Positions 1-64,000 of a stretch of DNA of 64,000 bases are shown here, piece after piece. The notes below the pieces were generated by a model. The model was not told the origin of the DNA. It saw only the letters and a program-made list of their open reading frames with translations, and did not search any database. A program made the position numbers and the translations under genes. This DNA is from Candidatus Zixiibacteriota bacterium (GTDB lineage Bacteria > Zixibacteria > MSB-5A5 > GN15 > JACZUZ01): assembly GCA_024280835.1 (NCBI GenBank), contig JAJRPJ010000008.1:83730-147729 (forward strand), in the 5' to 3' direction. Position 1 is the first letter of the stretch, and every line of letters begins with the position of its first letter.

Positions 1-83
1 AGCGCTATTACAGCCCCTCCCCAACAGCGGAGCTGGACTACGACAGCGCCAAATAGTCAATTACGAAGACGACTGCAAATATT

Positions 84-908
84 ATGAATGATTCAAGCTC
101 CCGCAAAAAACTCCGCCTTTCGACAATTATGTCACGCAAGCGCAAAGGACAAAAAATTGTCGCGTTGACTGCTTATGATTATTCGATGGCGCGGATGCTC
201 GATGAAGCGGCAGTTGATTTACTGTTGGTTGGTGATAGCGCCGCCATGGTTGTGCATGGACACGAAAACACTTTGCCGATTACCATGGAGACAATGCTTG
301 ATCACACCGCCGCAGTTTCGCGTGGTTGCAAGTATGCTTTCATTGTCGCAGACATGCCTTTCATGAGTTACCAGGCCTCCCACGAACAAGCCATCACAAA
401 CGCTGGCCGTTTTATCAAAGACGCTGGCGCAGAGGCAGTCAAAATCGAAGGCGGCTTGGAGGTAGTCGATACTGCCAGAGCTATTGTCCGTGCAGGGATT
501 CCTGTGATGGCGCATATCGGTTTGTCATTCCAGCGTATCCACGAACAAAGCGGCGCCAAAGTTCAAGGCCGCAAAGACGCAGGTCAAACCTATCTGCTGG
601 AATCAGCCTTGGCGCTAGAAGAAGCTGGGGCTTTTTCGATAATACTCGAATTGATTCAAGACGATGTCGCCACTGAAATAACCAAGAAATTGCAAATCCC
701 GACAATTGGTATCGGCGCGGGCAATGCCTGTGACGGCCAAATTCTTGTGACTAATGACATTCTGGGAATGTATGACAGGATGCAGCCGAAGTTTGTGCGA
801 CGTTATGCCAATCTCGGCGAAACTATAGTCAAAGCCGCCAAAGATTTCGGCGCCGATGTCCGTAGTGGCTCCTACCCCGACGACAGCGAAACATTTTCTG
901 CGAAGTAA
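84..908 (+). CDS. panB: 3-methyl-2-oxobutanoate hydroxymethyltransferase (ketopantoate hydroxymethyltransferase)
   Basis: 274-aa ORF. The stretch ALTAYDYSMARMLDEAAVDLLLVGDSAAMVVHGH...AVKIEGG...IGIGAG matches the PanB TIM-barrel pattern. Confidence 0.92.
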   Translation: MNDSSSRKKLRLSTIMSRKRKGQKIVALTAYDYSMARMLDEAAVDLLLVGDSAAMVVHGHENTLPITMETMLDHTAAVSRGCKYAFIVADMPFMSYQASHEQAITNAGRFIKDAGAEAVKIEGGLEVVDTARAIVRAGIPVMAHIGLSFQRIHEQSGAKVQGRKDAGQTYLLESALALEEAGAFSIILELIQDDVATEITKKLQIPTIGIGAGNACDGQILVTNDILGMYDRMQPKFVRRYANLGETIVKAAKDFGADVRSGSYPDDSETFSAK

Positions 909-945
909 GCGCTTGGCTTTAATTGTCACATCAAAACCCAATCAT

Positions 946-1032
946 CGTAGTGGCGTCCCTTGGGAGGCCTTGTTTGATTATTAGGAAACTATTACCTTAT
1001 GCGAAAAAGGCGCCCCAAGGGACGCCACTACG
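946..1032. repeat. 19-bp perfect inverted repeat with a 49-nt spacer between convergent panB and arsC; probable bidirectional terminator or REP-like element
   Basis: CGTAGTGGCGTCCCTTGGG (946..964) is the exact reverse complement of CCCAAGGGACGCCACTACG (1014..1032). Confidence 0.7.
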
Positions 1033-1056
1033 GGGGAGATGCTGATTCCTGTTGAG

Positions 1057-1491
1057 CTACAAATCACCGTTGCGAATTTTCTCGAACATATCGGCTATTC
1101 TCTCGCGTAGCATCTCACGCACTTTTTCGAAGTTTCTATTTTTTTCTTCTTCGGTATAGTGATTGCCATAGGGGTCAGGTATCGACCAATGCAGTGTACT
1201 TTTGTCGGTGGGAATTGAAACACATTGCTCTTTAGCGCTATCACAAACAGTGACAAAATAGTTCGCCCAGATTCGATGTGACGGTGTGAAAGTATCTGAA
1301 GTCTGAGCGCTAATATCAATTCCGATTTCTTTCATCGAAGCAATAGCGTCACTATTAACCCCACCAGCCCGAATACCTGCAGACTTAATTTCAAAGTCTT
1401 CCCCAGCCATGTCTTTGGCAAGTCCTTCCGCCATTTGCGAACGACAAGAGTTCCAAGAGCAAACAAAAAGTATGTTCTTCTTTTGTTTCAT
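1057..1491 (-). CDS. arsC: arsenate reductase, LMW-PTPase family (thioredoxin-coupled type)
   Basis: 144-aa ORF. It has the CX5R P-loop CSWNSCRS near the N-terminus and the downstream Cys pair VCDSAKEQC (C-x6-C), as in pI258-type ArsC. Confidence 0.8.
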   Translation of the reverse strand: MKQKKNILFVCSWNSCRSQMAEGLAKDMAGEDFEIKSAGIRAGGVNSDAIASMKEIGIDISAQTSDTFTPSHRIWANYFVTVCDSAKEQCVSIPTDKSTLHWSIPDPYGNHYTEEEKNRNFEKVREMLRERIADMFEKIRNGDL

Positions 1492-1517
1492 ATAGATATT
1501 CTTTTCAAGTAGATAGT

Positions 1518-2075
1518 CTAATGGGTGTAGTCTGGATTCCAGATTAGCTCACGGATAACCGCGAGGTGGTGATCGTCATGTTCGGCGATAAGTTCGAGGT
1601 AATCAAATAAGCGAATACTCTCATTCATTCGCGGATGAATCGCACGTTTTTCGAAAGCAGACTCTGGCAAGCCATACAGAACATTTGTGATAATCGAACG
1701 TCCAACTCGAAAGCGCTGCAAGATTGGATCCAGCGGTTGACGATTGTAATGTTCATCCTCGGTCTTGCTATTGCTAGAATCAGCGCCACTCAGAATCTCA
1801 ACCTCATTGAGAAACTCTTTGATTCGTCGACTGTGCAAATCATCGACATCCAATAAATGGCCAGCGTGATCCAACGGACTCCAGCGTAAAGTTGGTCGCA
1901 GTGATTTTGTAGCGTCTGGAGAGGGAGTGCGAACTTTGATAACTCGCTCTTCGATTCCTGTCAGGGCATCCTGCAATCGGGCGGAAGTCCCGTTAACCCG
2001 TGAAATTAGAACTCGCACATCAGCCACCGAACCAGAATGCACAAAACTTCTCTCTGACCAAGGGCGAATAATCAT
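1518..2075 (-). CDS. DinB-superfamily (DinB_2-like) protein
   Basis: The track ORF 1518..2354 overlaps the secA 3' end out of frame, so I trimmed it to the Met at 2075. The C-terminal half (WSPLDHAGHLLD...ELIAEHDDHHLAVIRE) has the His-rich four-helix-bundle pattern of the DinB family. Confidence 0.55.
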   Translation of the reverse strand: MIIRPWSERSFVHSGSVADVRVLISRVNGTSARLQDALTGIEERVIKVRTPSPDATKSLRPTLRWSPLDHAGHLLDVDDLHSRRIKEFLNEVEILSGADSSNSKTEDEHYNRQPLDPILQRFRVGRSIITNVLYGLPESAFEKRAIHPRMNESIRLFDYLELIAEHDDHHLAVIRELIWNPDYTH

Positions 2076-2115
2076 AGGACAGTTCTTTGTCAACAAATCG
2101 CTCTTCAACAAATCC

Positions 2116-5100
2116 TTATGCGCCGTGACACTTCTTATATTTCTTACCTGAGCCACATGGACAAGCGTCATTACGGCCCACCTTTGGCATTTCACGCACC
2201 AAAGTCTTAGTCTTCCCTGTCTCAGGATCAACACTGGCGATTTGGCCTTTGACTTTCGGTTTATCTGCGACAGGAGCATTTCCCTCACCGCCGCCCGCAT
2301 AAGACATATTTGTCGCATCATCATGACGTGTCGTAATCGACGGCGCCTGCGCACGTTGCGGCTCAGCCTGACGCACCTGCATTTTGTAAATCATACCAAC
2401 AGCATCGCGATCAACTCTATGGATAAGGCTCTGGAACATCGTTAACCCTTCCTTTTTGTAAATATCAATCGGTTTGCCGAGCCCTTGATGGTACCCACGC
2501 AATCCAATACCTGCGCGCAGTTCATCCATCTCAGCGAGATGGTCACGCCATTGATTGTCGATAGTGGAAAGCACCGCGTACTTTTCAAGCTGGCGCATTA
2601 TATCTGAGCCAATAGCTTGCTCTTTCATCTCATAAATATTCTGCGCGGCTTTTTGCAAACGTTCAAAAAACTCTTCGCGTGGTAACTCAGAGATATCATC
2701 ATCTGAGAAATCCATGCTGACTAAGAAAGTGTTACGCATATCCGAACGTAGGCCTTCGAAGTCCCACTGAAATGGTTCAACTTTCTCAGGACAACGACCG
2801 TCGATAATGCCTTGCAAGACGTCATCAATCAACTCCAGCGCCTCATCCTTAATCGAAGCTCGTGTCAAAGCTGAGGCGCGGCGCTGATAAATCCAACGAC
2901 GCTGAACGTTCATCACATCATCATATTCGAGAGTGTTCTTGCGAATCGCAAAGTTTTGCGCTTCTACTTTTTTCTGCGCGCGCTCAATCGCTTTAGTGAC
3001 CATCTTGGCCTGAATAACTTCGCCCTCTTCGAGGCCCAACTTATCCATAATTGTACCCAAACGATCACCACCAAAGAGACGCATCAAATCATCTTCCAAA
3101 GACAGGAAGAACTTCGAAGAGCCAGGGTCACCCTGACGACCCGAACGTCCGCGAAGCTGGCGATCAATACGGCGTGACTCATGGCGTTCAGTACCGATAA
3201 TATGCAAACCACCAGATTCAACCACGCCTTCGCCAAGCTTAATATCTGTGCCTCGACCAGCCATGTTGGTAGCGATTGTCACCGCTCCTGGCTGTCCTGC
3301 CCCAGCGACAACTTCGGCTTCCCGTTGGTGAAACTTTGCATTGAGAACATTATGTTCAATGCCAGTGCGTTTCAACATACGAGAAAGTGTCTCAGAGACT
3401 TCAACCGATACAGTACCAACCAAAGTCGGACGGTTCTGCGCATGCACTTCCTGAATTTCTAAAATAATCGCATTGTATTTTTCGCGACGAGTCCGATAGA
3501 TTTCATCTTCCATATCGTCACGAACAATAACTCTATTGGATGGGATACAAAGCACATCCAGCCCATAGATATTGGCAAACTCGTCGGCTTCGGTCTCCGC
3601 AGTACCAGTCATGCCCGCCAACTTAGAATACATGCGGAAATAATTCTGCAAAGTGACAGTCGCCATTGTCTGCGACTCACCTTCAATCCGCACACCCTCT
3701 TTAGCCTCAATCGCCTGATGCAACCCATCAGAGTAGCGACGACCAGGCATTAGACGTCCAGTGAACTCATCGACAATATTGATTTTGCCTTCTTGGACGA
3801 CATATTCATTGTCCTTCTCGAAGAGCATATAGGCCTTCAACAACTGTTGAATCGAATGCACTTTCTCTGTCCGTTCGGCATGCAAATCATAGAGCTGCTC
3901 CGAACGCTTATTCTTTTCGTCAGTATCAAGAGAGTCATCACCCTCAATTTCCGAAAGCGCCACTGATAGATCAGGAATAATAAACAAGTCACGAATCTCT
4001 TGCGGGAATTGCTCTTCGCCATTGTCAGTTAGACTGGTAGTGTTATCACGCTCGATAATGACATAATACAATGTCTCGTCTAACTCATGCAGACGTTTAT
4101 CGCGAATGTAATTAGCTTCGGTATCGACAATTAATTTGGCAACACCTGTCTCTTTTTTCAGCTTAAGGAAGCGCTTGTTTTTTGGGGCGCCGCGTGAGAC
4201 CGCAAGCATCCTCCAACCAGCTTCAAACTTATCTTCATCCTTATCAGACTTTAGAAGCTCTTCGGCTTCACTGAGATATTGATTGACCAAACGCAACTGC
4301 TTACGCACAAGCGTATCAACTGTCGGTTTCATCTCTGTATAACGTTGATTAATATTCGACTGAACCGCGCCAGAGATAATCAGAGGCGTACGCGCCTCAT
4401 CAATAAGAACCGAATCAACTTCATCGACTATTGCATAGTGATGCCCACGTTGAACCATATCTTCGGCTTGGGTAGCCATATTGTCACGTAAATAATCAAA
4501 ACCGAACTCATTGTTGGTGCCATAGACAACGTCTTTGTTATATTTCTCCCGACGTTCATCAGGAGCCATACCGTTTTGGATGCAGCCCACTGTCAATCCT
4601 AAGAACTCGAACAAGTGCCCCATCCACTCAGAGTCACGAAGAGCCAAGAAATCGTTGACTGTCACTACATGCAAACCACGACCCGTTAGCGCATTCAGAT
4701 AGATTGGCAAGGTCGCAACAAGTGTCTTACCCTCACCTGTCGCCATCTCGGCAATTCTTCCTTGATGCAATACCACGCCACCGATTAACTGCACATCAAA
4801 TGGCACCATCTCCCAGTGAATAACTTGTTCGGCGGCCTCCCATGAGGTTCCGCATAGTCTGCGACAGCCATCTTTGACAACCGCAAAAGCCTCTGGCAAT
4901 AGCTCATCGAGTAGTTCTTGCAAAAGACCACGCTCAACTTTCAAACGTCGATCACGCTCATCAGATGACTCGCCCGCTTCTGGGTCTTCAGGCCCAAAAG
5001 TGTCGGTTAGCTCTTTGATCTTAGCCTGAAATGCCAGAGTTTTAGCTCGCAAGTCATCGTCACTCAATGACTCAAGTGTCGGATAGATATCGTTGATTTG

Positions 5101-5175
5101 CTCAACGATAGGCGCTATTTTTTTGATATTTCGGGAGTGATAATCCCCGAATAGTTTTTTGAAAGTTGCTTTCAT
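2116..5175 (-). CDS. secA: preprotein translocase ATPase SecA
   Basis: 1019-aa ORF. It has the Walker A motif MATGEGKTLVATLP, DEAD-like DEVDSVLIDEARTPLIISG, and the C-terminal zinc finger CPCGSGKKYKKCHG. Confidence 0.97.
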   Translation of the reverse strand: MKATFKKLFGDYHSRNIKKIAPIVEQINDIYPTLESLSDDDLRAKTLAFQAKIKELTDTFGPEDPEAGESSDERDRRLKVERGLLQELLDELLPEAFAVVKDGCRRLCGTSWEAAEQVIHWEMVPFDVQLIGGVVLHQGRIAEMATGEGKTLVATLPIYLNALTGRGLHVVTVNDFLALRDSEWMGHLFEFLGLTVGCIQNGMAPDERREKYNKDVVYGTNNEFGFDYLRDNMATQAEDMVQRGHHYAIVDEVDSVLIDEARTPLIISGAVQSNINQRYTEMKPTVDTLVRKQLRLVNQYLSEAEELLKSDKDEDKFEAGWRMLAVSRGAPKNKRFLKLKKETGVAKLIVDTEANYIRDKRLHELDETLYYVIIERDNTTSLTDNGEEQFPQEIRDLFIIPDLSVALSEIEGDDSLDTDEKNKRSEQLYDLHAERTEKVHSIQQLLKAYMLFEKDNEYVVQEGKINIVDEFTGRLMPGRRYSDGLHQAIEAKEGVRIEGESQTMATVTLQNYFRMYSKLAGMTGTAETEADEFANIYGLDVLCIPSNRVIVRDDMEDEIYRTRREKYNAIILEIQEVHAQNRPTLVGTVSVEVSETLSRMLKRTGIEHNVLNAKFHQREAEVVAGAGQPGAVTIATNMAGRGTDIKLGEGVVESGGLHIIGTERHESRRIDRQLRGRSGRQGDPGSSKFFLSLEDDLMRLFGGDRLGTIMDKLGLEEGEVIQAKMVTKAIERAQKKVEAQNFAIRKNTLEYDDVMNVQRRWIYQRRASALTRASIKDEALELIDDVLQGIIDGRCPEKVEPFQWDFEGLRSDMRNTFLVSMDFSDDDISELPREEFFERLQKAAQNIYEMKEQAIGSDIMRQLEKYAVLSTIDNQWRDHLAEMDELRAGIGLRGYHQGLGKPIDIYKKEGLTMFQSLIHRVDRDAVGMIYKMQVRQAEPQRAQAPSITTRHDDATNMSYAGGGEGNAPVADKPKVKGQIASVDPETGKTKTLVREMPKVGRNDACPCGSGKKYKKCHGA

Positions 5176-5534
5176 TTTTTACTCTGGCCTCAAACGATAA
5201 TCAATCGTCCGCCCTGACCGTATTCTCTCTCTTAATATTACATTGCCTTAGTAAGGTTACTTAGTACCGCTACAGTTCCCAATACTCTCGAAGAAATCAA
5301 CCTGAGAGTCGACTGTACGCCGCAAAACCCTTATACTCAACTTAATAATGTTTCGGCTCAACAGCCAAACATTCCGCTCGGGAAAATACCCAATCTGACC
5401 GTGTTGAGCAACAATCTAATGACCCGCCCAACATCAAGAGAACATATTGTCCTACGGCAGGTTACATAGCAAGCTATGTCGGTCAGTTAGCAGAAGAATT
5501 AACAATATATCGCCGCATTAGGGATACAGTAACA

Positions 5535-6503
5535 TTGGGTTCTAAAGCCACGCCAGATTCAGACACCGACCAGACCCTATCTGGGGATGAAAGGGCCAAC
5601 GAGTTTCTCACTGGGCTAGTAATCCGCGCCTATGGCAAACACTTCGTTGCTAGAACCAAATCAGGCGATTTTCGCTGTCTTCTCCGCGTCAATATCAAGC
5701 GCAAATCCAAAACCGATACGCCAGTGGTTGTTGGCGATGATGTCCATCTTACCCGTCTATCTGATACCGAAGGGGTGATTGAGCGTGTTGAACCGAGGAA
5801 GACCGCTTTTTTTCGCCCCCAAAAGGGACGCTCCAGTCTAAGACAAACTCTAGCTGCCAATATTGATCAACTTGTTGTAGTCTCATCCTGCTGGGAACCA
5901 CCACTCAAACCACGCTTTATTGATCGTTTTATAGTCGCAGGGGATTTGGGAGGCTTAGAATCTGTGGTTATTCTCAACAAAGTGGACCTCGGCAAGCCTG
6001 ATATTGTGGAAAAATTACGCGAGGGCTATGAATCGATAGGCATCCCAACGATTATCACCTCCGCTGAAACTGGTGAAGGACTCGAAAAACTTAGATCAGT
6101 CTTGGTCGGAAAAAAATCACTCTTTGCTGGACATTCTGGAGTAGGAAAGTCAACCCTGTTGAATTACCTCCTCCCAGGAATTAATATCAAGACCGCCGAA
6201 GTTTCAGAAAATTCAAGCCGAGGCAAACACACCACCACTCGAGTAGAATTGCATGAACTACCCACAGGTGGTTTCGTTTTGGACTCCCCTGGCCTCAAAG
6301 TTCTGTCTCTCTGGAAAGTCAGCCAAAAAACTCTGGCGCAGCACTTCCTAGAATTCGAACAATATATGGCCAATTGCCGTTTTCGGGATTGTGTCCATGT
6401 TTCCGAACCTGATTGCGCGGTTCGTGATGCAGCAGAAAGTGGGAAGATACCACTCTTTCGCTATCAGAGCTATATTCATATTAGAGAGACAATTGAGAGC
6501 TAA
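5535..6503 (+). CDS. rsgA: ribosome small-subunit-dependent GTPase A
   Basis: It has the circularly permuted GTPase order: NKVDL (G4) precedes GHSGVGKSTLLN (G1). The C-terminal zinc knuckle is CRFRDCVHVSEPDCAV. The start appears to be TTG. Confidence 0.88.
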   Translation: MGSKATPDSDTDQTLSGDERANEFLTGLVIRAYGKHFVARTKSGDFRCLLRVNIKRKSKTDTPVVVGDDVHLTRLSDTEGVIERVEPRKTAFFRPQKGRSSLRQTLAANIDQLVVVSSCWEPPLKPRFIDRFIVAGDLGGLESVVILNKVDLGKPDIVEKLREGYESIGIPTIITSAETGEGLEKLRSVLVGKKSLFAGHSGVGKSTLLNYLLPGINIKTAEVSENSSRGKHTTTRVELHELPTGGFVLDSPGLKVLSLWKVSQKTLAQHFLEFEQYMANCRFRDCVHVSEPDCAVRDAAESGKIPLFRYQSYIHIRETIES

Positions 6504-6636
6504 AGACATAAAACAGGTTGTTAATTCAACTGCGGGGTATAAGTTCTCTGGAAGCGCCGCCAGAAAAGCTGTATCTTCTCTAGGCGAGATGAAGGGGCGA
6601 GATGAGCCGCCAAGCCGCTGGCAAAGCTATAACCCC

Positions 6637-8886
6637 ATGATTAGTAGATTGATAAGACATAAATTGAAATCAAGATTGAATACAACCGAAACAACGGCGC
6701 TAAAGAGCAAAACGCTGGGTCAAACAATCCGTTCTGTAGTCTCAGCCAGTTCAGTTCGCAGAATCAGCGCCCTGTTGATAGCGCTGACCCTCATATCTTC
6801 CCTCTCTGGGTGTGTCTATTTTAATACTTTCTACAATGCCCGCAAGAACTTCAATGAAGCCGAAAGCGAACGAAAAAATTCTCTCGCCAAAGGCGGCAAA
6901 CCCCGAGTCAACCGTTCGAAATATAAGATCGCTATCGAAAAGTCCTCCGTTGTACTCGAAAAGCACCCCGACTCTAAGTACTATGACGATGCGCTCTATA
7001 TGATTGGCGTTTCGTACTATTGGACCACAGAATATCTCAAGAGCCAACGCAAGTTCCGCGAATTGCTGGCTAATTTTGAAGAATCCGATTACACCATCCG
7101 CTCTCGTCTATACCTCGCCAAATGTAAGTTGGCTCTCGATGAACGCGCTGAAGCAATCATAATTTTTCAAAATCTGCTCGAAACAGTCGATGATGACAAA
7201 ATTCGCACAGAAGCGGCCTTTGCAATTGGCGACTTCTATTTTGACGCCACCGAATACGAAAAAGCTAACATTTACTATGAAGCGCTAATTGACTCCTTGG
7301 CGTCTACTGATGTAGGCCGCAGAAAAGGACGACTAAGAGTTGCCGAAGGCTACTTTGCGCGTTTCTCAATTCCTGCGGCTAAGGACAATTTCTTGGCTGT
7401 TCTGGATATGAACCCAACTCTCGAAGAAGAATACGTGGCCAACTTTCGTGCGGGAGAATGTAGTTACCTTCTTCAAGACATCATTGGCGGACTTGAACGC
7501 TTTGAACTACTAGCTGATGACACACGCTTCTATGACTCAATCGGTAGTGTTCGCTTACAAATCGCACGTGGGTATGAACTCGATGACGACATGGAACTGG
7601 CTCTTGAAGAATATGAAAACATCTCTGTCGAATCCGAAGCTTCACCTGCGGCTGGAGCCGCCCTCTACAATCTCGGACTAATCTATCAATTCGACCTCGA
7701 AGATTTTGATAAGTCACTTGAATACTATGAACAGGCCAAGAAAAAAGGGCGCACTCGCAATCCATTCTACGATGAATCGGTTCGCCGAGCCGCCGATATA
7801 GCTAAGCTAGCAACGTTCAAGGAAGGCACGGCGCTAGACACTGCCGCCACACAAGAGCAAATTGATCAAGCCGCGCAAGCGCAGTTACGCCTCGGTGAAT
7901 TATTTCTCTTTGATCTCAATCAGCCCGACTCAGCTGTATCGGCCTTCCAGTATGCCATCGACAGTCTACCGAACGCCTACTACACACCGCGCGCCCTTCT
8001 CTCACTAGCGCTAACACAAAGAGACTATTTGGAAGACACGACCTCCTACGATTCGCTCATGCAAGAGTTTCTGGTCCGTTATCCAAAATCAGACTATTAT
8101 GCCGATGCCCTTGAGATACTCGGACTCGTGGGCACAGAAGCCGACACTGGTTACGCGGGAAGTTATTTCGCCAAAGCCGAACACTGGTTGATCGAAGAAA
8201 GCAACCTTGATTCAGCAATGAAATATTATGAGTTCGTCGCGGACTCTTTTCCGCAGTCCAAGGTCTCAACTAAAGCTCGATTCACACTCATTTGGCTCGA
8301 CGACAAATACAATGAACAAGAAACGGATTCGACTATTTACTTCGCTTATGGTGACCTAGCTGATCTGTACCCCAACGATGATTACGGCAAGTTAGCGGGA
8401 CAAATTTCTAGCTATTCGCCCAAGCAACAAATAGCCCCCACTGCCAATGGCGACTCGGCCACTTTCGCTGACCTCGATCAAGACTCTTTAGAGCTAGCCG
8501 CCGCAGTGCGGGAAAGTCAGGAAAGTTTTGTCTCCGTTGACACCTCACTTTCTCAAGAATTGCGTTTCTATGTTCGCGAAGGCAGACAACTACGTGATGC
8601 GCAATCGAGACCTAGAGCCAACAATCCTCTGGATTTCATCTACCCAGTCTCTGCCGCCTCACAACCAGATTTCTTCGATCTATATTTTCAGGTGCAAATT
8701 GACTTTGATGGCCTGGTGATGGATTCAAAACTGATGAACCCAACTCAATTTTCCGAATTGAACCGCCTGATTAAAGAGCAAGTTGATAACTTCGTTTTCA
8801 GCTCGAGTAAGTGGGGCGATTTAGGCCGTGGTGATGGCTGGTTCGTTTACAAATATCGCGTAACTAAGCCGGAGTACCTTCGATGA
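6637..8886 (+). CDS. TPR-repeat outer-membrane lipoprotein (BamD/YbgF-like architecture)
   Basis: The track ORF starts at 6391 inside rsgA. I moved the start to the ATG at 6637, which gives a lipobox (LISSLSGC). Multiple TPR-like helices follow (YYDDALYMIGVSYYW, AAFAIGDFYF, ALYNLGLIYQ). Confidence 0.6.
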   Translation: MISRLIRHKLKSRLNTTETTALKSKTLGQTIRSVVSASSVRRISALLIALTLISSLSGCVYFNTFYNARKNFNEAESERKNSLAKGGKPRVNRSKYKIAIEKSSVVLEKHPDSKYYDDALYMIGVSYYWTTEYLKSQRKFRELLANFEESDYTIRSRLYLAKCKLALDERAEAIIIFQNLLETVDDDKIRTEAAFAIGDFYFDATEYEKANIYYEALIDSLASTDVGRRKGRLRVAEGYFARFSIPAAKDNFLAVLDMNPTLEEEYVANFRAGECSYLLQDIIGGLERFELLADDTRFYDSIGSVRLQIARGYELDDDMELALEEYENISVESEASPAAGAALYNLGLIYQFDLEDFDKSLEYYEQAKKKGRTRNPFYDESVRRAADIAKLATFKEGTALDTAATQEQIDQAAQAQLRLGELFLFDLNQPDSAVSAFQYAIDSLPNAYYTPRALLSLALTQRDYLEDTTSYDSLMQEFLVRYPKSDYYADALEILGLVGTEADTGYAGSYFAKAEHWLIEESNLDSAMKYYEFVADSFPQSKVSTKARFTLIWLDDKYNEQETDSTIYFAYGDLADLYPNDDYGKLAGQISSYSPKQQIAPTANGDSATFADLDQDSLELAAAVRESQESFVSVDTSLSQELRFYVREGRQLRDAQSRPRANNPLDFIYPVSAASQPDFFDLYFQVQIDFDGLVMDSKLMNPTQFSELNRLIKEQVDNFVFSSSKWGDLGRGDGWFVYKYRVTKPEYLR

Positions 8887-9707
8887 AAAATATTGCGATG
8901 AAGCGCACTACTATGAAGCCTATTGTCTCAGTTGATGTCGAGCTGACCAAGCGTAAAGACCTCAAAAACGATTACTTAAGTTTGACTTTTTCAGGGTTTA
9001 ATCGAGCCCGTCAATGTAAACCGGGACAATTTGTCCATATCGGATTCAATATTGCAGGTGTCTTCTACCGCCGCGCATTTTCTATCGCTGGCGCAAACGC
9101 CTCAGAGCAGTCACTTGAAATAATTCTCAAAGTCGTTGGCCGTGGTAGTCGCTATATGGCCAATATGAAAATTGGTGATTCACTCAATTTCCTCGGACCT
9201 CTTGGAAAACCATTTACAATCCCACGCAAAAGCCAAACTGCGCTGATGGTCGCAGGCGGTGTCGGTTATCCCCCACTCTTATACTTAGCCAACTATCTGA
9301 TTGAACGTGGCTGGGACCCTAAGCGCATTGTCTTCTTCTATGGCGGACAAGGCTCGCCCGACATTGTCGATCGCGCCCGAATCAAGCGCATGGGAGTGAC
9401 ATTCGTCCCGACTACCGACGACGGCTCTTTTGGCTTTCATGGCAGAGTGACAACTCCGTTAGTCCAAGCGCTAGCCGATAAAACCTATCAATCACCAATG
9501 ATATATTCATGCGGCCCAGAAGCCATGCTCAAAGCAGTTGACCAAATAGGCACAGAGTTCGAAACACCAGGCGAACTTGCGCTCGAAGCCCCCATGCCGT
9601 GCGGCTTTGGAATTTGTTTGGGATGTGTTGTCCCACTCCGCGCTGGCGGAACAGCCAGAGTCTGTCAGGAAGGCCCCGCCTTCGCAATCGGAACTGTAAA
9701 ACTATAA
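8883..9707 (+). CDS. pyrK: dihydroorotate dehydrogenase B electron-transfer subunit
   Basis: It has the FAD motif RRAFSIA and the NAD-binding MVAGGVGYPPL. The C-terminal 2Fe-2S cysteines are CGFGICLGCVV...RVCQEGP. Its start overlaps the upstream stop by 4 nt (ATGA). Confidence 0.85.
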   Translation: MKNIAMKRTTMKPIVSVDVELTKRKDLKNDYLSLTFSGFNRARQCKPGQFVHIGFNIAGVFYRRAFSIAGANASEQSLEIILKVVGRGSRYMANMKIGDSLNFLGPLGKPFTIPRKSQTALMVAGGVGYPPLLYLANYLIERGWDPKRIVFFYGGQGSPDIVDRARIKRMGVTFVPTTDDGSFGFHGRVTTPLVQALADKTYQSPMIYSCGPEAMLKAVDQIGTEFETPGELALEAPMPCGFGICLGCVVPLRAGGTARVCQEGPAFAIGTVKL

Positions 9708-9743
9708 CTGTAACACCGTAAAAGACAACTAGACCATAACAGT

Positions 9744-10697
9744 ATGACTACCAAGACTAAAAGCAAGAAAACTACCAAATCTTCTCCCGATCTCTCGGTT
9801 GAAATCTGTGGCTATCGTTTCAAGAATCCAATTTGGACCGCCTCGGGAACCTGCGGCTATGGCGAAGAACTCGACACTGTCTTTGACTTGAATCGTCTCG
9901 GAGCAATCGTCACCAAGTCAATCACCCGCCAACCGCGCCCAGGTCACCCAACACCACGCTGCTCTGAAGAGGCCAGCGGAATGCTCAACGCTATCGGCTT
10001 GGCAAATGTCGGTGTCGAAAAATATGTCACTGAGAAATTGCGTTTTCTCGACAAGTATGATGTCGGTGTGATTGTCAATGTCGCTGGCTTCAATTTTGAT
10101 GAATATGTCGAAGTTTGCGCGATGTTGGCGGACTGTCCACGCGCAGATATGATTGAACTCAATATCTCCTGTCCGAATGTTTCCACTGGCGGAATCGAAT
10201 TCGGCGCTAGCGCAAAAGACGTTGAGAGAATTGTCAAAGCTGTCAAAAAAGTTTTCCCACGTCCGATCATCCCAAAACTCTCGCCGAATGTCACTAACAT
10301 CGCCGAAATCGCACGCGGCGCCGAACAAGGCGGCGCTGATGCTATCGCGCTGATTAACACTTTGATTGGCATGACAGTCGACATCTACACTCGCAAACCA
10401 AACCTCACCAACAATCGCGGCGGACTCTCTGGCCCAGCTATCAAACCTGTTGCGCTCTCGATGGTCAACAAAGTCTATGACGCAGTCGATGTACCTGTCA
10501 TCGGAATCGGCGGCGCTTCAAACGCCGAGGATGTCATCCAATTCATGCTCTGCGGAGCCAGCGCCGTCCAACTAGGCACAGCCCTATTCATCCAACCCGA
10601 CCTACCAATCAAAGTCGAACAAGACCTAAAAAAATACCTAAAATCCCAAAACCTAAGCTCCATAACCGACCTAATCGGCAAGATCGAAAAGTACTGA
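9744..10697 (+). CDS. pyrD: dihydroorotate dehydrogenase, class 1B catalytic subunit
   Basis: Motifs NAIGLANVG, ELNISCPNV (active-site Cys) and GIGGASNAEDV are present, and the gene lies adjacent to pyrK. Confidence 0.92.
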   Translation: MTTKTKSKKTTKSSPDLSVEICGYRFKNPIWTASGTCGYGEELDTVFDLNRLGAIVTKSITRQPRPGHPTPRCSEEASGMLNAIGLANVGVEKYVTEKLRFLDKYDVGVIVNVAGFNFDEYVEVCAMLADCPRADMIELNISCPNVSTGGIEFGASAKDVERIVKAVKKVFPRPIIPKLSPNVTNIAEIARGAEQGGADAIALINTLIGMTVDIYTRKPNLTNNRGGLSGPAIKPVALSMVNKVYDAVDVPVIGIGGASNAEDVIQFMLCGASAVQLGTALFIQPDLPIKVEQDLKKYLKSQNLSSITDLIGKIEKY

Positions 10698-10704
10698 TTC
10701 CTGG

Positions 10705-10736
10705 CAGGGCGGTAGGGACGTTCGTCCCTGTTTCAC
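10705..10736 (+). terminator. weak hairpin after pyrD
   Basis: CAGGG...CCCTG encloses AGGGACG/CGTCCCT and is followed by TTTCAC. There is no strong U tract. Confidence 0.3.
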
Positions 10737-11161
10737 TTAATTGGACTTTGATGTTTGGCTTTGACAGCTATTAGATTAGATGAAACTAACGAACAATTAA
10801 TTGGTTGAAACCGCGACCAAGGTCACGGCCACCCAGCCGCTTTCAGCAACCCAGGAGCTATTTGGAACAGTTACAAATCGAACTTCATGGACAAATGGAA
10901 TACCGCTGGTGGGATGCGGAGTTGTTTCACCAGAGGACTGACTTTGGTGCAGCGCCTCTTGGTACCAAGGCGTAAACAATGTAGCATTGAAGATGGACAC
11001 AATGTAAAATAACCAACAATCAGTCTAACAAAACCCACAGCAAGCGGATAGGGCACCAGGCAGGGTGGGCCCCCCGTCGGGAACAAATATGTGTTCTTCG
11101 TAGAATCTAATCATGTTTTGTGATTTTTTTCTCTCTTAGAAAACAAGTTATATGAGTCTAT

Positions 11162-11173
11162 TTGATGTATAAT
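11162..11173 (+). promoter_or_regulatory. candidate -10 region (TTGATGTATAAT) upstream of the DUF1611 operon
   Basis: A consensus TATAAT hexamer sits about 100 nt upstream of the start. The identical 12-mer recurs at 13973..13984 upstream of pyrF. Confidence 0.35.
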
Positions 11174-11276
11174 AGAGGTTGTAAGCCATGACTTAGCGGG
11201 GACCTCGCCTTTGATGTCCAGCCGGAATAACCGGGACAAACTCGTCGCCTTCTCTTAGTCAACCCAAGGAGTGACA

Positions 11277-12437
11277 ATGTCATTAATCCCCAGATCACCT
11301 GTGTCGGAAGTAACATCTCTCTATTCGTCAAAACAATTATCGAGTAATATTGCCGTCGATCCACCAACAGCAATCGTCTATTGTGAGTATAACTTTGGTT
11401 CCATTGACGGCAAAACCGCCAATGGGCTAGTTCGCCATTCAGAGATCTACAAGATACTTGCAGTCATCGACAGCCAAAAAGTAGGCCTTGATGCCGGAAT
11501 TGCGCTAGGTGAAAATTCGAAATCAATTCCTATTTATCGAAACTTATCTGAGGCGATAGAACATTTCCCTGCGGTACCTGATTATTTTATTTATGGAATT
11601 GCTCCAGCGACCGGGATGCTTTCGACACATGAACGAGGTGTAATCTTCGAAGCCATATCTCTCGGTATGAACATCGTGAGTGGTCTCCACGAGTTCCTTA
11701 GCGACTCCCCAGGATTTGTCGCAGCGAGCAAGGCGCGGAATGTCAAACTCATTGACATCCGAAAGCCTCGTGATAAAAAAGACCTGCGGCTATTTAGTGG
11801 TCGCATCACCGATGTTACGTGCCCACGCATCGCTGTGCTCGGCACTGACTGTGCAATTGGAAAACGGACTACCTCTACCATACTCACTCGCGCCCTTAAT
11901 AGATATGGACTGAATGCGGTAATGGTTGGAACCGGACAAACATGTTTGATTCAAGGAGCCCGCTACGGCGTTGCGATGGATGCAATACCCTCTCAGTTCT
12001 GCGCTGGAGAGTTGGAAGCAACGATAATTGAAGCCTTTGAAAACGAACAACCCGATATCATTATTATCGAAGGGCAAAGCTCTCTCAGTCACCCTGCATA
12101 TTCTACGTCATCGTTTATCCTAAGAGGTAGCTGTCCTGACGGCGTCATTTTGCAACATGCTCCTAAACGACCTCACAGATGTGATTTCCCAGAGATGGCG
12201 ATGCCAGATCCGTCCTCAGAGATCAATCTCATTCAAACTTTCGCTGACACCAAAGTAATCGGACTGACATTGAATCACGAGAACATGGGCGAAGACGAAG
12301 TTGATTCGGCAATCAAGAAGTACGAGCTTGAGTTGGGTGTTCCCGTTACCGATGCTCTAACCAAATCGCCTGATCTCTTGGTTGAGATGACACTCGCCGC
12401 ATTCCCACAACTCACCAAAACTTCGGTAGCCTGCTAG
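11277..12437 (+). CDS. DUF1611-family protein (DgcN-like putative N-acetyltransferase)
   Basis: It has the P-loop-like VLGTDCAIGKRTT typical of the DUF1611 C-terminal domain. I chose the ATG at 11277, 5 nt after AAGGAG, over the GTG at 11271. Confidence 0.72.
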   Translation: MSLIPRSPVSEVTSLYSSKQLSSNIAVDPPTAIVYCEYNFGSIDGKTANGLVRHSEIYKILAVIDSQKVGLDAGIALGENSKSIPIYRNLSEAIEHFPAVPDYFIYGIAPATGMLSTHERGVIFEAISLGMNIVSGLHEFLSDSPGFVAASKARNVKLIDIRKPRDKKDLRLFSGRITDVTCPRIAVLGTDCAIGKRTTSTILTRALNRYGLNAVMVGTGQTCLIQGARYGVAMDAIPSQFCAGELEATIIEAFENEQPDIIIIEGQSSLSHPAYSTSSFILRGSCPDGVILQHAPKRPHRCDFPEMAMPDPSSEINLIQTFADTKVIGLTLNHENMGEDEVDSAIKKYELELGVPVTDALTKSPDLLVEMTLAAFPQLTKTSVAC

Positions 12438-13540
12438 TGATGAGAACACCACGATTGGAAATAGATCTCGACAAGATCTATTTCAACACACAAACCCTAG
12501 TTAAACGGTTGGCTGCTCGAGGAATATCAGTCATGGGTGTGACAAAAGCGGTCCTCGGCGCGCCAGAGATCGCCTCTGTTTTACTCAAAGCGGGAGTGAG
12601 TTCGCTCGGCGATTCACGAGTTGAGAACATCAAGACACTGTCTCGTGCGAAGCTGGATGCGCAGAAGATCCTCATCCGCACGCCAATGCTTAGTCAGGTT
12701 GATGAGGTAGTGGCGAATGCGGACATTAGTTTCAATACAGAAATCGAAGTCATTAATGCCCTCTCGGCAGCCTCTTTGAGAGTTGATAAGACTCACGGAA
12801 TTGTACTTGTGATTGAGCTTGGAGATCTGAGAGAAGGAATCATGCCTAATGATCTCGGAAGTATTCTTACAAAAATACGCCGTTGCAAGAACATCACTAT
12901 TCAAGGAATCGCTACTAACCTCGCTTGCCTGAGCGGCGTAGCTCCTGACGCGACCAATATGGCAGAGCTATCACAGTTGGCAAATTCGGTAGAAGCGACT
13001 TTAGGATCAAGACTGCGCATAGTATCTGGGGGGAACTCAGCTAACCTCCAATGGGCGCTCGGCGGAGCCAATATTGGACGGATAAACAATTTACGTTTAG
13101 GAGAATCGCTGTTACTTGGTCGTGAGACGCTCCACCGGAAAGCTATTACAGGTCTTCACATCGATGCATTCACTCTAATCGCAGAAGTAATCGAGTCAAA
13201 AACCAAGCCGTCACAACCCTGGGGAGTGATCGCTCAAACCGCCTTCGGAGAAAAACCACCATCGACGAGTGCGGGACATCAATCGCAAGCGCTAATCGCT
13301 ATCGGACGTCAGGATGTTGATCATTCCGGACTCTACCCACCTCCAGGAATTGAAATCCTCGGCGCCAGCAGTGACCATTTACTCGTTGATTCTGGTGATT
13401 CTTCTCTCGCAGTTGGAGATAAAGTCAAGTTCAATGTGAACTATAGCGCACTCGTTCGAGCAATGACTTCACCTTTTGTCCACAAGGTCATGAAGCAAAA
13501 GTCAACTCCTATAGATAAACCCTCACTGAGTATCAAGTAA
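12437..13540 (+). CDS. alanine/ornithine racemase-family PLP-dependent enzyme
   Basis: It has an N-terminal TIM-barrel with a likely PLP lysine in VMGVTKAVLG, and its length and layout match COG3457-type racemases. The start overlaps the upstream stop. Confidence 0.72.
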   Translation: MMRTPRLEIDLDKIYFNTQTLVKRLAARGISVMGVTKAVLGAPEIASVLLKAGVSSLGDSRVENIKTLSRAKLDAQKILIRTPMLSQVDEVVANADISFNTEIEVINALSAASLRVDKTHGIVLVIELGDLREGIMPNDLGSILTKIRRCKNITIQGIATNLACLSGVAPDATNMAELSQLANSVEATLGSRLRIVSGGNSANLQWALGGANIGRINNLRLGESLLLGRETLHRKAITGLHIDAFTLIAEVIESKTKPSQPWGVIAQTAFGEKPPSTSAGHQSQALIAIGRQDVDHSGLYPPPGIEILGASSDHLLVDSGDSSLAVGDKVKFNVNYSALVRAMTSPFVHKVMKQKSTPIDKPSLSIK

Positions 13541-13694
13541 ACCAACTGTCCTATTTCGTAATATTTTTCGTTAGACTAACACCGCTTGGGTTGGGTTCAA
13601 ATCTTGACTTTCAATTCACAATAGATGAATAAATTGGGTGAGATAAAATTGAGACATCAACACAAAAATCAACCATTACACAGCAGTTCCATAG

Positions 13695-13799
13695 GTCGAA
13701 ACCGCAAGGGATGTCGACCTACTACTTTCGGGCGGTTGTTTTGATTCCGTCACTTTCACAAGCTCTGTAGGTAGAAACCCTTGTGGTTGCGACTTTTTT
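13695..13799 (+). terminator. long imperfect hairpin plus T6 tract (operon terminator or 3' end of a small RNA)
   Basis: GTCGAAACCGCAAGGG (13695..13710) pairs with CCCTTGTGGTTGCGAC (13778..13793), with 1 mismatch and 1 G-U. An inner CCTAC/GTAGG stem is also present. TTTTTT follows. Confidence 0.5.
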
Positions 13800-13972
13800 A
13801 GCGCATAAACTCCACTAATCCAGCGCACAATCCCGACCTCACCCAATAGTGATGAGACAGGCGCACAAATATCCCGATTGCAACCGGCCCGGCAAAAACG
13901 CTACAACATCCTTAACTCGCATATCTCTATATGCAAAACGAACCCATTTCGGTGGCAAGTCGCTGTGTCCTC

Positions 13973-13984
13973 TTGATGTATAAT
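13973..13984 (+). promoter_or_regulatory. candidate -10 region (TTGATGTATAAT) upstream of pyrF
   Basis: This is the same 12-mer as at 11162..11173. In both cases CAAGT lies 12-13 nt upstream. It sits about 70 nt before the pyrF ATG. Confidence 0.35.
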
Positions 13985-14053
13985 TCACTATACTTAGGTG
14001 TGAGGCGCCTATTGTCTCAATAACCTAGAATTATCTTCAGAAGGCAGATAGAT

Positions 14054-14980
14054 ATGAAAGCGATAGACAAACTCAAGCAGGCTCAAGTTAAGAGTAACTC
14101 CATGTTGTGTGTGGGGTTAGACTTGGACCCCAAGCGTATCCCGCAACCCTACGGCGCAACAACCAAAGGCATGTTCGACTTTGCCAAAGAAATAATCGAG
14201 GCCACTTCGGACATAGTTTCGGCCTACAAACCGAATCTGGCTTTCTTTGAAGTTATGGGCGCTGATGGAATGTCACTGCTCAAACAGATTTGCGCCCGTA
14301 TCCCAGAGGATATTCCAATTATTCTCGACGCCAAACGTGGTGATATTGGTAATACCTCCGCGCAATACGCCGCCTCGCTCTACAAAGTCTATGGCGCCGA
14401 TTGGGTGACAGTTAATCCATATATGGGCCATGATTCGATCAAACCCTTCCTCGATTATCAAGACCGCGGAGTCTTTGTCCTCTGTTTGACCTCGAATCCA
14501 GGCAGCATGGATTTCCAGACACTCAATTGCGACGGCAAACCGCTCTATATGCGTGTCTGCGAGAAAGCCGCACAGTGGAATACCAACCAAAATATCGGTC
14601 TGGTAGTTGGCGCGACACACCCTGATAGTTTGACCGAGATTCGCAGTTGCGCGGAGGATATGCCCCTTTTGATTCCAGGTATTGGAGCCCAAGGCGGAGC
14701 GCTAGAGAAAGCGGTTATTGGCGGGTCTGCTAATTTCACCAAGACTGCATTGCTAAATGTCTCACGTTCAGTGCTTTATGCTAGCAAAGGACAAGATTTC
14801 GCCGAAAAAGCTCGCGCCAGCGCCCAAAAAATCGTTACCCAAATCAACGCACTGCGCCCAACAAATCGCGATGATAGTCCGACCTCGGAGGCCGAATCTT
14901 CAGCGCCTTCCAGCCCAGAGACCAGCGCCCATAATAACGAACAAAGTAACCAGCAAAGCGCCGAAGCTCCGCCGAGCTAA
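14054..14980 (+). CDS. pyrF: orotidine 5'-phosphate decarboxylase (long, type 2) with a low-complexity C-terminal tail
   Basis: Motifs LCVGLDLDP, ILDAKRGDIGNTS and LIPGIGAQGG are present. The last ~40 aa are Ser/Pro/Gln-rich. Confidence 0.88.
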   Translation: MKAIDKLKQAQVKSNSMLCVGLDLDPKRIPQPYGATTKGMFDFAKEIIEATSDIVSAYKPNLAFFEVMGADGMSLLKQICARIPEDIPIILDAKRGDIGNTSAQYAASLYKVYGADWVTVNPYMGHDSIKPFLDYQDRGVFVLCLTSNPGSMDFQTLNCDGKPLYMRVCEKAAQWNTNQNIGLVVGATHPDSLTEIRSCAEDMPLLIPGIGAQGGALEKAVIGGSANFTKTALLNVSRSVLYASKGQDFAEKARASAQKIVTQINALRPTNRDDSPTSEAESSAPSSPETSAHNNEQSNQQSAEAPPS

Positions 14981-15249
14981 TCTGGGGCCTGCTCTCCTCT
15001 GTGGCGCCAAGTATTCCTTGACGAAACAGCGACGATGGCCTATATTTTACAAGCGACGATTGGGACATAAAATTCGTGGTTTTACGAATAAATCCTTACA
15101 TACCGTAGTAATACTATTCAACACATACAGTTTTGCCTGACTCTCGCTATTTACTCTCCCAAGATACTACCTCTCTGTCTCTGAGATGGAGAAAAACGAA
15201 TATTTTAGTAGCCTAGATAAGAGAATCACATTAACAGTGATTATATCAA

Positions 15250-15283
15250 TTAAAACAGTAATCAAAACAGCCTCAAAACAGAA
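15250..15283. repeat. three tandem 11-12-nt units (TTAAAACAGTAA / TCAAAACAGCC / TCAAAACAGAA)
   Basis: Read directly from the sequence. The units lie in the 378-bp spacer upstream of the 1773-aa gene. Confidence 0.75.
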
Positions 15284-15518
15284 TCTCGCCACATCGGCAG
15301 CGCTGGGAATGGATTTTGCCCAAGAGACCTATAGAATTATCAGATTGGGGTAAGCATACCCCCAATTTGACCATTATCGTATGTGAAGTAAACAAATAGA
15401 GGTTTTCAAATATTAGCAGTAACTTGCAGGTATCCAGCAAGAACCTGCAATAACATATAGCTTTTCCTAAATACGAAAAAATATAACTATAATAAACACA
15501 TTACAACAGGGAGTAACT

Positions 15519-18500
15519 ATGTCATTAAAGCGTCTTTTCCTGGCCTCGCTGGCCACGCTTGCCTTTGTGGCGTTCTTTGACGTCTCAGCACAGGCGCAGA
15601 CAGACCCAGGCATTCGGGACACAATCAAAGTTGACGACGTTCAGATCAATGCAGGAGATCATTTTCCTGTCACTGTCCGCATTTTCAATGACGAAGGTCT
15701 CAACGGCGGCACAATCGGAATGCGCTGGGGCGACCCAGACTTGTTCTTGGATTCGGTTAGTTATACTGGCGGTATTCTAGGAGCTCTGCCATCTTTCCAA
15801 AAACCAACTGTCATTGACAACGCTACAAACTATGAAGTCCTGACAGGATTTTTCCTCTTTGGTGGGACTCCAGTCCAGCCAAGCGCGGATGTCTGGGCAA
15901 CTCTCTGGTTTACGGCTAACCCGTCGTCACCAGATAAGATCATCACGATTGATTCTTCCTTTATTCAACCAGCGGGTGACTTTATTCTGGTAGATGCGGG
16001 TAACGCTTCATTCCCACCTGAATACATTCAGGGAACAGTGACAATCGGAAATCCTGTTAGTAATACACCTCCTGTTATCACTGCTGTCACGCCGAAAGTT
16101 GTCGCCGAAGGCGCCAATCTAAACTTTGTCGTTAGCGCTAGTGACGCCGAGTCAGTTCCGACTTTGACTGCTACTGCGCTGGCCAACGCCACTTTCACCG
16201 ACAATGGTGACGGCACTGGAGCATTCGATTTCAATCCGGACTTTACACAAGCGGGTTCATTCAATGTGACCTTCATCGCATCCGATGGAGAATTCGCTGA
16301 CACTACTGTCGCCTCAATTACTGTCACCAATACGAACCGCCCACCAGTCTGGACGGCTACACCAGCTCAAAATGTCAGCGAAGGTGATTCGCTATCATTC
16401 GGCGTTTCGGCTAGTGACCCTGACGGCGATGCTCTGTTCCTCTCGGAAGTCAGCTTACCTGCTAATGCGAGTTTCGTTGATAATTCCGACGGAACAGGAA
16501 CAGTTACTTTCTTGCCCGACTTTACACAGGCTGGTAACTTAACATTCACTTTTGCAGCTGATGATACACCTCCACCAACTGGAGGTCTCGCAACGAGCAT
16601 AGTTGTCACGCTGGATGTGGATGTGACAGTTGCCAATGTAAATCGTTTGCCTGTTTGGGCTGCGACACCAGCGCAATTTGTCGATGAGGGTGACTCACTT
16701 TCATTCGACGTTGTTGCGACCGATGCTGATAACGATTCATTGACTTTTGCAATTACAGTCCTACCACCGAATGCCAGTTTCAGCCAAACTGGCCCCAATA
16801 CAGGGACATTTATCATCAAACCTGACTTCACGCAAGCGGGTTTGAGGAATTTGAATTTCACAGTTGCAGACGCTGAAGGAAGCTCTGTAATGAATGTACC
16901 AGTCACTATTAGAAATGTTAATCGCGCTCCAGTTCTAGCGGCTGTTAACGACACGTCTATCCAAGTAGGTCAGACTGTTGAGATTAATATCAGCGCCTCG
17001 GACATAGATGGGAATGTGCTGACTCTCGGCGCCTCGGCTCTTGCCAATTCAAACTTCACTGACAATGGCGACGGAACTGGCGCATTTAGCTTTACACCAG
17101 ACGCTGGTCAAGTGGGAGTAATCGCTGTCACTTGGACAGCCAGTGACAGTGACCTAGCTGACACAGTTGGCGCATCAATCACAGTCACAGCGGCGCCTCC
17201 AGTTCTTGGAAGCGTGTCGCCAGACACTCTTTTCTTCACGATTACGGAGGGTGTAGCCGCTGCATCAGTTGACTGCGCACTCCTGACTTCTACTAACGCC
17301 CCCGAGAGCTATGTCGGCGTCGTCGGAAGCGCAGGCGATCCTATCTTTGCGACTCTACAAAGTGACTCTGGTTTAACAGACGACACCGTCTGTCTTAGCG
17401 TTTCAGCTGGAGCTTTGACACCAGGTATTTATAACAACACTGTCTCATTCATGATTAACGGAATAGACAACAATCCCGTAACATTATTCGCCCAGCTGAC
17501 AGTCGAAGCAGCGCCAGTGTCCGACAGCGCTTTCGTGACTCCTGATACATTGTTCTTCACAATTACTGAAGGCGCCAGCAGTGGCGGTATTGGATGTGCC
17601 AATGTCAGTTCGACAAACAACCCCGCAAGCTATACTGCGAGCGTAACAGGCAGCCCTTTCTTCACTGACGTCTTTGCAGGGGATACCACCAATGACTCAA
17701 TTTGTTTTGAAGTCGTTAGCACCTCTGCTCTAACGCCTGGTGTTTATTACAATAGTGTAGAAATTGAAGTAGCTGGTGTCGACAACAATCTAGTTGGTTT
17801 TGTTGTTTGCCTAACAGTTGAGTCACCAGTAGTGGTTGACACTTCGATTCTAGCGCTTTCGGATTCGATGTTCACATTCATGTCCAGCGTTGACACACCG
17901 TTCATCTCTGGCGATTCCGTCTTGGTCTCCAATGTCGGAACTGGACCAGATTTCCCTTGGGCAATTACAAGTATAGAATGTTCGTATGTTTCTTGCCCAC
18001 TCGGTGACCCATTCTGTATTGGACCTGAAGTGAGTATTCCGATTGACGCTGACTCAAGTGGAATAACCGTATCGCCACTTAGCGGATCCACTCCATCCTA
18101 CGCGTTCATCAACGTCGATAATCAAAACTTGGCCCCAGGTGTTTACACTTGCTGGTTCCAAGTCGAGGGAGCCGCGGAAGTTCAAAATTCGCCGCAATCA
18201 TTCCATGTCGAGTTTGTAGTCAAACCTACGCCATTACAGCCAGTTAGTGTTATGGCGATTTCGCCGACACTCTTTGAGCATGTTGCAGTAGCTGGCGAGC
18301 CAAACGTTATCTCTGACACATTGGAAATAACCAACGTTGGTGACGGTCCTGATTTCGGTTGGCATATCAGTCTTGAGTCGGCCTATTGTGACTTTGTGCC
18401 GCTTTGCCCACCGAACATACCATTCTGCGGTGATACAATCCGTTTCAACAGAATTGACTTCGCGGGCTTTGGTCCAGTTAACGGAACCACACCAAGTGTG

Positions 18501-20840
18501 TTGACTGCTTCATTCTCAACCGACACTCTCTTGCCAGGTGACTACTGGTGCTCATTTGACATAGTTGCTGATTCAGGCAACGTCGACAACTCGCCGCAGA
18601 CTGTCAGAGCGCATTTGACGATCTTGCCGCCACCTGTTGGCCCATCAACTGACACACTCTATGTCTCAACTGTTCCAGCAACACCGGGCAGTAAAGTCAA
18701 AGTCCCTGTTAACTTGATCAACAATGGCCCGATTTGCCAGTTGGATATTCCGCTGACATGGGCTTCATCACAAATCTTCCTCGACTCGGTCTCCTTCGCT
18801 GGAACCCGTCTCGATGGAATCGCTAAAGCTGATTACACAGTTGATAATGGCGCGCGCAAAGTGACAATCACTTTTGCTGCGGTCAATATCGCTTTGCCAG
18901 TTGGCAAAGGACAAGTCGCTTATATGTTCTTTGATGTCTTCTCGGGCATCACCGAAGGCGGATTGGTGCCAATCGATAGAGCTGGCGCTGTCACCTCTGG
19001 TGATTGTGTCAATGAAGGTCAAATGCCTGAGTTCTTCCCAGGTGGAATCGTAATTGATTCCAGCGGTAATGTCATTTGCGGTCGTGTAGTTGACACAGCC
19101 GGAAACGAAATCGCTGGTGCGACTGTCCAAGTTTGGGACAACTTCCCTGGCGGTACATTCTTCGCCGAGGACATGACCCAGCTCGATGGTTCATTCAAAT
19201 TTACCGAACTGTTTGTTGTTCCTTACACTCTCTATGGTTTCGCTGAGGGATATTATCCAGCGACACTTGAGGATATCAACTTTGGAGTCCTTGGACTCGA
19301 AATTGTCCTGACCCCTGTCTCACATGTCCAACCGACTAACGAGTGGGTTGAGTTCTACTGTGAGTTGAACACCTACAAAGGTGTGCCGCTTCCAGTCGGT
19401 TCAGTCATTGACGCTTTCGATCCAGACGGTGATCATGTCGGAACATGGTTTGTTAGTGTCGCAGGCGCTTATGGCTTCATGCCGATTTACCGTGACGACG
19501 CTTTCACTCCTGAGGACGACGGCGCCGATCCAGGTGACATTATCACACTCTATATCAACGGTATGCCAGCTGAGGCGACTGGTGATAGAGTTTGGACTCA
19601 GAACGGCGATCGTTTTGAAGTTTGCTTGAACTTTGACGGATCAGCTGATAAGCAGCTTGTGCTTCATGAAGGTTGGAATCTAGTTTCATGGAACATCGAT
19701 ACTGAAGTTGACGATGTTGCAACTATCTTCGGACCGATTATGAGTAGAATTGATGTGATACTTAGTTTTGAGGAAGTCGGTTTGACCTATGATCCAGCTC
19801 TGCCTGATTTCTCAACCTTGACCAGCGCAGATCATAAGCATGGTTATTGGGTGAGAATTACGGTAGATACAGGCGATGCGGTACTGACAATCAGCGGTCT
19901 GCCTGCTTTAGTGAATACACCAATTAGTCTTGAAGCTGGTTGGAACTTGATTTCTTACTTGCCACCTGTGTCACTACCGACTGGTTCGGCTTTGGTTTCG
20001 CAAGAAGGTAATCTGCGTGTTGCGCTTGGCTTCGATGGCGGTGGTTTGACTTATGAACCGTCACTACCTGAGTTTTCAACTTTGAATACTCTGGCGCCAT
20101 GCTTCGGATACTGGCTAAAAGTCTTTGACGCCAGTACCTTGATATATCCTGGCTTCAACAGCGCTCCATACATTGAGCAAGACGAAAACACAAACAGTGG
20201 CGTTCTCGCTCGCATGGGTGTTGAAAGTGAATTAACTCCAAGCAGTTCTTGGATGGATATTTATTCAACTAACCTGACTCTTGACGGCTCTCCTGTTAAT
20301 GCTGGCGTTGAAATTCGCATTGTTGATGCCAATCAGCAGTTGGTCGGTTATGGCCGAACTGCTAGCAGTGGCAAGTTGATGTTCACACCAGTTTATGGCT
20401 CATCGGCTGAAAACGATGGTGGTCTAAGAGTCGGCGAGAGTTTCTCGTTGGTTGTTGACGGCCAAGCCACAATCGAAAGCTTCACTTTTGGCCAACGTGG
20501 CGAGCGTCTCGAAATTGGCTCTCTCTCATTGAGTTCTGGCCCTGGTGGAACGGTTCTGCCGAATGAATTCGCTCTAAAGCAGAACTATCCGAATCCGTTT
20601 AACCCTTCAACAGAAATTAGCTTCTCGTTGCCAAAAGCCTCGCAAGTTACAATTGAAGTGTTCAATGTTCTCGGAAAACGTGTGGCGACCTTGTTGAGCG
20701 GTTTCCATGAAGCCGGCACATCAACAGTGACTTGGGATGCTGTGACCGATGACGGTCAGGCAGTGGCCTCAGGTATGTATTTCTATCGTCTCAATGCTGG
20801 TAACTTCACTCAGACCCGTAAGATGGTTTTGCTGAAGTAA
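15519..20840 (+). CDS. giant secreted multidomain T9SS cargo protein
   Basis: 1773-aa ORF with a GGGAG RBS and a signal peptide (...FDVSAQAQ). Domains, in order:
- two cohesin-like modules (aa ~30-176 and ~1043-1186);
- four cadherin/He_PIG-like repeats;
- BACON-like modules (SPDTLFFTITEG);
- a CarboxypepD_reg-like segment (GRVVDTAGNEIAGATVQVW);
- GWNL(V/I)S...GYW(V/L) repeats;
- a C-terminal sorting domain (QNYPNPFNPSTEISFSLP...RKMVLLK). Confidence 0.88.
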   Translation: MSLKRLFLASLATLAFVAFFDVSAQAQTDPGIRDTIKVDDVQINAGDHFPVTVRIFNDEGLNGGTIGMRWGDPDLFLDSVSYTGGILGALPSFQKPTVIDNATNYEVLTGFFLFGGTPVQPSADVWATLWFTANPSSPDKIITIDSSFIQPAGDFILVDAGNASFPPEYIQGTVTIGNPVSNTPPVITAVTPKVVAEGANLNFVVSASDAESVPTLTATALANATFTDNGDGTGAFDFNPDFTQAGSFNVTFIASDGEFADTTVASITVTNTNRPPVWTATPAQNVSEGDSLSFGVSASDPDGDALFLSEVSLPANASFVDNSDGTGTVTFLPDFTQAGNLTFTFAADDTPPPTGGLATSIVVTLDVDVTVANVNRLPVWAATPAQFVDEGDSLSFDVVATDADNDSLTFAITVLPPNASFSQTGPNTGTFIIKPDFTQAGLRNLNFTVADAEGSSVMNVPVTIRNVNRAPVLAAVNDTSIQVGQTVEINISASDIDGNVLTLGASALANSNFTDNGDGTGAFSFTPDAGQVGVIAVTWTASDSDLADTVGASITVTAAPPVLGSVSPDTLFFTITEGVAAASVDCALLTSTNAPESYVGVVGSAGDPIFATLQSDSGLTDDTVCLSVSAGALTPGIYNNTVSFMINGIDNNPVTLFAQLTVEAAPVSDSAFVTPDTLFFTITEGASSGGIGCANVSSTNNPASYTASVTGSPFFTDVFAGDTTNDSICFEVVSTSALTPGVYYNSVEIEVAGVDNNLVGFVVCLTVESPVVVDTSILALSDSMFTFMSSVDTPFISGDSVLVSNVGTGPDFPWAITSIECSYVSCPLGDPFCIGPEVSIPIDADSSGITVSPLSGSTPSYAFINVDNQNLAPGVYTCWFQVEGAAEVQNSPQSFHVEFVVKPTPLQPVSVMAISPTLFEHVAVAGEPNVISDTLEITNVGDGPDFGWHISLESAYCDFVPLCPPNIPFCGDTIRFNRIDFAGFGPVNGTTPSVLTASFSTDTLLPGDYWCSFDIVADSGNVDNSPQTVRAHLTILPPPVGPSTDTLYVSTVPATPGSKVKVPVNLINNGPICQLDIPLTWASSQIFLDSVSFAGTRLDGIAKADYTVDNGARKVTITFAAVNIALPVGKGQVAYMFFDVFSGITEGGLVPIDRAGAVTSGDCVNEGQMPEFFPGGIVIDSSGNVICGRVVDTAGNEIAGATVQVWDNFPGGTFFAEDMTQLDGSFKFTELFVVPYTLYGFAEGYYPATLEDINFGVLGLEIVLTPVSHVQPTNEWVEFYCELNTYKGVPLPVGSVIDAFDPDGDHVGTWFVSVAGAYGFMPIYRDDAFTPEDDGADPGDIITLYINGMPAEATGDRVWTQNGDRFEVCLNFDGSADKQLVLHEGWNLVSWNIDTEVDDVATIFGPIMSRIDVILSFEEVGLTYDPALPDFSTLTSADHKHGYWVRITVDTGDAVLTISGLPALVNTPISLEAGWNLISYLPPVSLPTGSALVSQEGNLRVALGFDGGGLTYEPSLPEFSTLNTLAPCFGYWLKVFDASTLIYPGFNSAPYIEQDENTNSGVLARMGVESELTPSSSWMDIYSTNLTLDGSPVNAGVEIRIVDANQQLVGYGRTASSGKLMFTPVYGSSAENDGGLRVGESFSLVVDGQATIESFTFGQRGERLEIGSLSLSSGPGGTVLPNEFALKQNYPNPFNPSTEISFSLPKASQVTIEVFNVLGKRVATLLSGFHEAGTSTVTWDAVTDDGQAVASGMYFYRLNAGNFTQTRKMVLLK
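16062..17192 (+). repeat. four tandem ~280-300-bp intragenic repeats encoding cadherin/He_PIG-like modules
   Basis: The pattern N(T/R)(P/A)PV...(A/V)SD.D(G/N)...(F)(T/V)DN(G/S)DGTG.F.F.PDFTQAG...V.V.N recurs four times (aa ~182-558). DNA-level similarity is visible, for example 16195 vs 17055. Confidence 0.75.
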
Positions 20841-20851
20841 TCAATTGAAAA

Positions 20852-20923
20852 TGCAAATAGCCGCCGATTGGAGAGGGTCTTCTTATCCTTTCCAATCGGC
20901 GCTACATTTGCAATAGTATGTTT
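20852..20923 (+). terminator. long imperfect hairpin after the 1773-aa gene
   Basis: TGCAAAT..CGCCGATTGGA (20852-) pairs with TCCAATCGGCG..ATTTGCA (-20923) as 7 + 11 bp with a bulge. There is no clear U tract. Confidence 0.4.
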
Positions 20924-21207
20924 TGAGTAGCCCCTTGAGTAGTTTGTGTGACTATTGGCGCTCCGAATGAGTTTCGCATATAATGACTCTCACTACAGTA
21001 TCAGAGTCGACACGGAAATCACTGCTGAGAACCCAAGAGGGCGCAAAGGCATTAAGTTGCTGTAAGGCAACAAATTAGGTGAGCGTCAAGATGGCGCGAC
21101 ATAGAGAAAAACAACCTTAATGGTAAGAGATAATCTAAGGCCGGAGGATTCTGGTGGAGTATAGTTCAAGCAGTTATTGCTCAAATAGACCCAATAAAGG
21201 AAATCAG

Positions 21208-22251
21208 ATGCAGAAACGAATTACGTCGTGGATAACATCTTGTGCAATCCTCTTCATTCTTTTATTCACTGTGTCTGGGGCAACCTTAGCGCAAGCTGGA
21301 GATCCGATTCCAACTCCCGATTGGACAGATTTCTTCGGAACGTCGGTAACATTTAATGGTCAGCCTACCCCAGTTGGCTCTCTTGTCGAGGCCTTTGACC
21401 CTCAGGGGATACTTTGTGGCAAGTTTGTCGTCAACAACGCAGGTCAATATGGATTTATGCCAACTTATGGCGACGACCAGCAAACCGCTGGGGTTGACGA
21501 GGGCGCTGTACAATCTGATGTCATTGTCTTTACAGTCAATGGCCGTTCGGCTACCAAGCTTGGCCCAGGCGACGATATCTGGGTGGGCAAAACAGATCCC
21601 AAGGAAATGAATCTGTCTTCCACAGGAACTCTTGGATTCGAAACTTTTGAATTGCCAACCGATAAGTTTGCTGGACCACTCGATACTGTACAGTTTCGCA
21701 TTGGCTTCCGTAATACTGGAGATGTCACCGATTTCTATAAACTTGAAGTCACCTCAAACATTGGCTGGGAGTTAATTTTCGACGCTGATTTCATTTATGT
21801 GCCCGCTGCCGCTGGAGATCAGTCTGTTACTTTTTCAGTAGTTGTGCCACCTTTTATTATCGGTGAAGTTAGCGACCAATTGTCATTCTCTCTGACCTCA
21901 GGGCTTGACGCTGGCAACAGTGTCTCAGGTGTGGTGAACGTCTTTGTAGTAATTACAGACGTCGACGACGACGAGACGATTCTTCCCTCGCATTTCGATC
22001 TCGGTCAGAATTATCCGAATCCTTTCAACCCGACCACCAAGATTCCATTCAGTATCAAGGCTAGCTCGGATGTGACACTCAGTGTCTATAATGTCCTTGG
22101 CCAAAAAGTCGACGAACTCAATTTGGGTAGAATGTCTTCTGGCCAGCATGTAATTGAGTACAAACCAACAAGCCAGTCCAGCGGTGTATATTTCTACAGA
22201 ATTGTCGCTGGCGATTTCACCGCTATCCGCAGGATGATATTGCTAAAATAG
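21208..22251 (+). CDS. secreted T9SS cargo protein sharing a ~100-aa domain with the giant protein
   Basis: I moved the start to the ATG at 21208, after AAAGGA, which gives a signal peptide (...TVSGATLAQAG). The C-terminal sorting domain is QNYPNPFNPTTKIPFSI...RRMILLK. Confidence 0.82.
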   Translation: MQKRITSWITSCAILFILLFTVSGATLAQAGDPIPTPDWTDFFGTSVTFNGQPTPVGSLVEAFDPQGILCGKFVVNNAGQYGFMPTYGDDQQTAGVDEGAVQSDVIVFTVNGRSATKLGPGDDIWVGKTDPKEMNLSSTGTLGFETFELPTDKFAGPLDTVQFRIGFRNTGDVTDFYKLEVTSNIGWELIFDADFIYVPAAAGDQSVTFSVVVPPFIIGEVSDQLSFSLTSGLDAGNSVSGVVNVFVVITDVDDDETILPSHFDLGQNYPNPFNPTTKIPFSIKASSDVTLSVYNVLGQKVDELNLGRMSSGQHVIEYKPTSQSSGVYFYRIVAGDFTAIRRMILLK

Positions 22252-22302
22252 TCTGCTTCTATGGTAGTTGTGAATCAAAATTTGATACTTGTATCAATCT
22301 TG

Positions 22303-22336
22303 AACCCGTTTGGCCCCTAGCCAAGCGGGTTTTTTC
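22303..22336 (+). terminator. rho-independent terminator
   Basis: AACCCGTTTGG-CCCCTAG-CCAAGCGGGTT forms an 11-bp stem with one G-U pair and is followed by TTTTTC. Confidence 0.78.
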
Positions 22337-22529
22337 TTTGCTTGATATCCAAGCTATTATTTGCTTGAAATAGTTGAGAGTGTTAGCTTAGGTTGTCGCG
22401 AGACGCTCCGACTAAGGAAGATAAAGGGAAAAGACAAATGGAGTTGATTCCAACACAGAGAGCAGTCAAGAACACAGCACACAACACAATCGCGTATCAG
22501 TCAACCAGAAACGGAATTCGATAATCTCA

Positions 22530-23552
22530 ATGTCCCTCAAACTCAACTACTACGGCCGCACAGACACAGGGTTAGTTCGTCCAGCAAACGAAGACTCGCT
22601 CCTAATGCTGCCCGAGAAGAATCTCTTTGTAATTTGCGATGGCATGGGCGGCCATAGCGCGGGTGAAGTCGCCTCACGCACCGCTGTTGGCTCTATTTCA
22701 GCCACTTTCATGGTCGACAGCCCAGAGCTACGCGATGACCCACTTCTGAATCTGGAAGAGGATTTGCCACCGCAAGCGGACTTATTGGTAAAATCAATTC
22801 GTTTGGCTAACCGCCGGATTTACAATCGCAGCTCAATTGACACAAACCTTGAGGGCATGGGCACAACAGTTGTCGGACTCTGCTTCGGCGATAAGCTGGT
22901 TTCTTTGGGGCATGTGGGTGATAGCCGAATCTATGTCTATCGCGGCTCAAAATTGACCGCGCTGACTATCGATCACTCTTGGGTGGCTGAAGTTCAAGCC
23001 GCTGGCAATATGACAGAGGAAACTGCCAGCACTTTAGTCAATAAGAATATCATTACCCGCGCCTTGGGCATCAAAGAAACAGTCGAAGTTGATATTCGGC
23101 TCGAAGAGTTCATCGGTGGTGATATGTTTGTGCTATGCTCCGATGGTCTTTGTGGCTACGCAACAGACGATGATATTCAGACAGTAGTGGCCGACTGTAA
23201 GAAAGACCCCAAGAAAACTGTGGACTCGCTGATTAGAATGGCCAATGATCGCGGCGGCTCTGATAATGTCACGGTTATCTGTGTTCGTGTTGATGAGTGC
23301 GATGAATTGGCGACGTACCGTCCTAAGCCAGTGGTCACAATACCTGTTGAATCTATTGCTACAGGCGAGCGCGAAGACGAATGGCTGGAAACACTAGCCG
23401 AGCGCACACGCACAGCCCTTGAGGCGGCGAGCGCCGATGATAGTATTGAGGAAGAAACTGGCGGAAACTCACGAGCGTTTATGTGGCTGGCTTTAATCGT
23501 TATGCTGGGCGTGACAGCTGCCATCTACTTTCTCTATGGCGATCAATTCTAG
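22530..23552 (+). CDS. PP2C-family Ser/Thr protein phosphatase with a C-terminal membrane anchor
   Basis: Motifs RPANEDS, ICDGMGGHSAGEVAS and GGSDNVTVICV are present. A TM helix (FMWLALIVMLGVTAAIYFLY) lies at the C-terminus. Confidence 0.88.
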   Translation: MSLKLNYYGRTDTGLVRPANEDSLLMLPEKNLFVICDGMGGHSAGEVASRTAVGSISATFMVDSPELRDDPLLNLEEDLPPQADLLVKSIRLANRRIYNRSSIDTNLEGMGTTVVGLCFGDKLVSLGHVGDSRIYVYRGSKLTALTIDHSWVAEVQAAGNMTEETASTLVNKNIITRALGIKETVEVDIRLEEFIGGDMFVLCSDGLCGYATDDDIQTVVADCKKDPKKTVDSLIRMANDRGGSDNVTVICVRVDECDELATYRPKPVVTIPVESIATGEREDEWLETLAERTRTALEAASADDSIEEETGGNSRAFMWLALIVMLGVTAAIYFLYGDQF

Positions 23553-23729
23553 GCTAGTCTCAGGGCTTTCGTCGGTCCGAACTCTGGCTTTAAGAGTAGA
23601 AAATATAGAATAACGCCCTCCGATATTCGGCTATACATCTTTATAGCCATTGAAGTTGACTTTCTGCTGGCGAAGCATATATTTTGCCCTCGCGATGGAA
23701 ATTGCGATGGCACTTGAGTCGCCGGTTTT

Positions 23730-23757
23730 TTGACTCTTCTTATAGATTGGTTAATAC
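23730..23757 (+). promoter_or_regulatory. candidate sigma70-type promoter for tRNA-Arg
   Basis: TTGACT (23730..23735), a 16-nt spacer, then TAATAC (23752..23757). The tRNA starts 17 nt downstream. Confidence 0.35.
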
Positions 23758-23773
23758 AGATTATTACTTCATG

Positions 23774-23847
23774 CGCCCATAGCTCAATTGGATAGAGTAT
23801 CTGACTACGAATCAGAAGGTTGGAGGTTCAAGTCCTCCTGGGCGTAT
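23774..23847 (+). tRNA. tRNA-Arg (anticodon ACG)
   Basis: A cloverleaf folds by hand:
- acceptor GCGCCCA/TGGGCGT (G1-U72 wobble);
- D arm GCTC/GAGT;
- anticodon stem TCTGA/TCAGA with loop CTACGAA;
- T arm GGAGG-TTCAAGT-CCTCC;
- discriminator A.
CCA is not encoded. Confidence 0.9.
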
Positions 23848-23945
23848 TTTATCCCGTTCGAATTAAACGAGTTAACTCTCGTAACTCCCCATCTAAAGGT
23901 CTCAATAGATTTGCTCAACGGGCTCCACACTGAAGGAGTCGGTCT

Positions 23946-24263
23946 ATGAGTACCAATGTATCGCTACGAAAACTTTACCAACATTTCGAGCAGAAATGTC
24001 CGTTGAGTATTTGGAAGATATATGTAGATTCGTTCTTCTTTGAGTGCAAAGCAAATAATCTAACCGAGAGAACACATCAGGTATATTCCGCTATGAAGAA
24101 GTGTTGGGGTCACAATTTTCAAAAAGCGAAAATCAAGACCCAACACAACAAGTGGGCGCTTTGTCAACAAGCCCGCTCGTCCCTGCCGCCCTGCCTTCGC
24201 AGGTTCGTTGGTAGTTCTGGCCCTCATTGCCAGCTATCGTCAGATTCGCGCATAGCGCAGTGA
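23946..24263 (+). pseudogene. possible remnant of a tyrosine-recombinase (integrase) N-terminal domain
   Basis: The stretch IYVDSFFFECKANNLTERTHQVYSAMKK resembles the core-binding (SAM-like) helix pattern ...nls..T...Y... of phage integrases. No catalytic domain follows. It lies 100 nt downstream of a tRNA. Confidence 0.3.
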
Positions 24264-24265
24264 CA

Positions 24266-26002
24266 CTATTCTTGCTTCAAGTATGGCGCCAAGTCTACGA
24301 GCTCAATATTATCCAGCGTGCGTAATCTGTCCAAGAACATATACTTGTGTCCAGCGCCGAACATTATTAGGATGCGTTGACCTTGGTGACGCTCTAGCGC
24401 TTTTTCTATCAAGGCCAAGTGTGCGTTATTTATATTCGTCCAACCGCCAGGGCCGAGAAGCTCATTGAGATATTTGTCATAGGGCGCTAATTCTTCGCGA
24501 ACACGATTGTCATACAAGTCCGAATGAATTACCAGTGGGTCTTCTTCATCAATTGGATTGGCTTTGAGCTTGGCTTCAATTTCTACATTTTCTCTCTCAT
24601 AAGCGGCAAAGTCATCGGCAAAAACAGAATCTTCCTTGAAAGATTTCATGCGAGCGCTTCGCAAATCTGACATTTCTTTTGTCCATGCGGCGCATGGCTC
24701 AACTTCAAAACCAAGCTCTGATTTGAGCGGCAAAAGAACCTCGGTGTATTCAGGAAAACGCTTGAGACGCGGCTCTTCGATAACACCTCTCTCCGACCAG
24801 TCCTTCCGTGCTCGATCCCAGCGATCTGGTGGGATTTCTGTAAAGATCACATCTGGTTTGAAAGCTCGGATTGCAGATTCTACTTGTTTGAGTCCCCAAG
24901 TTTTGCTGGTTTTGTGACCGCTGTGGATCATGCCCATTACAGCCACCTCGGTGACACTATTTTCAGTAACACTCTTGGCTTTCTTAGATGTAGATGATGT
25001 AAGCGCCAGAGATTTTTCAATTATGTACAACTCGTCACTACCCTCACATCCAACCCATAAATCCTGCGTCAGCGGATGAACCGCCATCACAATCGGTATT
25101 TCACCAGTCGGAATGCGAGCTATGACAGCCCGATTTTGCAAATCAATTACTGAGATATCATTGTCGGTTGTATTATTGACATAGGCCAGGCGATTATCAG
25201 GCGCTATGACAAATGAAAATGGGCTGGCGCCGATACCTTCGGTGATCGAATCAACAATCATATGCGATGCGCTGTTGACGAAAACGATTTTGTTCTCACC
25301 GCGCACTACGACTGCGACATCAATGTCATTAGGTAGCATTGTAGCGCCGCTGGGTTTTGGCCCGACTTTAATTGTTTCCAGAACTGTCTTGTTCCATAGG
25401 TCGATTATCGTCAGTGTTCCGTCATCATAGTTTGGGACGAATGCTTTGCGTCCATCTGAGGTCACCCCAGGCGGAAAAGGTCTTGCGCCTGTTGGATATT
25501 CGGCTTGCATTGTAAAGTTATTGGCATCGAAAACCCAAAGTTTGTTGGCCATCTCAGTAGGAATGAGATAGAGATTACCCGGAAGTGGTCCTGCAAATAG
25601 TGATGAACCTTTGCCTGTGACCAATTTTCTGCCAATAGAGCCATCAAAGATAGACAACTCAACAATATGGTCCGAACGGAATGCGCTGACGGCCAGACCT
25701 TGTTGTGATGGCAATTCAAGAACTCCTAGCGGAGTTCCTGCTACTGGCAGATCGTCAGAGACTTCAAGTGTTTGGCAATCAACAATTGTAATTCTATCTG
25801 AACCCGCGGCCGCGATATAGGCTTTGGCGCCGTCATGGGAGAATGTAATCTGATGTGGCGCGGCGCCGACATCCAGTATTTTTTTGACTTGAAAACCACT
25901 CTGTGCATTGGCCACGACGTGCCCTCCAAATACTAAAGCCAATTGCAAGACTAGGATAAGTCCTAACAGTTTGGTCTTCTTCTCAATTGATTTCTGATTC
26001 AT
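24266..26002 (-). CDS. secreted YVTN-type beta-propeller fused to a TraB/GumN/Tiki-like (possibly DUF5694) domain
   Basis: It has a signal peptide followed by repeated propeller blades (PHQITFSHDGAKAYIA, RKAFVPNYDDGTLTIIDL, RLAYVNNTTDNDISVIDL). The C-terminal ~220 aa carry GMIHSGH near their start and MFGAGHKYMF near the end, the paired GxxH motifs of the Tiki/TraB superfamily. Confidence 0.6.
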   Translation of the reverse strand: MNQKSIEKKTKLLGLILVLQLALVFGGHVVANAQSGFQVKKILDVGAAPHQITFSHDGAKAYIAAAGSDRITIVDCQTLEVSDDLPVAGTPLGVLELPSQQGLAVSAFRSDHIVELSIFDGSIGRKLVTGKGSSLFAGPLPGNLYLIPTEMANKLWVFDANNFTMQAEYPTGARPFPPGVTSDGRKAFVPNYDDGTLTIIDLWNKTVLETIKVGPKPSGATMLPNDIDVAVVVRGENKIVFVNSASHMIVDSITEGIGASPFSFVIAPDNRLAYVNNTTDNDISVIDLQNRAVIARIPTGEIPIVMAVHPLTQDLWVGCEGSDELYIIEKSLALTSSTSKKAKSVTENSVTEVAVMGMIHSGHKTSKTWGLKQVESAIRAFKPDVIFTEIPPDRWDRARKDWSERGVIEEPRLKRFPEYTEVLLPLKSELGFEVEPCAAWTKEMSDLRSARMKSFKEDSVFADDFAAYERENVEIEAKLKANPIDEEDPLVIHSDLYDNRVREELAPYDKYLNELLGPGGWTNINNAHLALIEKALERHQGQRILIMFGAGHKYMFLDRLRTLDNIELVDLAPYLKQE

Positions 26003-26156
26003 AACTCTCCAATCTTTTAACTTCCTTCAGTGGTAATGTAGTCGCATGTCTCTTCTAGTCAAGTCGTGAGAAGGCTAACTAGGATTTAGATGTTCTTCTG
26101 AGCGCTTGTAACGAAAAGATTGCGATTTGTCGCTCAATTGCTGATTATATCTGAAG

Positions 26157-27056
26157 ATGAGCTACTCCAAGGACAATCGCAAGCAAGTTATCCTCTCTGA
26201 TGCGGGCTTATTTTATGCAGCGGCAATTTGGGGCTCGACATTCTTTATTGTTAAGGATGCGCTCTCTGATGTTGACCCTGTGATTATGGTTGGATACAGA
26301 TTCTTGTTGGCTGGAGGAATCATGTTGCTCTTCCTATTGGCCACTGGTAGAAAACTTCTGCCAGGAATCGGTCGCGCATTTTTTCTCTCTCTGATTCTCT
26401 TTGCTCTATACATTCCCCAAACAGTCGGACTGAGATTCACAACCGCATCTAACTCTGGTTTCATCACAGGTCTCTTTGTCTTCTTTACGCCTCTATTGAT
26501 GCGTTGGGTTTTCAGGCACAAACCGACTCCTATGGAATGGCTGGGGTCTTTAATCTCTTTGGGTGGGTTATGGGTATTGACTGGCGGTTTGCGCGAGCTC
26601 AACTTTGGTGATGCGCTGACTTTGGTTGCGGCTCTAACCTATGCGCTGCATGTTCTCTATTCTGACAAATATATGAAAGCAGGAATTGACCCGTATGTCA
26701 TCAGTTGCCAACAGTTCTTATTTGTCGGTCTCTTGAGTGTTCTCACTGGTTGGATCTTTGATTTGCCGTTCACGGTCGGTTCGACTAAAGTCGGTTGGGT
26801 GATTGTCTTTTTGGCATTGGGGCCAACCCTCTCTGCATTTGTTATTCAAATGCTGGCGCAAAGAATCACAACGCCCGTGAAGGTAACTTTGATTTTCGCA
26901 ATGGAGCCTGTCTTTGCGGCTCTGTTTGCCTGGACACTGGGCGGTGAAATCTTCGAGACACAGCGAGCTTTGGGAGGCCTGCTGATTGTCATGGCTCTGA
27001 TTATTTCTGGACTGCAAACACCTTCTTTTTGGGGAAGGCTCAGGGGTAATCAGTAA
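26157..27056 (+). CDS. EamA/DMT-family transporter
   Basis: 299 aa with about 10 predicted TM helices in two EamA-like halves. Confidence 0.85.
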   Translation: MSYSKDNRKQVILSDAGLFYAAAIWGSTFFIVKDALSDVDPVIMVGYRFLLAGGIMLLFLLATGRKLLPGIGRAFFLSLILFALYIPQTVGLRFTTASNSGFITGLFVFFTPLLMRWVFRHKPTPMEWLGSLISLGGLWVLTGGLRELNFGDALTLVAALTYALHVLYSDKYMKAGIDPYVISCQQFLFVGLLSVLTGWIFDLPFTVGSTKVGWVIVFLALGPTLSAFVIQMLAQRITTPVKVTLIFAMEPVFAALFAWTLGGEIFETQRALGGLLIVMALIISGLQTPSFWGRLRGNQ

Positions 27057-27080
27057 TCTACAAGTCTGACAGCAGTGGAT

Positions 27081-27443
27081 TTACTTTTTCTTCTTACGTT
27101 GCTTAGTCTTTGCATTTTGAGCTACAGCGACAGCTTTGGCTCCCCATTTCTGCAAGAGTGTATCATCTTCGAGAATATCGGCTGGCGCCTCATAGTATTG
27201 CATGACATTCTCATTATCTTTATAGGGTTTGAATGGCCCCATACCCAGCGCTTCAAAGTCAGAACGATTGCTGTCATCAACTTTTAAGTAGAGAGTGTCG
27301 TTGGCTATCAGGCAAAAGAAAAATCCCGCACAATATATTCCTACGCCACCAAACATATTGCGAGCGCCTATTTCGCCAACATTCTTGAGAGCTACCTCTA
27401 GGCGTTCAAGAATAAATGACCTATATGACTCACTAACAGGCAT
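27081..27443 (-). CDS. TfoX N-terminal-domain protein
   Basis: The stretch RNMFGGVGIYCAGFFFCLIANDTLYLKVD is the characteristic TfoX_N core. Confidence 0.8.
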   Translation of the reverse strand: MPVSESYRSFILERLEVALKNVGEIGARNMFGGVGIYCAGFFFCLIANDTLYLKVDDSNRSDFEALGMGPFKPYKDNENVMQYYEAPADILEDDTLLQKWGAKAVAVAQNAKTKQRKKKK

Positions 27444-27468
27444 TCTATTTACATTTCACTGTTTGTGT

Positions 27469-27819
27469 TTATTTAAGTAAAACGCTCGAATAAATTTCAT
27501 CATTGAAACCAACGACCATAGTCTTGCCGATTATTAGTGTAGGAGCGCGTAGATTCCCAGTTGGTCCTAAGAGTAAGGTCCCTAATGTCTCGGGGCTGGG
27601 TTTGTCTTTTGCCATATCCAAAGTCGTAACTTTGGGACCTTTGCAAACATATAGCGCAGTGACACCTTTTAGAAGTTTGAGCGCATCTTCAAGTTGTAGT
27701 TTCTGACTTGCTGGAACAGTTATCTTTGCTGTTAGATCATGTTTTCTCAGGAACTCCTGAGTCCTGCCACAACTTGTTCAGCCAGGACGCTGATAGCGCC
27801 AGTCAATTGCATCGGCCAT
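27469..27819 (-). CDS. ArsC/Spx-family thioredoxin-fold protein with in-frame UGA (candidate selenoprotein, UxxC)
   Basis: This gene is not in the ORF track. The frame from the ATG at 27819 to the TAA at 27471..27469 is open except for TGA at 27780..27778. The translation is MADAIDWRYQRPG-U-TSCGRTQEFLRKHDL...GNLRAPTLIIGKTMVVGFNDEIY. The UGA aligns with the first Cys of the Spx CTSC motif. Confidence 0.65.
27746..27761 (-). promoter_or_regulatory. candidate SECIS hairpin
   Basis: CUCAGG-AGUU-CCUGAG begins 16 nt after the UGA. The apical loop contains GU. Confidence 0.4.
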
Positions 27820-27873
27820 AGACGAAAATATTCCTTGGGACTATAAGTCAAGCACGTGACGATCCTGACTATT

Positions 27874-30561
27874 TTACATGATTAGAACGAATTTGCCAAT
27901 TTGTGTTGAGCCATCTGGTGTTTCAACGACGTAGTAATAGATTCCCGAAACAGCTACTTGTAAGTTGCGAGTAATCAGATCCCAGGTATCCTGCATTGCA
28001 GTTGGACTCTCTGGAGCTTCATCGTGATCAATTTGACGTATCAAATCACCATCAAGAGAGTACACAAGTATTTTGCAAACTGGTGGGAGATTCATGAAAT
28101 GGAGCGCGCGAGTTCTCTCGGCTTGGAAAGTCTCTCTGCCGCGCCCTTCGAAACCATCTCCGCGGTAGCCGCCATTGATGCGATAGGGATTTGGATAAAC
28201 AATGACATTGAGGTCTGCCGCTGGTTGTTGCGCGACTCTATCGAGAGCAAACATCTCAACTGCCGTTCTAACAGGATTTGTTTCGAGAAACGGCAAGTTG
28301 GTTCCTTGTGAGCCAAAATCAAAGGCTGTGACTGAAGCAAAATATTTCAGTGACGGTAACAGGTTTCTGACAGTATAACGATATTCAAAATATTTGAATC
28401 GCAATCCATCTGGAGTCAGTTCGCCATCTTGATAGAAGGTTGTCTTGCCAGTTATGGGGTCTGTATAAACAGTATCTGATTTGAAAGCCGAATCCAATAC
28501 AAGTGTATGTGGATAGGGCTCATCAGGGTAGATTGTTTGAATTCCCTTGGGGTCGGTTAGGTCACTTTGGTTGAAATCTTGCTTGACGAAATAAAACACA
28601 GAATCACCAAACCCCAATGGATTGGAGATGCCGTTATCGGTTGGCTCGTAATCACGATTGCCATCTGCGTATAAATCCTGAACTTCCGGTAGAGAAAATG
28701 GTTTGTGCAGAATTATCCAACGTGCATTGACACCTGACCCAGAACTAAGGTAGTATTGCGTGAAATCCTCGAAGTCGTAAGACGATTGCAAGACAAGTCC
28801 CACAGACGTTCGCTCTAAACCTAGATAAACTCTGTAACCCTCAAAGTCCACCTCACCGCTGAATACATCAGGTGTTGTCTCGGACAGAATACCATTCCAT
28901 TCGATTGCTATCTCTCCAACTGTTGGCTCAAAACGAACAGTCGGGGCTGGTGGTGGACTCGCTGCGCGAATATCTGGCACACCATCTCCTGTGTAGAAAA
29001 TCGTATCAGCCGAAAGAGGACCCTCAAATGTATCTATAAGAATTGTTGTATCAGGCGGCGTCATGAATGTATCGACTATGACTGTAGTATCGATAATCGT
29101 ACCACTCGAATTGACACAGACTCGAAACTTCCCGCGGTATCCATCGTTGTCGGTGTCAACGCCTGGATTGTCATAAACCCAGCTGGCCCAATTCGAATTC
29201 TTAACTAGGTCATCCCAAACAACTTTGCTCATGAATTCATCAGGATTGAACGGATCGATTGAGTTTTCGGTGTCAACATGAAAGTTTTCACCGCCTACAA
29301 GAGCAAAGGCAAAATGCGCTTTGGCTTGAGGCGCCAAAGTCAAAGGTCCGAAAGTAATCAAGTCGAAGTGATGATTATGGCTACCAAAGCCTGGACCGAG
29401 GGCTATTACAAAAGAATTATCACCTGGCGGCAACCAGCCATCTTTGGAATGGTCGATTGCGCTGAAGATTTGGTCATAGTCAAATTCGCCGCTAGACATG
29501 ACATAGTAGCGATTCTTGTCACCCTTAGGTGTTCCGAGAATCCCAGCCATGTTGCGAAATGGTTTGGTAGAGGTAGCCACCCGGCGCGGCCCCCAATCAT
29601 TTGGCCCACTGTCGCTGTCATCCCACCAGTTGTAGGAGATGGTCAATGTGTCAGACGGCAGCGACAGAAGTTTTATTGCTGTAACAGAAGTTGGTTGTCC
29701 TTCATCGAAAAACTTCTGACCCCCTGTTGGGTTTCCGTCATTGTCAGCCGCCCACCAAAGGTTAACAGTATCTTCAAACTGACAATTTGTCGGTTTCAAT
29801 GAAAAAGCTGGAGCTGTCTCTTTGAATCCAGAGATAATATCAAGGTCAAATCCCCCACGAACTTCTAAACCCAAATAGGCTTTTTCAATTGTTCTGTCTC
29901 CAATATTTGTGATGACATAGTCAAAAATTATGAAGTCTTCTGCGAATTCGAAACTCCAAGCATAGCTTGTCTGTTTGATTTTGAGGTTCAAGGGAATGTG
30001 GGGACGATTCTCAAGCTCATCTGTGCCTGTAAAAAACGATTCAACTAGAGTGTCATAATAGATGAATGATATATCTTGTTCGGAAGAAGCGCTCTCTCCT
30101 AGCGAACCAGTATCAAGAATACTTCGAACATCAAACCCTTCATTACTTGCTAACTGACTCTCCTGCGAAGCTGGCCAAAACTCGATTGTATTCGAGACTA
30201 GAGTATCGCGTCCAACGATTCCTCCCACCCAAAGATGCGGTGTTGGATAGAGTCGGCTGGTTGCACGCGGGAATGACATGAATTCGATACCATTTGTGCC
30301 GCCGCCGTTGTAGACGTCGGGGCCAATGATTCCATTGTTTTTGAGAGAGATAACGAGATTATTGACGTCGTGCATTACTATATCAATAAACGGCGCGCCA
30401 GTAGTCGCTCGGAGTTGTACAGTTGTTGGCCGCGAATGCTGGTGGCCAGGATAGACGGAGATGGCCGAGGTGGGTGGCGCCAAAGGTAGCGCTACCAAAG
30501 CGCTGACAATTCCAAAGGCCAACAAGAGCTTCCTTCTATATCGTGATTCTATGCTATTCAT
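27874..30561 (-). CDS. large secreted hypothetical protein with an FN3-like segment and a T9SS/FlgD-Ig-like C-terminal domain
   Basis: 895-aa ORF with a signal peptide (...PLAPPTSAIS). It has a DFEGYRVYLG FN3-type motif. The C-terminus is ...VSGIYYYVVETPDGSTQIGKFVLIM. Confidence 0.75.
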   Translation of the reverse strand: MNSIESRYRRKLLLAFGIVSALVALPLAPPTSAISVYPGHQHSRPTTVQLRATTGAPFIDIVMHDVNNLVISLKNNGIIGPDVYNGGGTNGIEFMSFPRATSRLYPTPHLWVGGIVGRDTLVSNTIEFWPASQESQLASNEGFDVRSILDTGSLGESASSEQDISFIYYDTLVESFFTGTDELENRPHIPLNLKIKQTSYAWSFEFAEDFIIFDYVITNIGDRTIEKAYLGLEVRGGFDLDIISGFKETAPAFSLKPTNCQFEDTVNLWWAADNDGNPTGGQKFFDEGQPTSVTAIKLLSLPSDTLTISYNWWDDSDSGPNDWGPRRVATSTKPFRNMAGILGTPKGDKNRYYVMSSGEFDYDQIFSAIDHSKDGWLPPGDNSFVIALGPGFGSHNHHFDLITFGPLTLAPQAKAHFAFALVGGENFHVDTENSIDPFNPDEFMSKVVWDDLVKNSNWASWVYDNPGVDTDNDGYRGKFRVCVNSSGTIIDTTVIVDTFMTPPDTTILIDTFEGPLSADTIFYTGDGVPDIRAASPPPAPTVRFEPTVGEIAIEWNGILSETTPDVFSGEVDFEGYRVYLGLERTSVGLVLQSSYDFEDFTQYYLSSGSGVNARWIILHKPFSLPEVQDLYADGNRDYEPTDNGISNPLGFGDSVFYFVKQDFNQSDLTDPKGIQTIYPDEPYPHTLVLDSAFKSDTVYTDPITGKTTFYQDGELTPDGLRFKYFEYRYTVRNLLPSLKYFASVTAFDFGSQGTNLPFLETNPVRTAVEMFALDRVAQQPAADLNVIVYPNPYRINGGYRGDGFEGRGRETFQAERTRALHFMNLPPVCKILVYSLDGDLIRQIDHDEAPESPTAMQDTWDLITRNLQVAVSGIYYYVVETPDGSTQIGKFVLIM

Positions 30562-30828
30562 GCTTTGTTGTTCTAGGTTTCTCTAGCTCCAGAAAAGTCG
30601 CTCAAATTATTGGTATTAACTTGGATTTAGGGAGAATAAAGCGAAGAACTTCAGGCGGTCAAAGAAAGAAATTACCACTATTATCCACCTTTGGGTCGGC
30701 TCCACCCTCGGATAATAAAATACCCAAAGTCTCTGGCATGGTCAAGGGCGGATTGATAGTGGGAATTGGCCCAAAGACGATGCCTTGATAACTAGATTCG
30801 GCAAAAGCGAGGGCAACAAAGAAGCCGC

Positions 30829-33072
30829 CTAAATACTTTGCAAATCAAAGAGAAAGTCACTAGCCCATTTATTGACCGTTTGCTTAGATATCTTCTTGAG
30901 CATGGATTGATGTCGTTCAATTCGCTCTTCCAGTGACATTTCCAGCGCCAAAGCGATTCCTTGGGCTGTGTCTTCTGGTAAATATGGATTGACAATCACT
31001 GCTTCGTCAAGCTCTTCGGCAGCCCCAGCAAAACGTGAAAGAACCAAAGTCCCTGGATTGTCTGGATTTTGGGCGGCAATATATTCTTTGGCGACTAGGT
31101 TCATACCGTCACGCAAGGGAGTCACAAGACCTACTCGTGAGTCACGGTAGAACCCTGTCAATTTGTCCTGACTATAGGTGCGGTACAAGTAGCGAATTGG
31201 CTCCCAATCATGTTCGCCCATCTCACCATTGATACGACCCACCAATGAATCCATACGCTGTTTTTGCTCGATATACTCTGGCACTTGAGTTCGCGAAGGT
31301 GAACTGATTTGCATAAATGAAATTTTCTTACACAACTTTGGATTTGTCTTCAAGAGCATTTCGAAAGCCAGTATTCTCTCAGGCATGCCTTTAGTATAGT
31401 CGAGTCTATCAACACCAATAATAATCTCGCGTCCACCGAATGAGTCACGTAGAGTTTTCTTGCTCGGCGAAACAGACGGCGCTGAGGATGCTGGCAAGAA
31501 ACGATTGACATCAATACCGATTGGGTAGGCTCCAACCCGTTGGTACTTGTCGCCAGTGCGCAAGACATGCCCATCCCAAACTGAGCCAAGCGCACGTTCA
31601 CAGGCGTGGACATAGTTATCCAGATAGCTGCGTGTCTGAAAGCCAATCAAATCAAATTCCTGCATAGCATGCAAGAAAGTCATGAACTCCGGCAAAATCG
31701 CCAAAGTATCCAGCGCGGGAAATGGGATGTGCAAAAAGAAACCCAGCCGCCCACTCCACCCTGCGCGGCGCAGTTCATCACCCAACAACATCAGGTGATA
31801 GTCATGCGCCCAGACTAAATCGTTTTCTTGCAATTGCGGAATCAGTTGATTAGCAAACATGGAATTGACTGAGCGATAGACTTCCAATTGCCAGCCAGAC
31901 ATTTTCGCCAAAGTTGGAAAAGTGTGAAAGAGCGGCCAAATAGTATTGTTACAAAACCCATTGTAATAGGCTTCGTACTCTCGGGGTGTTAAATCTAGAC
32001 CCAAGAAACGCAAATTCCCCTCAGGGGCATCCTGAATAACTGGGGCACGGCGTTTTTTCAAAGTCTTGCCACTCCACCCCATCCACAAACCACCAGCCTC
32101 ACTTTGCGAGAGAGCAGCTTCCAATGCTGTCGCCAGCCCGCCTATAGGTTTGCGGCGAGCGCCTTGTGATTCTTTTTCTAAAGCTGGTAGACGGTTTGAA
32201 ATTACTACCAAGCGTGACTTTCTGCGTGAGACTGTGAACTTTGTTCGTTGACGTGTGATAGTGTCATGCCAACGATGCAAAAAGGTCACAACATCTTCTT
32301 GGGTCTTTAGGTGACCCTGAGCGGCAGTGTCTGAAGCGTCTCCGCCAACCTTGACTCCGATTCCCCTACCAGAGATGGCTTTGAAGGCGTCTTCGTCGGT
32401 GTCATCATCGCCTAGGTAGACCGCAAACACATCTGGAGAAGATTCACTCAACAAAGTATCAACGGCCGTGCCTTTGTGGTAGCGGCGTGAACGGATTTCG
32501 ACTCCACCATTGAAAGCGCGACATTCCAGATCATATTTCTCAGCAATAGGAGTGTAAATATTCCATGAGAGCTCTTCGACTTCGAGACTTTTCTCTGGAT
32601 CTAAACCACGAACATGCACAGCTATACTGGCGGGTTTCAATTCCAAAAACTCTTCCAGCCCGACTGAGCTGGCGGCATTCTTGGCCGCTTCAAGCCCCGC
32701 AGTCTCTTCTTCTGTAATCTCTTGTCGGGTTAGCGCCCCATCGACTGTTGAGCGCTCAAACCCGTGGGCGCCAAATATTTCGACATTCATGTCATCAAGA
32801 AGAATCCGAACTTGCTGAGTAGGCCGACCAGAGATTAGGATAACTCGGGTATGCCCCGAATTGAGAATCTCGGTAAGAATCTTGATTGTTTCGTCGGATG
32901 GACGCGCTTGCATACGACTGACATGGAACGGCGCCAGTGTGCCGTCATAGTCAAGCATCAAGGCTCTATGGTTCGCCGAGCGCGCTCTTTCCCAAAAACC
33001 GCTTGGGAGGGCTGACGGAATCTCGTTTTCTTTCTTTTTAGTCATACTTGTTCTGGTCATATTGTTATTCAA
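30829..33072 (-). CDS. bifunctional trehalose-6-phosphate phosphatase / trehalose-6-phosphate synthase (OtsB-OtsA fusion)
   Basis: The N-terminal HAD domain has LDYDGTLAP and GDDDTDEDAF. The C-terminal GT20 domain has GFFLHIPFP, GVDRLDYTKG and LRDGMNLVAKEY. Confidence 0.9.
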   Translation of the reverse strand: MNNNMTRTSMTKKKENEIPSALPSGFWERARSANHRALMLDYDGTLAPFHVSRMQARPSDETIKILTEILNSGHTRVILISGRPTQQVRILLDDMNVEIFGAHGFERSTVDGALTRQEITEEETAGLEAAKNAASSVGLEEFLELKPASIAVHVRGLDPEKSLEVEELSWNIYTPIAEKYDLECRAFNGGVEIRSRRYHKGTAVDTLLSESSPDVFAVYLGDDDTDEDAFKAISGRGIGVKVGGDASDTAAQGHLKTQEDVVTFLHRWHDTITRQRTKFTVSRRKSRLVVISNRLPALEKESQGARRKPIGGLATALEAALSQSEAGGLWMGWSGKTLKKRRAPVIQDAPEGNLRFLGLDLTPREYEAYYNGFCNNTIWPLFHTFPTLAKMSGWQLEVYRSVNSMFANQLIPQLQENDLVWAHDYHLMLLGDELRRAGWSGRLGFFLHIPFPALDTLAILPEFMTFLHAMQEFDLIGFQTRSYLDNYVHACERALGSVWDGHVLRTGDKYQRVGAYPIGIDVNRFLPASSAPSVSPSKKTLRDSFGGREIIIGVDRLDYTKGMPERILAFEMLLKTNPKLCKKISFMQISSPSRTQVPEYIEQKQRMDSLVGRINGEMGEHDWEPIRYLYRTYSQDKLTGFYRDSRVGLVTPLRDGMNLVAKEYIAAQNPDNPGTLVLSRFAGAAEELDEAVIVNPYLPEDTAQGIALALEMSLEERIERHQSMLKKISKQTVNKWASDFLFDLQSI

Positions 33073-33121
33073 TGCTAGCCGTTATTTCTCGGACATTTTT
33101 GTTTTGGAAACGATGTATTTT

Positions 33122-33169
33122 AAGACAACATCTTCTCAAGACAACATTTCTTGAAGATACCGCTTCTTG
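33122..33169. repeat. three tandem 16-nt units (AAGACAACATCTTCTC / AAGACAACATTTCTTG / AAGATACCGCTTCTTG)
   Basis: Read directly from the sequence. The units lie 50-100 nt upstream (coding sense) of the otsBA start. Confidence 0.75.
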
Positions 33170-33350
33170 ATGACTCTACCACGCCGAGGCGCTACCTAAT
33201 CAATTTGCGGCGAATCAGGCCAGAGTGCAATTGAAAAGATGTAGTTGAAAACTATTGACGCTTTCTACGTGATAATTCTTACACTCCCACCTGTCTAAAT
33301 TGTCGCCCAATAACTCACTATTCTTAGGCAATAATTATAGGGAATACTTA

Positions 33351-34559
33351 CTATTTTGGCGTATCTTTGAACAGTGGCATACCTGGTAGAATTTCTTCTC
33401 TGAGACGAATTATTGTCTCATCAAGTGGGGCCAAACGCAAGGCTTTGTCTATCAAAGTCGCGGCGCTTGAGTAGTCTCCTTGTAGGGCTTTGACACGCGC
33501 CCAGCTTGCGAATCCTGCCGCGTTTTCTGACTCCAGCGAAGTCGAAATCTCGAACATTTCATCGGCTTGCTCAAACTTTCGTTGAAAACCATAGACCAAG
33601 CCCAGTCGATTACGCAAACGCGTTTGGAACGGCGCGAGTTCCACTGCCTTTTCTAGATAGTACATTGTCGAATCAGCGCGTCCATCGAGCGCGTTGACAT
33701 CCGCTAAGGCTTCAAAGATGCGCTCATCAGGTCTTCTTAAATCTAAAGCATGTCCCAGTCCTAGGCGAGCTTCATCCAAATTACCTCGCGAGGCCTCAGC
33801 CATCCCCCAACTAACATAAATCCGATAATCCGAGCGTCGGCCTTGAATAGACTTTTCAAACTCTGCAATCGCGCTTTCGAGGTCACCATTCGCCCACAAA
33901 CAAAGCGCATAACGATAGCGTTCTTCGCGCGACAATGTTCGAATCGCATTTGAACTCTCGAAATCTTTCTGTGCCGCTGACCAATTGTCATTCATCGAGT
34001 GAGAGATAGCCCGCAAAGACCAACCGACAGCATTGCGCTCATCCAAGGCTATGACTGTATCAAATTGCGCAATTGCGCCTGTAAAATCTTTGAGTTTGTA
34101 ATAGGCGCGGCCGAGAGCCAGATGCGCCGCGGGAAATTTCGGAGCTAACGCTATGGCTGAGTCAAAATAGACAACCGCCAATTGCAGAATCCCATCCTCA
34201 ACTAAAATATCGCCAAGCATGATACACGCCAAAGAATCACTCGGATCCTCTTTGAGCTTTTGTCTTAGTTGCGCTTTCATCTGTGTGACATTGATACGCA
34301 AAATATCTGAAAGAGCGCCATAGGCGCGTAGTGTCTCTGAAAGTGAATTCAATTCAGTCTTGGGAGAGAGGTAGGGAGAATCCCAACCGAGGAATGATTT
34401 GGCATGTACTTCGGTGTTGGACTTTGTGTTTGTCTGTTGGGGAGTGGTTGAAGAAAACGCAGTGACTGCGCCCAGCATGACAACGCATAGCATAGCAACA
34501 GACAACAATGTGATAAACGCCAGAGAACCACCTGCGAATTTGCCCATGCGACTATACAT
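33351..34559 (-). CDS. membrane-anchored TPR-repeat protein
   Basis: It has an N-terminal TM helix followed by about 8 TPR-like units (AHLALGRAYYKLKDFTGAIAQFD, etc.). Confidence 0.75.
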   Translation of the reverse strand: MYSRMGKFAGGSLAFITLLSVAMLCVVMLGAVTAFSSTTPQQTNTKSNTEVHAKSFLGWDSPYLSPKTELNSLSETLRAYGALSDILRINVTQMKAQLRQKLKEDPSDSLACIMLGDILVEDGILQLAVVYFDSAIALAPKFPAAHLALGRAYYKLKDFTGAIAQFDTVIALDERNAVGWSLRAISHSMNDNWSAAQKDFESSNAIRTLSREERYRYALCLWANGDLESAIAEFEKSIQGRRSDYRIYVSWGMAEASRGNLDEARLGLGHALDLRRPDERIFEALADVNALDGRADSTMYYLEKAVELAPFQTRLRNRLGLVYGFQRKFEQADEMFEISTSLESENAAGFASWARVKALQGDYSSAATLIDKALRLAPLDETIIRLREEILPGMPLFKDTPK

Positions 34560-34678
34560 ACCGCCTCCAGTATCAGAGGTGAAACTTGCAAAGTCAAACG
34601 CGAGACTAGTCGGGATAATTTTGTTTTTGGGAATAGATATGGTTTAGGGAATAACTATGTGTTCAGAATAACTCTGCT

Positions 34679-35785
34679 TTAAGGCATACCCTGTGGGCAA
34701 CACGGCAGAGGACCACCAGAGAAAATGGTGGCAATGATATAGGTTACATCGATAATATTGACTTTGCCGTCACAATTGACGTCACCCAACCCTGCCGTTG
34801 GACACGGCTCGGGGCCTCCAGTGAAAATGCGCGCAATCAAGAATGTCACATCAGCGACATTGAATGATCCGTCACCATTGGCGTCACCACAGGCAATTTC
34901 TGCTGTGTTTCCGACACGGAAAATTCCAGCGGAGCGTGAAGGAATCCATTCAACAGGAAAATCTTCATGTATCACAGCCCACTCATTTATTTTGCAGAAA
35001 GAGGTAAAAGTATCAGGTGGGAAGACAGTTGAGTCAATACCCGAAATAGTGAAGGTCACAAAATCGAATGTTCCAAAACATCCGAGTTGGGCGTTGGGTT
35101 TCACAATAAAACGTTGAATACAGAGTACGTCAGCGCCTGCTTGCACCGAGTCAATATCAATCCCAAACGGCACAGCGACAACACGAGCCAAGTTTGGTAA
35201 GTCTTCTTGGTATAGACCCAGCGTATTCAACCCACCTTCGATTGCTCTGGTGAATTGCGAAGTCCAGATAAAGAAAGTGATGGTAGTGTCACAAGTCGGG
35301 CCGTTACAATCGATGATGGTGTCATGAAACAAAACTGGCTCAAGCAATGACGTATCAAACTCATAGAGCAAAGAAAAAGCTGAGAGTATCGAATCGTTCT
35401 TGAAGTAGAAGGAAATATCAACTGTATCGCCTGGCATGGCAAAGGCCGAAAGGATCGCGACGGTATCTGTGATCTCTGTTAGTGAATCCTGCAGCGAATC
35501 ACAGTCTCCAAGACCATGCGTGGTGACTCCTGTTAGACCAGTAATTGGGTCTTTGACAGTCAAAGGAGTCGCATAGTCGGCGGTAACTCGATTTATGATC
35601 GATGTCTGCTCAGAAAAAGCGAGACTGAAAACCCCTGTTAGACAAATGGCCAAGGCCACGAAAACATAGGTAATCGGCAATCGTCGGGTATTCTCTTCTT
35701 GATGCTGTTGTAGATGTTGTTCTGAATGCTCCTGCATAGTATCTCTTATATCGACCGTTTCCACTTTATATTGTAGCGCAGGCAA
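34679..35785 (-). CDS. cohesin-like domain protein with a C-terminal dockerin
   Basis: The C-terminus has two EF-hand-like dockerin repeats (GDANGDGSFNVADVTFLIARIF and GDVNCDGKVNIIDVTYIIATIF). The middle region resembles the cohesin-like modules of the T9SS proteins. Confidence 0.72.
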   Translation of the reverse strand: MPALQYKVETVDIRDTMQEHSEQHLQQHQEENTRRLPITYVFVALAICLTGVFSLAFSEQTSIINRVTADYATPLTVKDPITGLTGVTTHGLGDCDSLQDSLTEITDTVAILSAFAMPGDTVDISFYFKNDSILSAFSLLYEFDTSLLEPVLFHDTIIDCNGPTCDTTITFFIWTSQFTRAIEGGLNTLGLYQEDLPNLARVVAVPFGIDIDSVQAGADVLCIQRFIVKPNAQLGCFGTFDFVTFTISGIDSTVFPPDTFTSFCKINEWAVIHEDFPVEWIPSRSAGIFRVGNTAEIACGDANGDGSFNVADVTFLIARIFTGGPEPCPTAGLGDVNCDGKVNIIDVTYIIATIFSGGPLPCCPQGMP

Positions 35786-35994
35786 CTACTTGTCCTGCAA
35801 ATAGTTATCTGACGAAGACAGCAAAAGCTAGCGCCTTTGGCGCATTGAGGGATGTAGTGAACAAAAAGCTGACAATAGTGGCGAGAAACTCATTTTCGAG
35901 GGGAGTTCCAAGAAATCTGACGGAGCAACCAGAGCGGGAAAGTAATCTCTCATAACAAATCCTCTCTCAGAGAAGGAAAATTGTCACTGAAGTA

Positions 35995-36022
35995 AATATA
36001 ACAGGATATAAGGGCCTGTCAA
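35995..36022 (-). promoter_or_regulatory. near-consensus sigma70 promoter facing the dockerin gene
   Basis: On the minus strand: TTGACA (36022..36017), a 16-nt spacer, then TATATT (36000..35995). This implies a ~200-nt leader. Confidence 0.4.
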
Positions 36023-36060
36023 AGGGTAATTTGGGGCTGACTTCCCTTGATTGGTCAGTC

Positions 36061-37329
36061 TCAAACCACTAGGCGGGCTATTATTTCGTCGGCTAGGGCT
36101 AGGGAATCTTCGGTTAGGCGTAGGCGGCGGTTTTCCGCTAATAGGTGGCCGCTGTCTATTAGCTTTTTGTATTCGCTTGGAACGAAGACTTCCTCAGGGG
36201 AACGTCCATGACGTTTACGGAAGCGTGTAATATCCAGACCCTCAGTTGTGCGCAGCGCCAACATGACATCCTCAAGCACGCGGTCACGATCTGTTAGCCT
36301 ATCCCAGGTCAATGGTCGCTGTTTTTTCTTTAAGAGCGAATCGACATAGGCTTCAGTGTCCGAGACCAAAGCATAGCGATGCTCACCGTTGTAGCCATGC
36401 GCCCCAGGCCCAAGCGCCAAATACGGGACATTGGTCCAGTAGCGAATATTGTGACGGCTCTTGGCGCCATCTTTGGCGAATGAACTTATCTCGTAGCGCC
36501 TATAATTATGCTCAGCGAAATACTCATGACCGAAACGATAGAATTGCGCCATAGTGTCATTGTCGGGCATTCTAATTTCACCTGCGGTAACTTGCCGCGC
36601 CAGCGGTGTATTGTCTTTGACTGTTAGCTGGTAGAATGAAATATGTGACGGTTATAGTTCGAGCAATTCATAGAGGTCACGTTCTAATTGATGCAGGGTT
36701 TGATTTGGTAAACCAAAAATCAAATCCGCCGAGATATTATCTATTCCTAATGCGCGAGCGACATAGAAAACACGCAGTGTATCTTCTATTTTGTGCCGTC
36801 TATCTAGTGTCATCAGCGACTTGCTATTGAACGACTGCACACCAACGGAGAGTCGGTTGACACCTGTTTTTTGGAACAGCGCTAGATTTTCCTGATTGGC
36901 GCTTTCGGGGTTGACTTCAACTGTGAATTCAAGGTCTTCGGCAAAATCAAACAACTCCCCTAGTTGCTCCACCCAGCGGCCAAACAATTCTTGTGAAATC
37001 AGCGACGGTGTGCCGCCTCCGATGTAAATGCTTTGAAGGGTTATTTTCTGCGCTGTATTCGGACTGGTGTTCTTTTTGATACGGTTTCGCTGTTTGTATA
37101 GCTCTTCAACCGCCAGCGCGGTATCAATTGTCAGCGCCTGAAAATACAACGCTTCTTTGCGGCGGTTAAATAATTCTTTGTGGAAATCACAGTAACCGCA
37201 GATTTTCGAGCAAAACGGGAAATGCAGATACAATGACAGAGAGTTATCCTCGCTGAGGGATGCCCGCGAGGGTTGTGCAGTAGATATTAACTGTTCTGTG
37301 GATTTTGACAGGTCACTCATCAAACGCAT
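36061..37329 (-). pseudogene. hemW: radical-SAM heme chaperone HemW (HemN-like) interrupted by one in-frame TAA
   Basis: Track ORFs 36652..37329 (CSKICGYCDF radical-SAM half) and 36061..36570 (HemN_C half) are in the same frame. Reading through the TAA at 36654..36652 gives LEL-*-PSHISFYQLTVKDNTPLARQ, which is colinear with the conserved ...P.HiS.YqLt.e..T... region. Confidence 0.8.
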
Positions 37330-38051
37330 TATAGCGCATGAGCGATTCTATCCCAACGGGTACGGCTAGGAAATCCGACAATAGCGGCGCCAACTTTGTA
37401 CAGGGCCGTATGGATATACGGAAATGCCCACTCGGTCTTTTCGCCATCAGGCTCCCATGACCAATAGACAAAAATAGCTTTGCCTTTGAGATGGTCGAGC
37501 GGAACTGTGCCCCAAAAACGGCTATCACGACTATCGTCGCGATTGTCACCCATGACAAAGACTTGCCCAATAGCGACTTGCACTGGGCCGAAATTATCGC
37601 GCAAAGATAGTTGAGCCGCTAGAGTATTGGGATCGATATTCTTGCTGTCAGGGTAAATCTCAGCCAACTCGCCATCAACGTAGAGAATCTTGTCAATAAC
37701 CTCGACGGTTTGGCCACCAAGCGCGACTACCCGCTTGATATAATCTTTTTGACGATTGAGAGGATATTCAAAGACAATAATATCGCCAGTCTTGGGCTCG
37801 CGGTACTTATAGGCGAGTTTATTGACGAAGATATAGTCACCAGTCATCAGGGTGTCCTCCATTGAGCTTGAGGAAACACGATAAGCCGAGACAACAAATA
37901 TTCGCAGAATTGCCGCGGCAACCAAGGCTAGGACAATTACTTCAGCATATTCGCGCCAGAGCGGTTTGCGCTGGGCGGTTTGATAATACTGCTGAACATG
38001 TTTGGCGGTTTCTTTCGCCTTTTGATTACGTATCAGGAAGTCATCACTCAT
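37329..38051 (-). CDS. lepB: signal peptidase I
   Basis: It has the catalytic Ser box SSSMEDTL, the Lys box YIKRVVALGG, and GDNRDDSRDSRFWG. Its stop overlaps the hemW ATG (TAATG). Confidence 0.92.
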   Translation of the reverse strand: MSDDFLIRNQKAKETAKHVQQYYQTAQRKPLWREYAEVIVLALVAAAILRIFVVSAYRVSSSSMEDTLMTGDYIFVNKLAYKYREPKTGDIIVFEYPLNRQKDYIKRVVALGGQTVEVIDKILYVDGELAEIYPDSKNIDPNTLAAQLSLRDNFGPVQVAIGQVFVMGDNRDDSRDSRFWGTVPLDHLKGKAIFVYWSWEPDGEKTEWAFPYIHTALYKVGAAIVGFPSRTRWDRIAHAL

Positions 38052-38252
38052 AGGTAATTTATCGACCAGAGCCCTGAACGCTTAACCATAATTGCGCAAA
38101 ATATAGCCAATTGTTTCAGATTGATGCATTGGAACCAAAAACTGTAGTGGTAAACAAGCGGGGATTTCAGTGCGTTGGCGATGAACGGCGGTCTTTGAAG
38201 TATTTTCCAAACTCGCTGAGAAGTAGGCTACTTGATAAGATTCGTTCGAATG

Positions 38253-39215
38253 TCACTGCCCAAAACGAATCACTGTGCCGTCAAATCCGACGGCGAAAGC
38301 AATTCCAGATTCAGCAACCCACACATCGTTCAAGTTCTTAAACGTCGGGCTAGCGACGAGATTCCATCCTGACCTATCAGACTGAAGAATCAAGCCGTTG
38401 CTACCAACGATGAAGACATTGCCTTCGGCATCGCCACTAACACCAAAGAGCTGCTGGGTTGTCGGAATGTTCGGCTGAGACACAAAAAGAGTCCCAGTAA
38501 ATTTGAAAACCTTCCCAAATAGAGCGACCGCCAGCATGTCATTCCACCCGTTACCCCAGATGGCAAATATTGAATTCCCACTAGAACCGACTTGAGCCCA
38601 ATTTGTACCGTCGAAGTGGAGCTTTGCCCCACGATCCCCAACTGCAAAGATGTCCACTATCAGTTCAGGTAAGGCAGGATGCGCTCGACGCACATCGCCC
38701 CAAATGCCTCTTAGTGTGGCAGATGTACCACTCTGCATGGCGACCCAGCGATTGCCATCTTGCTTCATTATAGTTCCGCCAGCGCCTACCGCATAAGCAG
38801 TGGAAAGATTATCTCCCCAAACACCAAGCAGACTCGAAGTTGTGTTGGATGTCATTCGATTCCAAGATGAGCCGTTGTAGTGTAAAATTGTCCCAGCATT
38901 GCCAACAGCAAAGACATCCGACCCAGAACGTCCCCAGACAGCATTCAAATGTGCGGTAGAACCAGTGGACATTTTGATCCAATTGACACCATCGTAATGC
39001 AGTATGGTTCCAGCGTCTCCAACAGCAAAAACATCGGATTCGGAGGCTCCCCATACGCCTTGCAATTGGACAGAGACATCAGAATTCTGAATACTCCAGG
39101 ACATTGACTGAGAGTCAGTAACTGAGCCATTACACTGAACCAATAAGGCGAAAATAAAGTAGCCAAACGTCCTAGGCAGTTTCTTGAAGTGTGTTTTGTT
39201 CTTGATAGAATTCAT
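38253..39215 (-). CDS. secreted beta-propeller repeat protein
   Basis: There are about seven ~40-aa repeats of the form VWG.s.sDVFAVG..GTILHY(D/N)G..W..m. Confidence 0.7.
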   Translation of the reverse strand: MNSIKNKTHFKKLPRTFGYFIFALLVQCNGSVTDSQSMSWSIQNSDVSVQLQGVWGASESDVFAVGDAGTILHYDGVNWIKMSTGSTAHLNAVWGRSGSDVFAVGNAGTILHYNGSSWNRMTSNTTSSLLGVWGDNLSTAYAVGAGGTIMKQDGNRWVAMQSGTSATLRGIWGDVRRAHPALPELIVDIFAVGDRGAKLHFDGTNWAQVGSSGNSIFAIWGNGWNDMLAVALFGKVFKFTGTLFVSQPNIPTTQQLFGVSGDAEGNVFIVGSNGLILQSDRSGWNLVASPTFKNLNDVWVAESGIAFAVGFDGTVIRFGQ

Positions 39216-39446
39216 TCCTGCAAGTATTCCAATCTTGGATTCGCTAGAACTTATCCTCGGAGCCAGACAATGTCAAGCAATATGCTATATTCAACTCTAC
39301 GGCGCTGACTGAACTTGACTCACATCCATTCGACGCTTATCCTCTCTATACGCTCAACAACAAACCCACAGAGAACGCGCTTGCATATTATCGGGATACA
39401 AAGAATTCATAGCAACAGACAAAGTGGACTCAGCCATATATGTTGG

Positions 39447-40157
39447 ATGACGATCTTATGCCTTATTCTCTGTCTCGCCAGCACACAAGAAGCTGAGGCT
39501 GCGCACACGACAAAACTAAAAATCTCTGGCTCAATCTCAAACCTTACAGATAGCAATTCCCCAGAAAATGAGTTTCTGGCCAGCCTAGGCGGCTCATTGG
39601 GAGTTGGGCTGAACTTTGACGTTCACGCAGGAGTGAATCTCCAGACCGAGCTTTTGCTGACCCTCAGAGGAGCTAGGCGCGATCTACAAATTGCAGGTTT
39701 TAGAAATTTTTTCGAGGGTTCAGAGAACATACGAATAGTTTATCTCGAAGCGCCTCTTCTTGTCATGCTTGAATTTCCATCAATTACCCCAAGAGCTACA
39801 CTTCTATACTTTGGTCCCACTATTAGTCTCAAGCTCTCAGGAAAAGTTTCTGGCTCAATCTCTGAACAAAGTTCTTCAATCGACACGGATTTCAACATTG
39901 GAATATCCAACCTGAAGACTATTGTTCTGGGGGTTTCAGCTGGGCTTGAAATTCCCTTAACCAGAGATAAGAATAGTGGCCTATTTTTTGACATTCGAGT
40001 CAACTCATCTTTGACAAACACTTTCACAGATGACCTCGCCGCTAAAGATCCAAATGCAACCACCTATTATTTCGCAAACCGATTTAGCGGAAAAGCCTTT
40101 CCATTGAAGAATGCAAGTATATCATTGACACTTGGATACTTGCTCGGCAAGAAATGA
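39447..40157 (+). CDS. outer-membrane beta-barrel (porin-family-like) protein
   Basis: I trimmed the start to the ATG at 39447, which gives a signal peptide (...LASTQEAEAA). The sequence has alternating-hydrophobic beta-strand character and ends with an aromatic-rich strand (SLTLGYLLGKK). Confidence 0.55.
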   Translation: MTILCLILCLASTQEAEAAHTTKLKISGSISNLTDSNSPENEFLASLGGSLGVGLNFDVHAGVNLQTELLLTLRGARRDLQIAGFRNFFEGSENIRIVYLEAPLLVMLEFPSITPRATLLYFGPTISLKLSGKVSGSISEQSSSIDTDFNIGISNLKTIVLGVSAGLEIPLTRDKNSGLFFDIRVNSSLTNTFTDDLAAKDPNATTYYFANRFSGKAFPLKNASISLTLGYLLGKK

Positions 40158-40170
40158 GGAAACACAACAG

Positions 40171-40791
40171 ATGCACTCTTACAAATCTTTAGCGCTACTG
40201 CTGATACCACTTATTGCTTCAATCAGTTGCTCAACCAGAACCACTTACTTGCCTGAAGAACTGATCGCAAAGCAGGATATCAAGATTGCGAGTGTGGCCC
40301 TGCCCGGTAGCGTGACTCGTATCGTTACTGACTACAACGTATCAATCGCTTTTGATTCCTCTGGGGCTAAATATGAAGCAACTACTACTTCTCTGAGTGG
40401 AATAGACACCTCTGGTATTGAAGTAGAAGTTGCTTTAGACACTATAAAGTTTCTTGTGATAAACCGTACCGATCAATCCAATGTGTTCTTGACACCATCT
40501 AACTTTTTGAACTCATACGGCCCACAAGCGCTTGTTAATCTTGACCTCAACAAAGGGCCTAAATTGATGAGTTGGGATATTGTCGATTTTTCTGGAAAAG
40601 GAAAATACAACGATAGTACTCATAAGATCGTAGGTCTAAGTAAAGCAGGTGACACATTGTCTTTTGACTTGGACAACGTCTATTATGTTCAATCTCATGA
40701 GTTTAATTTTCTCAAGACTGCGCGCTTAGGACTTGGTGGCGTAGCGCTAGCGCTACTTATCTCAAGCGCCATTGACATTATGAAATTTTGA
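40171..40791 (+). CDS. hypothetical lipoprotein with a C-terminal TM helix
   Basis: The start at MHSYK gives a lipobox (LIASISC). The C-terminus has a hydrophobic helix (LGLGGVALALLISSAI). Confidence 0.5.
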   Translation: MHSYKSLALLLIPLIASISCSTRTTYLPEELIAKQDIKIASVALPGSVTRIVTDYNVSIAFDSSGAKYEATTTSLSGIDTSGIEVEVALDTIKFLVINRTDQSNVFLTPSNFLNSYGPQALVNLDLNKGPKLMSWDIVDFSGKGKYNDSTHKIVGLSKAGDTLSFDLDNVYYVQSHEFNFLKTARLGLGGVALALLISSAIDIMKF

Positions 40792-40922
40792 TTTGCAACC
40801 TACCATTAACTCGATTTCTTGTTTGCCTTGCGGTCTTGAGATAATCTCGAATACCATAGACGCGGCAATTGTCAGAACTGCCCGCTACCAGAATATCACA
40901 GACAACAATTGAAAAACTGAGG

Positions 40923-42731
40923 CTACAAGCCAGCGTAGAAAGCGATGGCTATTCCGAGGGCCATGCCAACGACTAGGCCGAAGGTGAAGATGAGAGACGG
41001 TGAAGTGGGCTTGGCTACAACTGGTTTGGTTGTCACTTCGGCAGTTGAGACTTCTTTAACTGGTTCTTTTTGTGATTCTTGGAACTGGCGCCAGTCATTG
41101 ATGAACTCATCACAAGTTTGATACCTCTCGACACATTGCAGCTCCAAGAGCTTGCGTAACATTTTCTCGATACCCTCAGGTAGGTCAACACTGCCGCCGT
41201 CAATGAGTAATTCCCCATGCCGAGAAAAATTTGGTGTCTTGCCGACTATCAATTGATGCAAAATCACACCTAACCCATAAATATCACCCCGAGTGGAGGT
41301 TCCCTTTTCGGGTGGTGTATACCAATTGCGCTTCGAGCTATAGTGCGCAGGCATACCGAAGTCGCAAAGCTTCGGTGTTTCGTCTATATCAAAGAGTATG
41401 TTTGATGGACGTAAGTTACCGTGTACAACATCTTGCCTATGCGCAAAAGAAAGCCCTGCAGCGATTTGTGCGCCAATTTTGAAAGCTTCTACAGCATTGT
41501 AGGTGCGGACAAGGCGGTCGGCCAATGAACCGCCCTGCGAGTATTCCATCACAATCACTGTCTTGCGCGCATCACAGCCAGCTCCAAGAACGCCAACAAT
41601 ATTATCATGCGAAACACGCGAAAGAATCTTGGCCTCTTTAATTCCCAAATTTTCGACATTGTAGCGCTTGATGATTATCAACTTTTTCGTTTGTGTATTT
41701 TCAACCAAGTATGTAGCGCCATAGGAGTTCTCACGAATCGTGTCTAGGTAGCGACAGGCGCCAGTGATGGCCTCCATGCCACTGACAGATGTGATAGAAT
41801 GGTCACTATCTTTTTGCGTCTGATTGGAGACAATTTCAAGCAACGCATCTTTGACTTCGACTGCTGTTTGGTAGCGATCTTTGGCTTTGGGAGCCAAACA
41901 TCTTTCGATTATATTGTCGAAAGAGCGCGGTATCTTTGAGTCGATTTGTGAGGGTAATTTGAAATTACCCAAGGGCTTCTCACCGATGAGTGTCTCATAC
42001 AACATCACACCCACCGCATATATATCTGTAGTGCAATCAACGTTGGCAGAAGATAGTTTTTGCTCGGGCGACATATAGGCCATAGTGCCCATGATAATAT
42101 CAGAACTGGTGGCATCCACCGCAGGAGTTGAAGCGAGATGTGCAATTCCAAAGTCAGCGACTTTGGCATTGCCGTTCAAGTCGACGAGAATATTTGCAGG
42201 TTTGACATCGCGGTGAATCACACCGTTTTTGTGCGCATACTCTAAGCCCTTGAGAGTGCTGATAATGATTTCAAGGCGCGTCGCTAATGGAACGTCGGCT
42301 GAGTAAATAATTTCTTTGAAAGACGTTCCTTCGACATACTCCATGACAAAATAATAGCGGCCGTGTTCAAAACCTCTGTCAATGACATGGACAATATTGG
42401 CATGATTCAGTTTAGCGATAGTGATCGATTCTCTATCAAAACGTCTGACGATCTCTGGGTCGCTTGACATTCTTGAGGAAAGAACTTTTACAGCAACCTC
42501 ACGGTTCAAATTCATTTGAATCGCTTTATAGATTTCCGCAATTCCACCCTGCCCGATTTTTGAAACGAGCTTGTAGTCACCAAGAATCGGGGCCGATTTG
42601 AGGATCGTCGAAGAACCTAAATCAGCTGAATTATCAGGACGCTTTAAGACTTGAGTTTGCATATAGCTAATGTCGGAATCTGGAGACAATTGTTTATCTC
42701 CCCCCCAGTATCTAGCAAATCCCCAAGCCAC
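40923..42731 (-). CDS. tail-anchored tandem Ser/Thr kinase plus pseudokinase
   Basis: Domain 1 has GQGGIAEIY, VAVK, HRDVKPANIL, DFGIA and SPE. Domain 2 keeps the fold but reads HGNLRPSNILFD and DFGMPA (HRD Asp lost). The C-terminal TM is FTFGLVVGMALGIAIAFYAGL. Confidence 0.85.
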   Translation of the reverse strand: MAWGFARYWGGDKQLSPDSDISYMQTQVLKRPDNSADLGSSTILKSAPILGDYKLVSKIGQGGIAEIYKAIQMNLNREVAVKVLSSRMSSDPEIVRRFDRESITIAKLNHANIVHVIDRGFEHGRYYFVMEYVEGTSFKEIIYSADVPLATRLEIIISTLKGLEYAHKNGVIHRDVKPANILVDLNGNAKVADFGIAHLASTPAVDATSSDIIMGTMAYMSPEQKLSSANVDCTTDIYAVGVMLYETLIGEKPLGNFKLPSQIDSKIPRSFDNIIERCLAPKAKDRYQTAVEVKDALLEIVSNQTQKDSDHSITSVSGMEAITGACRYLDTIRENSYGATYLVENTQTKKLIIIKRYNVENLGIKEAKILSRVSHDNIVGVLGAGCDARKTVIVMEYSQGGSLADRLVRTYNAVEAFKIGAQIAAGLSFAHRQDVVHGNLRPSNILFDIDETPKLCDFGMPAHYSSKRNWYTPPEKGTSTRGDIYGLGVILHQLIVGKTPNFSRHGELLIDGGSVDLPEGIEKMLRKLLELQCVERYQTCDEFINDWRQFQESQKEPVKEVSTAEVTTKPVVAKPTSPSLIFTFGLVVGMALGIAIAFYAGL

Positions 42732-42815
42732 GAAAGCTCAAGAACCTAACGTCAGATAGTTTTGTCTCAAACTGAAACATCTACAAATAGACTTTTACAA
42801 ATGGGCTTTCCCAAG

Positions 42816-42860
42816 CAAATCTTTCACAAACAAATCTTTCACAAACAGACCTCTCACAAA
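42816..42860. repeat. three tandem 15-nt units (CAAATCTTTCACAAA x2, CAGACCTCTCACAAA)
   Basis: Read directly from the sequence. The units lie 85-130 nt upstream (coding sense) of the kinase gene. Confidence 0.85.
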
Positions 42861-42899
42861 CAAAATAGCCTCGGACGCAAGCTTTACGTCCGAGGCTAT
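42855..42899 (-). terminator. rho-independent terminator of the 319-aa T9SS gene
   Basis: A 13-bp perfect stem ATAGCCTCGGACG/CGTCCGAGGCTAT (42865..42899) is followed on the minus strand by TTTTGTTTG. Confidence 0.78.
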
Positions 42900-42933
42900 T
42901 ACATTTTGACTTCTGTAATGAAATATCTGAGGT

Positions 42934-43893
42934 CTATTTCATCAGCATCATTTTCTTGGTGTATGAACCCAGCCCTGATTTTAGACGGTAGAAATAGACA
43001 CCGCTCGGACTGGAACTAGCATCCCACTCGAACTCATGGGCGCCAATTCCAAGTTCACCTTCAAAGAGTGTGGTGACACGCTGACCGAGAAGATTGAAGA
43101 CATCTAACTTGACCGTAGAGCGTTCTGGCAAAGTGAAACCGATTTTGGTGCTGGGGTTGAACGGATTCGGATAATTTTGGGCTAATTCAAATTTCTTGGG
43201 AAGAGTCGCATCGGCAAAGTCATCTTCTATATCAGTGACTAGTAATTGAATATGACCTACGCTGAATGTGGGTAACGTTGTTATTAGTCCAGTTGGGTCA
43301 ACAAATTCAATTCGGCGCAACGCTACAATCAATGGTTCAACGTTAACTGTATCTACCGTATTCAATGAATCGAGAACAATATCCTGCGGGCCAGCGCTCG
43401 GAGAAACTGTAAACCAAAAAGTACAAAGTAGACCGCTATCGACAGAGATGGTTGGTATGGGCGCGCTAAATGGAGGCAATACTAAAACACCGAAGTAGCC
43501 AGAATCCGTTTTCATTGACTTAATCGCCGCCATACTTGGGTCAAGTATTGAACCGATAACACTAACTGAATCGGGTGTAACATCCGCTGAATTATAGCGC
43601 AACGGGATATTGAAGCCTGCGATGTCAATTGTACTGCCACCCAAGTATACTCCAACCCCAACAACATCACCGGGCGCAGCAATCACACTTTCAACATGCA
43701 CACGCGCGCCAGCAGTAGCTTGGCTCACAGAAACTGTAAAAACCAAGACCAGCGTCAGAGCGGACAAGGCTGTCGCTCTCATACAAAGGAATTGTTTCTG
43801 CAACGCTATCCTCTTTGACATCATCTTCTTCGATATCATTCTCTTAAAAATTATTCTCATGCTATGGATCCTTTCTCCAGAAAATCTTCGCAT
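42934..43893 (-). CDS. cohesin-like domain T9SS cargo protein
   Basis: It has a signal peptide, a cohesin-like module (VHVESVIAAPGDVVGVGVYLGG...IPLRYNSADVTPDSVSV), and the sorting domain QNYPNPFNPSTKIGFTLP...KKMMLMK. Confidence 0.8.
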   Translation of the reverse strand: MRRFSGERIHSMRIIFKRMISKKMMSKRIALQKQFLCMRATALSALTLVLVFTVSVSQATAGARVHVESVIAAPGDVVGVGVYLGGSTIDIAGFNIPLRYNSADVTPDSVSVIGSILDPSMAAIKSMKTDSGYFGVLVLPPFSAPIPTISVDSGLLCTFWFTVSPSAGPQDIVLDSLNTVDTVNVEPLIVALRRIEFVDPTGLITTLPTFSVGHIQLLVTDIEDDFADATLPKKFELAQNYPNPFNPSTKIGFTLPERSTVKLDVFNLLGQRVTTLFEGELGIGAHEFEWDASSSPSGVYFYRLKSGLGSYTKKMMLMK

Positions 43894-44092
43894 AAATTGA
43901 CCGCCAGATTGGCCCTAAAATAGCCGCTGCGGTCAGAGATTACCTATCGTAGGGGGTAATGAGCAAAAGTGGCGCCGAAGGCAGAATAGTCGCATAGCGA
44001 CTTATTGAAGATAGATTAATGACGGAAGTATGCAATGTAATGCACTTACTTCACACGCGTACAGGTGTGTTAATACATATAGAGTATAACTA

Positions 44093-45619
44093 CTAAAGTT
44101 CATCTTCCCAGTTGGGGCGAATATTCACAAAAAGAGTCTTATTATCGCGCCAGACCAAAAACACAACTTCAACGCTGTGATTTTCATTTATCTCCGTCAA
44201 GGCCTTTTCGGCGTCATCTACAGAAGATAGCTCTTGGCCGTTAATAGACTGGACTATGTCCCCCGAATAAAGATTAGCCAATGACGCCCAACCGCCCGAA
44301 CTGACTTCGGAAACCCAGACACCACTGAAACTATCTTGATCCAAATTATAAGCTAGGTAGTCGTTGAAAACCAGATTGCGAACTTTGAATTCAAATGACT
44401 TGTCTTCATATGTCTTGGCCTCGTCGAATGTAATCGGTGACTTGCCAAGTTCAACTACCAAATCAATTCGCTGGAACTCACCTTTCGAATCGAGTCGAAG
44501 AGCCATGAACTCAGTTACCGCGCCAGCTCCCAATTCGGCAACAGTGCGGCTGAAATTACGAACGTTTTCTTCTCGGTCAACATCCAACGTGTCATCATCA
44601 ATAGCCACGATTACATCTCCGACAAGCAGACCAGCTTTTTCAGCGGGAGAGTTTTTGACTACTTCATTGACCACAACTCCACCATGCGCATTGAGTTTCC
44701 AATATTCAGCAAGGTCCTTGCTCAAAGCTTGAAAAGAAACACCCAGCCAACCACGGTTTTTTACGCCAGGCTGCGGAGGGTTGGCGATTAACTTCTTAAG
44801 TCGATCTGTCGTTAGGATTCCTAGAAGCGGATAGCCGCCCATACCGCCACTAAGCGCGCTCAAGAATGAAGACGGATCAGAAAAACCCAGAGGATTATCT
44901 GGCGAGGCAACTTCGGCAAGAATACCAACAGCATCACCGCGCTCGTCATAAATCACTGACTGTCGTTGACTATCTGAAAAACCTACCAACAATGGCGCAT
45001 TTTCTGGTTTTTCCCAGATAGCGGTTATCATTCCAACATCAGCGCCAATCGGCGGTTCAACATAATCTGGTAAGAGAAAAAATAGCGCCGTCCATTCTCC
45101 GACTTTGAAATCAAAGCGTTTACGAAAATGAACATAGTCGAATGAGCTTTGGATACTGTCTGTTATTTTGCAAAATCCTATTCCACTGAACTGATCAATT
45201 CCCAACCACTCGGCATCGAATTCTTCGCCATTGAGAGTGGTTACCTTTATGTCCTTAACATCAAAACTCGCCGAGGCGCCATAGTAGGAGGCCATACCCG
45301 AGCCGAAATCAATTGTCGAAGCATCCAAAATTATCAGCCCCGCTTCAGAGACCACTGTTCCCATACCACGCACTTCTGTATCTAGCGGCTCACTACCACT
45401 GGAAATTGAAACATTGGCTTTGATAACCACAGTGTACTTTTGCGCTTTTTCTCGCAGACGCTTAAAGTCGAATCTTTGCGCTGAGACTTGAACCGCAGAG
45501 CCAAGTACAATTCCGCAAGTCACTACAAAAGTGACCGTTAGTTTTGCTAGAGTGATTATTCCAAACCGTCTTGGATGATAGCTATCAATACTCTTGAGTT
45601 TATCTTGTGTCTTCATCAT
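44093..45619 (-). CDS. HtrA-like PDZ protein lacking the catalytic His and GNSGG box (probable pseudoprotease)
   Basis: It has a trypsin-fold-like N-terminal half, but where the HtrA neighbour has TNYHV and GNSGGPLVN this protein has ILDAS and SDSQRQSVIYD. Two PDZ-like segments are present (GVVVNEVVKNSPAEKAGLLVGDVIVAID; GVWVSEV...YSGDIVQSING). Confidence 0.7.
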   Translation of the reverse strand: MMKTQDKLKSIDSYHPRRFGIITLAKLTVTFVVTCGIVLGSAVQVSAQRFDFKRLREKAQKYTVVIKANVSISSGSEPLDTEVRGMGTVVSEAGLIILDASTIDFGSGMASYYGASASFDVKDIKVTTLNGEEFDAEWLGIDQFSGIGFCKITDSIQSSFDYVHFRKRFDFKVGEWTALFFLLPDYVEPPIGADVGMITAIWEKPENAPLLVGFSDSQRQSVIYDERGDAVGILAEVASPDNPLGFSDPSSFLSALSGGMGGYPLLGILTTDRLKKLIANPPQPGVKNRGWLGVSFQALSKDLAEYWKLNAHGGVVVNEVVKNSPAEKAGLLVGDVIVAIDDDTLDVDREENVRNFSRTVAELGAGAVTEFMALRLDSKGEFQRIDLVVELGKSPITFDEAKTYEDKSFEFKVRNLVFNDYLAYNLDQDSFSGVWVSEVSSGGWASLANLYSGDIVQSINGQELSSVDDAEKALTEINENHSVEVVFLVWRDNKTLFVNIRPNWEDEL

Positions 45620-45628
45620 AATCTAGGA

Positions 45629-47197
45629 CTAACGCTCCTCATTGCTATCACTATTGCTTCCAGCGCCACCGCCATCTTTCTGGCTGGTCGAATCAAGGCT
45701 GGTTGAATCACTGTCGGTCGAGACAGTTTCTTTCTTCGGTTTGACAACGGCAAAACGCAACGCTCCCCCTCTGAGGAAAGTGAGCATTGTCAATTCTTTT
45801 TTGGATTCTACTCTGTCGTCATATAATTTCGCAAAAGCCGCCAAGTCACTAACTGGCGTGTCATCAACCAAAGTGATAACATCTCCTCCTCGCAATCCAC
45901 TAACCTGCGCGGGACCTGAACGCTTGACTCCTGTGACATAAACACCAGATTCGCTTTGTATTTGGTAATCAATACGCATCTGGCGAGTGATTTCTTTAAC
46001 TGCAAAACCCCACTCTGAACATTCGAGATCTTCACCTTGCAAGACACCAAGCTCTCGCGTTCGAACTAAGACTGTTAATGTTTCTCCATCGCGCTTGACA
46101 ACTAACTCTAGCTCGGCGCCTATCGGAGATTCAGCGATTGTGCGGTAGACATTCGGCAATTCTTCATTGAACCGCGCAGAAACTGTCGCTCCGTCGATGG
46201 ATTTGATAATGTCACCCGCTTTCAAATTCGCTAATTGGGCTGGAGCATTGATATCCACGGAGGCGATCAAAACCCCCGACTCGTCTTTGGAGCCAAACCA
46301 GTTTTCCAGATTCTGCAGTGGTTGAAAGTGAACTCCTATCCAGCTACGACTAACTTTGCCTTTGGCAATCAATTCGTCGGCAACTGCTCTGACAATATTT
46401 GAAGGAATCGAGAAACCAATATTGTTGGCGAATGTGCTGGCACGGCTATTGATACCCACCACCTTGCCAGCGAGATTGACTAGTGGACCACCTGAATTTC
46501 CAGGGTTGATCGCCGCATCGGTTTGTAGCCAGAGATTGTACTGTCCAGTGCGCTCACCAGATGGTAGACGTGTGTCTTCGGCAAAGTATCTATCGATAGT
46601 GGAAATTACTCCAAATGTAATTGAACGCGCCAAAGCCAAAGGCGAGCCCATCGCTATAACTTGCTGTCCGACCTGTAGCGAATCTGAATCACCAAAGTCC
46701 GCAACTTTGAGAACTCCGTCATAATCGCTTAAATCCAATTTGATAACCGCAAGATCGGTTGATGGGTCACCACCAATCAAAACTGCTTTGACTTGCTCTC
46801 TGTCATTGAGTGTGCAAAGAATTTGCTTGGCCTGCCCCGCCACATGGTAATTGGTGACCACATAACCATCGGCGTGAATGATTACTCCAGAACCAACAAT
46901 TGATTGCTTGCGAAGTTTCCCTGTGCGGTAGTCGGAGACTACAGGCTGGATATGCACTAAAGCTGGGAGGACTTTGTCACGCGCGAAATACAAACGCTTT
47001 TGCAAACTCTGGGCGACAACAACGCTGGCGCTCAATACAGAGAAGAGTGTTATGACTATTAGGCTAGCGAAGACTTGTCGGCTGCAACTGCCAGTGATCA
47101 TGGATTCCGTTTTGGTACTGACTGAAAGATTGTTGTAATTTGTATTTTTTTTCATGTAGTCCGTTACATTCTTTGGGCCATGATCTTTTTGGGGCAT
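45629..47197 (-). CDS. htrA: periplasmic serine endoprotease DegP/HtrA with two PDZ domains
   Basis: Motifs GYVVTNYHVAG, DLAVIKL and GNSGGPLVNLAGKVVGINS are present, plus two PDZ domains. The true start may be an internal Met (47155 or 47101), just before the signal-anchor helix. Confidence 0.9.
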   Translation of the reverse strand: MPQKDHGPKNVTDYMKKNTNYNNLSVSTKTESMITGSCSRQVFASLIVITLFSVLSASVVVAQSLQKRLYFARDKVLPALVHIQPVVSDYRTGKLRKQSIVGSGVIIHADGYVVTNYHVAGQAKQILCTLNDREQVKAVLIGGDPSTDLAVIKLDLSDYDGVLKVADFGDSDSLQVGQQVIAMGSPLALARSITFGVISTIDRYFAEDTRLPSGERTGQYNLWLQTDAAINPGNSGGPLVNLAGKVVGINSRASTFANNIGFSIPSNIVRAVADELIAKGKVSRSWIGVHFQPLQNLENWFGSKDESGVLIASVDINAPAQLANLKAGDIIKSIDGATVSARFNEELPNVYRTIAESPIGAELELVVKRDGETLTVLVRTRELGVLQGEDLECSEWGFAVKEITRQMRIDYQIQSESGVYVTGVKRSGPAQVSGLRGGDVITLVDDTPVSDLAAFAKLYDDRVESKKELTMLTFLRGGALRFAVVKPKKETVSTDSDSTSLDSTSQKDGGGAGSNSDSNEER

Positions 47198-47409
47198 AAT
47201 TTTTGGGCCATGAACTGGCTAAGTGTTTTGAAAACACTACCTAGGTTCCAACTCGCTATGGCATTATACCACTGACTGGGACTAATTCGCCACACAAACA
47301 ATCAACCATTCGATTAAATCTGAATTGGAATTCGCAATATCTCAAGAAAGCGTTAGAATCACGAATTCTGTAGATTGCTTGAGCGTTTACTAGACGTGAA
47401 AGAGCCCTA

Positions 47410-48942
47410 CTAAAGAGACGGCATCGGAGGCGGCTCTGGGCTTGGAGGAGAACTTGGCGGTGGCGGACCTGTTTCTGGTGGCCCTGTTTCTGGTGGAATA
47501 GGCGGCGGCGGAAAGTCGGCGCCTTTTGTTTTGGGGTTTGGCACATATTCACGTCTTCCAAAACGAGTCAAAACTACTGCGCCAATACCTGAAAAAACCG
47601 CGACTGCTGAAAAGGTTATTGAGACTATCATCAGAATAATGCCTATTCCATCGAGAAAGTTGACTTGGCTAGCCTCCAGGGCAAAAGCGATTGCCCACAG
47701 TCCTAACAACACCACAATCCCAACCACAATTTTTCTTAGCAATGTGGAATCTTCGACACCATAGCTAGCGAGGGCCACTCGTCCACTAAATTGGGCATAG
47801 GCAACAATCCCTACAAGCAATGCCACAGGTGTTGCCAGAATCAGGACAATTACCAAAGGAATCCCGACAATCGTAATACCCAGAATCCCCAGGACAAACG
47901 GCAAAGCCAGAATCGAAACTATACCTGTCTTGATAGTTGTCGTTGGATAGGCGGTGATAGCCGCGCTGGCTCTAGAGACAGAATCTGGGGCTACCTGCAA
48001 TGAAATAACTGCAACTAGAATCAAGAGGAAGGCCAATCCAACAAAAATTGGTATGGCGCTAAAATCAATATTCACACGATAGCTTTCACCTAAGTCTTGA
48101 ATTAGAGGGATATTGTCTGCGACCACATTTTCTTGACCTGTTACCAAACCACCATCACTCACTCTGATTCTGGGCGAAATTACATCACCGTTAATAACAC
48201 CTGTACTACCGACAATAACTTCTTTGGCAGAAATTACATTACCTTCAACTAAGCCATCTACCCGAATTCTCTTGGAGCTAGTCACCCCATTCAAGACATA
48301 TTCCTCAGCTCTGATATGTACAGATTTTGTCCTAGATCTCTTCACTCTTCTTAGTTCAAGAGCCCAATCTGGATCGCGATCCCGACTGACAACAACTGTA
48401 TCCTCGCCATTGAAGAAGACCATGCCTTCACGGCCGCTTCCTGACGAAAGTCCCTGCTCCCATCCCAAACGAAAAGCGCCTAACTTGTCATCGTACTTCC
48501 AAATTCTTCCAAGAGAATCTTCAGCAGTCAAGACACCGTTTTCATATTTTGAACTTTCAAAAATCGTATCTGGAAGAGTTGTCGAAATTGAAACTGGACT
48601 TTCTGGAATTAGAACTATCTCTCCGTCAATAACCTTAATTGATCCAATCGGAAGCTCAATTGGCGTCTCCGAATTCAAATCAATTTTGAATGTATCAGAG
48701 CCGATTGTAATATTCAATGAAGTCGAATTATCTGCCGAATGGCTGGTAGTAGCTGTAGCGGACGCCTTAGCTGATTGAGCCGGTTGTGTTGAATCTGATG
48801 CGGTTACTGCGGAAATAACAATAGAGGGAACAAGCAGAGAACTAACGACAATCACCAAGACTGCAAATAGAAACAAATTACGCCATGTTTTTTGTAAGTA
48901 TCGCTTATGCGAACATTGATTCTGCATATTGCTTTCTGTCAT
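47410..48942 (-). CDS. polytopic membrane protein with a bactofilin-like beta-helix segment and a Pro-rich C-terminal tail
   Basis: It has an N-terminal TM and a repetitive segment V.G.V....I.V...G.V.G (RVDGLVEGNVISAKEVIVGSTGVINGDVISPRIRVSDGGLVTG). About 5 TM helices follow. The tail is PPPPIPPETGPPETGPPPPSSPPSPEPPPMPSL. Confidence 0.72.
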   Translation of the reverse strand: MTESNMQNQCSHKRYLQKTWRNLFLFAVLVIVVSSLLVPSIVISAVTASDSTQPAQSAKASATATTSHSADNSTSLNITIGSDTFKIDLNSETPIELPIGSIKVIDGEIVLIPESPVSISTTLPDTIFESSKYENGVLTAEDSLGRIWKYDDKLGAFRLGWEQGLSSGSGREGMVFFNGEDTVVVSRDRDPDWALELRRVKRSRTKSVHIRAEEYVLNGVTSSKRIRVDGLVEGNVISAKEVIVGSTGVINGDVISPRIRVSDGGLVTGQENVVADNIPLIQDLGESYRVNIDFSAIPIFVGLAFLLILVAVISLQVAPDSVSRASAAITAYPTTTIKTGIVSILALPFVLGILGITIVGIPLVIVLILATPVALLVGIVAYAQFSGRVALASYGVEDSTLLRKIVVGIVVLLGLWAIAFALEASQVNFLDGIGIILMIVSITFSAVAVFSGIGAVVLTRFGRREYVPNPKTKGADFPPPPIPPETGPPETGPPPPSSPPSPEPPPMPSL

Positions 48943-48966
48943 ATAGGCGCCCCGATTGACTAATTC

Positions 48967-50127
48967 TCAAAACCATCCCAAACGGATGTCACCCGAATCG
49001 CTTTTCAATGAGACGCTTGCGCCACCAGCGCCAACTAAACCTGTTATTTCACGGCGAGAAAATGAATCAACTTCCATCGGTAAGTTTTTGGTGTCGATAT
49101 CACCAGAGAGTGTTGAGAGTAACACCTTGGCTCCAGCATTATCTGGGATTGAAAATGTGATAGAACCAGATAACGTTTCGACAGTGTAATCACGTTCGGA
49201 AAATAATTCAGTGTTGACACTAACTTTACCAGTGTGCGTAAAAATATCAAGAGCGCCTCTCTCCTGCTCGATAGACAGGTCACCAGAAGTGGCCTTAAGT
49301 CGCGCATCACCGTTGATCGACGTCAGAGTGATATCTCCCGAAGTTTGAATAATCGTGACCTCACCTGTGATATTATCTCCAACAGTATTTCCTGCGCCGC
49401 CATGAATTGTGATATTACCAGTGATAGCGGTCATTCTTAAGTCTGCGGTTGTCGAGGTCAATTCAACATCTGCGTCTAGGTCTTTCAATTCAACAATGCC
49501 ACCAGAGACATCAATAGTCACTGAACCAGAGTATTGATTGACACGCACCTCACCGCTTTCGAGCGAGACATCCAGCGCGCCGCTAACACCACGAATCTCA
49601 ATATCACCGTTGGAATTGTTGAGAGTGATGTTCATATTTGCTGGAACAGAGACAGTGTAATCAACAGCGCCAAACCAGTCGTCATCGGCGCCCACCAAAC
49701 GTTCCCAAAAACTTCTGTGACGCTCAGAAACATCTTCTAACAATGTCTCTAGCAGAGCTTCATTATTACGTGTTGAAAATCTCAATTCAATATGACTAGC
49801 GACTTCGCGCGCGGCTGATTCATCAACTGCATGCACTGTCTTGACAGCGTCGATTTGGACATGCTCCAAATGTTTGACACCGACGATAGTTATGTTACCA
49901 CCCTGATTGTCAATTCGTAGGTTTGAGCCAGGTGAAACAGCTAGCTCTTTGTGGTAGTCAAAACGAAATGTCTTGGCGCTAGCAGTCTGTGCGTCAAACG
50001 CGACGCTTGAACAAACAGCCAAGACGACAATCAGTGATTTGAAAACAGTTGTAGTCTTCCGGGTTACGGTCTTATTCATAACGGCCGCCTCGTTGACGGT
50101 ATTCTTTGAGATAGTCTGGTTTCGCAT
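48967..50127 (-). CDS. DUF4097-like (LiaG/YvlB-type putative adhesin) beta-strand-repeat protein
   Basis: It has an N-terminal anchor followed by repeated G(D/N)I.(I/V)....G...(V/I) strands (GGNITIVGV, NGDIEIRGVSGALDV, SGSVTIDVSGGIVEL, TGNITIHGG, SGDITLTSINGDARL, SGDIRLG). Confidence 0.68.
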   Translation of the reverse strand: MRNQTISKNTVNEAAVMNKTVTRKTTTVFKSLIVVLAVCSSVAFDAQTASAKTFRFDYHKELAVSPGSNLRIDNQGGNITIVGVKHLEHVQIDAVKTVHAVDESAAREVASHIELRFSTRNNEALLETLLEDVSERHRSFWERLVGADDDWFGAVDYTVSVPANMNITLNNSNGDIEIRGVSGALDVSLESGEVRVNQYSGSVTIDVSGGIVELKDLDADVELTSTTADLRMTAITGNITIHGGAGNTVGDNITGEVTIIQTSGDITLTSINGDARLKATSGDLSIEQERGALDIFTHTGKVSVNTELFSERDYTVETLSGSITFSIPDNAGAKVLLSTLSGDIDTKNLPMEVDSFSRREITGLVGAGGASVSLKSDSGDIRLGWF

Positions 50128-50150
50128 GATTTACAGTTACGTTAAATCCG

Positions 50151-50747
50151 TCAACGTATTCCTTTGAGAGCTTTTTTCAATAATTCCCGCGCCCTGAAAA
50201 TGCGGGCTTTGACTGTACCGACAGGCACATTCAATAGTTCGGCTATTTCATCATAGGATTTATCATCTCTGTGACGATAGATTATGACCTGCCGATAGCG
50301 TTCCGAGAGACCATTGATGGCCTCATCGATTGAAAGTCGTTGCTCTTTGGCGACCAACTCCCTTTCAGGATGAAACGAATAGTCAGCCACTTCGAATTCA
50401 ACAGTCCCATCTCCCGTGTCGATTTCCCTATCCAACGAAAGGGCATGTATTCTTTTCTTCCTGAGGTGGTCAATTGAGGTGTTTGCCGCAATTTTGCACA
50501 ACCAAGTCGAAAAACGGAACTCTGAGCGGTATGAGGACAAAGCCGTAAAGGCCTTCATGAAGGTCTCTTGCGAGATATCTTCGGCGGTTTCCTCATTGCG
50601 CACAATCTTGTACGCAACATGGTAAACCGTTTTCTGATAACGGTTTACTAGGCGCCAATATGCGCGTTGGTCGCCCTCTCGCGCCTGTTTTATCAGTTGA
50701 TCATCAAGTTCGGCCGTCACACAACTCTCCCATGATTCTATACGCAA
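50151..50747 (-). CDS. ECF-type RNA polymerase sigma-70 factor
   Basis: Region 2 has AYWRLVNRYQKTVYHVAYKIVRNEETAEDISQETFMKAF. Region 4 has the HTH SYDEIAELLNVPVGTVKARIFRARELLKK. The track start is TTG at 50747. A GTG at 50720 after GGGAGAG is an alternative. Confidence 0.9.
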   Translation of the reverse strand: MRIESWESCVTAELDDQLIKQAREGDQRAYWRLVNRYQKTVYHVAYKIVRNEETAEDISQETFMKAFTALSSYRSEFRFSTWLCKIAANTSIDHLRKKRIHALSLDREIDTGDGTVEFEVADYSFHPERELVAKEQRLSIDEAINGLSERYRQVIIYRHRDDKSYDEIAELLNVPVGTVKARIFRARELLKKALKGIR

Positions 50748-50957
50748 CAGTCGCGTCGCTGTTGCAATCGGTAGTCAATGAATTCGATCGGCTTGGAGTC
50801 AGTCTTTGAGCCATTGAGGCGTGATTTCCAAAGACACGCAGATATTTTTTCTGAATTTCCATCAAATGAATATACTAAGAGGAAGCGGCTCAACAAAATA
50901 TGGGGCTAAATGACCACCGCAGCCGACTCAACCACCCGCTAATACCGTTCTGTCAGC

Positions 50958-51386
50958 TTACCTCACATATAACATTAGGTAGATCACCACTCCGCTGACG
51001 GAAACAAACATCCAAACTGGCCAGACTATTCTAGCAAGTTTTCGATGTTTGCTGAAGTCGCCTTTGAAAGCCCGCCAGACGATAGTGGCGATAAAAGGAG
51101 TCATGAGAGCCGCTAATAACACATGTGGGATGAGGATTGTGAAATATACTGGCCTCGTCCAATCGTGATAGGGATATGGAACAGAGCCAACATAATAGTG
51201 ATATATCAAATAGCTAATTAGAAACAGAGTTGAGGTAATCAACGCCGCAACCATAAAGCGTTTGTGACGTTCGCGCTCTCCACGGCGGATATTGATATAG
51301 CCCAGCAGGAGCAGAACTGCGCTGATTGAGTTCAGAGTTGCATTGAGAGTGGGTAGGTCAGCAAGCGACATATGCAAAGACCTCAT
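50958..51386 (-). CDS. DUF420 membrane protein (CtaM-like oxidase accessory factor)
   Basis: 142 aa with 4 TM helices. The pattern LN...S..LL..G...I......HK..M matches the DUF420 pattern, and the gene lies next to the caa3 genes. Confidence 0.72.
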   Translation of the reverse strand: MRSLHMSLADLPTLNATLNSISAVLLLLGYINIRRGERERHKRFMVAALITSTLFLISYLIYHYYVGSVPYPYHDWTRPVYFTILIPHVLLAALMTPFIATIVWRAFKGDFSKHRKLARIVWPVWMFVSVSGVVIYLMLYVR

Positions 51387-51415
51387 TGCTAGCTACGTAA
51401 GAATCTGAGGATCGC

Positions 51416-51548
51416 ATAGGTATGTTTTTACAATAGGTATGTTTTCAATAATTACTTCTCAACAGGGATTATTCGCCAATGGCTATTTGCCAGTGGTTAT
51501 TCGCAGTGTTTATTCGCAGTGTTTATTCGCGCTGTTTATTCAAAACCC
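51416..51548. repeat. two adjacent tandem-repeat arrays in the ctaF-DUF420 spacer
   Basis: ATAGGTATGTTTT(T/C)A occurs twice with a 17-nt period (51416, 51433). About six 13-nt units TTATTCGCAGTGT and variants then run from 51469 to 51548, the last one overlapping the ctaF stop codon. Confidence 0.8.
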
Positions 51549-52009
51549 CAATCTTCGTCTTCAGCAGAAGTATCAGTACTATCGGACTCGTCCTCAAACT
51601 CATCTTGTGAGAGTGAATCCTCGACAATAGTTTCAGACTCGCCAGCGGCTGGTTCGAGGCTCTCATAGATAACTGCCGCGGGTACAATCGGTCGATCACG
51701 CTCTGTATAAATATCACCACGATTGAGCGTGTCATACATCGTTAGGGTTAGGAAAAAGCCCAGAAATACCAACGAACTAACAAAAGCCACAGAGTAGATT
51801 TTGTTATCCCAAAATAGGTGCATGAATATTAGAGCCACCAACGAGGCTTTGAACACAGCAATTACCATGGCGATAATCACGTTGTACTCTCCGAAGTCAA
51901 AACTCGCAGCCCAAACGGTTACGAATGTCATCACTAGCAGTACCGCCGCCACACCGAAGTACACGCTCAGTGGAAGAATGTGTGGTTTATTGGATGTCTC
52001 TGCGCTCAT
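51536..52009 (-). CDS. ctaF: cytochrome c oxidase subunit IV-family protein with an acidic C-terminal extension
   Basis: It has three TM helices with the FKASLVALIFMHLFWD signature. The last ~55 aa are highly acidic (ESETIVEDSLSQDEFEDESDSTDTSAEDEDWGFE). Confidence 0.75.
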   Translation of the reverse strand: MSAETSNKPHILPLSVYFGVAAVLLVMTFVTVWAASFDFGEYNVIIAMVIAVFKASLVALIFMHLFWDNKIYSVAFVSSLVFLGFFLTLTMYDTLNRGDIYTERDRPIVPAAVIYESLEPAAGESETIVEDSLSQDEFEDESDSTDTSAEDEDWGFE

Positions 52010-52063
52010 ATGCTTTGTGTCCTCTATACCAAATTCGCTTTAAAGAATAATCAACTGCAATTA

Positions 52064-52729
52064 TTATCCGACAAGGTACAACATCGGGAATAGGAATATC
52101 CAGATGAGATCCACCAAATGCCAGTAGAGTCCTGTCATCTCTATCGGTGTGTAATAGTCCGCTGAAAAATGATTCTTTGATGTTCGATACATCATCCAAC
52201 TGATAGTTATCATTCCAGCTATCACGTGAATTCCATGCAAACCAGTCATGGCAAAATAGACGCTGAAGAAAAGATGCGGATTAGTAGCGTCGATTTCACC
52301 GAAAGTAAAAAACTTACCCCAGACTAGACCTTCATGAATCTTGTGCGAATACTCAATAAATTTTATGACCAAAAATGTTCCAGCTAGCGCCAAAGTCATT
52401 CCCAGATTTATCATTGTCCATTTCTTACTGCCTACTTGCATTGAGCGAATAGCCAGAGCCATAGTCAGTGAACTGGTAATCAGAACTACAGTATTGGTTG
52501 CTCCAAGAGAGACATTGAGTAACTTATGGGCTTCATGGAACATCTCTGGATACCATGAGCGATAGACAGCATAGAAACAGAACAGGCCGCCAAAGAACAA
52601 AACCTCGGTGACAAGGAAAATCCAAATACCAAGCTTCGATGTTTCACGCTGCTGTTGCGCTGTGGCGAAATGATGTTGCAGGAACTCGGGTCGCTCTTCG
52701 TGTCCTGTTGTTGCCGTAGATGTTTCCAT
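52064..52729 (-). CDS. ctaE: cytochrome c oxidase subunit III
   Basis: 221 aa with the Cox3 pattern HHF...QQ...KLG.W.FL..E.LFFGGLF...TG.HG.HV..G. Confidence 0.9.
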   Translation of the reverse strand: METSTATTGHEERPEFLQHHFATAQQQRETSKLGIWIFLVTEVLFFGGLFCFYAVYRSWYPEMFHEAHKLLNVSLGATNTVVLITSSLTMALAIRSMQVGSKKWTMINLGMTLALAGTFLVIKFIEYSHKIHEGLVWGKFFTFGEIDATNPHLFFSVYFAMTGLHGIHVIAGMITISWMMYRTSKNHFSADYYTPIEMTGLYWHLVDLIWIFLFPMLYLVG

Positions 52730-52825
52730 ATTGGATTTATGCTCTATTGTGTTGCTGTGCAGTCTTATCTATTTGATTCTAGTTCGATTTACGTCGTGTA
52801 AGCTCTTGGTACTTTGCTTATCGGT

Positions 52826-54463
52826 TTACTTATCAGAGTCATCCATTTCATATGGATTGGTACTTTTGAAAATTGTTGTGGCATACGGATACGGTTCATG
52901 GTCACAAACAGGTTGCTCTTTGAAATTGTGTGGATCTGGTGGTGACGTTGAATGTGTCCATTCAAAGGTCGAAGCTCCCCAAGGATTTGATCCAGCTATA
53001 GGGCCATTCTTCACTGAATGCCAGAGATAGACCACCATAATCAAGAAACCCAGACCTAGAATATATGCGCCGACTGACGAGAAAGCGTGCATCGGCTGAT
53101 ACTGATCAAGATAATTGAAGTAACGACGCGGCATACCCTGCGAGCCCATAATGAATTGCGGGATAAAGGTGGCATTGAAACCAATGAACACCAACGCCCA
53201 AGAAATCCTCGCCCACTTTTCACTGTACATCCGACCCCATATTTTGGGCCACCAATAATGCAGACCGCCAAGGAAGGCGATAACAGTGCCACCCATCATT
53301 GTGTAATGGAAATGCGCAACAATGAAATATGTGTCATGTAGATGTAAATCAACGGCTAGTGTTCCGAGGAACAGTCCTGTTAATCCACCGATAGTGAAGA
53401 GAAAGAGGAACGCTAAAGCATACAACATCGGCACGTCAAAACTTATCGAGCCGCGATACATAGTCGACATCCAGTTGAAGACTTTGACAGCCGAAGGAAT
53501 CGCCACCGAGAAAGTTAGGAACGAGAAGATCATCGCCGATAGTTCGGACTGACCACTGGTAAACATGTGATGTCCCCAAACGACGAAACTCAATAGCGCG
53601 ATTGCTAAACTTGAATAAGCTACGGCTTTGTAACCAAAGACGGGCTTGCGTGAGAATGTCGCCATCAGTTCGCTGATAATCGCCATACCTGGCAGAATCA
53701 TGATATAAACAGCAGGATGGGAATAGAACCAGAAGAAATGCTGGAACAAGACAGGATCACCACCCATTTTCGGGTCAAAAATTCCGATTCCGACTCCACG
53801 CTCAAGTACCAAGAGCAACGCAGTTATCGCCAGCACCGGCGTTGCCAAGACCTGAATAATCGCTGTGGCATATATTCCCCAGCAGAACAGAGGCATTTTG
53901 AACCAAGTCATCCCAGGGGCGCGCATTTTATGCACTGTGGCGATGAAGTTAAGTCCGGTGAAAATTGATGAGAATCCGAGCACAAAGACAGCCATGACAA
54001 TCAAAGTGATGGCGCCTTTTGTCTGTACACTATAAGGAGTGTAAAAAGTCCAGCCAGTATCGACACCACCGATGACAATTGCTCCTAAAGCCATTATAGC
54101 TCCGACAACATAAACATACCAACTCGCCAAATTCAACCGTGGAAAAGCAACATCTACGGCGCCAAGTTGCATTGGTAGGATAAAGTTACCGAGAGCCGCT
54201 GGAATCGACGGGATAATGAACAGGAAGATCATAATCGCGCCATGCAGAGTGAATAGTTGATTGTAAGTTTGGGCGCTGATGAACTGTTCACCAGGTGAGA
54301 AAAGCTCTAAACGCATCACAAGCGCCAGCGCCCCGCCCACAAGAAAGAAGAGACTAATCGCCATTAGGTACATCAGACCAATACGCTTATGGTCCTTAGT
54401 GAGCAACCATGACTTTATGCCAGTCGGCGAATTCAGATATGTCTTATAGGGTAGTGTATTCAT
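52826..54463 (-). CDS. ctaD: cytochrome c oxidase subunit I
   Basis: 545 aa with the heme-copper oxidase signatures [20 protein letters not shown] and HFHYTMMGG. Confidence 0.97.
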
Positions 54464-54514
54464 TAGCTTAGTTTACTTCCATTGAGCGATTGTTACGCAA
54501 TCTCTCACTTTGCA

Positions 54515-55456
54515 TTATTTCAATGTCTTCATATAGGCAACCAGTGCGTCAATATCTTTGTCGCTGAGTATTCCTTGGAAGGTTGGCATTACCGGCTGAA
54601 ACCCTTTGACAACCTTCGCATTGGGATTGAGAATTGACTCTCTGACATAATTTTCATCAACTGTAATTTTTTCACCTGAAGCCATCACTTCGGTACTACC
54701 GAAAGTACCTTGCCAAGTCGGACCGACACTTTTGCTACCATCGGTGCTATGGCAGGTATTGCAAGCGCGGCTGGTGAAGAGTTTTTTGCCCTTTTCGGCG
54801 GGAGGTGTGCCAGAATCATCACTTTGCTTCTCGAGCCACTTTTCATAATCAGTTTGCGAGACAACTTTAACCATCGCCAGCATATCCGAATGTGATTTGC
54901 CACAATACTCTGTGCAAAACACTTGGAATTCGCCCTCATACATCGCCTCAAACCAAATACTGGTATACCGATTTGGCAGAACGTCCATTTTTACACGAAA
55001 TGCTGGGACATAGAAACTATGTAGGACATCCAGTGAAGACATCAACAACTTAACAGGTTTATTGACTGGCACAACTAATTCACCACCCGTATTGAACCCT
55101 TCGGGATAGTCAAATATCCAAGCCCATTGGTAGCCAGTGACTTTTATTTCCAAAGCATCCTTGGGTATCACGTTCATTTTTAGATAGACCTGAAATCCCC
55201 AAGCGAACATGACCAGCACAATAAGCGTCGGAATAACTGACCAGGTCAGTTCGAGTCCAGTATGTCCGTGTGGTCCAGAGGTTAGTTGGTCACGTTTCCC
55301 TTTGCGGCGGTATTTGACAGCAAAATAAATTGTGCCAAAAGTGATAACAGCCAGAAAGAATATGCTAATCCAATATACAAAATAGAATAGCGCATCGACT
55401 TCACTAGCGATGGTCGAGGCCTGTTGCGGCATCCAAATTGTGGCGGTAGTATCCAT
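54515..55456 (-). CDS. ctaC: cytochrome c oxidase subunit II with a fused C-terminal cytochrome c (caa3 type)
   Basis: It has the CuA motif CTEYCGKSHSDM and the heme c motif CNTCHS near the C-terminus. Confidence 0.93.
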   Translation of the reverse strand: MDTTATIWMPQQASTIASEVDALFYFVYWISIFFLAVITFGTIYFAVKYRRKGKRDQLTSGPHGHTGLELTWSVIPTLIVLVMFAWGFQVYLKMNVIPKDALEIKVTGYQWAWIFDYPEGFNTGGELVVPVNKPVKLLMSSLDVLHSFYVPAFRVKMDVLPNRYTSIWFEAMYEGEFQVFCTEYCGKSHSDMLAMVKVVSQTDYEKWLEKQSDDSGTPPAEKGKKLFTSRACNTCHSTDGSKSVGPTWQGTFGSTEVMASGEKITVDENYVRESILNPNAKVVKGFQPVMPTFQGILSDKDIDALVAYMKTLK

Positions 55457-55485
55457 GAACTCCTAAAAACTATCTCTTAATATAT

Positions 55486-55588
55486 TTCTTTTCAAACGAC
55501 TTTTTTGAGCAAAATTTCAAACAGCATTTCAAACAATTTCTTCAAAAGACTTCTTCTACTGACTCTTCTAAGGACTCAATCTAACGAT
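55486..55588. repeat. degenerate 12-13-nt tandem array in the SCO1-ctaC spacer
   Basis: The units are TTTCAAACAGCA / TTTCAAACAATT / TCTTCAAAAGAC / TTCTTCTACTGAC / TCTTCTAAGGAC / TCAATCTAACGAT, preceded by two looser units. Confidence 0.7.
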
Positions 55589-55606
55589 TCACCCACCAAA
55601 TTATGC

Positions 55607-56515
55607 TTAACTAAGCGGAGCGATTGGTGTCCCTTTTGAACCAACATTCTCCGAATTTGATTGTTTGCTGCGCCTTCTGACCCACATGACCCCGAAGAAA
55701 AACGCAAAGGCCAAAACCATCATGACACCACCAAGTTTCATAACGTTAGTCGCAAACAATACATAGCCTTTTGAATCTGGGTCATAGTGAAAACAGTACA
55801 AAATCAATTTATCAACTGTTGTGCCATATTTTCCAGCAGAGGCCTCTAGAAGCGCCAAGCGCAGATTCTGGCGAGTATGATCAATGCCATACAAGTAACG
55901 AGAAACCATACCCTCTGGTGTCAGAATGATTGTCACCGCAGGATGCGCATATGTCTGGGTTGAACTGTCATAGCGATAGCCAAAACCAACAGCATCGGCA
56001 AGCGCCTGTGATTGATCAACTTCGGCAACCGCGAAAGTCCAACCCGCTGGATCAAATGGCTTCTGTGCGTTTTCCTCGAACTCTTTGAGGTAATTATTTT
56101 TCTTGGCCAAGGCCAACTCGGGAGTTTCTTTAGGATTAATACTAACTGTGAGCATATCAAACTCTGTAGCAGCATTCCATTTTAGCTGAGCCACTGAGCG
56201 ACTAAGACCATTGAAAACCAAATTGCAAAGCATTGGACATTCAAAATAGCCGAGTGTCAAAATTATTGGTTTCTCCTGATGGAGCATTGAACCAAGCGTA
56301 ACAGTGTCGCCAGCTTCATTGACAATTTTGATATCCTCGGGGACATATTCACCAAGATGCTCAATGACATCAATGCCACTCAATTCTTCTGGAGCCTCAG
56401 TGAGAGCTCTTTGTGCAAAGCTATTGGCGAAGAGCCCGCAAGTAGCAGCTATAAGTACCCCGAACGCTAGCGCTGTGTTCTGGATACTGCCTGATATGTT
56501 TTTTGAAATTTGCAT
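55607..56515 (-). CDS. SCO1/SenC copper chaperone
   Basis: It has a thioredoxin fold with the CxxxC copper site (GYFECPMLCN) and a downstream His (YAHPA). A C-terminal TM helix is present. Confidence 0.88.
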   Translation of the reverse strand: MQISKNISGSIQNTALAFGVLIAATCGLFANSFAQRALTEAPEELSGIDVIEHLGEYVPEDIKIVNEAGDTVTLGSMLHQEKPIILTLGYFECPMLCNLVFNGLSRSVAQLKWNAATEFDMLTVSINPKETPELALAKKNNYLKEFEENAQKPFDPAGWTFAVAEVDQSQALADAVGFGYRYDSSTQTYAHPAVTIILTPEGMVSRYLYGIDHTRQNLRLALLEASAGKYGTTVDKLILYCFHYDPDSKGYVLFATNVMKLGGVMMVLAFAFFFGVMWVRRRSKQSNSENVGSKGTPIAPLS

Positions 56516-56547
56516 AATCGCTTCTCGACTTCAACTATTATAGAGAC

Positions 56548-56898
56548 TTACTTAGAACTCTCTTGTTTTTCAAAAGATTCAACGGCCATAATACGCATCG
56601 CCCGATCAATCGGAATTCGGTAAGCTGCCTTGGAAGAATCTAGTAGCTTGTACGACTGCAAAGTGGCTGTATTTTTGTCACGCATCTCTTGTAGTGGAAC
56701 CGATGGCACACCCAAATCCATTTCGACTATCGTTTTTTCGCGAGCAAGCAAGAAATAGTCATTGAGACCAACGAGCGAAAGAACAAAAACAACCAAACCC
56801 AATATTCCAATGATAAATACTTTGGAGTTATTTGCTCCTTCATCTTCAAAGGCGACTTCTACGCCTTCATGGTGGGGAGGGATTTCAAATTCTGACAT
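56548..56898 (-). CDS. small single-TM protein of the ACIII/oxidase cluster (possible accessory subunit)
   Basis: 116-aa ORF with one TM (VFIIGILGLVVFVLSLVGL) and a C-terminal YRIPIDRAMRIM motif. It sits tightly between actF and SCO1. Confidence 0.5.
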   Translation of the reverse strand: MSEFEIPPHHEGVEVAFEDEGANNSKVFIIGILGLVVFVLSLVGLNDYFLLAREKTIVEMDLGVPSVPLQEMRDKNTATLQSYKLLDSSKAAYRIPIDRAMRIMAVESFEKQESSK

Positions 56899-56915
56899 TC
56901 TTAATTTGCCTTTCC

Positions 56916-58118
56916 TTACCCATTTGTGAAATTGAAGGACGCTTCGAGTTTCGGGTCATTAACTGGGACAGCTGGTTGTGAGGTGTAACGTTTCCAGAAC
57001 ATCCAAATAAACATACCGCCGATTCCTACCATGGTTGATAAGTCCATCCATGACAGTGAGAAACCGTGTGAAGGCTCTGCGCCGTGGGCGCCCATTGTCG
57101 GTAAAACTACCCAGTAAATATCTACCCAGTGAATAAATAGCATCCAGAATCCAGCAAAAGCCAGAACTTTTAGACTTCTCTTGGCCGCGCGTGTCAAGAG
57201 CAAAGCAAACGGAAGAAGGAAATGGCCACCGATTAACAACATGCTGACCCATTTCCATGAACCCGCCCAGCGCGTATGGAAGAACATCGTCTCTTCAGGG
57301 ATATTGCCATACCAAATCAGGAAGTACTGCGAGAACCCGATATAGGCCCAGAAGATTGTGAAGGCAAAAATTAGTTTTCCGAGATCATGGTAATGCTCGA
57401 CTGTGACTTTGTCAGCCAGTACACCTTTGCCACGCATATAGAGCAAAATAAGTGTGAAGAAAGCCAAAGACGCCAGCAATGCTCCAACGAAGATATAGAC
57501 ACCGAAGATGGTTGAATACCAATGCGGCGTTAGTGACATCAGCCAGTCAAATGCGGCATAGGTCAGAGTAAAACCAAAAAGAACCATACCAGGTGCGCTG
57601 ATTTGGCGCATCCTGACGGTCTGGCCTTTTTCATTTGAAGTATCCTGCTTGATAGAACGGCCATAGAGAGCGCGTGTCAAAAGGAACCAGACCAAGAAAT
57701 ATCCCGCTGTGCGAGCAAAGAAAAACATCGGATTTAGATACGGAGCTTTGCCTTGTAACAAATGATCTCCCGCTACGACATCAGCGAGAGACCATTCAAA
57801 TAGATCATGCATTCCAAAAACTATTGGCAGGAAGAAAATCGCCATCATCGGCAAAGTGACCATCGTCGTTTCCATGACCCGACGAATAGCAACACTCCAT
57901 TCAGCGTCAACCAGATGATGGATCAAAGTGAAGAACAACGCTCCGAGACCTAGTGTTACCCAAAACACAAAGGCTGTCAGATACGAATGAAAAAATTGAT
58001 CTTGATTCACAAAATATCCCGCCGCACTGGCTGCCAGTCCAATGGCTCCAATCATTAGCGCCCGCGAACCAAGAGTCCCACTGTCGGTGAACCTGAATGT
58101 CTTAGTGTCTATTCTCAT
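56916..58118 (-). CDS. actF: Alternative Complex III subunit ActF (polytopic membrane subunit)
   Basis: 400 aa with about 10 TM helices. It occupies the position after actE, as in known act operons. Confidence 0.72.
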   Translation of the reverse strand: MRIDTKTFRFTDSGTLGSRALMIGAIGLAASAAGYFVNQDQFFHSYLTAFVFWVTLGLGALFFTLIHHLVDAEWSVAIRRVMETTMVTLPMMAIFFLPIVFGMHDLFEWSLADVVAGDHLLQGKAPYLNPMFFFARTAGYFLVWFLLTRALYGRSIKQDTSNEKGQTVRMRQISAPGMVLFGFTLTYAAFDWLMSLTPHWYSTIFGVYIFVGALLASLAFFTLILLYMRGKGVLADKVTVEHYHDLGKLIFAFTIFWAYIGFSQYFLIWYGNIPEETMFFHTRWAGSWKWVSMLLIGGHFLLPFALLLTRAAKRSLKVLAFAGFWMLFIHWVDIYWVVLPTMGAHGAEPSHGFSLSWMDLSTMVGIGGMFIWMFWKRYTSQPAVPVNDPKLEASFNFTNG

Positions 58119-58149
58119 TATTCTGATGATCTAATATTTTTGTGCAATT

Positions 58150-58209
58150 GCTTGAAATGATAATATTTCAAATGATAATTTCTTAAATGACGATGTTTCA
58201 ATTGACAAT
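58150..58209. repeat. four tandem 15-nt units in the actE-actF spacer
   Basis: The units are GCTTGAAATGATAAT / ATTTCAAATGATAAT / TTCTTAAATGACGAT / GTTTCAATTGACAAT, head to tail. Confidence 0.85.
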
Positions 58210-58223
58210 CCACGTAAGAGCGA

Positions 58224-58925
58224 TTATTTGACGCCCTCTCTTAAGTTCTCTGGAATATCTTCAAGCGCCGCGTTTTGACTGCGCTGCAAAGCTCGCACAT
58301 AGCTCACAATCGCCCAACGATCAGCAACTGGAATCTGATGACGGTAACCTTTCATATTACGAATACCGTTGGTGATGACATTAAAGAAATGTCCATCAGG
58401 TAATTTCCGCAAACGGTCACTATGGTACTGAGTCGGTGGGAGCATACCCTTATCCGCTAAAAAGACCATACCCTTGCCATCGCCCATTGCTCCATGACAA
58501 GGCGCACAGAAAATTCCGTAACGCTCCTGACCACGATTAAGCAAGTCCATTGTAACTGGTAGAGGATTCTTGGCGATGAAATCTCCTGCGCCAGTCTTCC
58601 CAAGTTGGAAAGCAGAATCCGCCGCGCTGGCAATCAACGCTCCACGAGCAATTGTTCCCGCCACAGGCATGCGCATATTAGAACCGTTGTCGAAAAATGA
58701 GTTTTGACCTTGTGCTTTGTATTTTGGCTGACTGTCCATATTCGGGTTTACATGAATCGGAGGTTTATCCGACGGCACACCGCGCATGCAACCAGCCAAG
58801 ATTCCACTAAACAAAACTGTCAGTGTCATCACTCCAAAGACCAGCGCCTTCGAGGCTGCTTTGGAAGCTGTTTTTTTTGTATTAACTGTACTCATAGTAT
58901 TTTTTGTAGAAACAGGTGACACCAA
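58224..58925 (-). CDS. actE: Alternative Complex III subunit ActE (monoheme cytochrome c lipoprotein)
   Basis: It has a lipobox (SGILAGC) and a single CxxCH motif (CAPCHG). The start may be the internal Met at 58895. Confidence 0.75.
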   Translation of the reverse strand: MVSPVSTKNTMSTVNTKKTASKAASKALVFGVMTLTVLFSGILAGCMRGVPSDKPPIHVNPNMDSQPKYKAQGQNSFFDNGSNMRMPVAGTIARGALIASAADSAFQLGKTGAGDFIAKNPLPVTMDLLNRGQERYGIFCAPCHGAMGDGKGMVFLADKGMLPPTQYHSDRLRKLPDGHFFNVITNGIRNMKGYRHQIPVADRWAIVSYVRALQRSQNAALEDIPENLREGVK

Positions 58926-58952
58926 TCAAACTCAGATTGTTCAGTCAGGGAG

Positions 58953-59543
58953 TTATTCCACTTCCTCCTCAACTACTTCAACATTGGTCGCGCCCGCCGC
59001 TGTGAAAAAGCGTTTGACATCTTCGACGTTAAACTTAGAATCTTCAGATTCGATACCGACAAAGAAACCATCGTCAGTCGCTGCGCGGAATCTGTCAGAA
59101 TTAAAAATCGGATGATAAAGACTTGGCAAACGATTCAGAGCAAACATTCCAAAAACCGCGCCAAAAGCTGATAGCAAGACAGTCAACTCAAATATAATAG
59201 GCACAAAGGCCTCGAAACTAAAAAGTGGTTTGCCCGAGATAATCAGCGGATAATCAATAGCACTCATCCAGCCTTGCATAAGGACAGCGCCACTGCCGCC
59301 AATCAAAGCCATGACACCGACAATCCAACCCAACGGTGACTGTTTTTCTCCCATGGCCGCATCGAGTCCGTGGACTGGAAACGGCGAATAGCAATCAAAT
59401 TTCTTGTAGCCCGCTTTACGAACTTTCTCCGCGGCGCTCAAAAGCGCATCGACATTGGCGAACTCCGCCAAAACAATCGCGGGACGCATCTCAGGGCTGG
59501 CAGTAGAACTGCTTTGCATGGCGTTTACCTCTGCTGTACTCAT
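58953..59543 (-). CDS. actD: Alternative Complex III subunit ActD (DUF3341)
   Basis: 196 aa with a soluble N-terminal domain (LAEF....LL.AA..VR.AGY...D.YSPFPVHG) followed by two TM helices. It overlaps actC by 4 nt. Confidence 0.8.
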
Positions 59544-60967
59544 GAATTACCCGCCGTAACTTTTGCCATATGACTATCATCTCCACCGTGCCCATGATGT
59601 GTCGGTTTAGCCGCAGGCAGAACACCTTTGACTTCAGAAATCGCGACCATCGGCAAAAACCTGAGGAAAATCAAGAACAGTGTAAAGAACAAGCCGAACG
59701 TGCCAACATAAGTTAGCACATCCCAAACCGTTGGTGTGAAATATCCCCAGCTCGACGGCAAGAAGTCATTGGCCAGTGAACTGACAACAATCACAAAGCG
59801 CTCGAACCACATACCGATATTGATAAAGATTGTAATCACAAACATAATCGGGATGCTCCGACGCACTCTCTGAGACCAGAGGAATTGCGGTATAAAGACA
59901 TTGCAAGTAATCATAATCCAATACGCCCAAGCATATGGCCCAGTGGCACGGTTGATGAAAGCAAACTGTTCAAATTCATTGCCACTATACCAAGCGACAA
60001 AAAACTCGCAAGAATAAGCGTAGCCGACCATCAAACTAGTCGCCAACATAATTTTGTTCATCACATCGAGATGATTGATAGTAATGATATGTTCAAGGTG
60101 GTAGATTTTTCGTGCGACAATCGCCAGCGTCATCACCATGGCAAAACCACTGAAGATAGCGCCAGCGACAAAGTATGGCGGGAAGATGGTTGTATGCCAC
60201 CCAGGTAGCTGGGAGACCGCAAAGTCAAAACTAACGACACTATGTACTGAGAGAACCAGTGGTGTGGCTAAAGCAGCCAAAATCAAATATGCGCGTTCAT
60301 AATGTTTCCACTGTTTGTTGCTACCACGCCAGCCCAGAGCGAAAATACCCAGCATGACTTTACGGACTTTTGTAGTGGCGCGATCACGCAATGTCGCCAG
60401 ATCAGGAATCAAACCGACATACCAGAACAAGAGCGAAACAGTGAAGTATGTACTTACTGCAAAAACATCCCAAAGAAGTGGACTTCTGAAGTTTGGCCAC
60501 ATTCCCATTTGATTCGGGAATGGCATTGTCCAGTAGACAACCCAGACTCGACCAACGTGAATCATCGGAAACACCAAAGCGCAAATAATCGCGAAAATAG
60601 TCATCGCTTCGGCAAAACGGTTAATCGCTGTCCGCCAACGCTGACGGAATAAGAATAGAATCGCCGAAATCAAAGTTCCAGCATGGCCGATTCCGACCCA
60701 CCAAACAAAGTTAACAATCGCCCAACCCCAAGCCACAGGAACGTTCAATCCCCAAATTCCAGTGCCTTCCCAGAAGAGGTACCCAACCGAGCCACCGAGA
60801 ACGGCTGCTAGTGAGGCGAAGAAACCGACAAGCAAAAACCACATCACTGGGGCCTTCGTTTCGGTAATGACGCCCACAGACTCTGTGATATCACCGAAAG
60901 TCGGATCACCGAGCACTAGTGGCGCGTCGATAGGGACGTTTTTTTGGTCAGCGTAGGCAGAACTCAT
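59540..60967 (-). CDS. actC: Alternative Complex III subunit ActC (NrfD/PsrC-like quinol-interacting membrane subunit)
   Basis: 475 aa with about 10 TM helices and an NrfD-family pattern. It lies directly after actB. Confidence 0.88.
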
Positions 60968-61007
60968 ATTGTCATTTATCTAGTAAGCTATTAACGATTG
61001 ACTTGGT

Positions 61008-64000
61008 TTAACCTTCGCTACCCACTGATGGTAACTCTGGATTAGGATTCCGCAAACGCGCCTGATAGGACGTTCTTGGACGTGTATTTATTTCTGCAAA
61101 TATTTCGTAATTACGATTCTGCGCTTTGAGCTTAGCAACTTCACTATTTGGATCTAGAATATTGCCAAAGACAATCGCTTTTGTTGGGCAAGCCTGCTGA
61201 CAGGCAGACATGATTTCGCCATCAGCAACTAGGCGATTTTCTTTCTTGGCGGCCAACTTAGCGCCTGAGATTCTCTGTGTGCAGTATGTACATTTTTCCA
61301 TCACACCACGTGAACGAACTGTCACATCAGGATTCATCGCCATCTTGGTTACTTCTGGCGTGTCCTTGGTGTAATTGAAGAAATTAAATCGACGAACCTT
61401 ATAAGGGCAGTTATTTGAATAATAGCGGGTTCCGATGCAACGATTATAAACCATCACATTGAGACCTTCTTTATCATGATTAGTCGCGGCGACAGGACAA
61501 ACCTGCTCACAAGGAGCAGTCTCGCATTGCTGGCAGGCCATCGGCTGTTGCGCCATCTGAGGATCATCTTCTTCACCAATGAAGTATCTGTCCATGCGCA
61601 TCCAGTGCATCTCACGGCCTTTGCCAACCTGCTCTTTGCCAACTATAGCAATATTGTTTTCGCTCTGACAAGCGATGGTGCAAGCATTACAGCCCGTGCA
61701 AACATTCAAATCAATAGCCATACCCCACTGATAACCAGTGTCGTATTTGAAATCATTCCACAATGAGGCCAAAGGCGGAGTTTCCACCATATCAGGCGCA
61801 AAGGTCGGACTCTGACGATACTCAGCGAGTGTCGCTTCACGAATCAACGGACGGTCTTCCATCGAGCCATGATCTTGGCTACTTGAGAGCGGATAGTTCT
61901 TACCAGTCGAGCTAGCAGTCACACCGCTAGCGAAATTGAATGTCGACATAGTACGCAAAGCGGCAACATCCACACCAACGGAGCTTCCAACTGTACCAGC
62001 GGCAACACGGCCATAACCAACAGCTAGGGCCAGAGAGTTATCTGCCTGTCCTGGCATAACCCAAACAGGAGCGTCCAGCGCCTTAGCGCCGATTTTCAGA
62101 GTCACTACGTCGGTGTTGTCAACTCCCAATCGCTTGGCAGTTGCAGGACTCATCAAAACCGCATTATCCCAAGTCAACTTGGTGATTGGGTCTGGCAACT
62201 CTTGCAACCAACCAACATTTGCAAAGCGACCGTCATGTAAATTGCCATCATAGAAAACAATTTCAAGATTACTATTACTAACCGCATTAGATTGGCCAGG
62301 GTATCTCTTGAGAACATTTTGCAACGCGTCGGACTTAACTTTGAGCGCTAATGGGTCGGTAGCTGAGTTCTTCAACAGGCCATCATGTAAGGTACGTTCC
62401 CAATGAGCTTCAAAATTTGTTTTGCCAGTTACGCCGCGTAAAGTCTTGCGCACTAATTCGTAGCCTGGAGTTTCACGTCCACCGAGTAATAGAGAAATAA
62501 CTTCAATCGGACTGCGGCCATCATAAAGCGGCTCAATCAATGGCTGAGTAATCGCCAATGTGCCATCAGTTGAGCGTGTATCTCCCCAACTTTCCAGGAA
62601 ATGCGCCATCGGTAAGACCCAATTGGCGGCGCCTGCGGTTTCATCATTCGAATTACCGAGACGAATCACTGTCCCGACTTTTTTGAGAGCTTCAGCGAAA
62701 TTCAAATCTGATGGCGCATTATAGACAGGATTGCCATCAGCGATAATCAATGTCGAGATTTCTCCAGCGTTCATCTTGGCTGTCAAATCAGCCAAACCGT
62801 CACGATTCGGGAAAAGCGCATCGGGAGCCGCATGATAATCAACAGTTTCGCCGATATTACCAAGCGCATTGTTGATGGCTACGACAAGTGAATGCACAGC
62901 CGCTGGCTGGCGTCGACCAGCGACGACCAACGATTTGCCGCGCGACTTCATTAAGTCTTTGGCGACAACTTCAAGCCATTTTTTCTTTGAGCCAGCAAAT
63001 GACATCGCCTGAGAACTCAGCCCAGCGATAGTCAGCCCCTGACGTTTCAACTCACCCGCCAAAGCCAAAGCAAAGGCGGCGATTTCAGTTGAGGCGACAC
63101 GCAAACGATGATCAGCCATACCGCCAGTGAGAGTAAACAAACTCTCAGCGACATACAGGCGATTCATTGAATCTTTTTCTGAGGTGACACGCCTGCCATC
63201 TGCAAAACCACGCGCAGCGATAACACTTTCGCTATCACGTTGCAAAAAGTCAGAATCAAGAGCTAAAACTACATCAGCTTTGTCATAGTGAAAATTCGGT
63301 AGGGATTCTTGGCCAGTTACAGCGGCAAGTCCAGCGTAAATATTCTCATCGCTAACAGACTCATAAGCCACCCAAGGGGCTTTGGGGAACATCTTCTTCC
63401 AGCGCTTGGCCAAACTGGCCATCGTTGGCGAATTGTGCGACTCGGTGAGAATCGCAATACCCTGTCCGCTGGCGGCCTTGTAGGTCGAAAATTCATCGCG
63501 CCAAAACTTTACAAAATCATCCCAGCTCTGATCAACACCATCGAGAGAGACCGAACCAATTCTATCAGGATCATAAAGCGACAGAGTCATTGACTGCATT
63601 TGCGCGCTAGTCGAACCAAGAGTTGAGGGATGTAGCGTATTGCCTTCTATTTTTGTCGGGCGGCCTTCATGACTCTCCACAAGCAGCCCAAAAGCGCTCA
63701 AGCCAAAGGGCATAGCGGTCGCATAATACTGCGCCTTGCCAGGAACCAAGTTATCAGGAGCGATAACATACGGAACAATTTTTTGCACTGGACGACGACA
63801 ACTCGCCAGCCCAGCCAGAGCGACAGATGCGCCCATAATACCCATGAATTTCCGTCGACTGACAGGATCATTCAACTCAGAAGTCCCATTGGGGAATTCT
63901 TTGGCGACAATTTTCTTGAACTCTGGCGTTTCGGCCAATTGGTCAAGACTCCGCCAGTAGCGCTTTTGTTTAACCGCTGGCGTTCCTGACGAGAGCGTCA
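61008..64000 (-). CDS. actB: Alternative Complex III subunit ActB (molybdopterin-oxidoreductase-like domain fused to a 4-cluster ferredoxin domain); 5' end runs off the window
   Basis: It has a Tat signal (SRRKFMGIMGASVALAGLASC), a large MopB-like domain and cysteine groups CTGCNACTIAC, CQQCETAPCEQVCP and CTYC...CQQACP. The frame stays open upstream of the track start (63938) to position 63998 and reads ...KQKRYWRSLDQLAETPEF, the usual ActB N-terminal motif. The real start is therefore beyond 64000. Confidence 0.9.
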   Translation of the reverse strand, partial: TLSSGTPAVKQKRYWRSLDQLAETPEFKKIVAKEFPNGTSELNDPVSRRKFMGIMGASVALAGLASCRRPVQKIVPYVIAPDNLVPGKAQYYATAMPFGLSAFGLLVESHEGRPTKIEGNTLHPSTLGSTSAQMQSMTLSLYDPDRIGSVSLDGVDQSWDDFVKFWRDEFSTYKAASGQGIAILTESHNSPTMASLAKRWKKMFPKAPWVAYESVSDENIYAGLAAVTGQESLPNFHYDKADVVLALDSDFLQRDSESVIAARGFADGRRVTSEKDSMNRLYVAESLFTLTGGMADHRLRVASTEIAAFALALAGELKRQGLTIAGLSSQAMSFAGSKKKWLEVVAKDLMKSRGKSLVVAGRRQPAAVHSLVVAINNALGNIGETVDYHAAPDALFPNRDGLADLTAKMNAGEISTLIIADGNPVYNAPSDLNFAEALKKVGTVIRLGNSNDETAGAANWVLPMAHFLESWGDTRSTDGTLAITQPLIEPLYDGRSPIEVISLLLGGRETPGYELVRKTLRGVTGKTNFEAHWERTLHDGLLKNSATDPLALKVKSDALQNVLKRYPGQSNAVSNSNLEIVFYDGNLHDGRFANVGWLQELPDPITKLTWDNAVLMSPATAKRLGVDNTDVVTLKIGAKALDAPVWVMPGQADNSLALAVGYGRVAAGTVGSSVGVDVAALRTMSTFNFASGVTASSTGKNYPLSSSQDHGSMEDRPLIREATLAEYRQSPTFAPDMVETPPLASLWNDFKYDTGYQWGMAIDLNVCTGCNACTIACQSENNIAIVGKEQVGKGREMHWMRMDRYFIGEEDDPQMAQQPMACQQCETAPCEQVCPVAATNHDKEGLNVMVYNRCIGTRYYSNNCPYKVRRFNFFNYTKDTPEVTKMAMNPDVTVRSRGVMEKCTYCTQRISGAKLAAKKENRLVADGEIMSACQQACPTKAIVFGNILDPNSEVAKLKAQNRNYEIFAEINTRPRTSYQARLRNPNPELPSVGSEG

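Follow-up and report, generated by a model that had tools for sequence, protein, structure and literature searches.

A probable member of the NF041106 family of ArsC-like selenoproteins in an unannotated gap of an uncultured FCB-group bacterium

The stretch of DNA analysed here (64,000 nucleotides, hereafter the window) has a 430-bp gap between two genes, and the question that it raises is whether this gap holds a selenoprotein gene whose in-frame UGA codon conceals it from standard ORF calling. The gap lies between the start of a TfoX_N-domain gene (27443) and the end of an 895-aa gene (27874). As the earlier note on this DNA had described, the ORF list at its default threshold of 60 aa shows there only a weak plus-strand ORF of 67 aa (27503..27706). 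At a threshold of 40 aa two minus-strand fragments are listed in addition, 27469..27621 and 27500..27646. The first of them is the tail of the gene under study, opening at TTG 27621, which is the first start codon past the TGA and lies 52 codons on, so that the absence of any nearer start claimed in the note holds. Translation also agrees with the frame that the note had proposed. The minus strand is read from ATG 27819 to TAA 27471..27469 with one internal stop, the TGA at 27780..27778, which is codon 14. The translation is MADAIDWRYQRPG, TGA, TSCGRTQEFL...SSVLLK, TAA or, written with a stop sign at the TGA, MADAIDWRYQRPG (stop sign) TSCGRTQEFLRKHDL...VGFNDEIYSSVLLK. The coding sequence (27469..27819, minus strand) corresponds to an ArsC-like selenoprotein of 116 residues, defined by its translation, by its match to the NF041106 model and by the M-A-x-x-I-D start that it shares with homologs.

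The TGA (27778..27780, minus strand) is assigned to Sec, residue 14, by the homolog column and by alignment to Cys10 of Spx. It occupies the first position of U-T-S-C, the U-x-x-C redox motif made of Sec14-Thr15-Ser16-Cys17 (27769..27780, minus strand), which is delimited by translation and homolog alignment. Towards the carboxyl terminus, residues 85-94 (27538..27567, minus strand) form the signature G-P-T-G-N-L-R-A-P-T, which is invariant in homolog alignments. The neighbouring genes are on the same strand: the 895-aa gene (27874..30561) is found upstream at a distance of 54 nt and the TfoX_N-domain gene (27081..27443; Pfam TfoX_N, 98 bits) 25 nt downstream. The 895-aa protein has no match in Pfam or NCBIfam. 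No terminator-like site was seen between its gene and the selenoprotein gene, and a promoter scan returned a sigma-70-like site with 10/12 positions (27899..27871) that was not counted, since the number of such sites is not above shuffled expectation. Note that Cys45 (in LYVCKG, codon 27685..27687, minus strand) is common to the window, its two syntenic relatives (see below) and a few other loci (L020, L035, L075), most homologs having Ala at this position; judged from the alignment, this lineage may have gained a further redox residue here.

The identity of the encoded protein is given by profile searches. With U read as C, it matches the curated selenoprotein family NF041106, "ArsC family (seleno)protein", with 119 bits against a cutoff of 85 (E=1.3e-34), and the match spans model positions 1-107 of 107. 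A full-length match of this quality excludes a frame that is open by chance. The protein shares with NF041106 the U-x-x-C motif and the GPTGNLRAP signature, and the gene carries a SECIS hairpin at the position usual for the family; the differences (the minority hairpin register AGUU in place of GUU, and the extra Cys45) are nothing of substance. Other models of the superfamily fit less well. The score against Pfam PF03960 (ArsC) is 20.2 bits, under the gathering threshold of 24, and many homologs have a precomputed PF03960 hit. With the Spx/MgsR models TIGR01617 (cutoff 75.05) and NF002459 (cutoff 123) the protein reaches 27 and 26.5 bits, respectively. TIGR00014, the model of R773-type ArsC, is absent from the NCBIfam matches even at E<=1.

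A protein search yielded 187 relatives. The full-length ones read W-x-Y-H-R-x-G-C-x-x-C, and many others are called from the codon right after the Sec column or from further downstream; NCBI names some of these short-called relatives "ArsC family (seleno)protein". The DNA at this column was inspected in a genomic scan of one genome per species with a GPTGNLRAPT-type pattern, which found at least 597 genomes/loci with a relative. Whether homologs carry Cys or Sec at this column, as the earlier note had asked, is answered by the best 80 of these at least 597 loci: the codon is TGA in 77/80 and TGC in 3/80. They belong to Planctomycetota, Acidobacteriota, Zixibacteria, Ignavibacteriales, Entotheonella, Obscuribacterales, Methylomirabilota, gammaproteobacterial lineages and others, and the nearest genomic homologs have at most 61-63% identity to the window protein. 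The Cys-form proteins (P0001-P0006) have their Cys aligned to the UGA column of the window. The note had also asked about the 13 residues upstream of the UGA; the motif I-D-W-x-Y-H-R-x-G is in frame and conserved there in 80/80 loci. Many homologs, among them L006, L008, L012, L013, L016 and L017, end with TGA, so that a single mRNA has UGA as Sec and UGA as stop, about 100 codons apart.

Two of the homologous loci are syntenic with the window: L001 (CAZFAL010000115.1), from a MAG labelled Ignavibacteriales, and L002 (JAJRPM010000008.1), labelled Zixibacteria. The three regions share OtsBA, the 895-aa gene, the selenoprotein gene, TfoX_N, EamA and a beta-propeller gene, with 70-89% amino-acid identity between syntenic neighbours over up to six genes. 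Both relatives have the 895-aa gene (71-74% identity) and the TfoX_N gene (70-72%) where the window has them, and the M-A start of the selenoprotein is common to all three. The two relatives have different phylum labels, yet both are syntenic with the window, so at least one label is probably loose. Both have TGA at the Sec column, which excludes a base-calling error at this codon. At stem pair 20-33 of the hairpin that follows the UGA, the window has U-A where L002 has C-G, a compensatory change which, together with the TGA of the relatives, indicates that in this lineage selection maintains the codon as well as the hairpin.

These data bear on the simplest alternative, namely a pseudogene or an assembly error in which TGC or TGT of a Cys-form gene became TGA and nothing functional is made. 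Such a reading would fit with the lack of Sec machinery among the genes found in the 64-kb window and with the presence in the same window of a HemW-like gene that does have an in-frame stop. It is nevertheless most improbable when set against a TGA that recurs in 77/80 homologs from many phyla, including L001 and L002, against a frame that is otherwise intact and whose 13 amino-terminal codons are conserved, and against a hairpin that was kept with a compensatory change relative to L002.

A second alternative retains the gene and dispenses with Sec: the UGA would be read through by a near-cognate tRNA as Trp or Cys, or translation would start downstream and give just the 50-aa fragment that begins at TTG 27621 and ends at 27469. 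Database translations seem to favour Trp, as P0007, P0010 and P0012 display W at the Sec column (P0009 has L). However, the L072 DNA, whose protein is nearly identical to P0007, has TGA at this column, and the W of P0007-type translations thus most likely results from a translation table with TGA=Trp and not from a TGG codon. The 50-aa fragment lacks the redox motif and strand 1, and simple read-through needs no conserved hairpin with a G-U loop at SECIS distance. The TGA is moreover a normal stop elsewhere in the window: it terminates 9/41 large ORFs, including pyrD (9744..10697), as the earlier note had pointed out for that gene, and the genome is therefore not recoded. Decoding of the UGA as anything other than Sec, or its avoidance by a late start, is on this evidence hardly credible.

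The signal expected for Sec insertion is found immediately downstream of the UGA. The earlier note had described a perfect hairpin with GU in the loop 16 nt past this codon, and both sequence and folding agree. The hairpin CUCAGG-AGUU-CCUGAG (27746..27761, minus strand) encodes part of T-Q-E-F-L-R and is composed of a 5' arm CUCAGG (27761..27756), a loop AGUU (27755..27752) and a 3' arm CCUGAG (27751..27746). It starts 16 nt past the UGA, its 6-bp stem has no mismatch, its fold energy is -7.9 kcal/mol alone and -9.0 kcal/mol with flanks, and pair probabilities are 0.93-1.0 for 5/6 pairs. Published criteria for bacterial SECIS elements (PMC13188914) are an apical loop of 3-9 nt, a stem of 4-16 bp, a G among the first two nucleotides of the loop, a UGA-to-loop distance of 16-37 nt and a minimum free energy of -7.5 kcal/mol or lower. 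The window hairpin passes all of them, with a loop of 4 nt in which G is at position 2 and is followed by U, a stem of 6 bp, a spacing of 22 nt and -7.9 to -9.0 kcal/mol.

The hairpin is a property of the family. Among the 78 Sec-form sequences (77 loci and the window), 75 have it at the same position, the 5' arm ending 24-25 nt past the U of the UGA. Stems are of 5-9 bp with 32 distinct 5' arms, and the loop is GUU in 56 sequences and AGUU in 7, window included. In a gapless alignment of 54 columns, 79.7% of cells are paired and 49 are altered on both sides, sliding of the 3' partner leaves 30-62% paired, and the covariation score is reached by 0/500 shuffles. Over the covariation analyses together the figures are 79.7-80% of cells paired and 49-54 altered on both sides. 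Realignment with a covariance model finds changes on both sides in 7/8 pairs. The element class lies outside Rfam, whose models searched against 27680..27830 at E<=10 return noise and none that recognises the hairpin.

The stem encodes the conserved peptide T-Q-E-F-L, and its conservation was for this reason tested against synonymous recoding. The rival to be weighed is that the hairpin is a by-product of this peptide while Sec is inserted through another element. The codon series CAR-GAR-UUY-YUN is indeed partly self-complementary, the inner four pairs fall in the protein-conserved Q-E/F-L codons, and for the window alone the test is moderately strong, 2% of synonymous recodings matching the observed hairpin. 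Across the family, however, the median z is 2.64 and 55/78 loci are at or below 5%, that is, they exceed 95% of their own recodings. The outer pairs, which covary, fall on positions of the flanking codons that are synonymous or variable. The Cys forms relax peptide (SQDYL, TQKFL, AEDFL) and hairpin alike: the three Cys-form loci show no hairpin excess over recodings, and with the RNA model of the family two of the three obtain much lower scores. Nor was another conserved structure seen that could replace the hairpin. A by-product of the peptide is accordingly a very unlikely explanation, and the conserved, covarying hairpin that fits the published criteria is best read as the bacterial SECIS element that the earlier note had claimed.

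A second stem, GUCCUGG...CAGGAC (27735..27790, minus strand; pair probabilities 0.77-1.0), encloses the UGA, with the SECIS hairpin stacked directly against it. It was rejected as a conserved element and regarded as window-specific chance, being absent from L001 and L002. Though probably fortuitous, it might affect how accessible the UGA is in the window organism.

Taken with the conserved frame and the TGA of homologs, this leaves little doubt that the locus is a genuine Sec-encoding gene. By the established bacterial Sec pathway, SelB-GTP-Sec-tRNA(Sec) would bind the hairpin 27761..27746 during translation. With the loop beginning 22 nt past the UGA, Sec would then be delivered to codon 14 and the ribosome would not terminate. 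The factors of this pathway would be encoded outside the window: selA, selB and selD are absent from the 41 ORFs scanned in the 64-kb window, and tRNA-Sec was not found there, Rfam at gathering thresholds recognising in this stretch one tRNA, for Arg. A literature search brought up no report of Sec use for either Ignavibacteria or Zixibacteria.

The window was also scanned for further TGA-interrupted genes, which gave out-of-frame noise and one adjacent pair of genes in the same frame. In this pair (47410..50127, minus strand) a LiaG-like gene (50127..48967) ends with TGA, and the next gene (48942..47410, 510 aa, no family match) follows eight codons on; plain adjacency is the most likely explanation. 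The HemW/HemN-like radical-SAM gene mentioned above (36061..37329, minus strand) is split by one in-frame TAA at 36654..36652 (...YELLEL, stop, PSHISFYQLTVKDNT...) into two same-frame ORFs that code Radical_SAM (225 aa) and HemN_C (169 aa). Loss of function as a pseudogene, an error of sequencing or a true division into two genes could each account for this. The stop is TAA and not TGA, and the case is therefore unrelated to Sec.

Other genes of the window inform on the host. A cluster for aerobic respiration (51536..63938, minus strand) codes subunits II, I, III and IV of a caa3-type cytochrome oxidase and an Alternative Complex III-like set that comprises a 976-aa QrcB/QrcC-like fusion and a DsrP-like membrane subunit. 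T9SS components are encoded at 6391..8886 and 21154..22251. The respiration cluster and the T9SS components point to an aerobic or microaerobic bacterium of the FCB group.

The place of the protein in its superfamily was approached by profile and structure comparison. The family profile searched against the PDB hits the ArsC-related protein 2m46 (2e-8), Spx (2.5e-6), YffB (5e-4) and 3gkx among others, with E values from 2e-8 to 2e-3. When the profile is aligned to PDB 1z3e, the U column coincides with Cys10 of Spx, and NLRAPTL...VGFN with LRRPII...VGYN. The alignment that the earlier note had proposed, with the UGA on the first redox Cys and a shared carboxyl-terminal block, is thereby reproduced. 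The fold was examined on the Cys-form homolog P0006, 51% identical to the window protein, for which AlphaFold gave a model with pLDDT 94.3. Its CxxC lies between strand 5-10 and helix 15-26, as usual in the thioredoxin fold, and a beta-hairpin (residues 56-69) is found between strand 2 and the carboxyl-terminal strands. The top 13 Foldseek matches of this model are all Spx, YffB or ArsC-related proteins (probability 0.99-1.0, TM 0.45-0.56). Similarity to the best of them, which come from all three groups, is moderate (TM 0.52-0.56; rmsd of 6-8 A for Spx/YffB). Such TM values and the invariant GPTGNLRAPT indicate that the family is a distinct branch of the ArsC/Spx/YffB superfamily. The window protein is thus very probably a thioredoxin-fold oxidoreductase of this superfamily and of the NF041106 family, with Sec at the UGA.

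Following the architecture of CxxC-type proteins, Sec14 would stand at the amino terminus of helix 1 as the attacking nucleophile. Cys17 would be the resolving residue, as in the CxxC chemistry of the thioredoxin fold, and the pair may cycle between selenol/thiol and selenenylsulfide. Three other members of the superfamily serve for comparison. YffB has been described as a thiol reductase that depends on glutathione. Like the window protein it is a small stand-alone member of the ArsC family; it is matched by the family profile (5e-4) and has the top TM-score among the fold matches of the P0006 model (TMq 0.56, TMt 0.57). It differs in being a Cys protein without the GPTGNLRAP signature, and the profile hit is weak. 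The most likely role of the window protein would be to reduce disulfides (as a thiol reductase) of small molecules or of proteins, and YffB would be the nearest in kind.

In Firmicutes, Spx/MgsR is a regulator that senses redox state through its CxxC and binds to RNA polymerase. Spx proteins (TIGR01617; structures 1z3e and 6gho) share with the window protein the superfamily fold, the amino-terminal CxxC at the same column and the carboxyl-terminal LR(R/A)P...VG(Y/F)N block. They differ by the HMM score (27 bits against a cutoff of 75), by a TM of about 0.53 and by a helical insert where the P0006 model has the beta-hairpin 56-69. The NF041106 family occurs in phyla from which Spx is not known to have been described. 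HMM scores far below cutoff and a different insert subdomain make a regulatory role of the Spx type unlikely.

R773-type ArsC (TIGR00014) belongs to the same Pfam clan and has its nucleophile at the same amino-terminal position. It uses an Arg triad around the catalytic Cys, whereas R91 is the only invariant Arg in the alignment of the NF041106 family. R773-type ArsC has its own Sec form, listed as "Arsenate reductase (ArsC) 1, UxxS" (PMC2398784), which differs from UxxC in the window. Judged from these sequence features, arsenate reduction by the R773 mechanism appears unlikely, because TIGR00014 does not match, a single Arg is invariant and no ars genes are found near the selenoprotein gene in the window.

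Genomic context gives no hint of substrate or function, since clustering of neighbours over the 80 loci revealed no recurrent partner; the largest cluster, of sulfatase-like proteins, covers 13 loci with no fixed side or strand. A more tentative reading, to which we give somewhat less than even weight, is that NF041106 is a distinct selenoenzyme with its own substrate, being neither an arsenate reductase, nor a Spx-like regulator, nor an equivalent of YffB. The pointers to it are the invariant G-P-T-G-N-L-R-A-P-T, the beta-hairpin insert of the predicted structure and the near-exclusive use of Sec. The latter, seen in 77/80 sampled loci from many phyla, would suggest a chemistry that Cys performs poorly.

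The family to which the window gene is assigned has a published record. ArsC-like selenoproteins were reported in 2006 (PMC1794560), and the GOS survey of Zhang and Gladyshev in 2008 (PMC2398784) listed "Arsenate reductase 2, cd03032, UxxC" with 42 Sec and 238 Cys sequences. The entry "Arsenate reductase-like protein, UxxC" appears in reviews of 2022 (PMC9312934) and 2026 (PMC13188914), the latter of which cites NF041106 explicitly, credits the GOS study of 2008 and describes the functions of such selenoprotein families as largely uncharacterized. Earlier catalogues thus already contain this family, together with its UxxC motif and the pairing of Sec and Cys forms. Of the unannotated candidate selenoprotein put forward in the earlier note, the gene and its Sec reading are supported; in kind, however, it is not new, as publications list the family from 2008 onwards and NCBIfam has a model dedicated to it.

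The window gene adds a member to an already known selenoprotein family and corrects an annotation, current understanding being unchanged. Its value for annotation is that standard ORF calling leaves this locus empty or reports no more than a truncated piece of it; many of the homologs in databases suffer the same truncation or are translated with W at the Sec position. The hairpin alignment of 78 sequences and its covariance model provide a well-supported, family-specific bacterial SECIS. For the organism, an uncultured bacterium of the FCB group in which the caa3 oxidase and the Alternative Complex III-like cluster suggest aerobic respiration, the gene would mark its host as a selenocysteine user.
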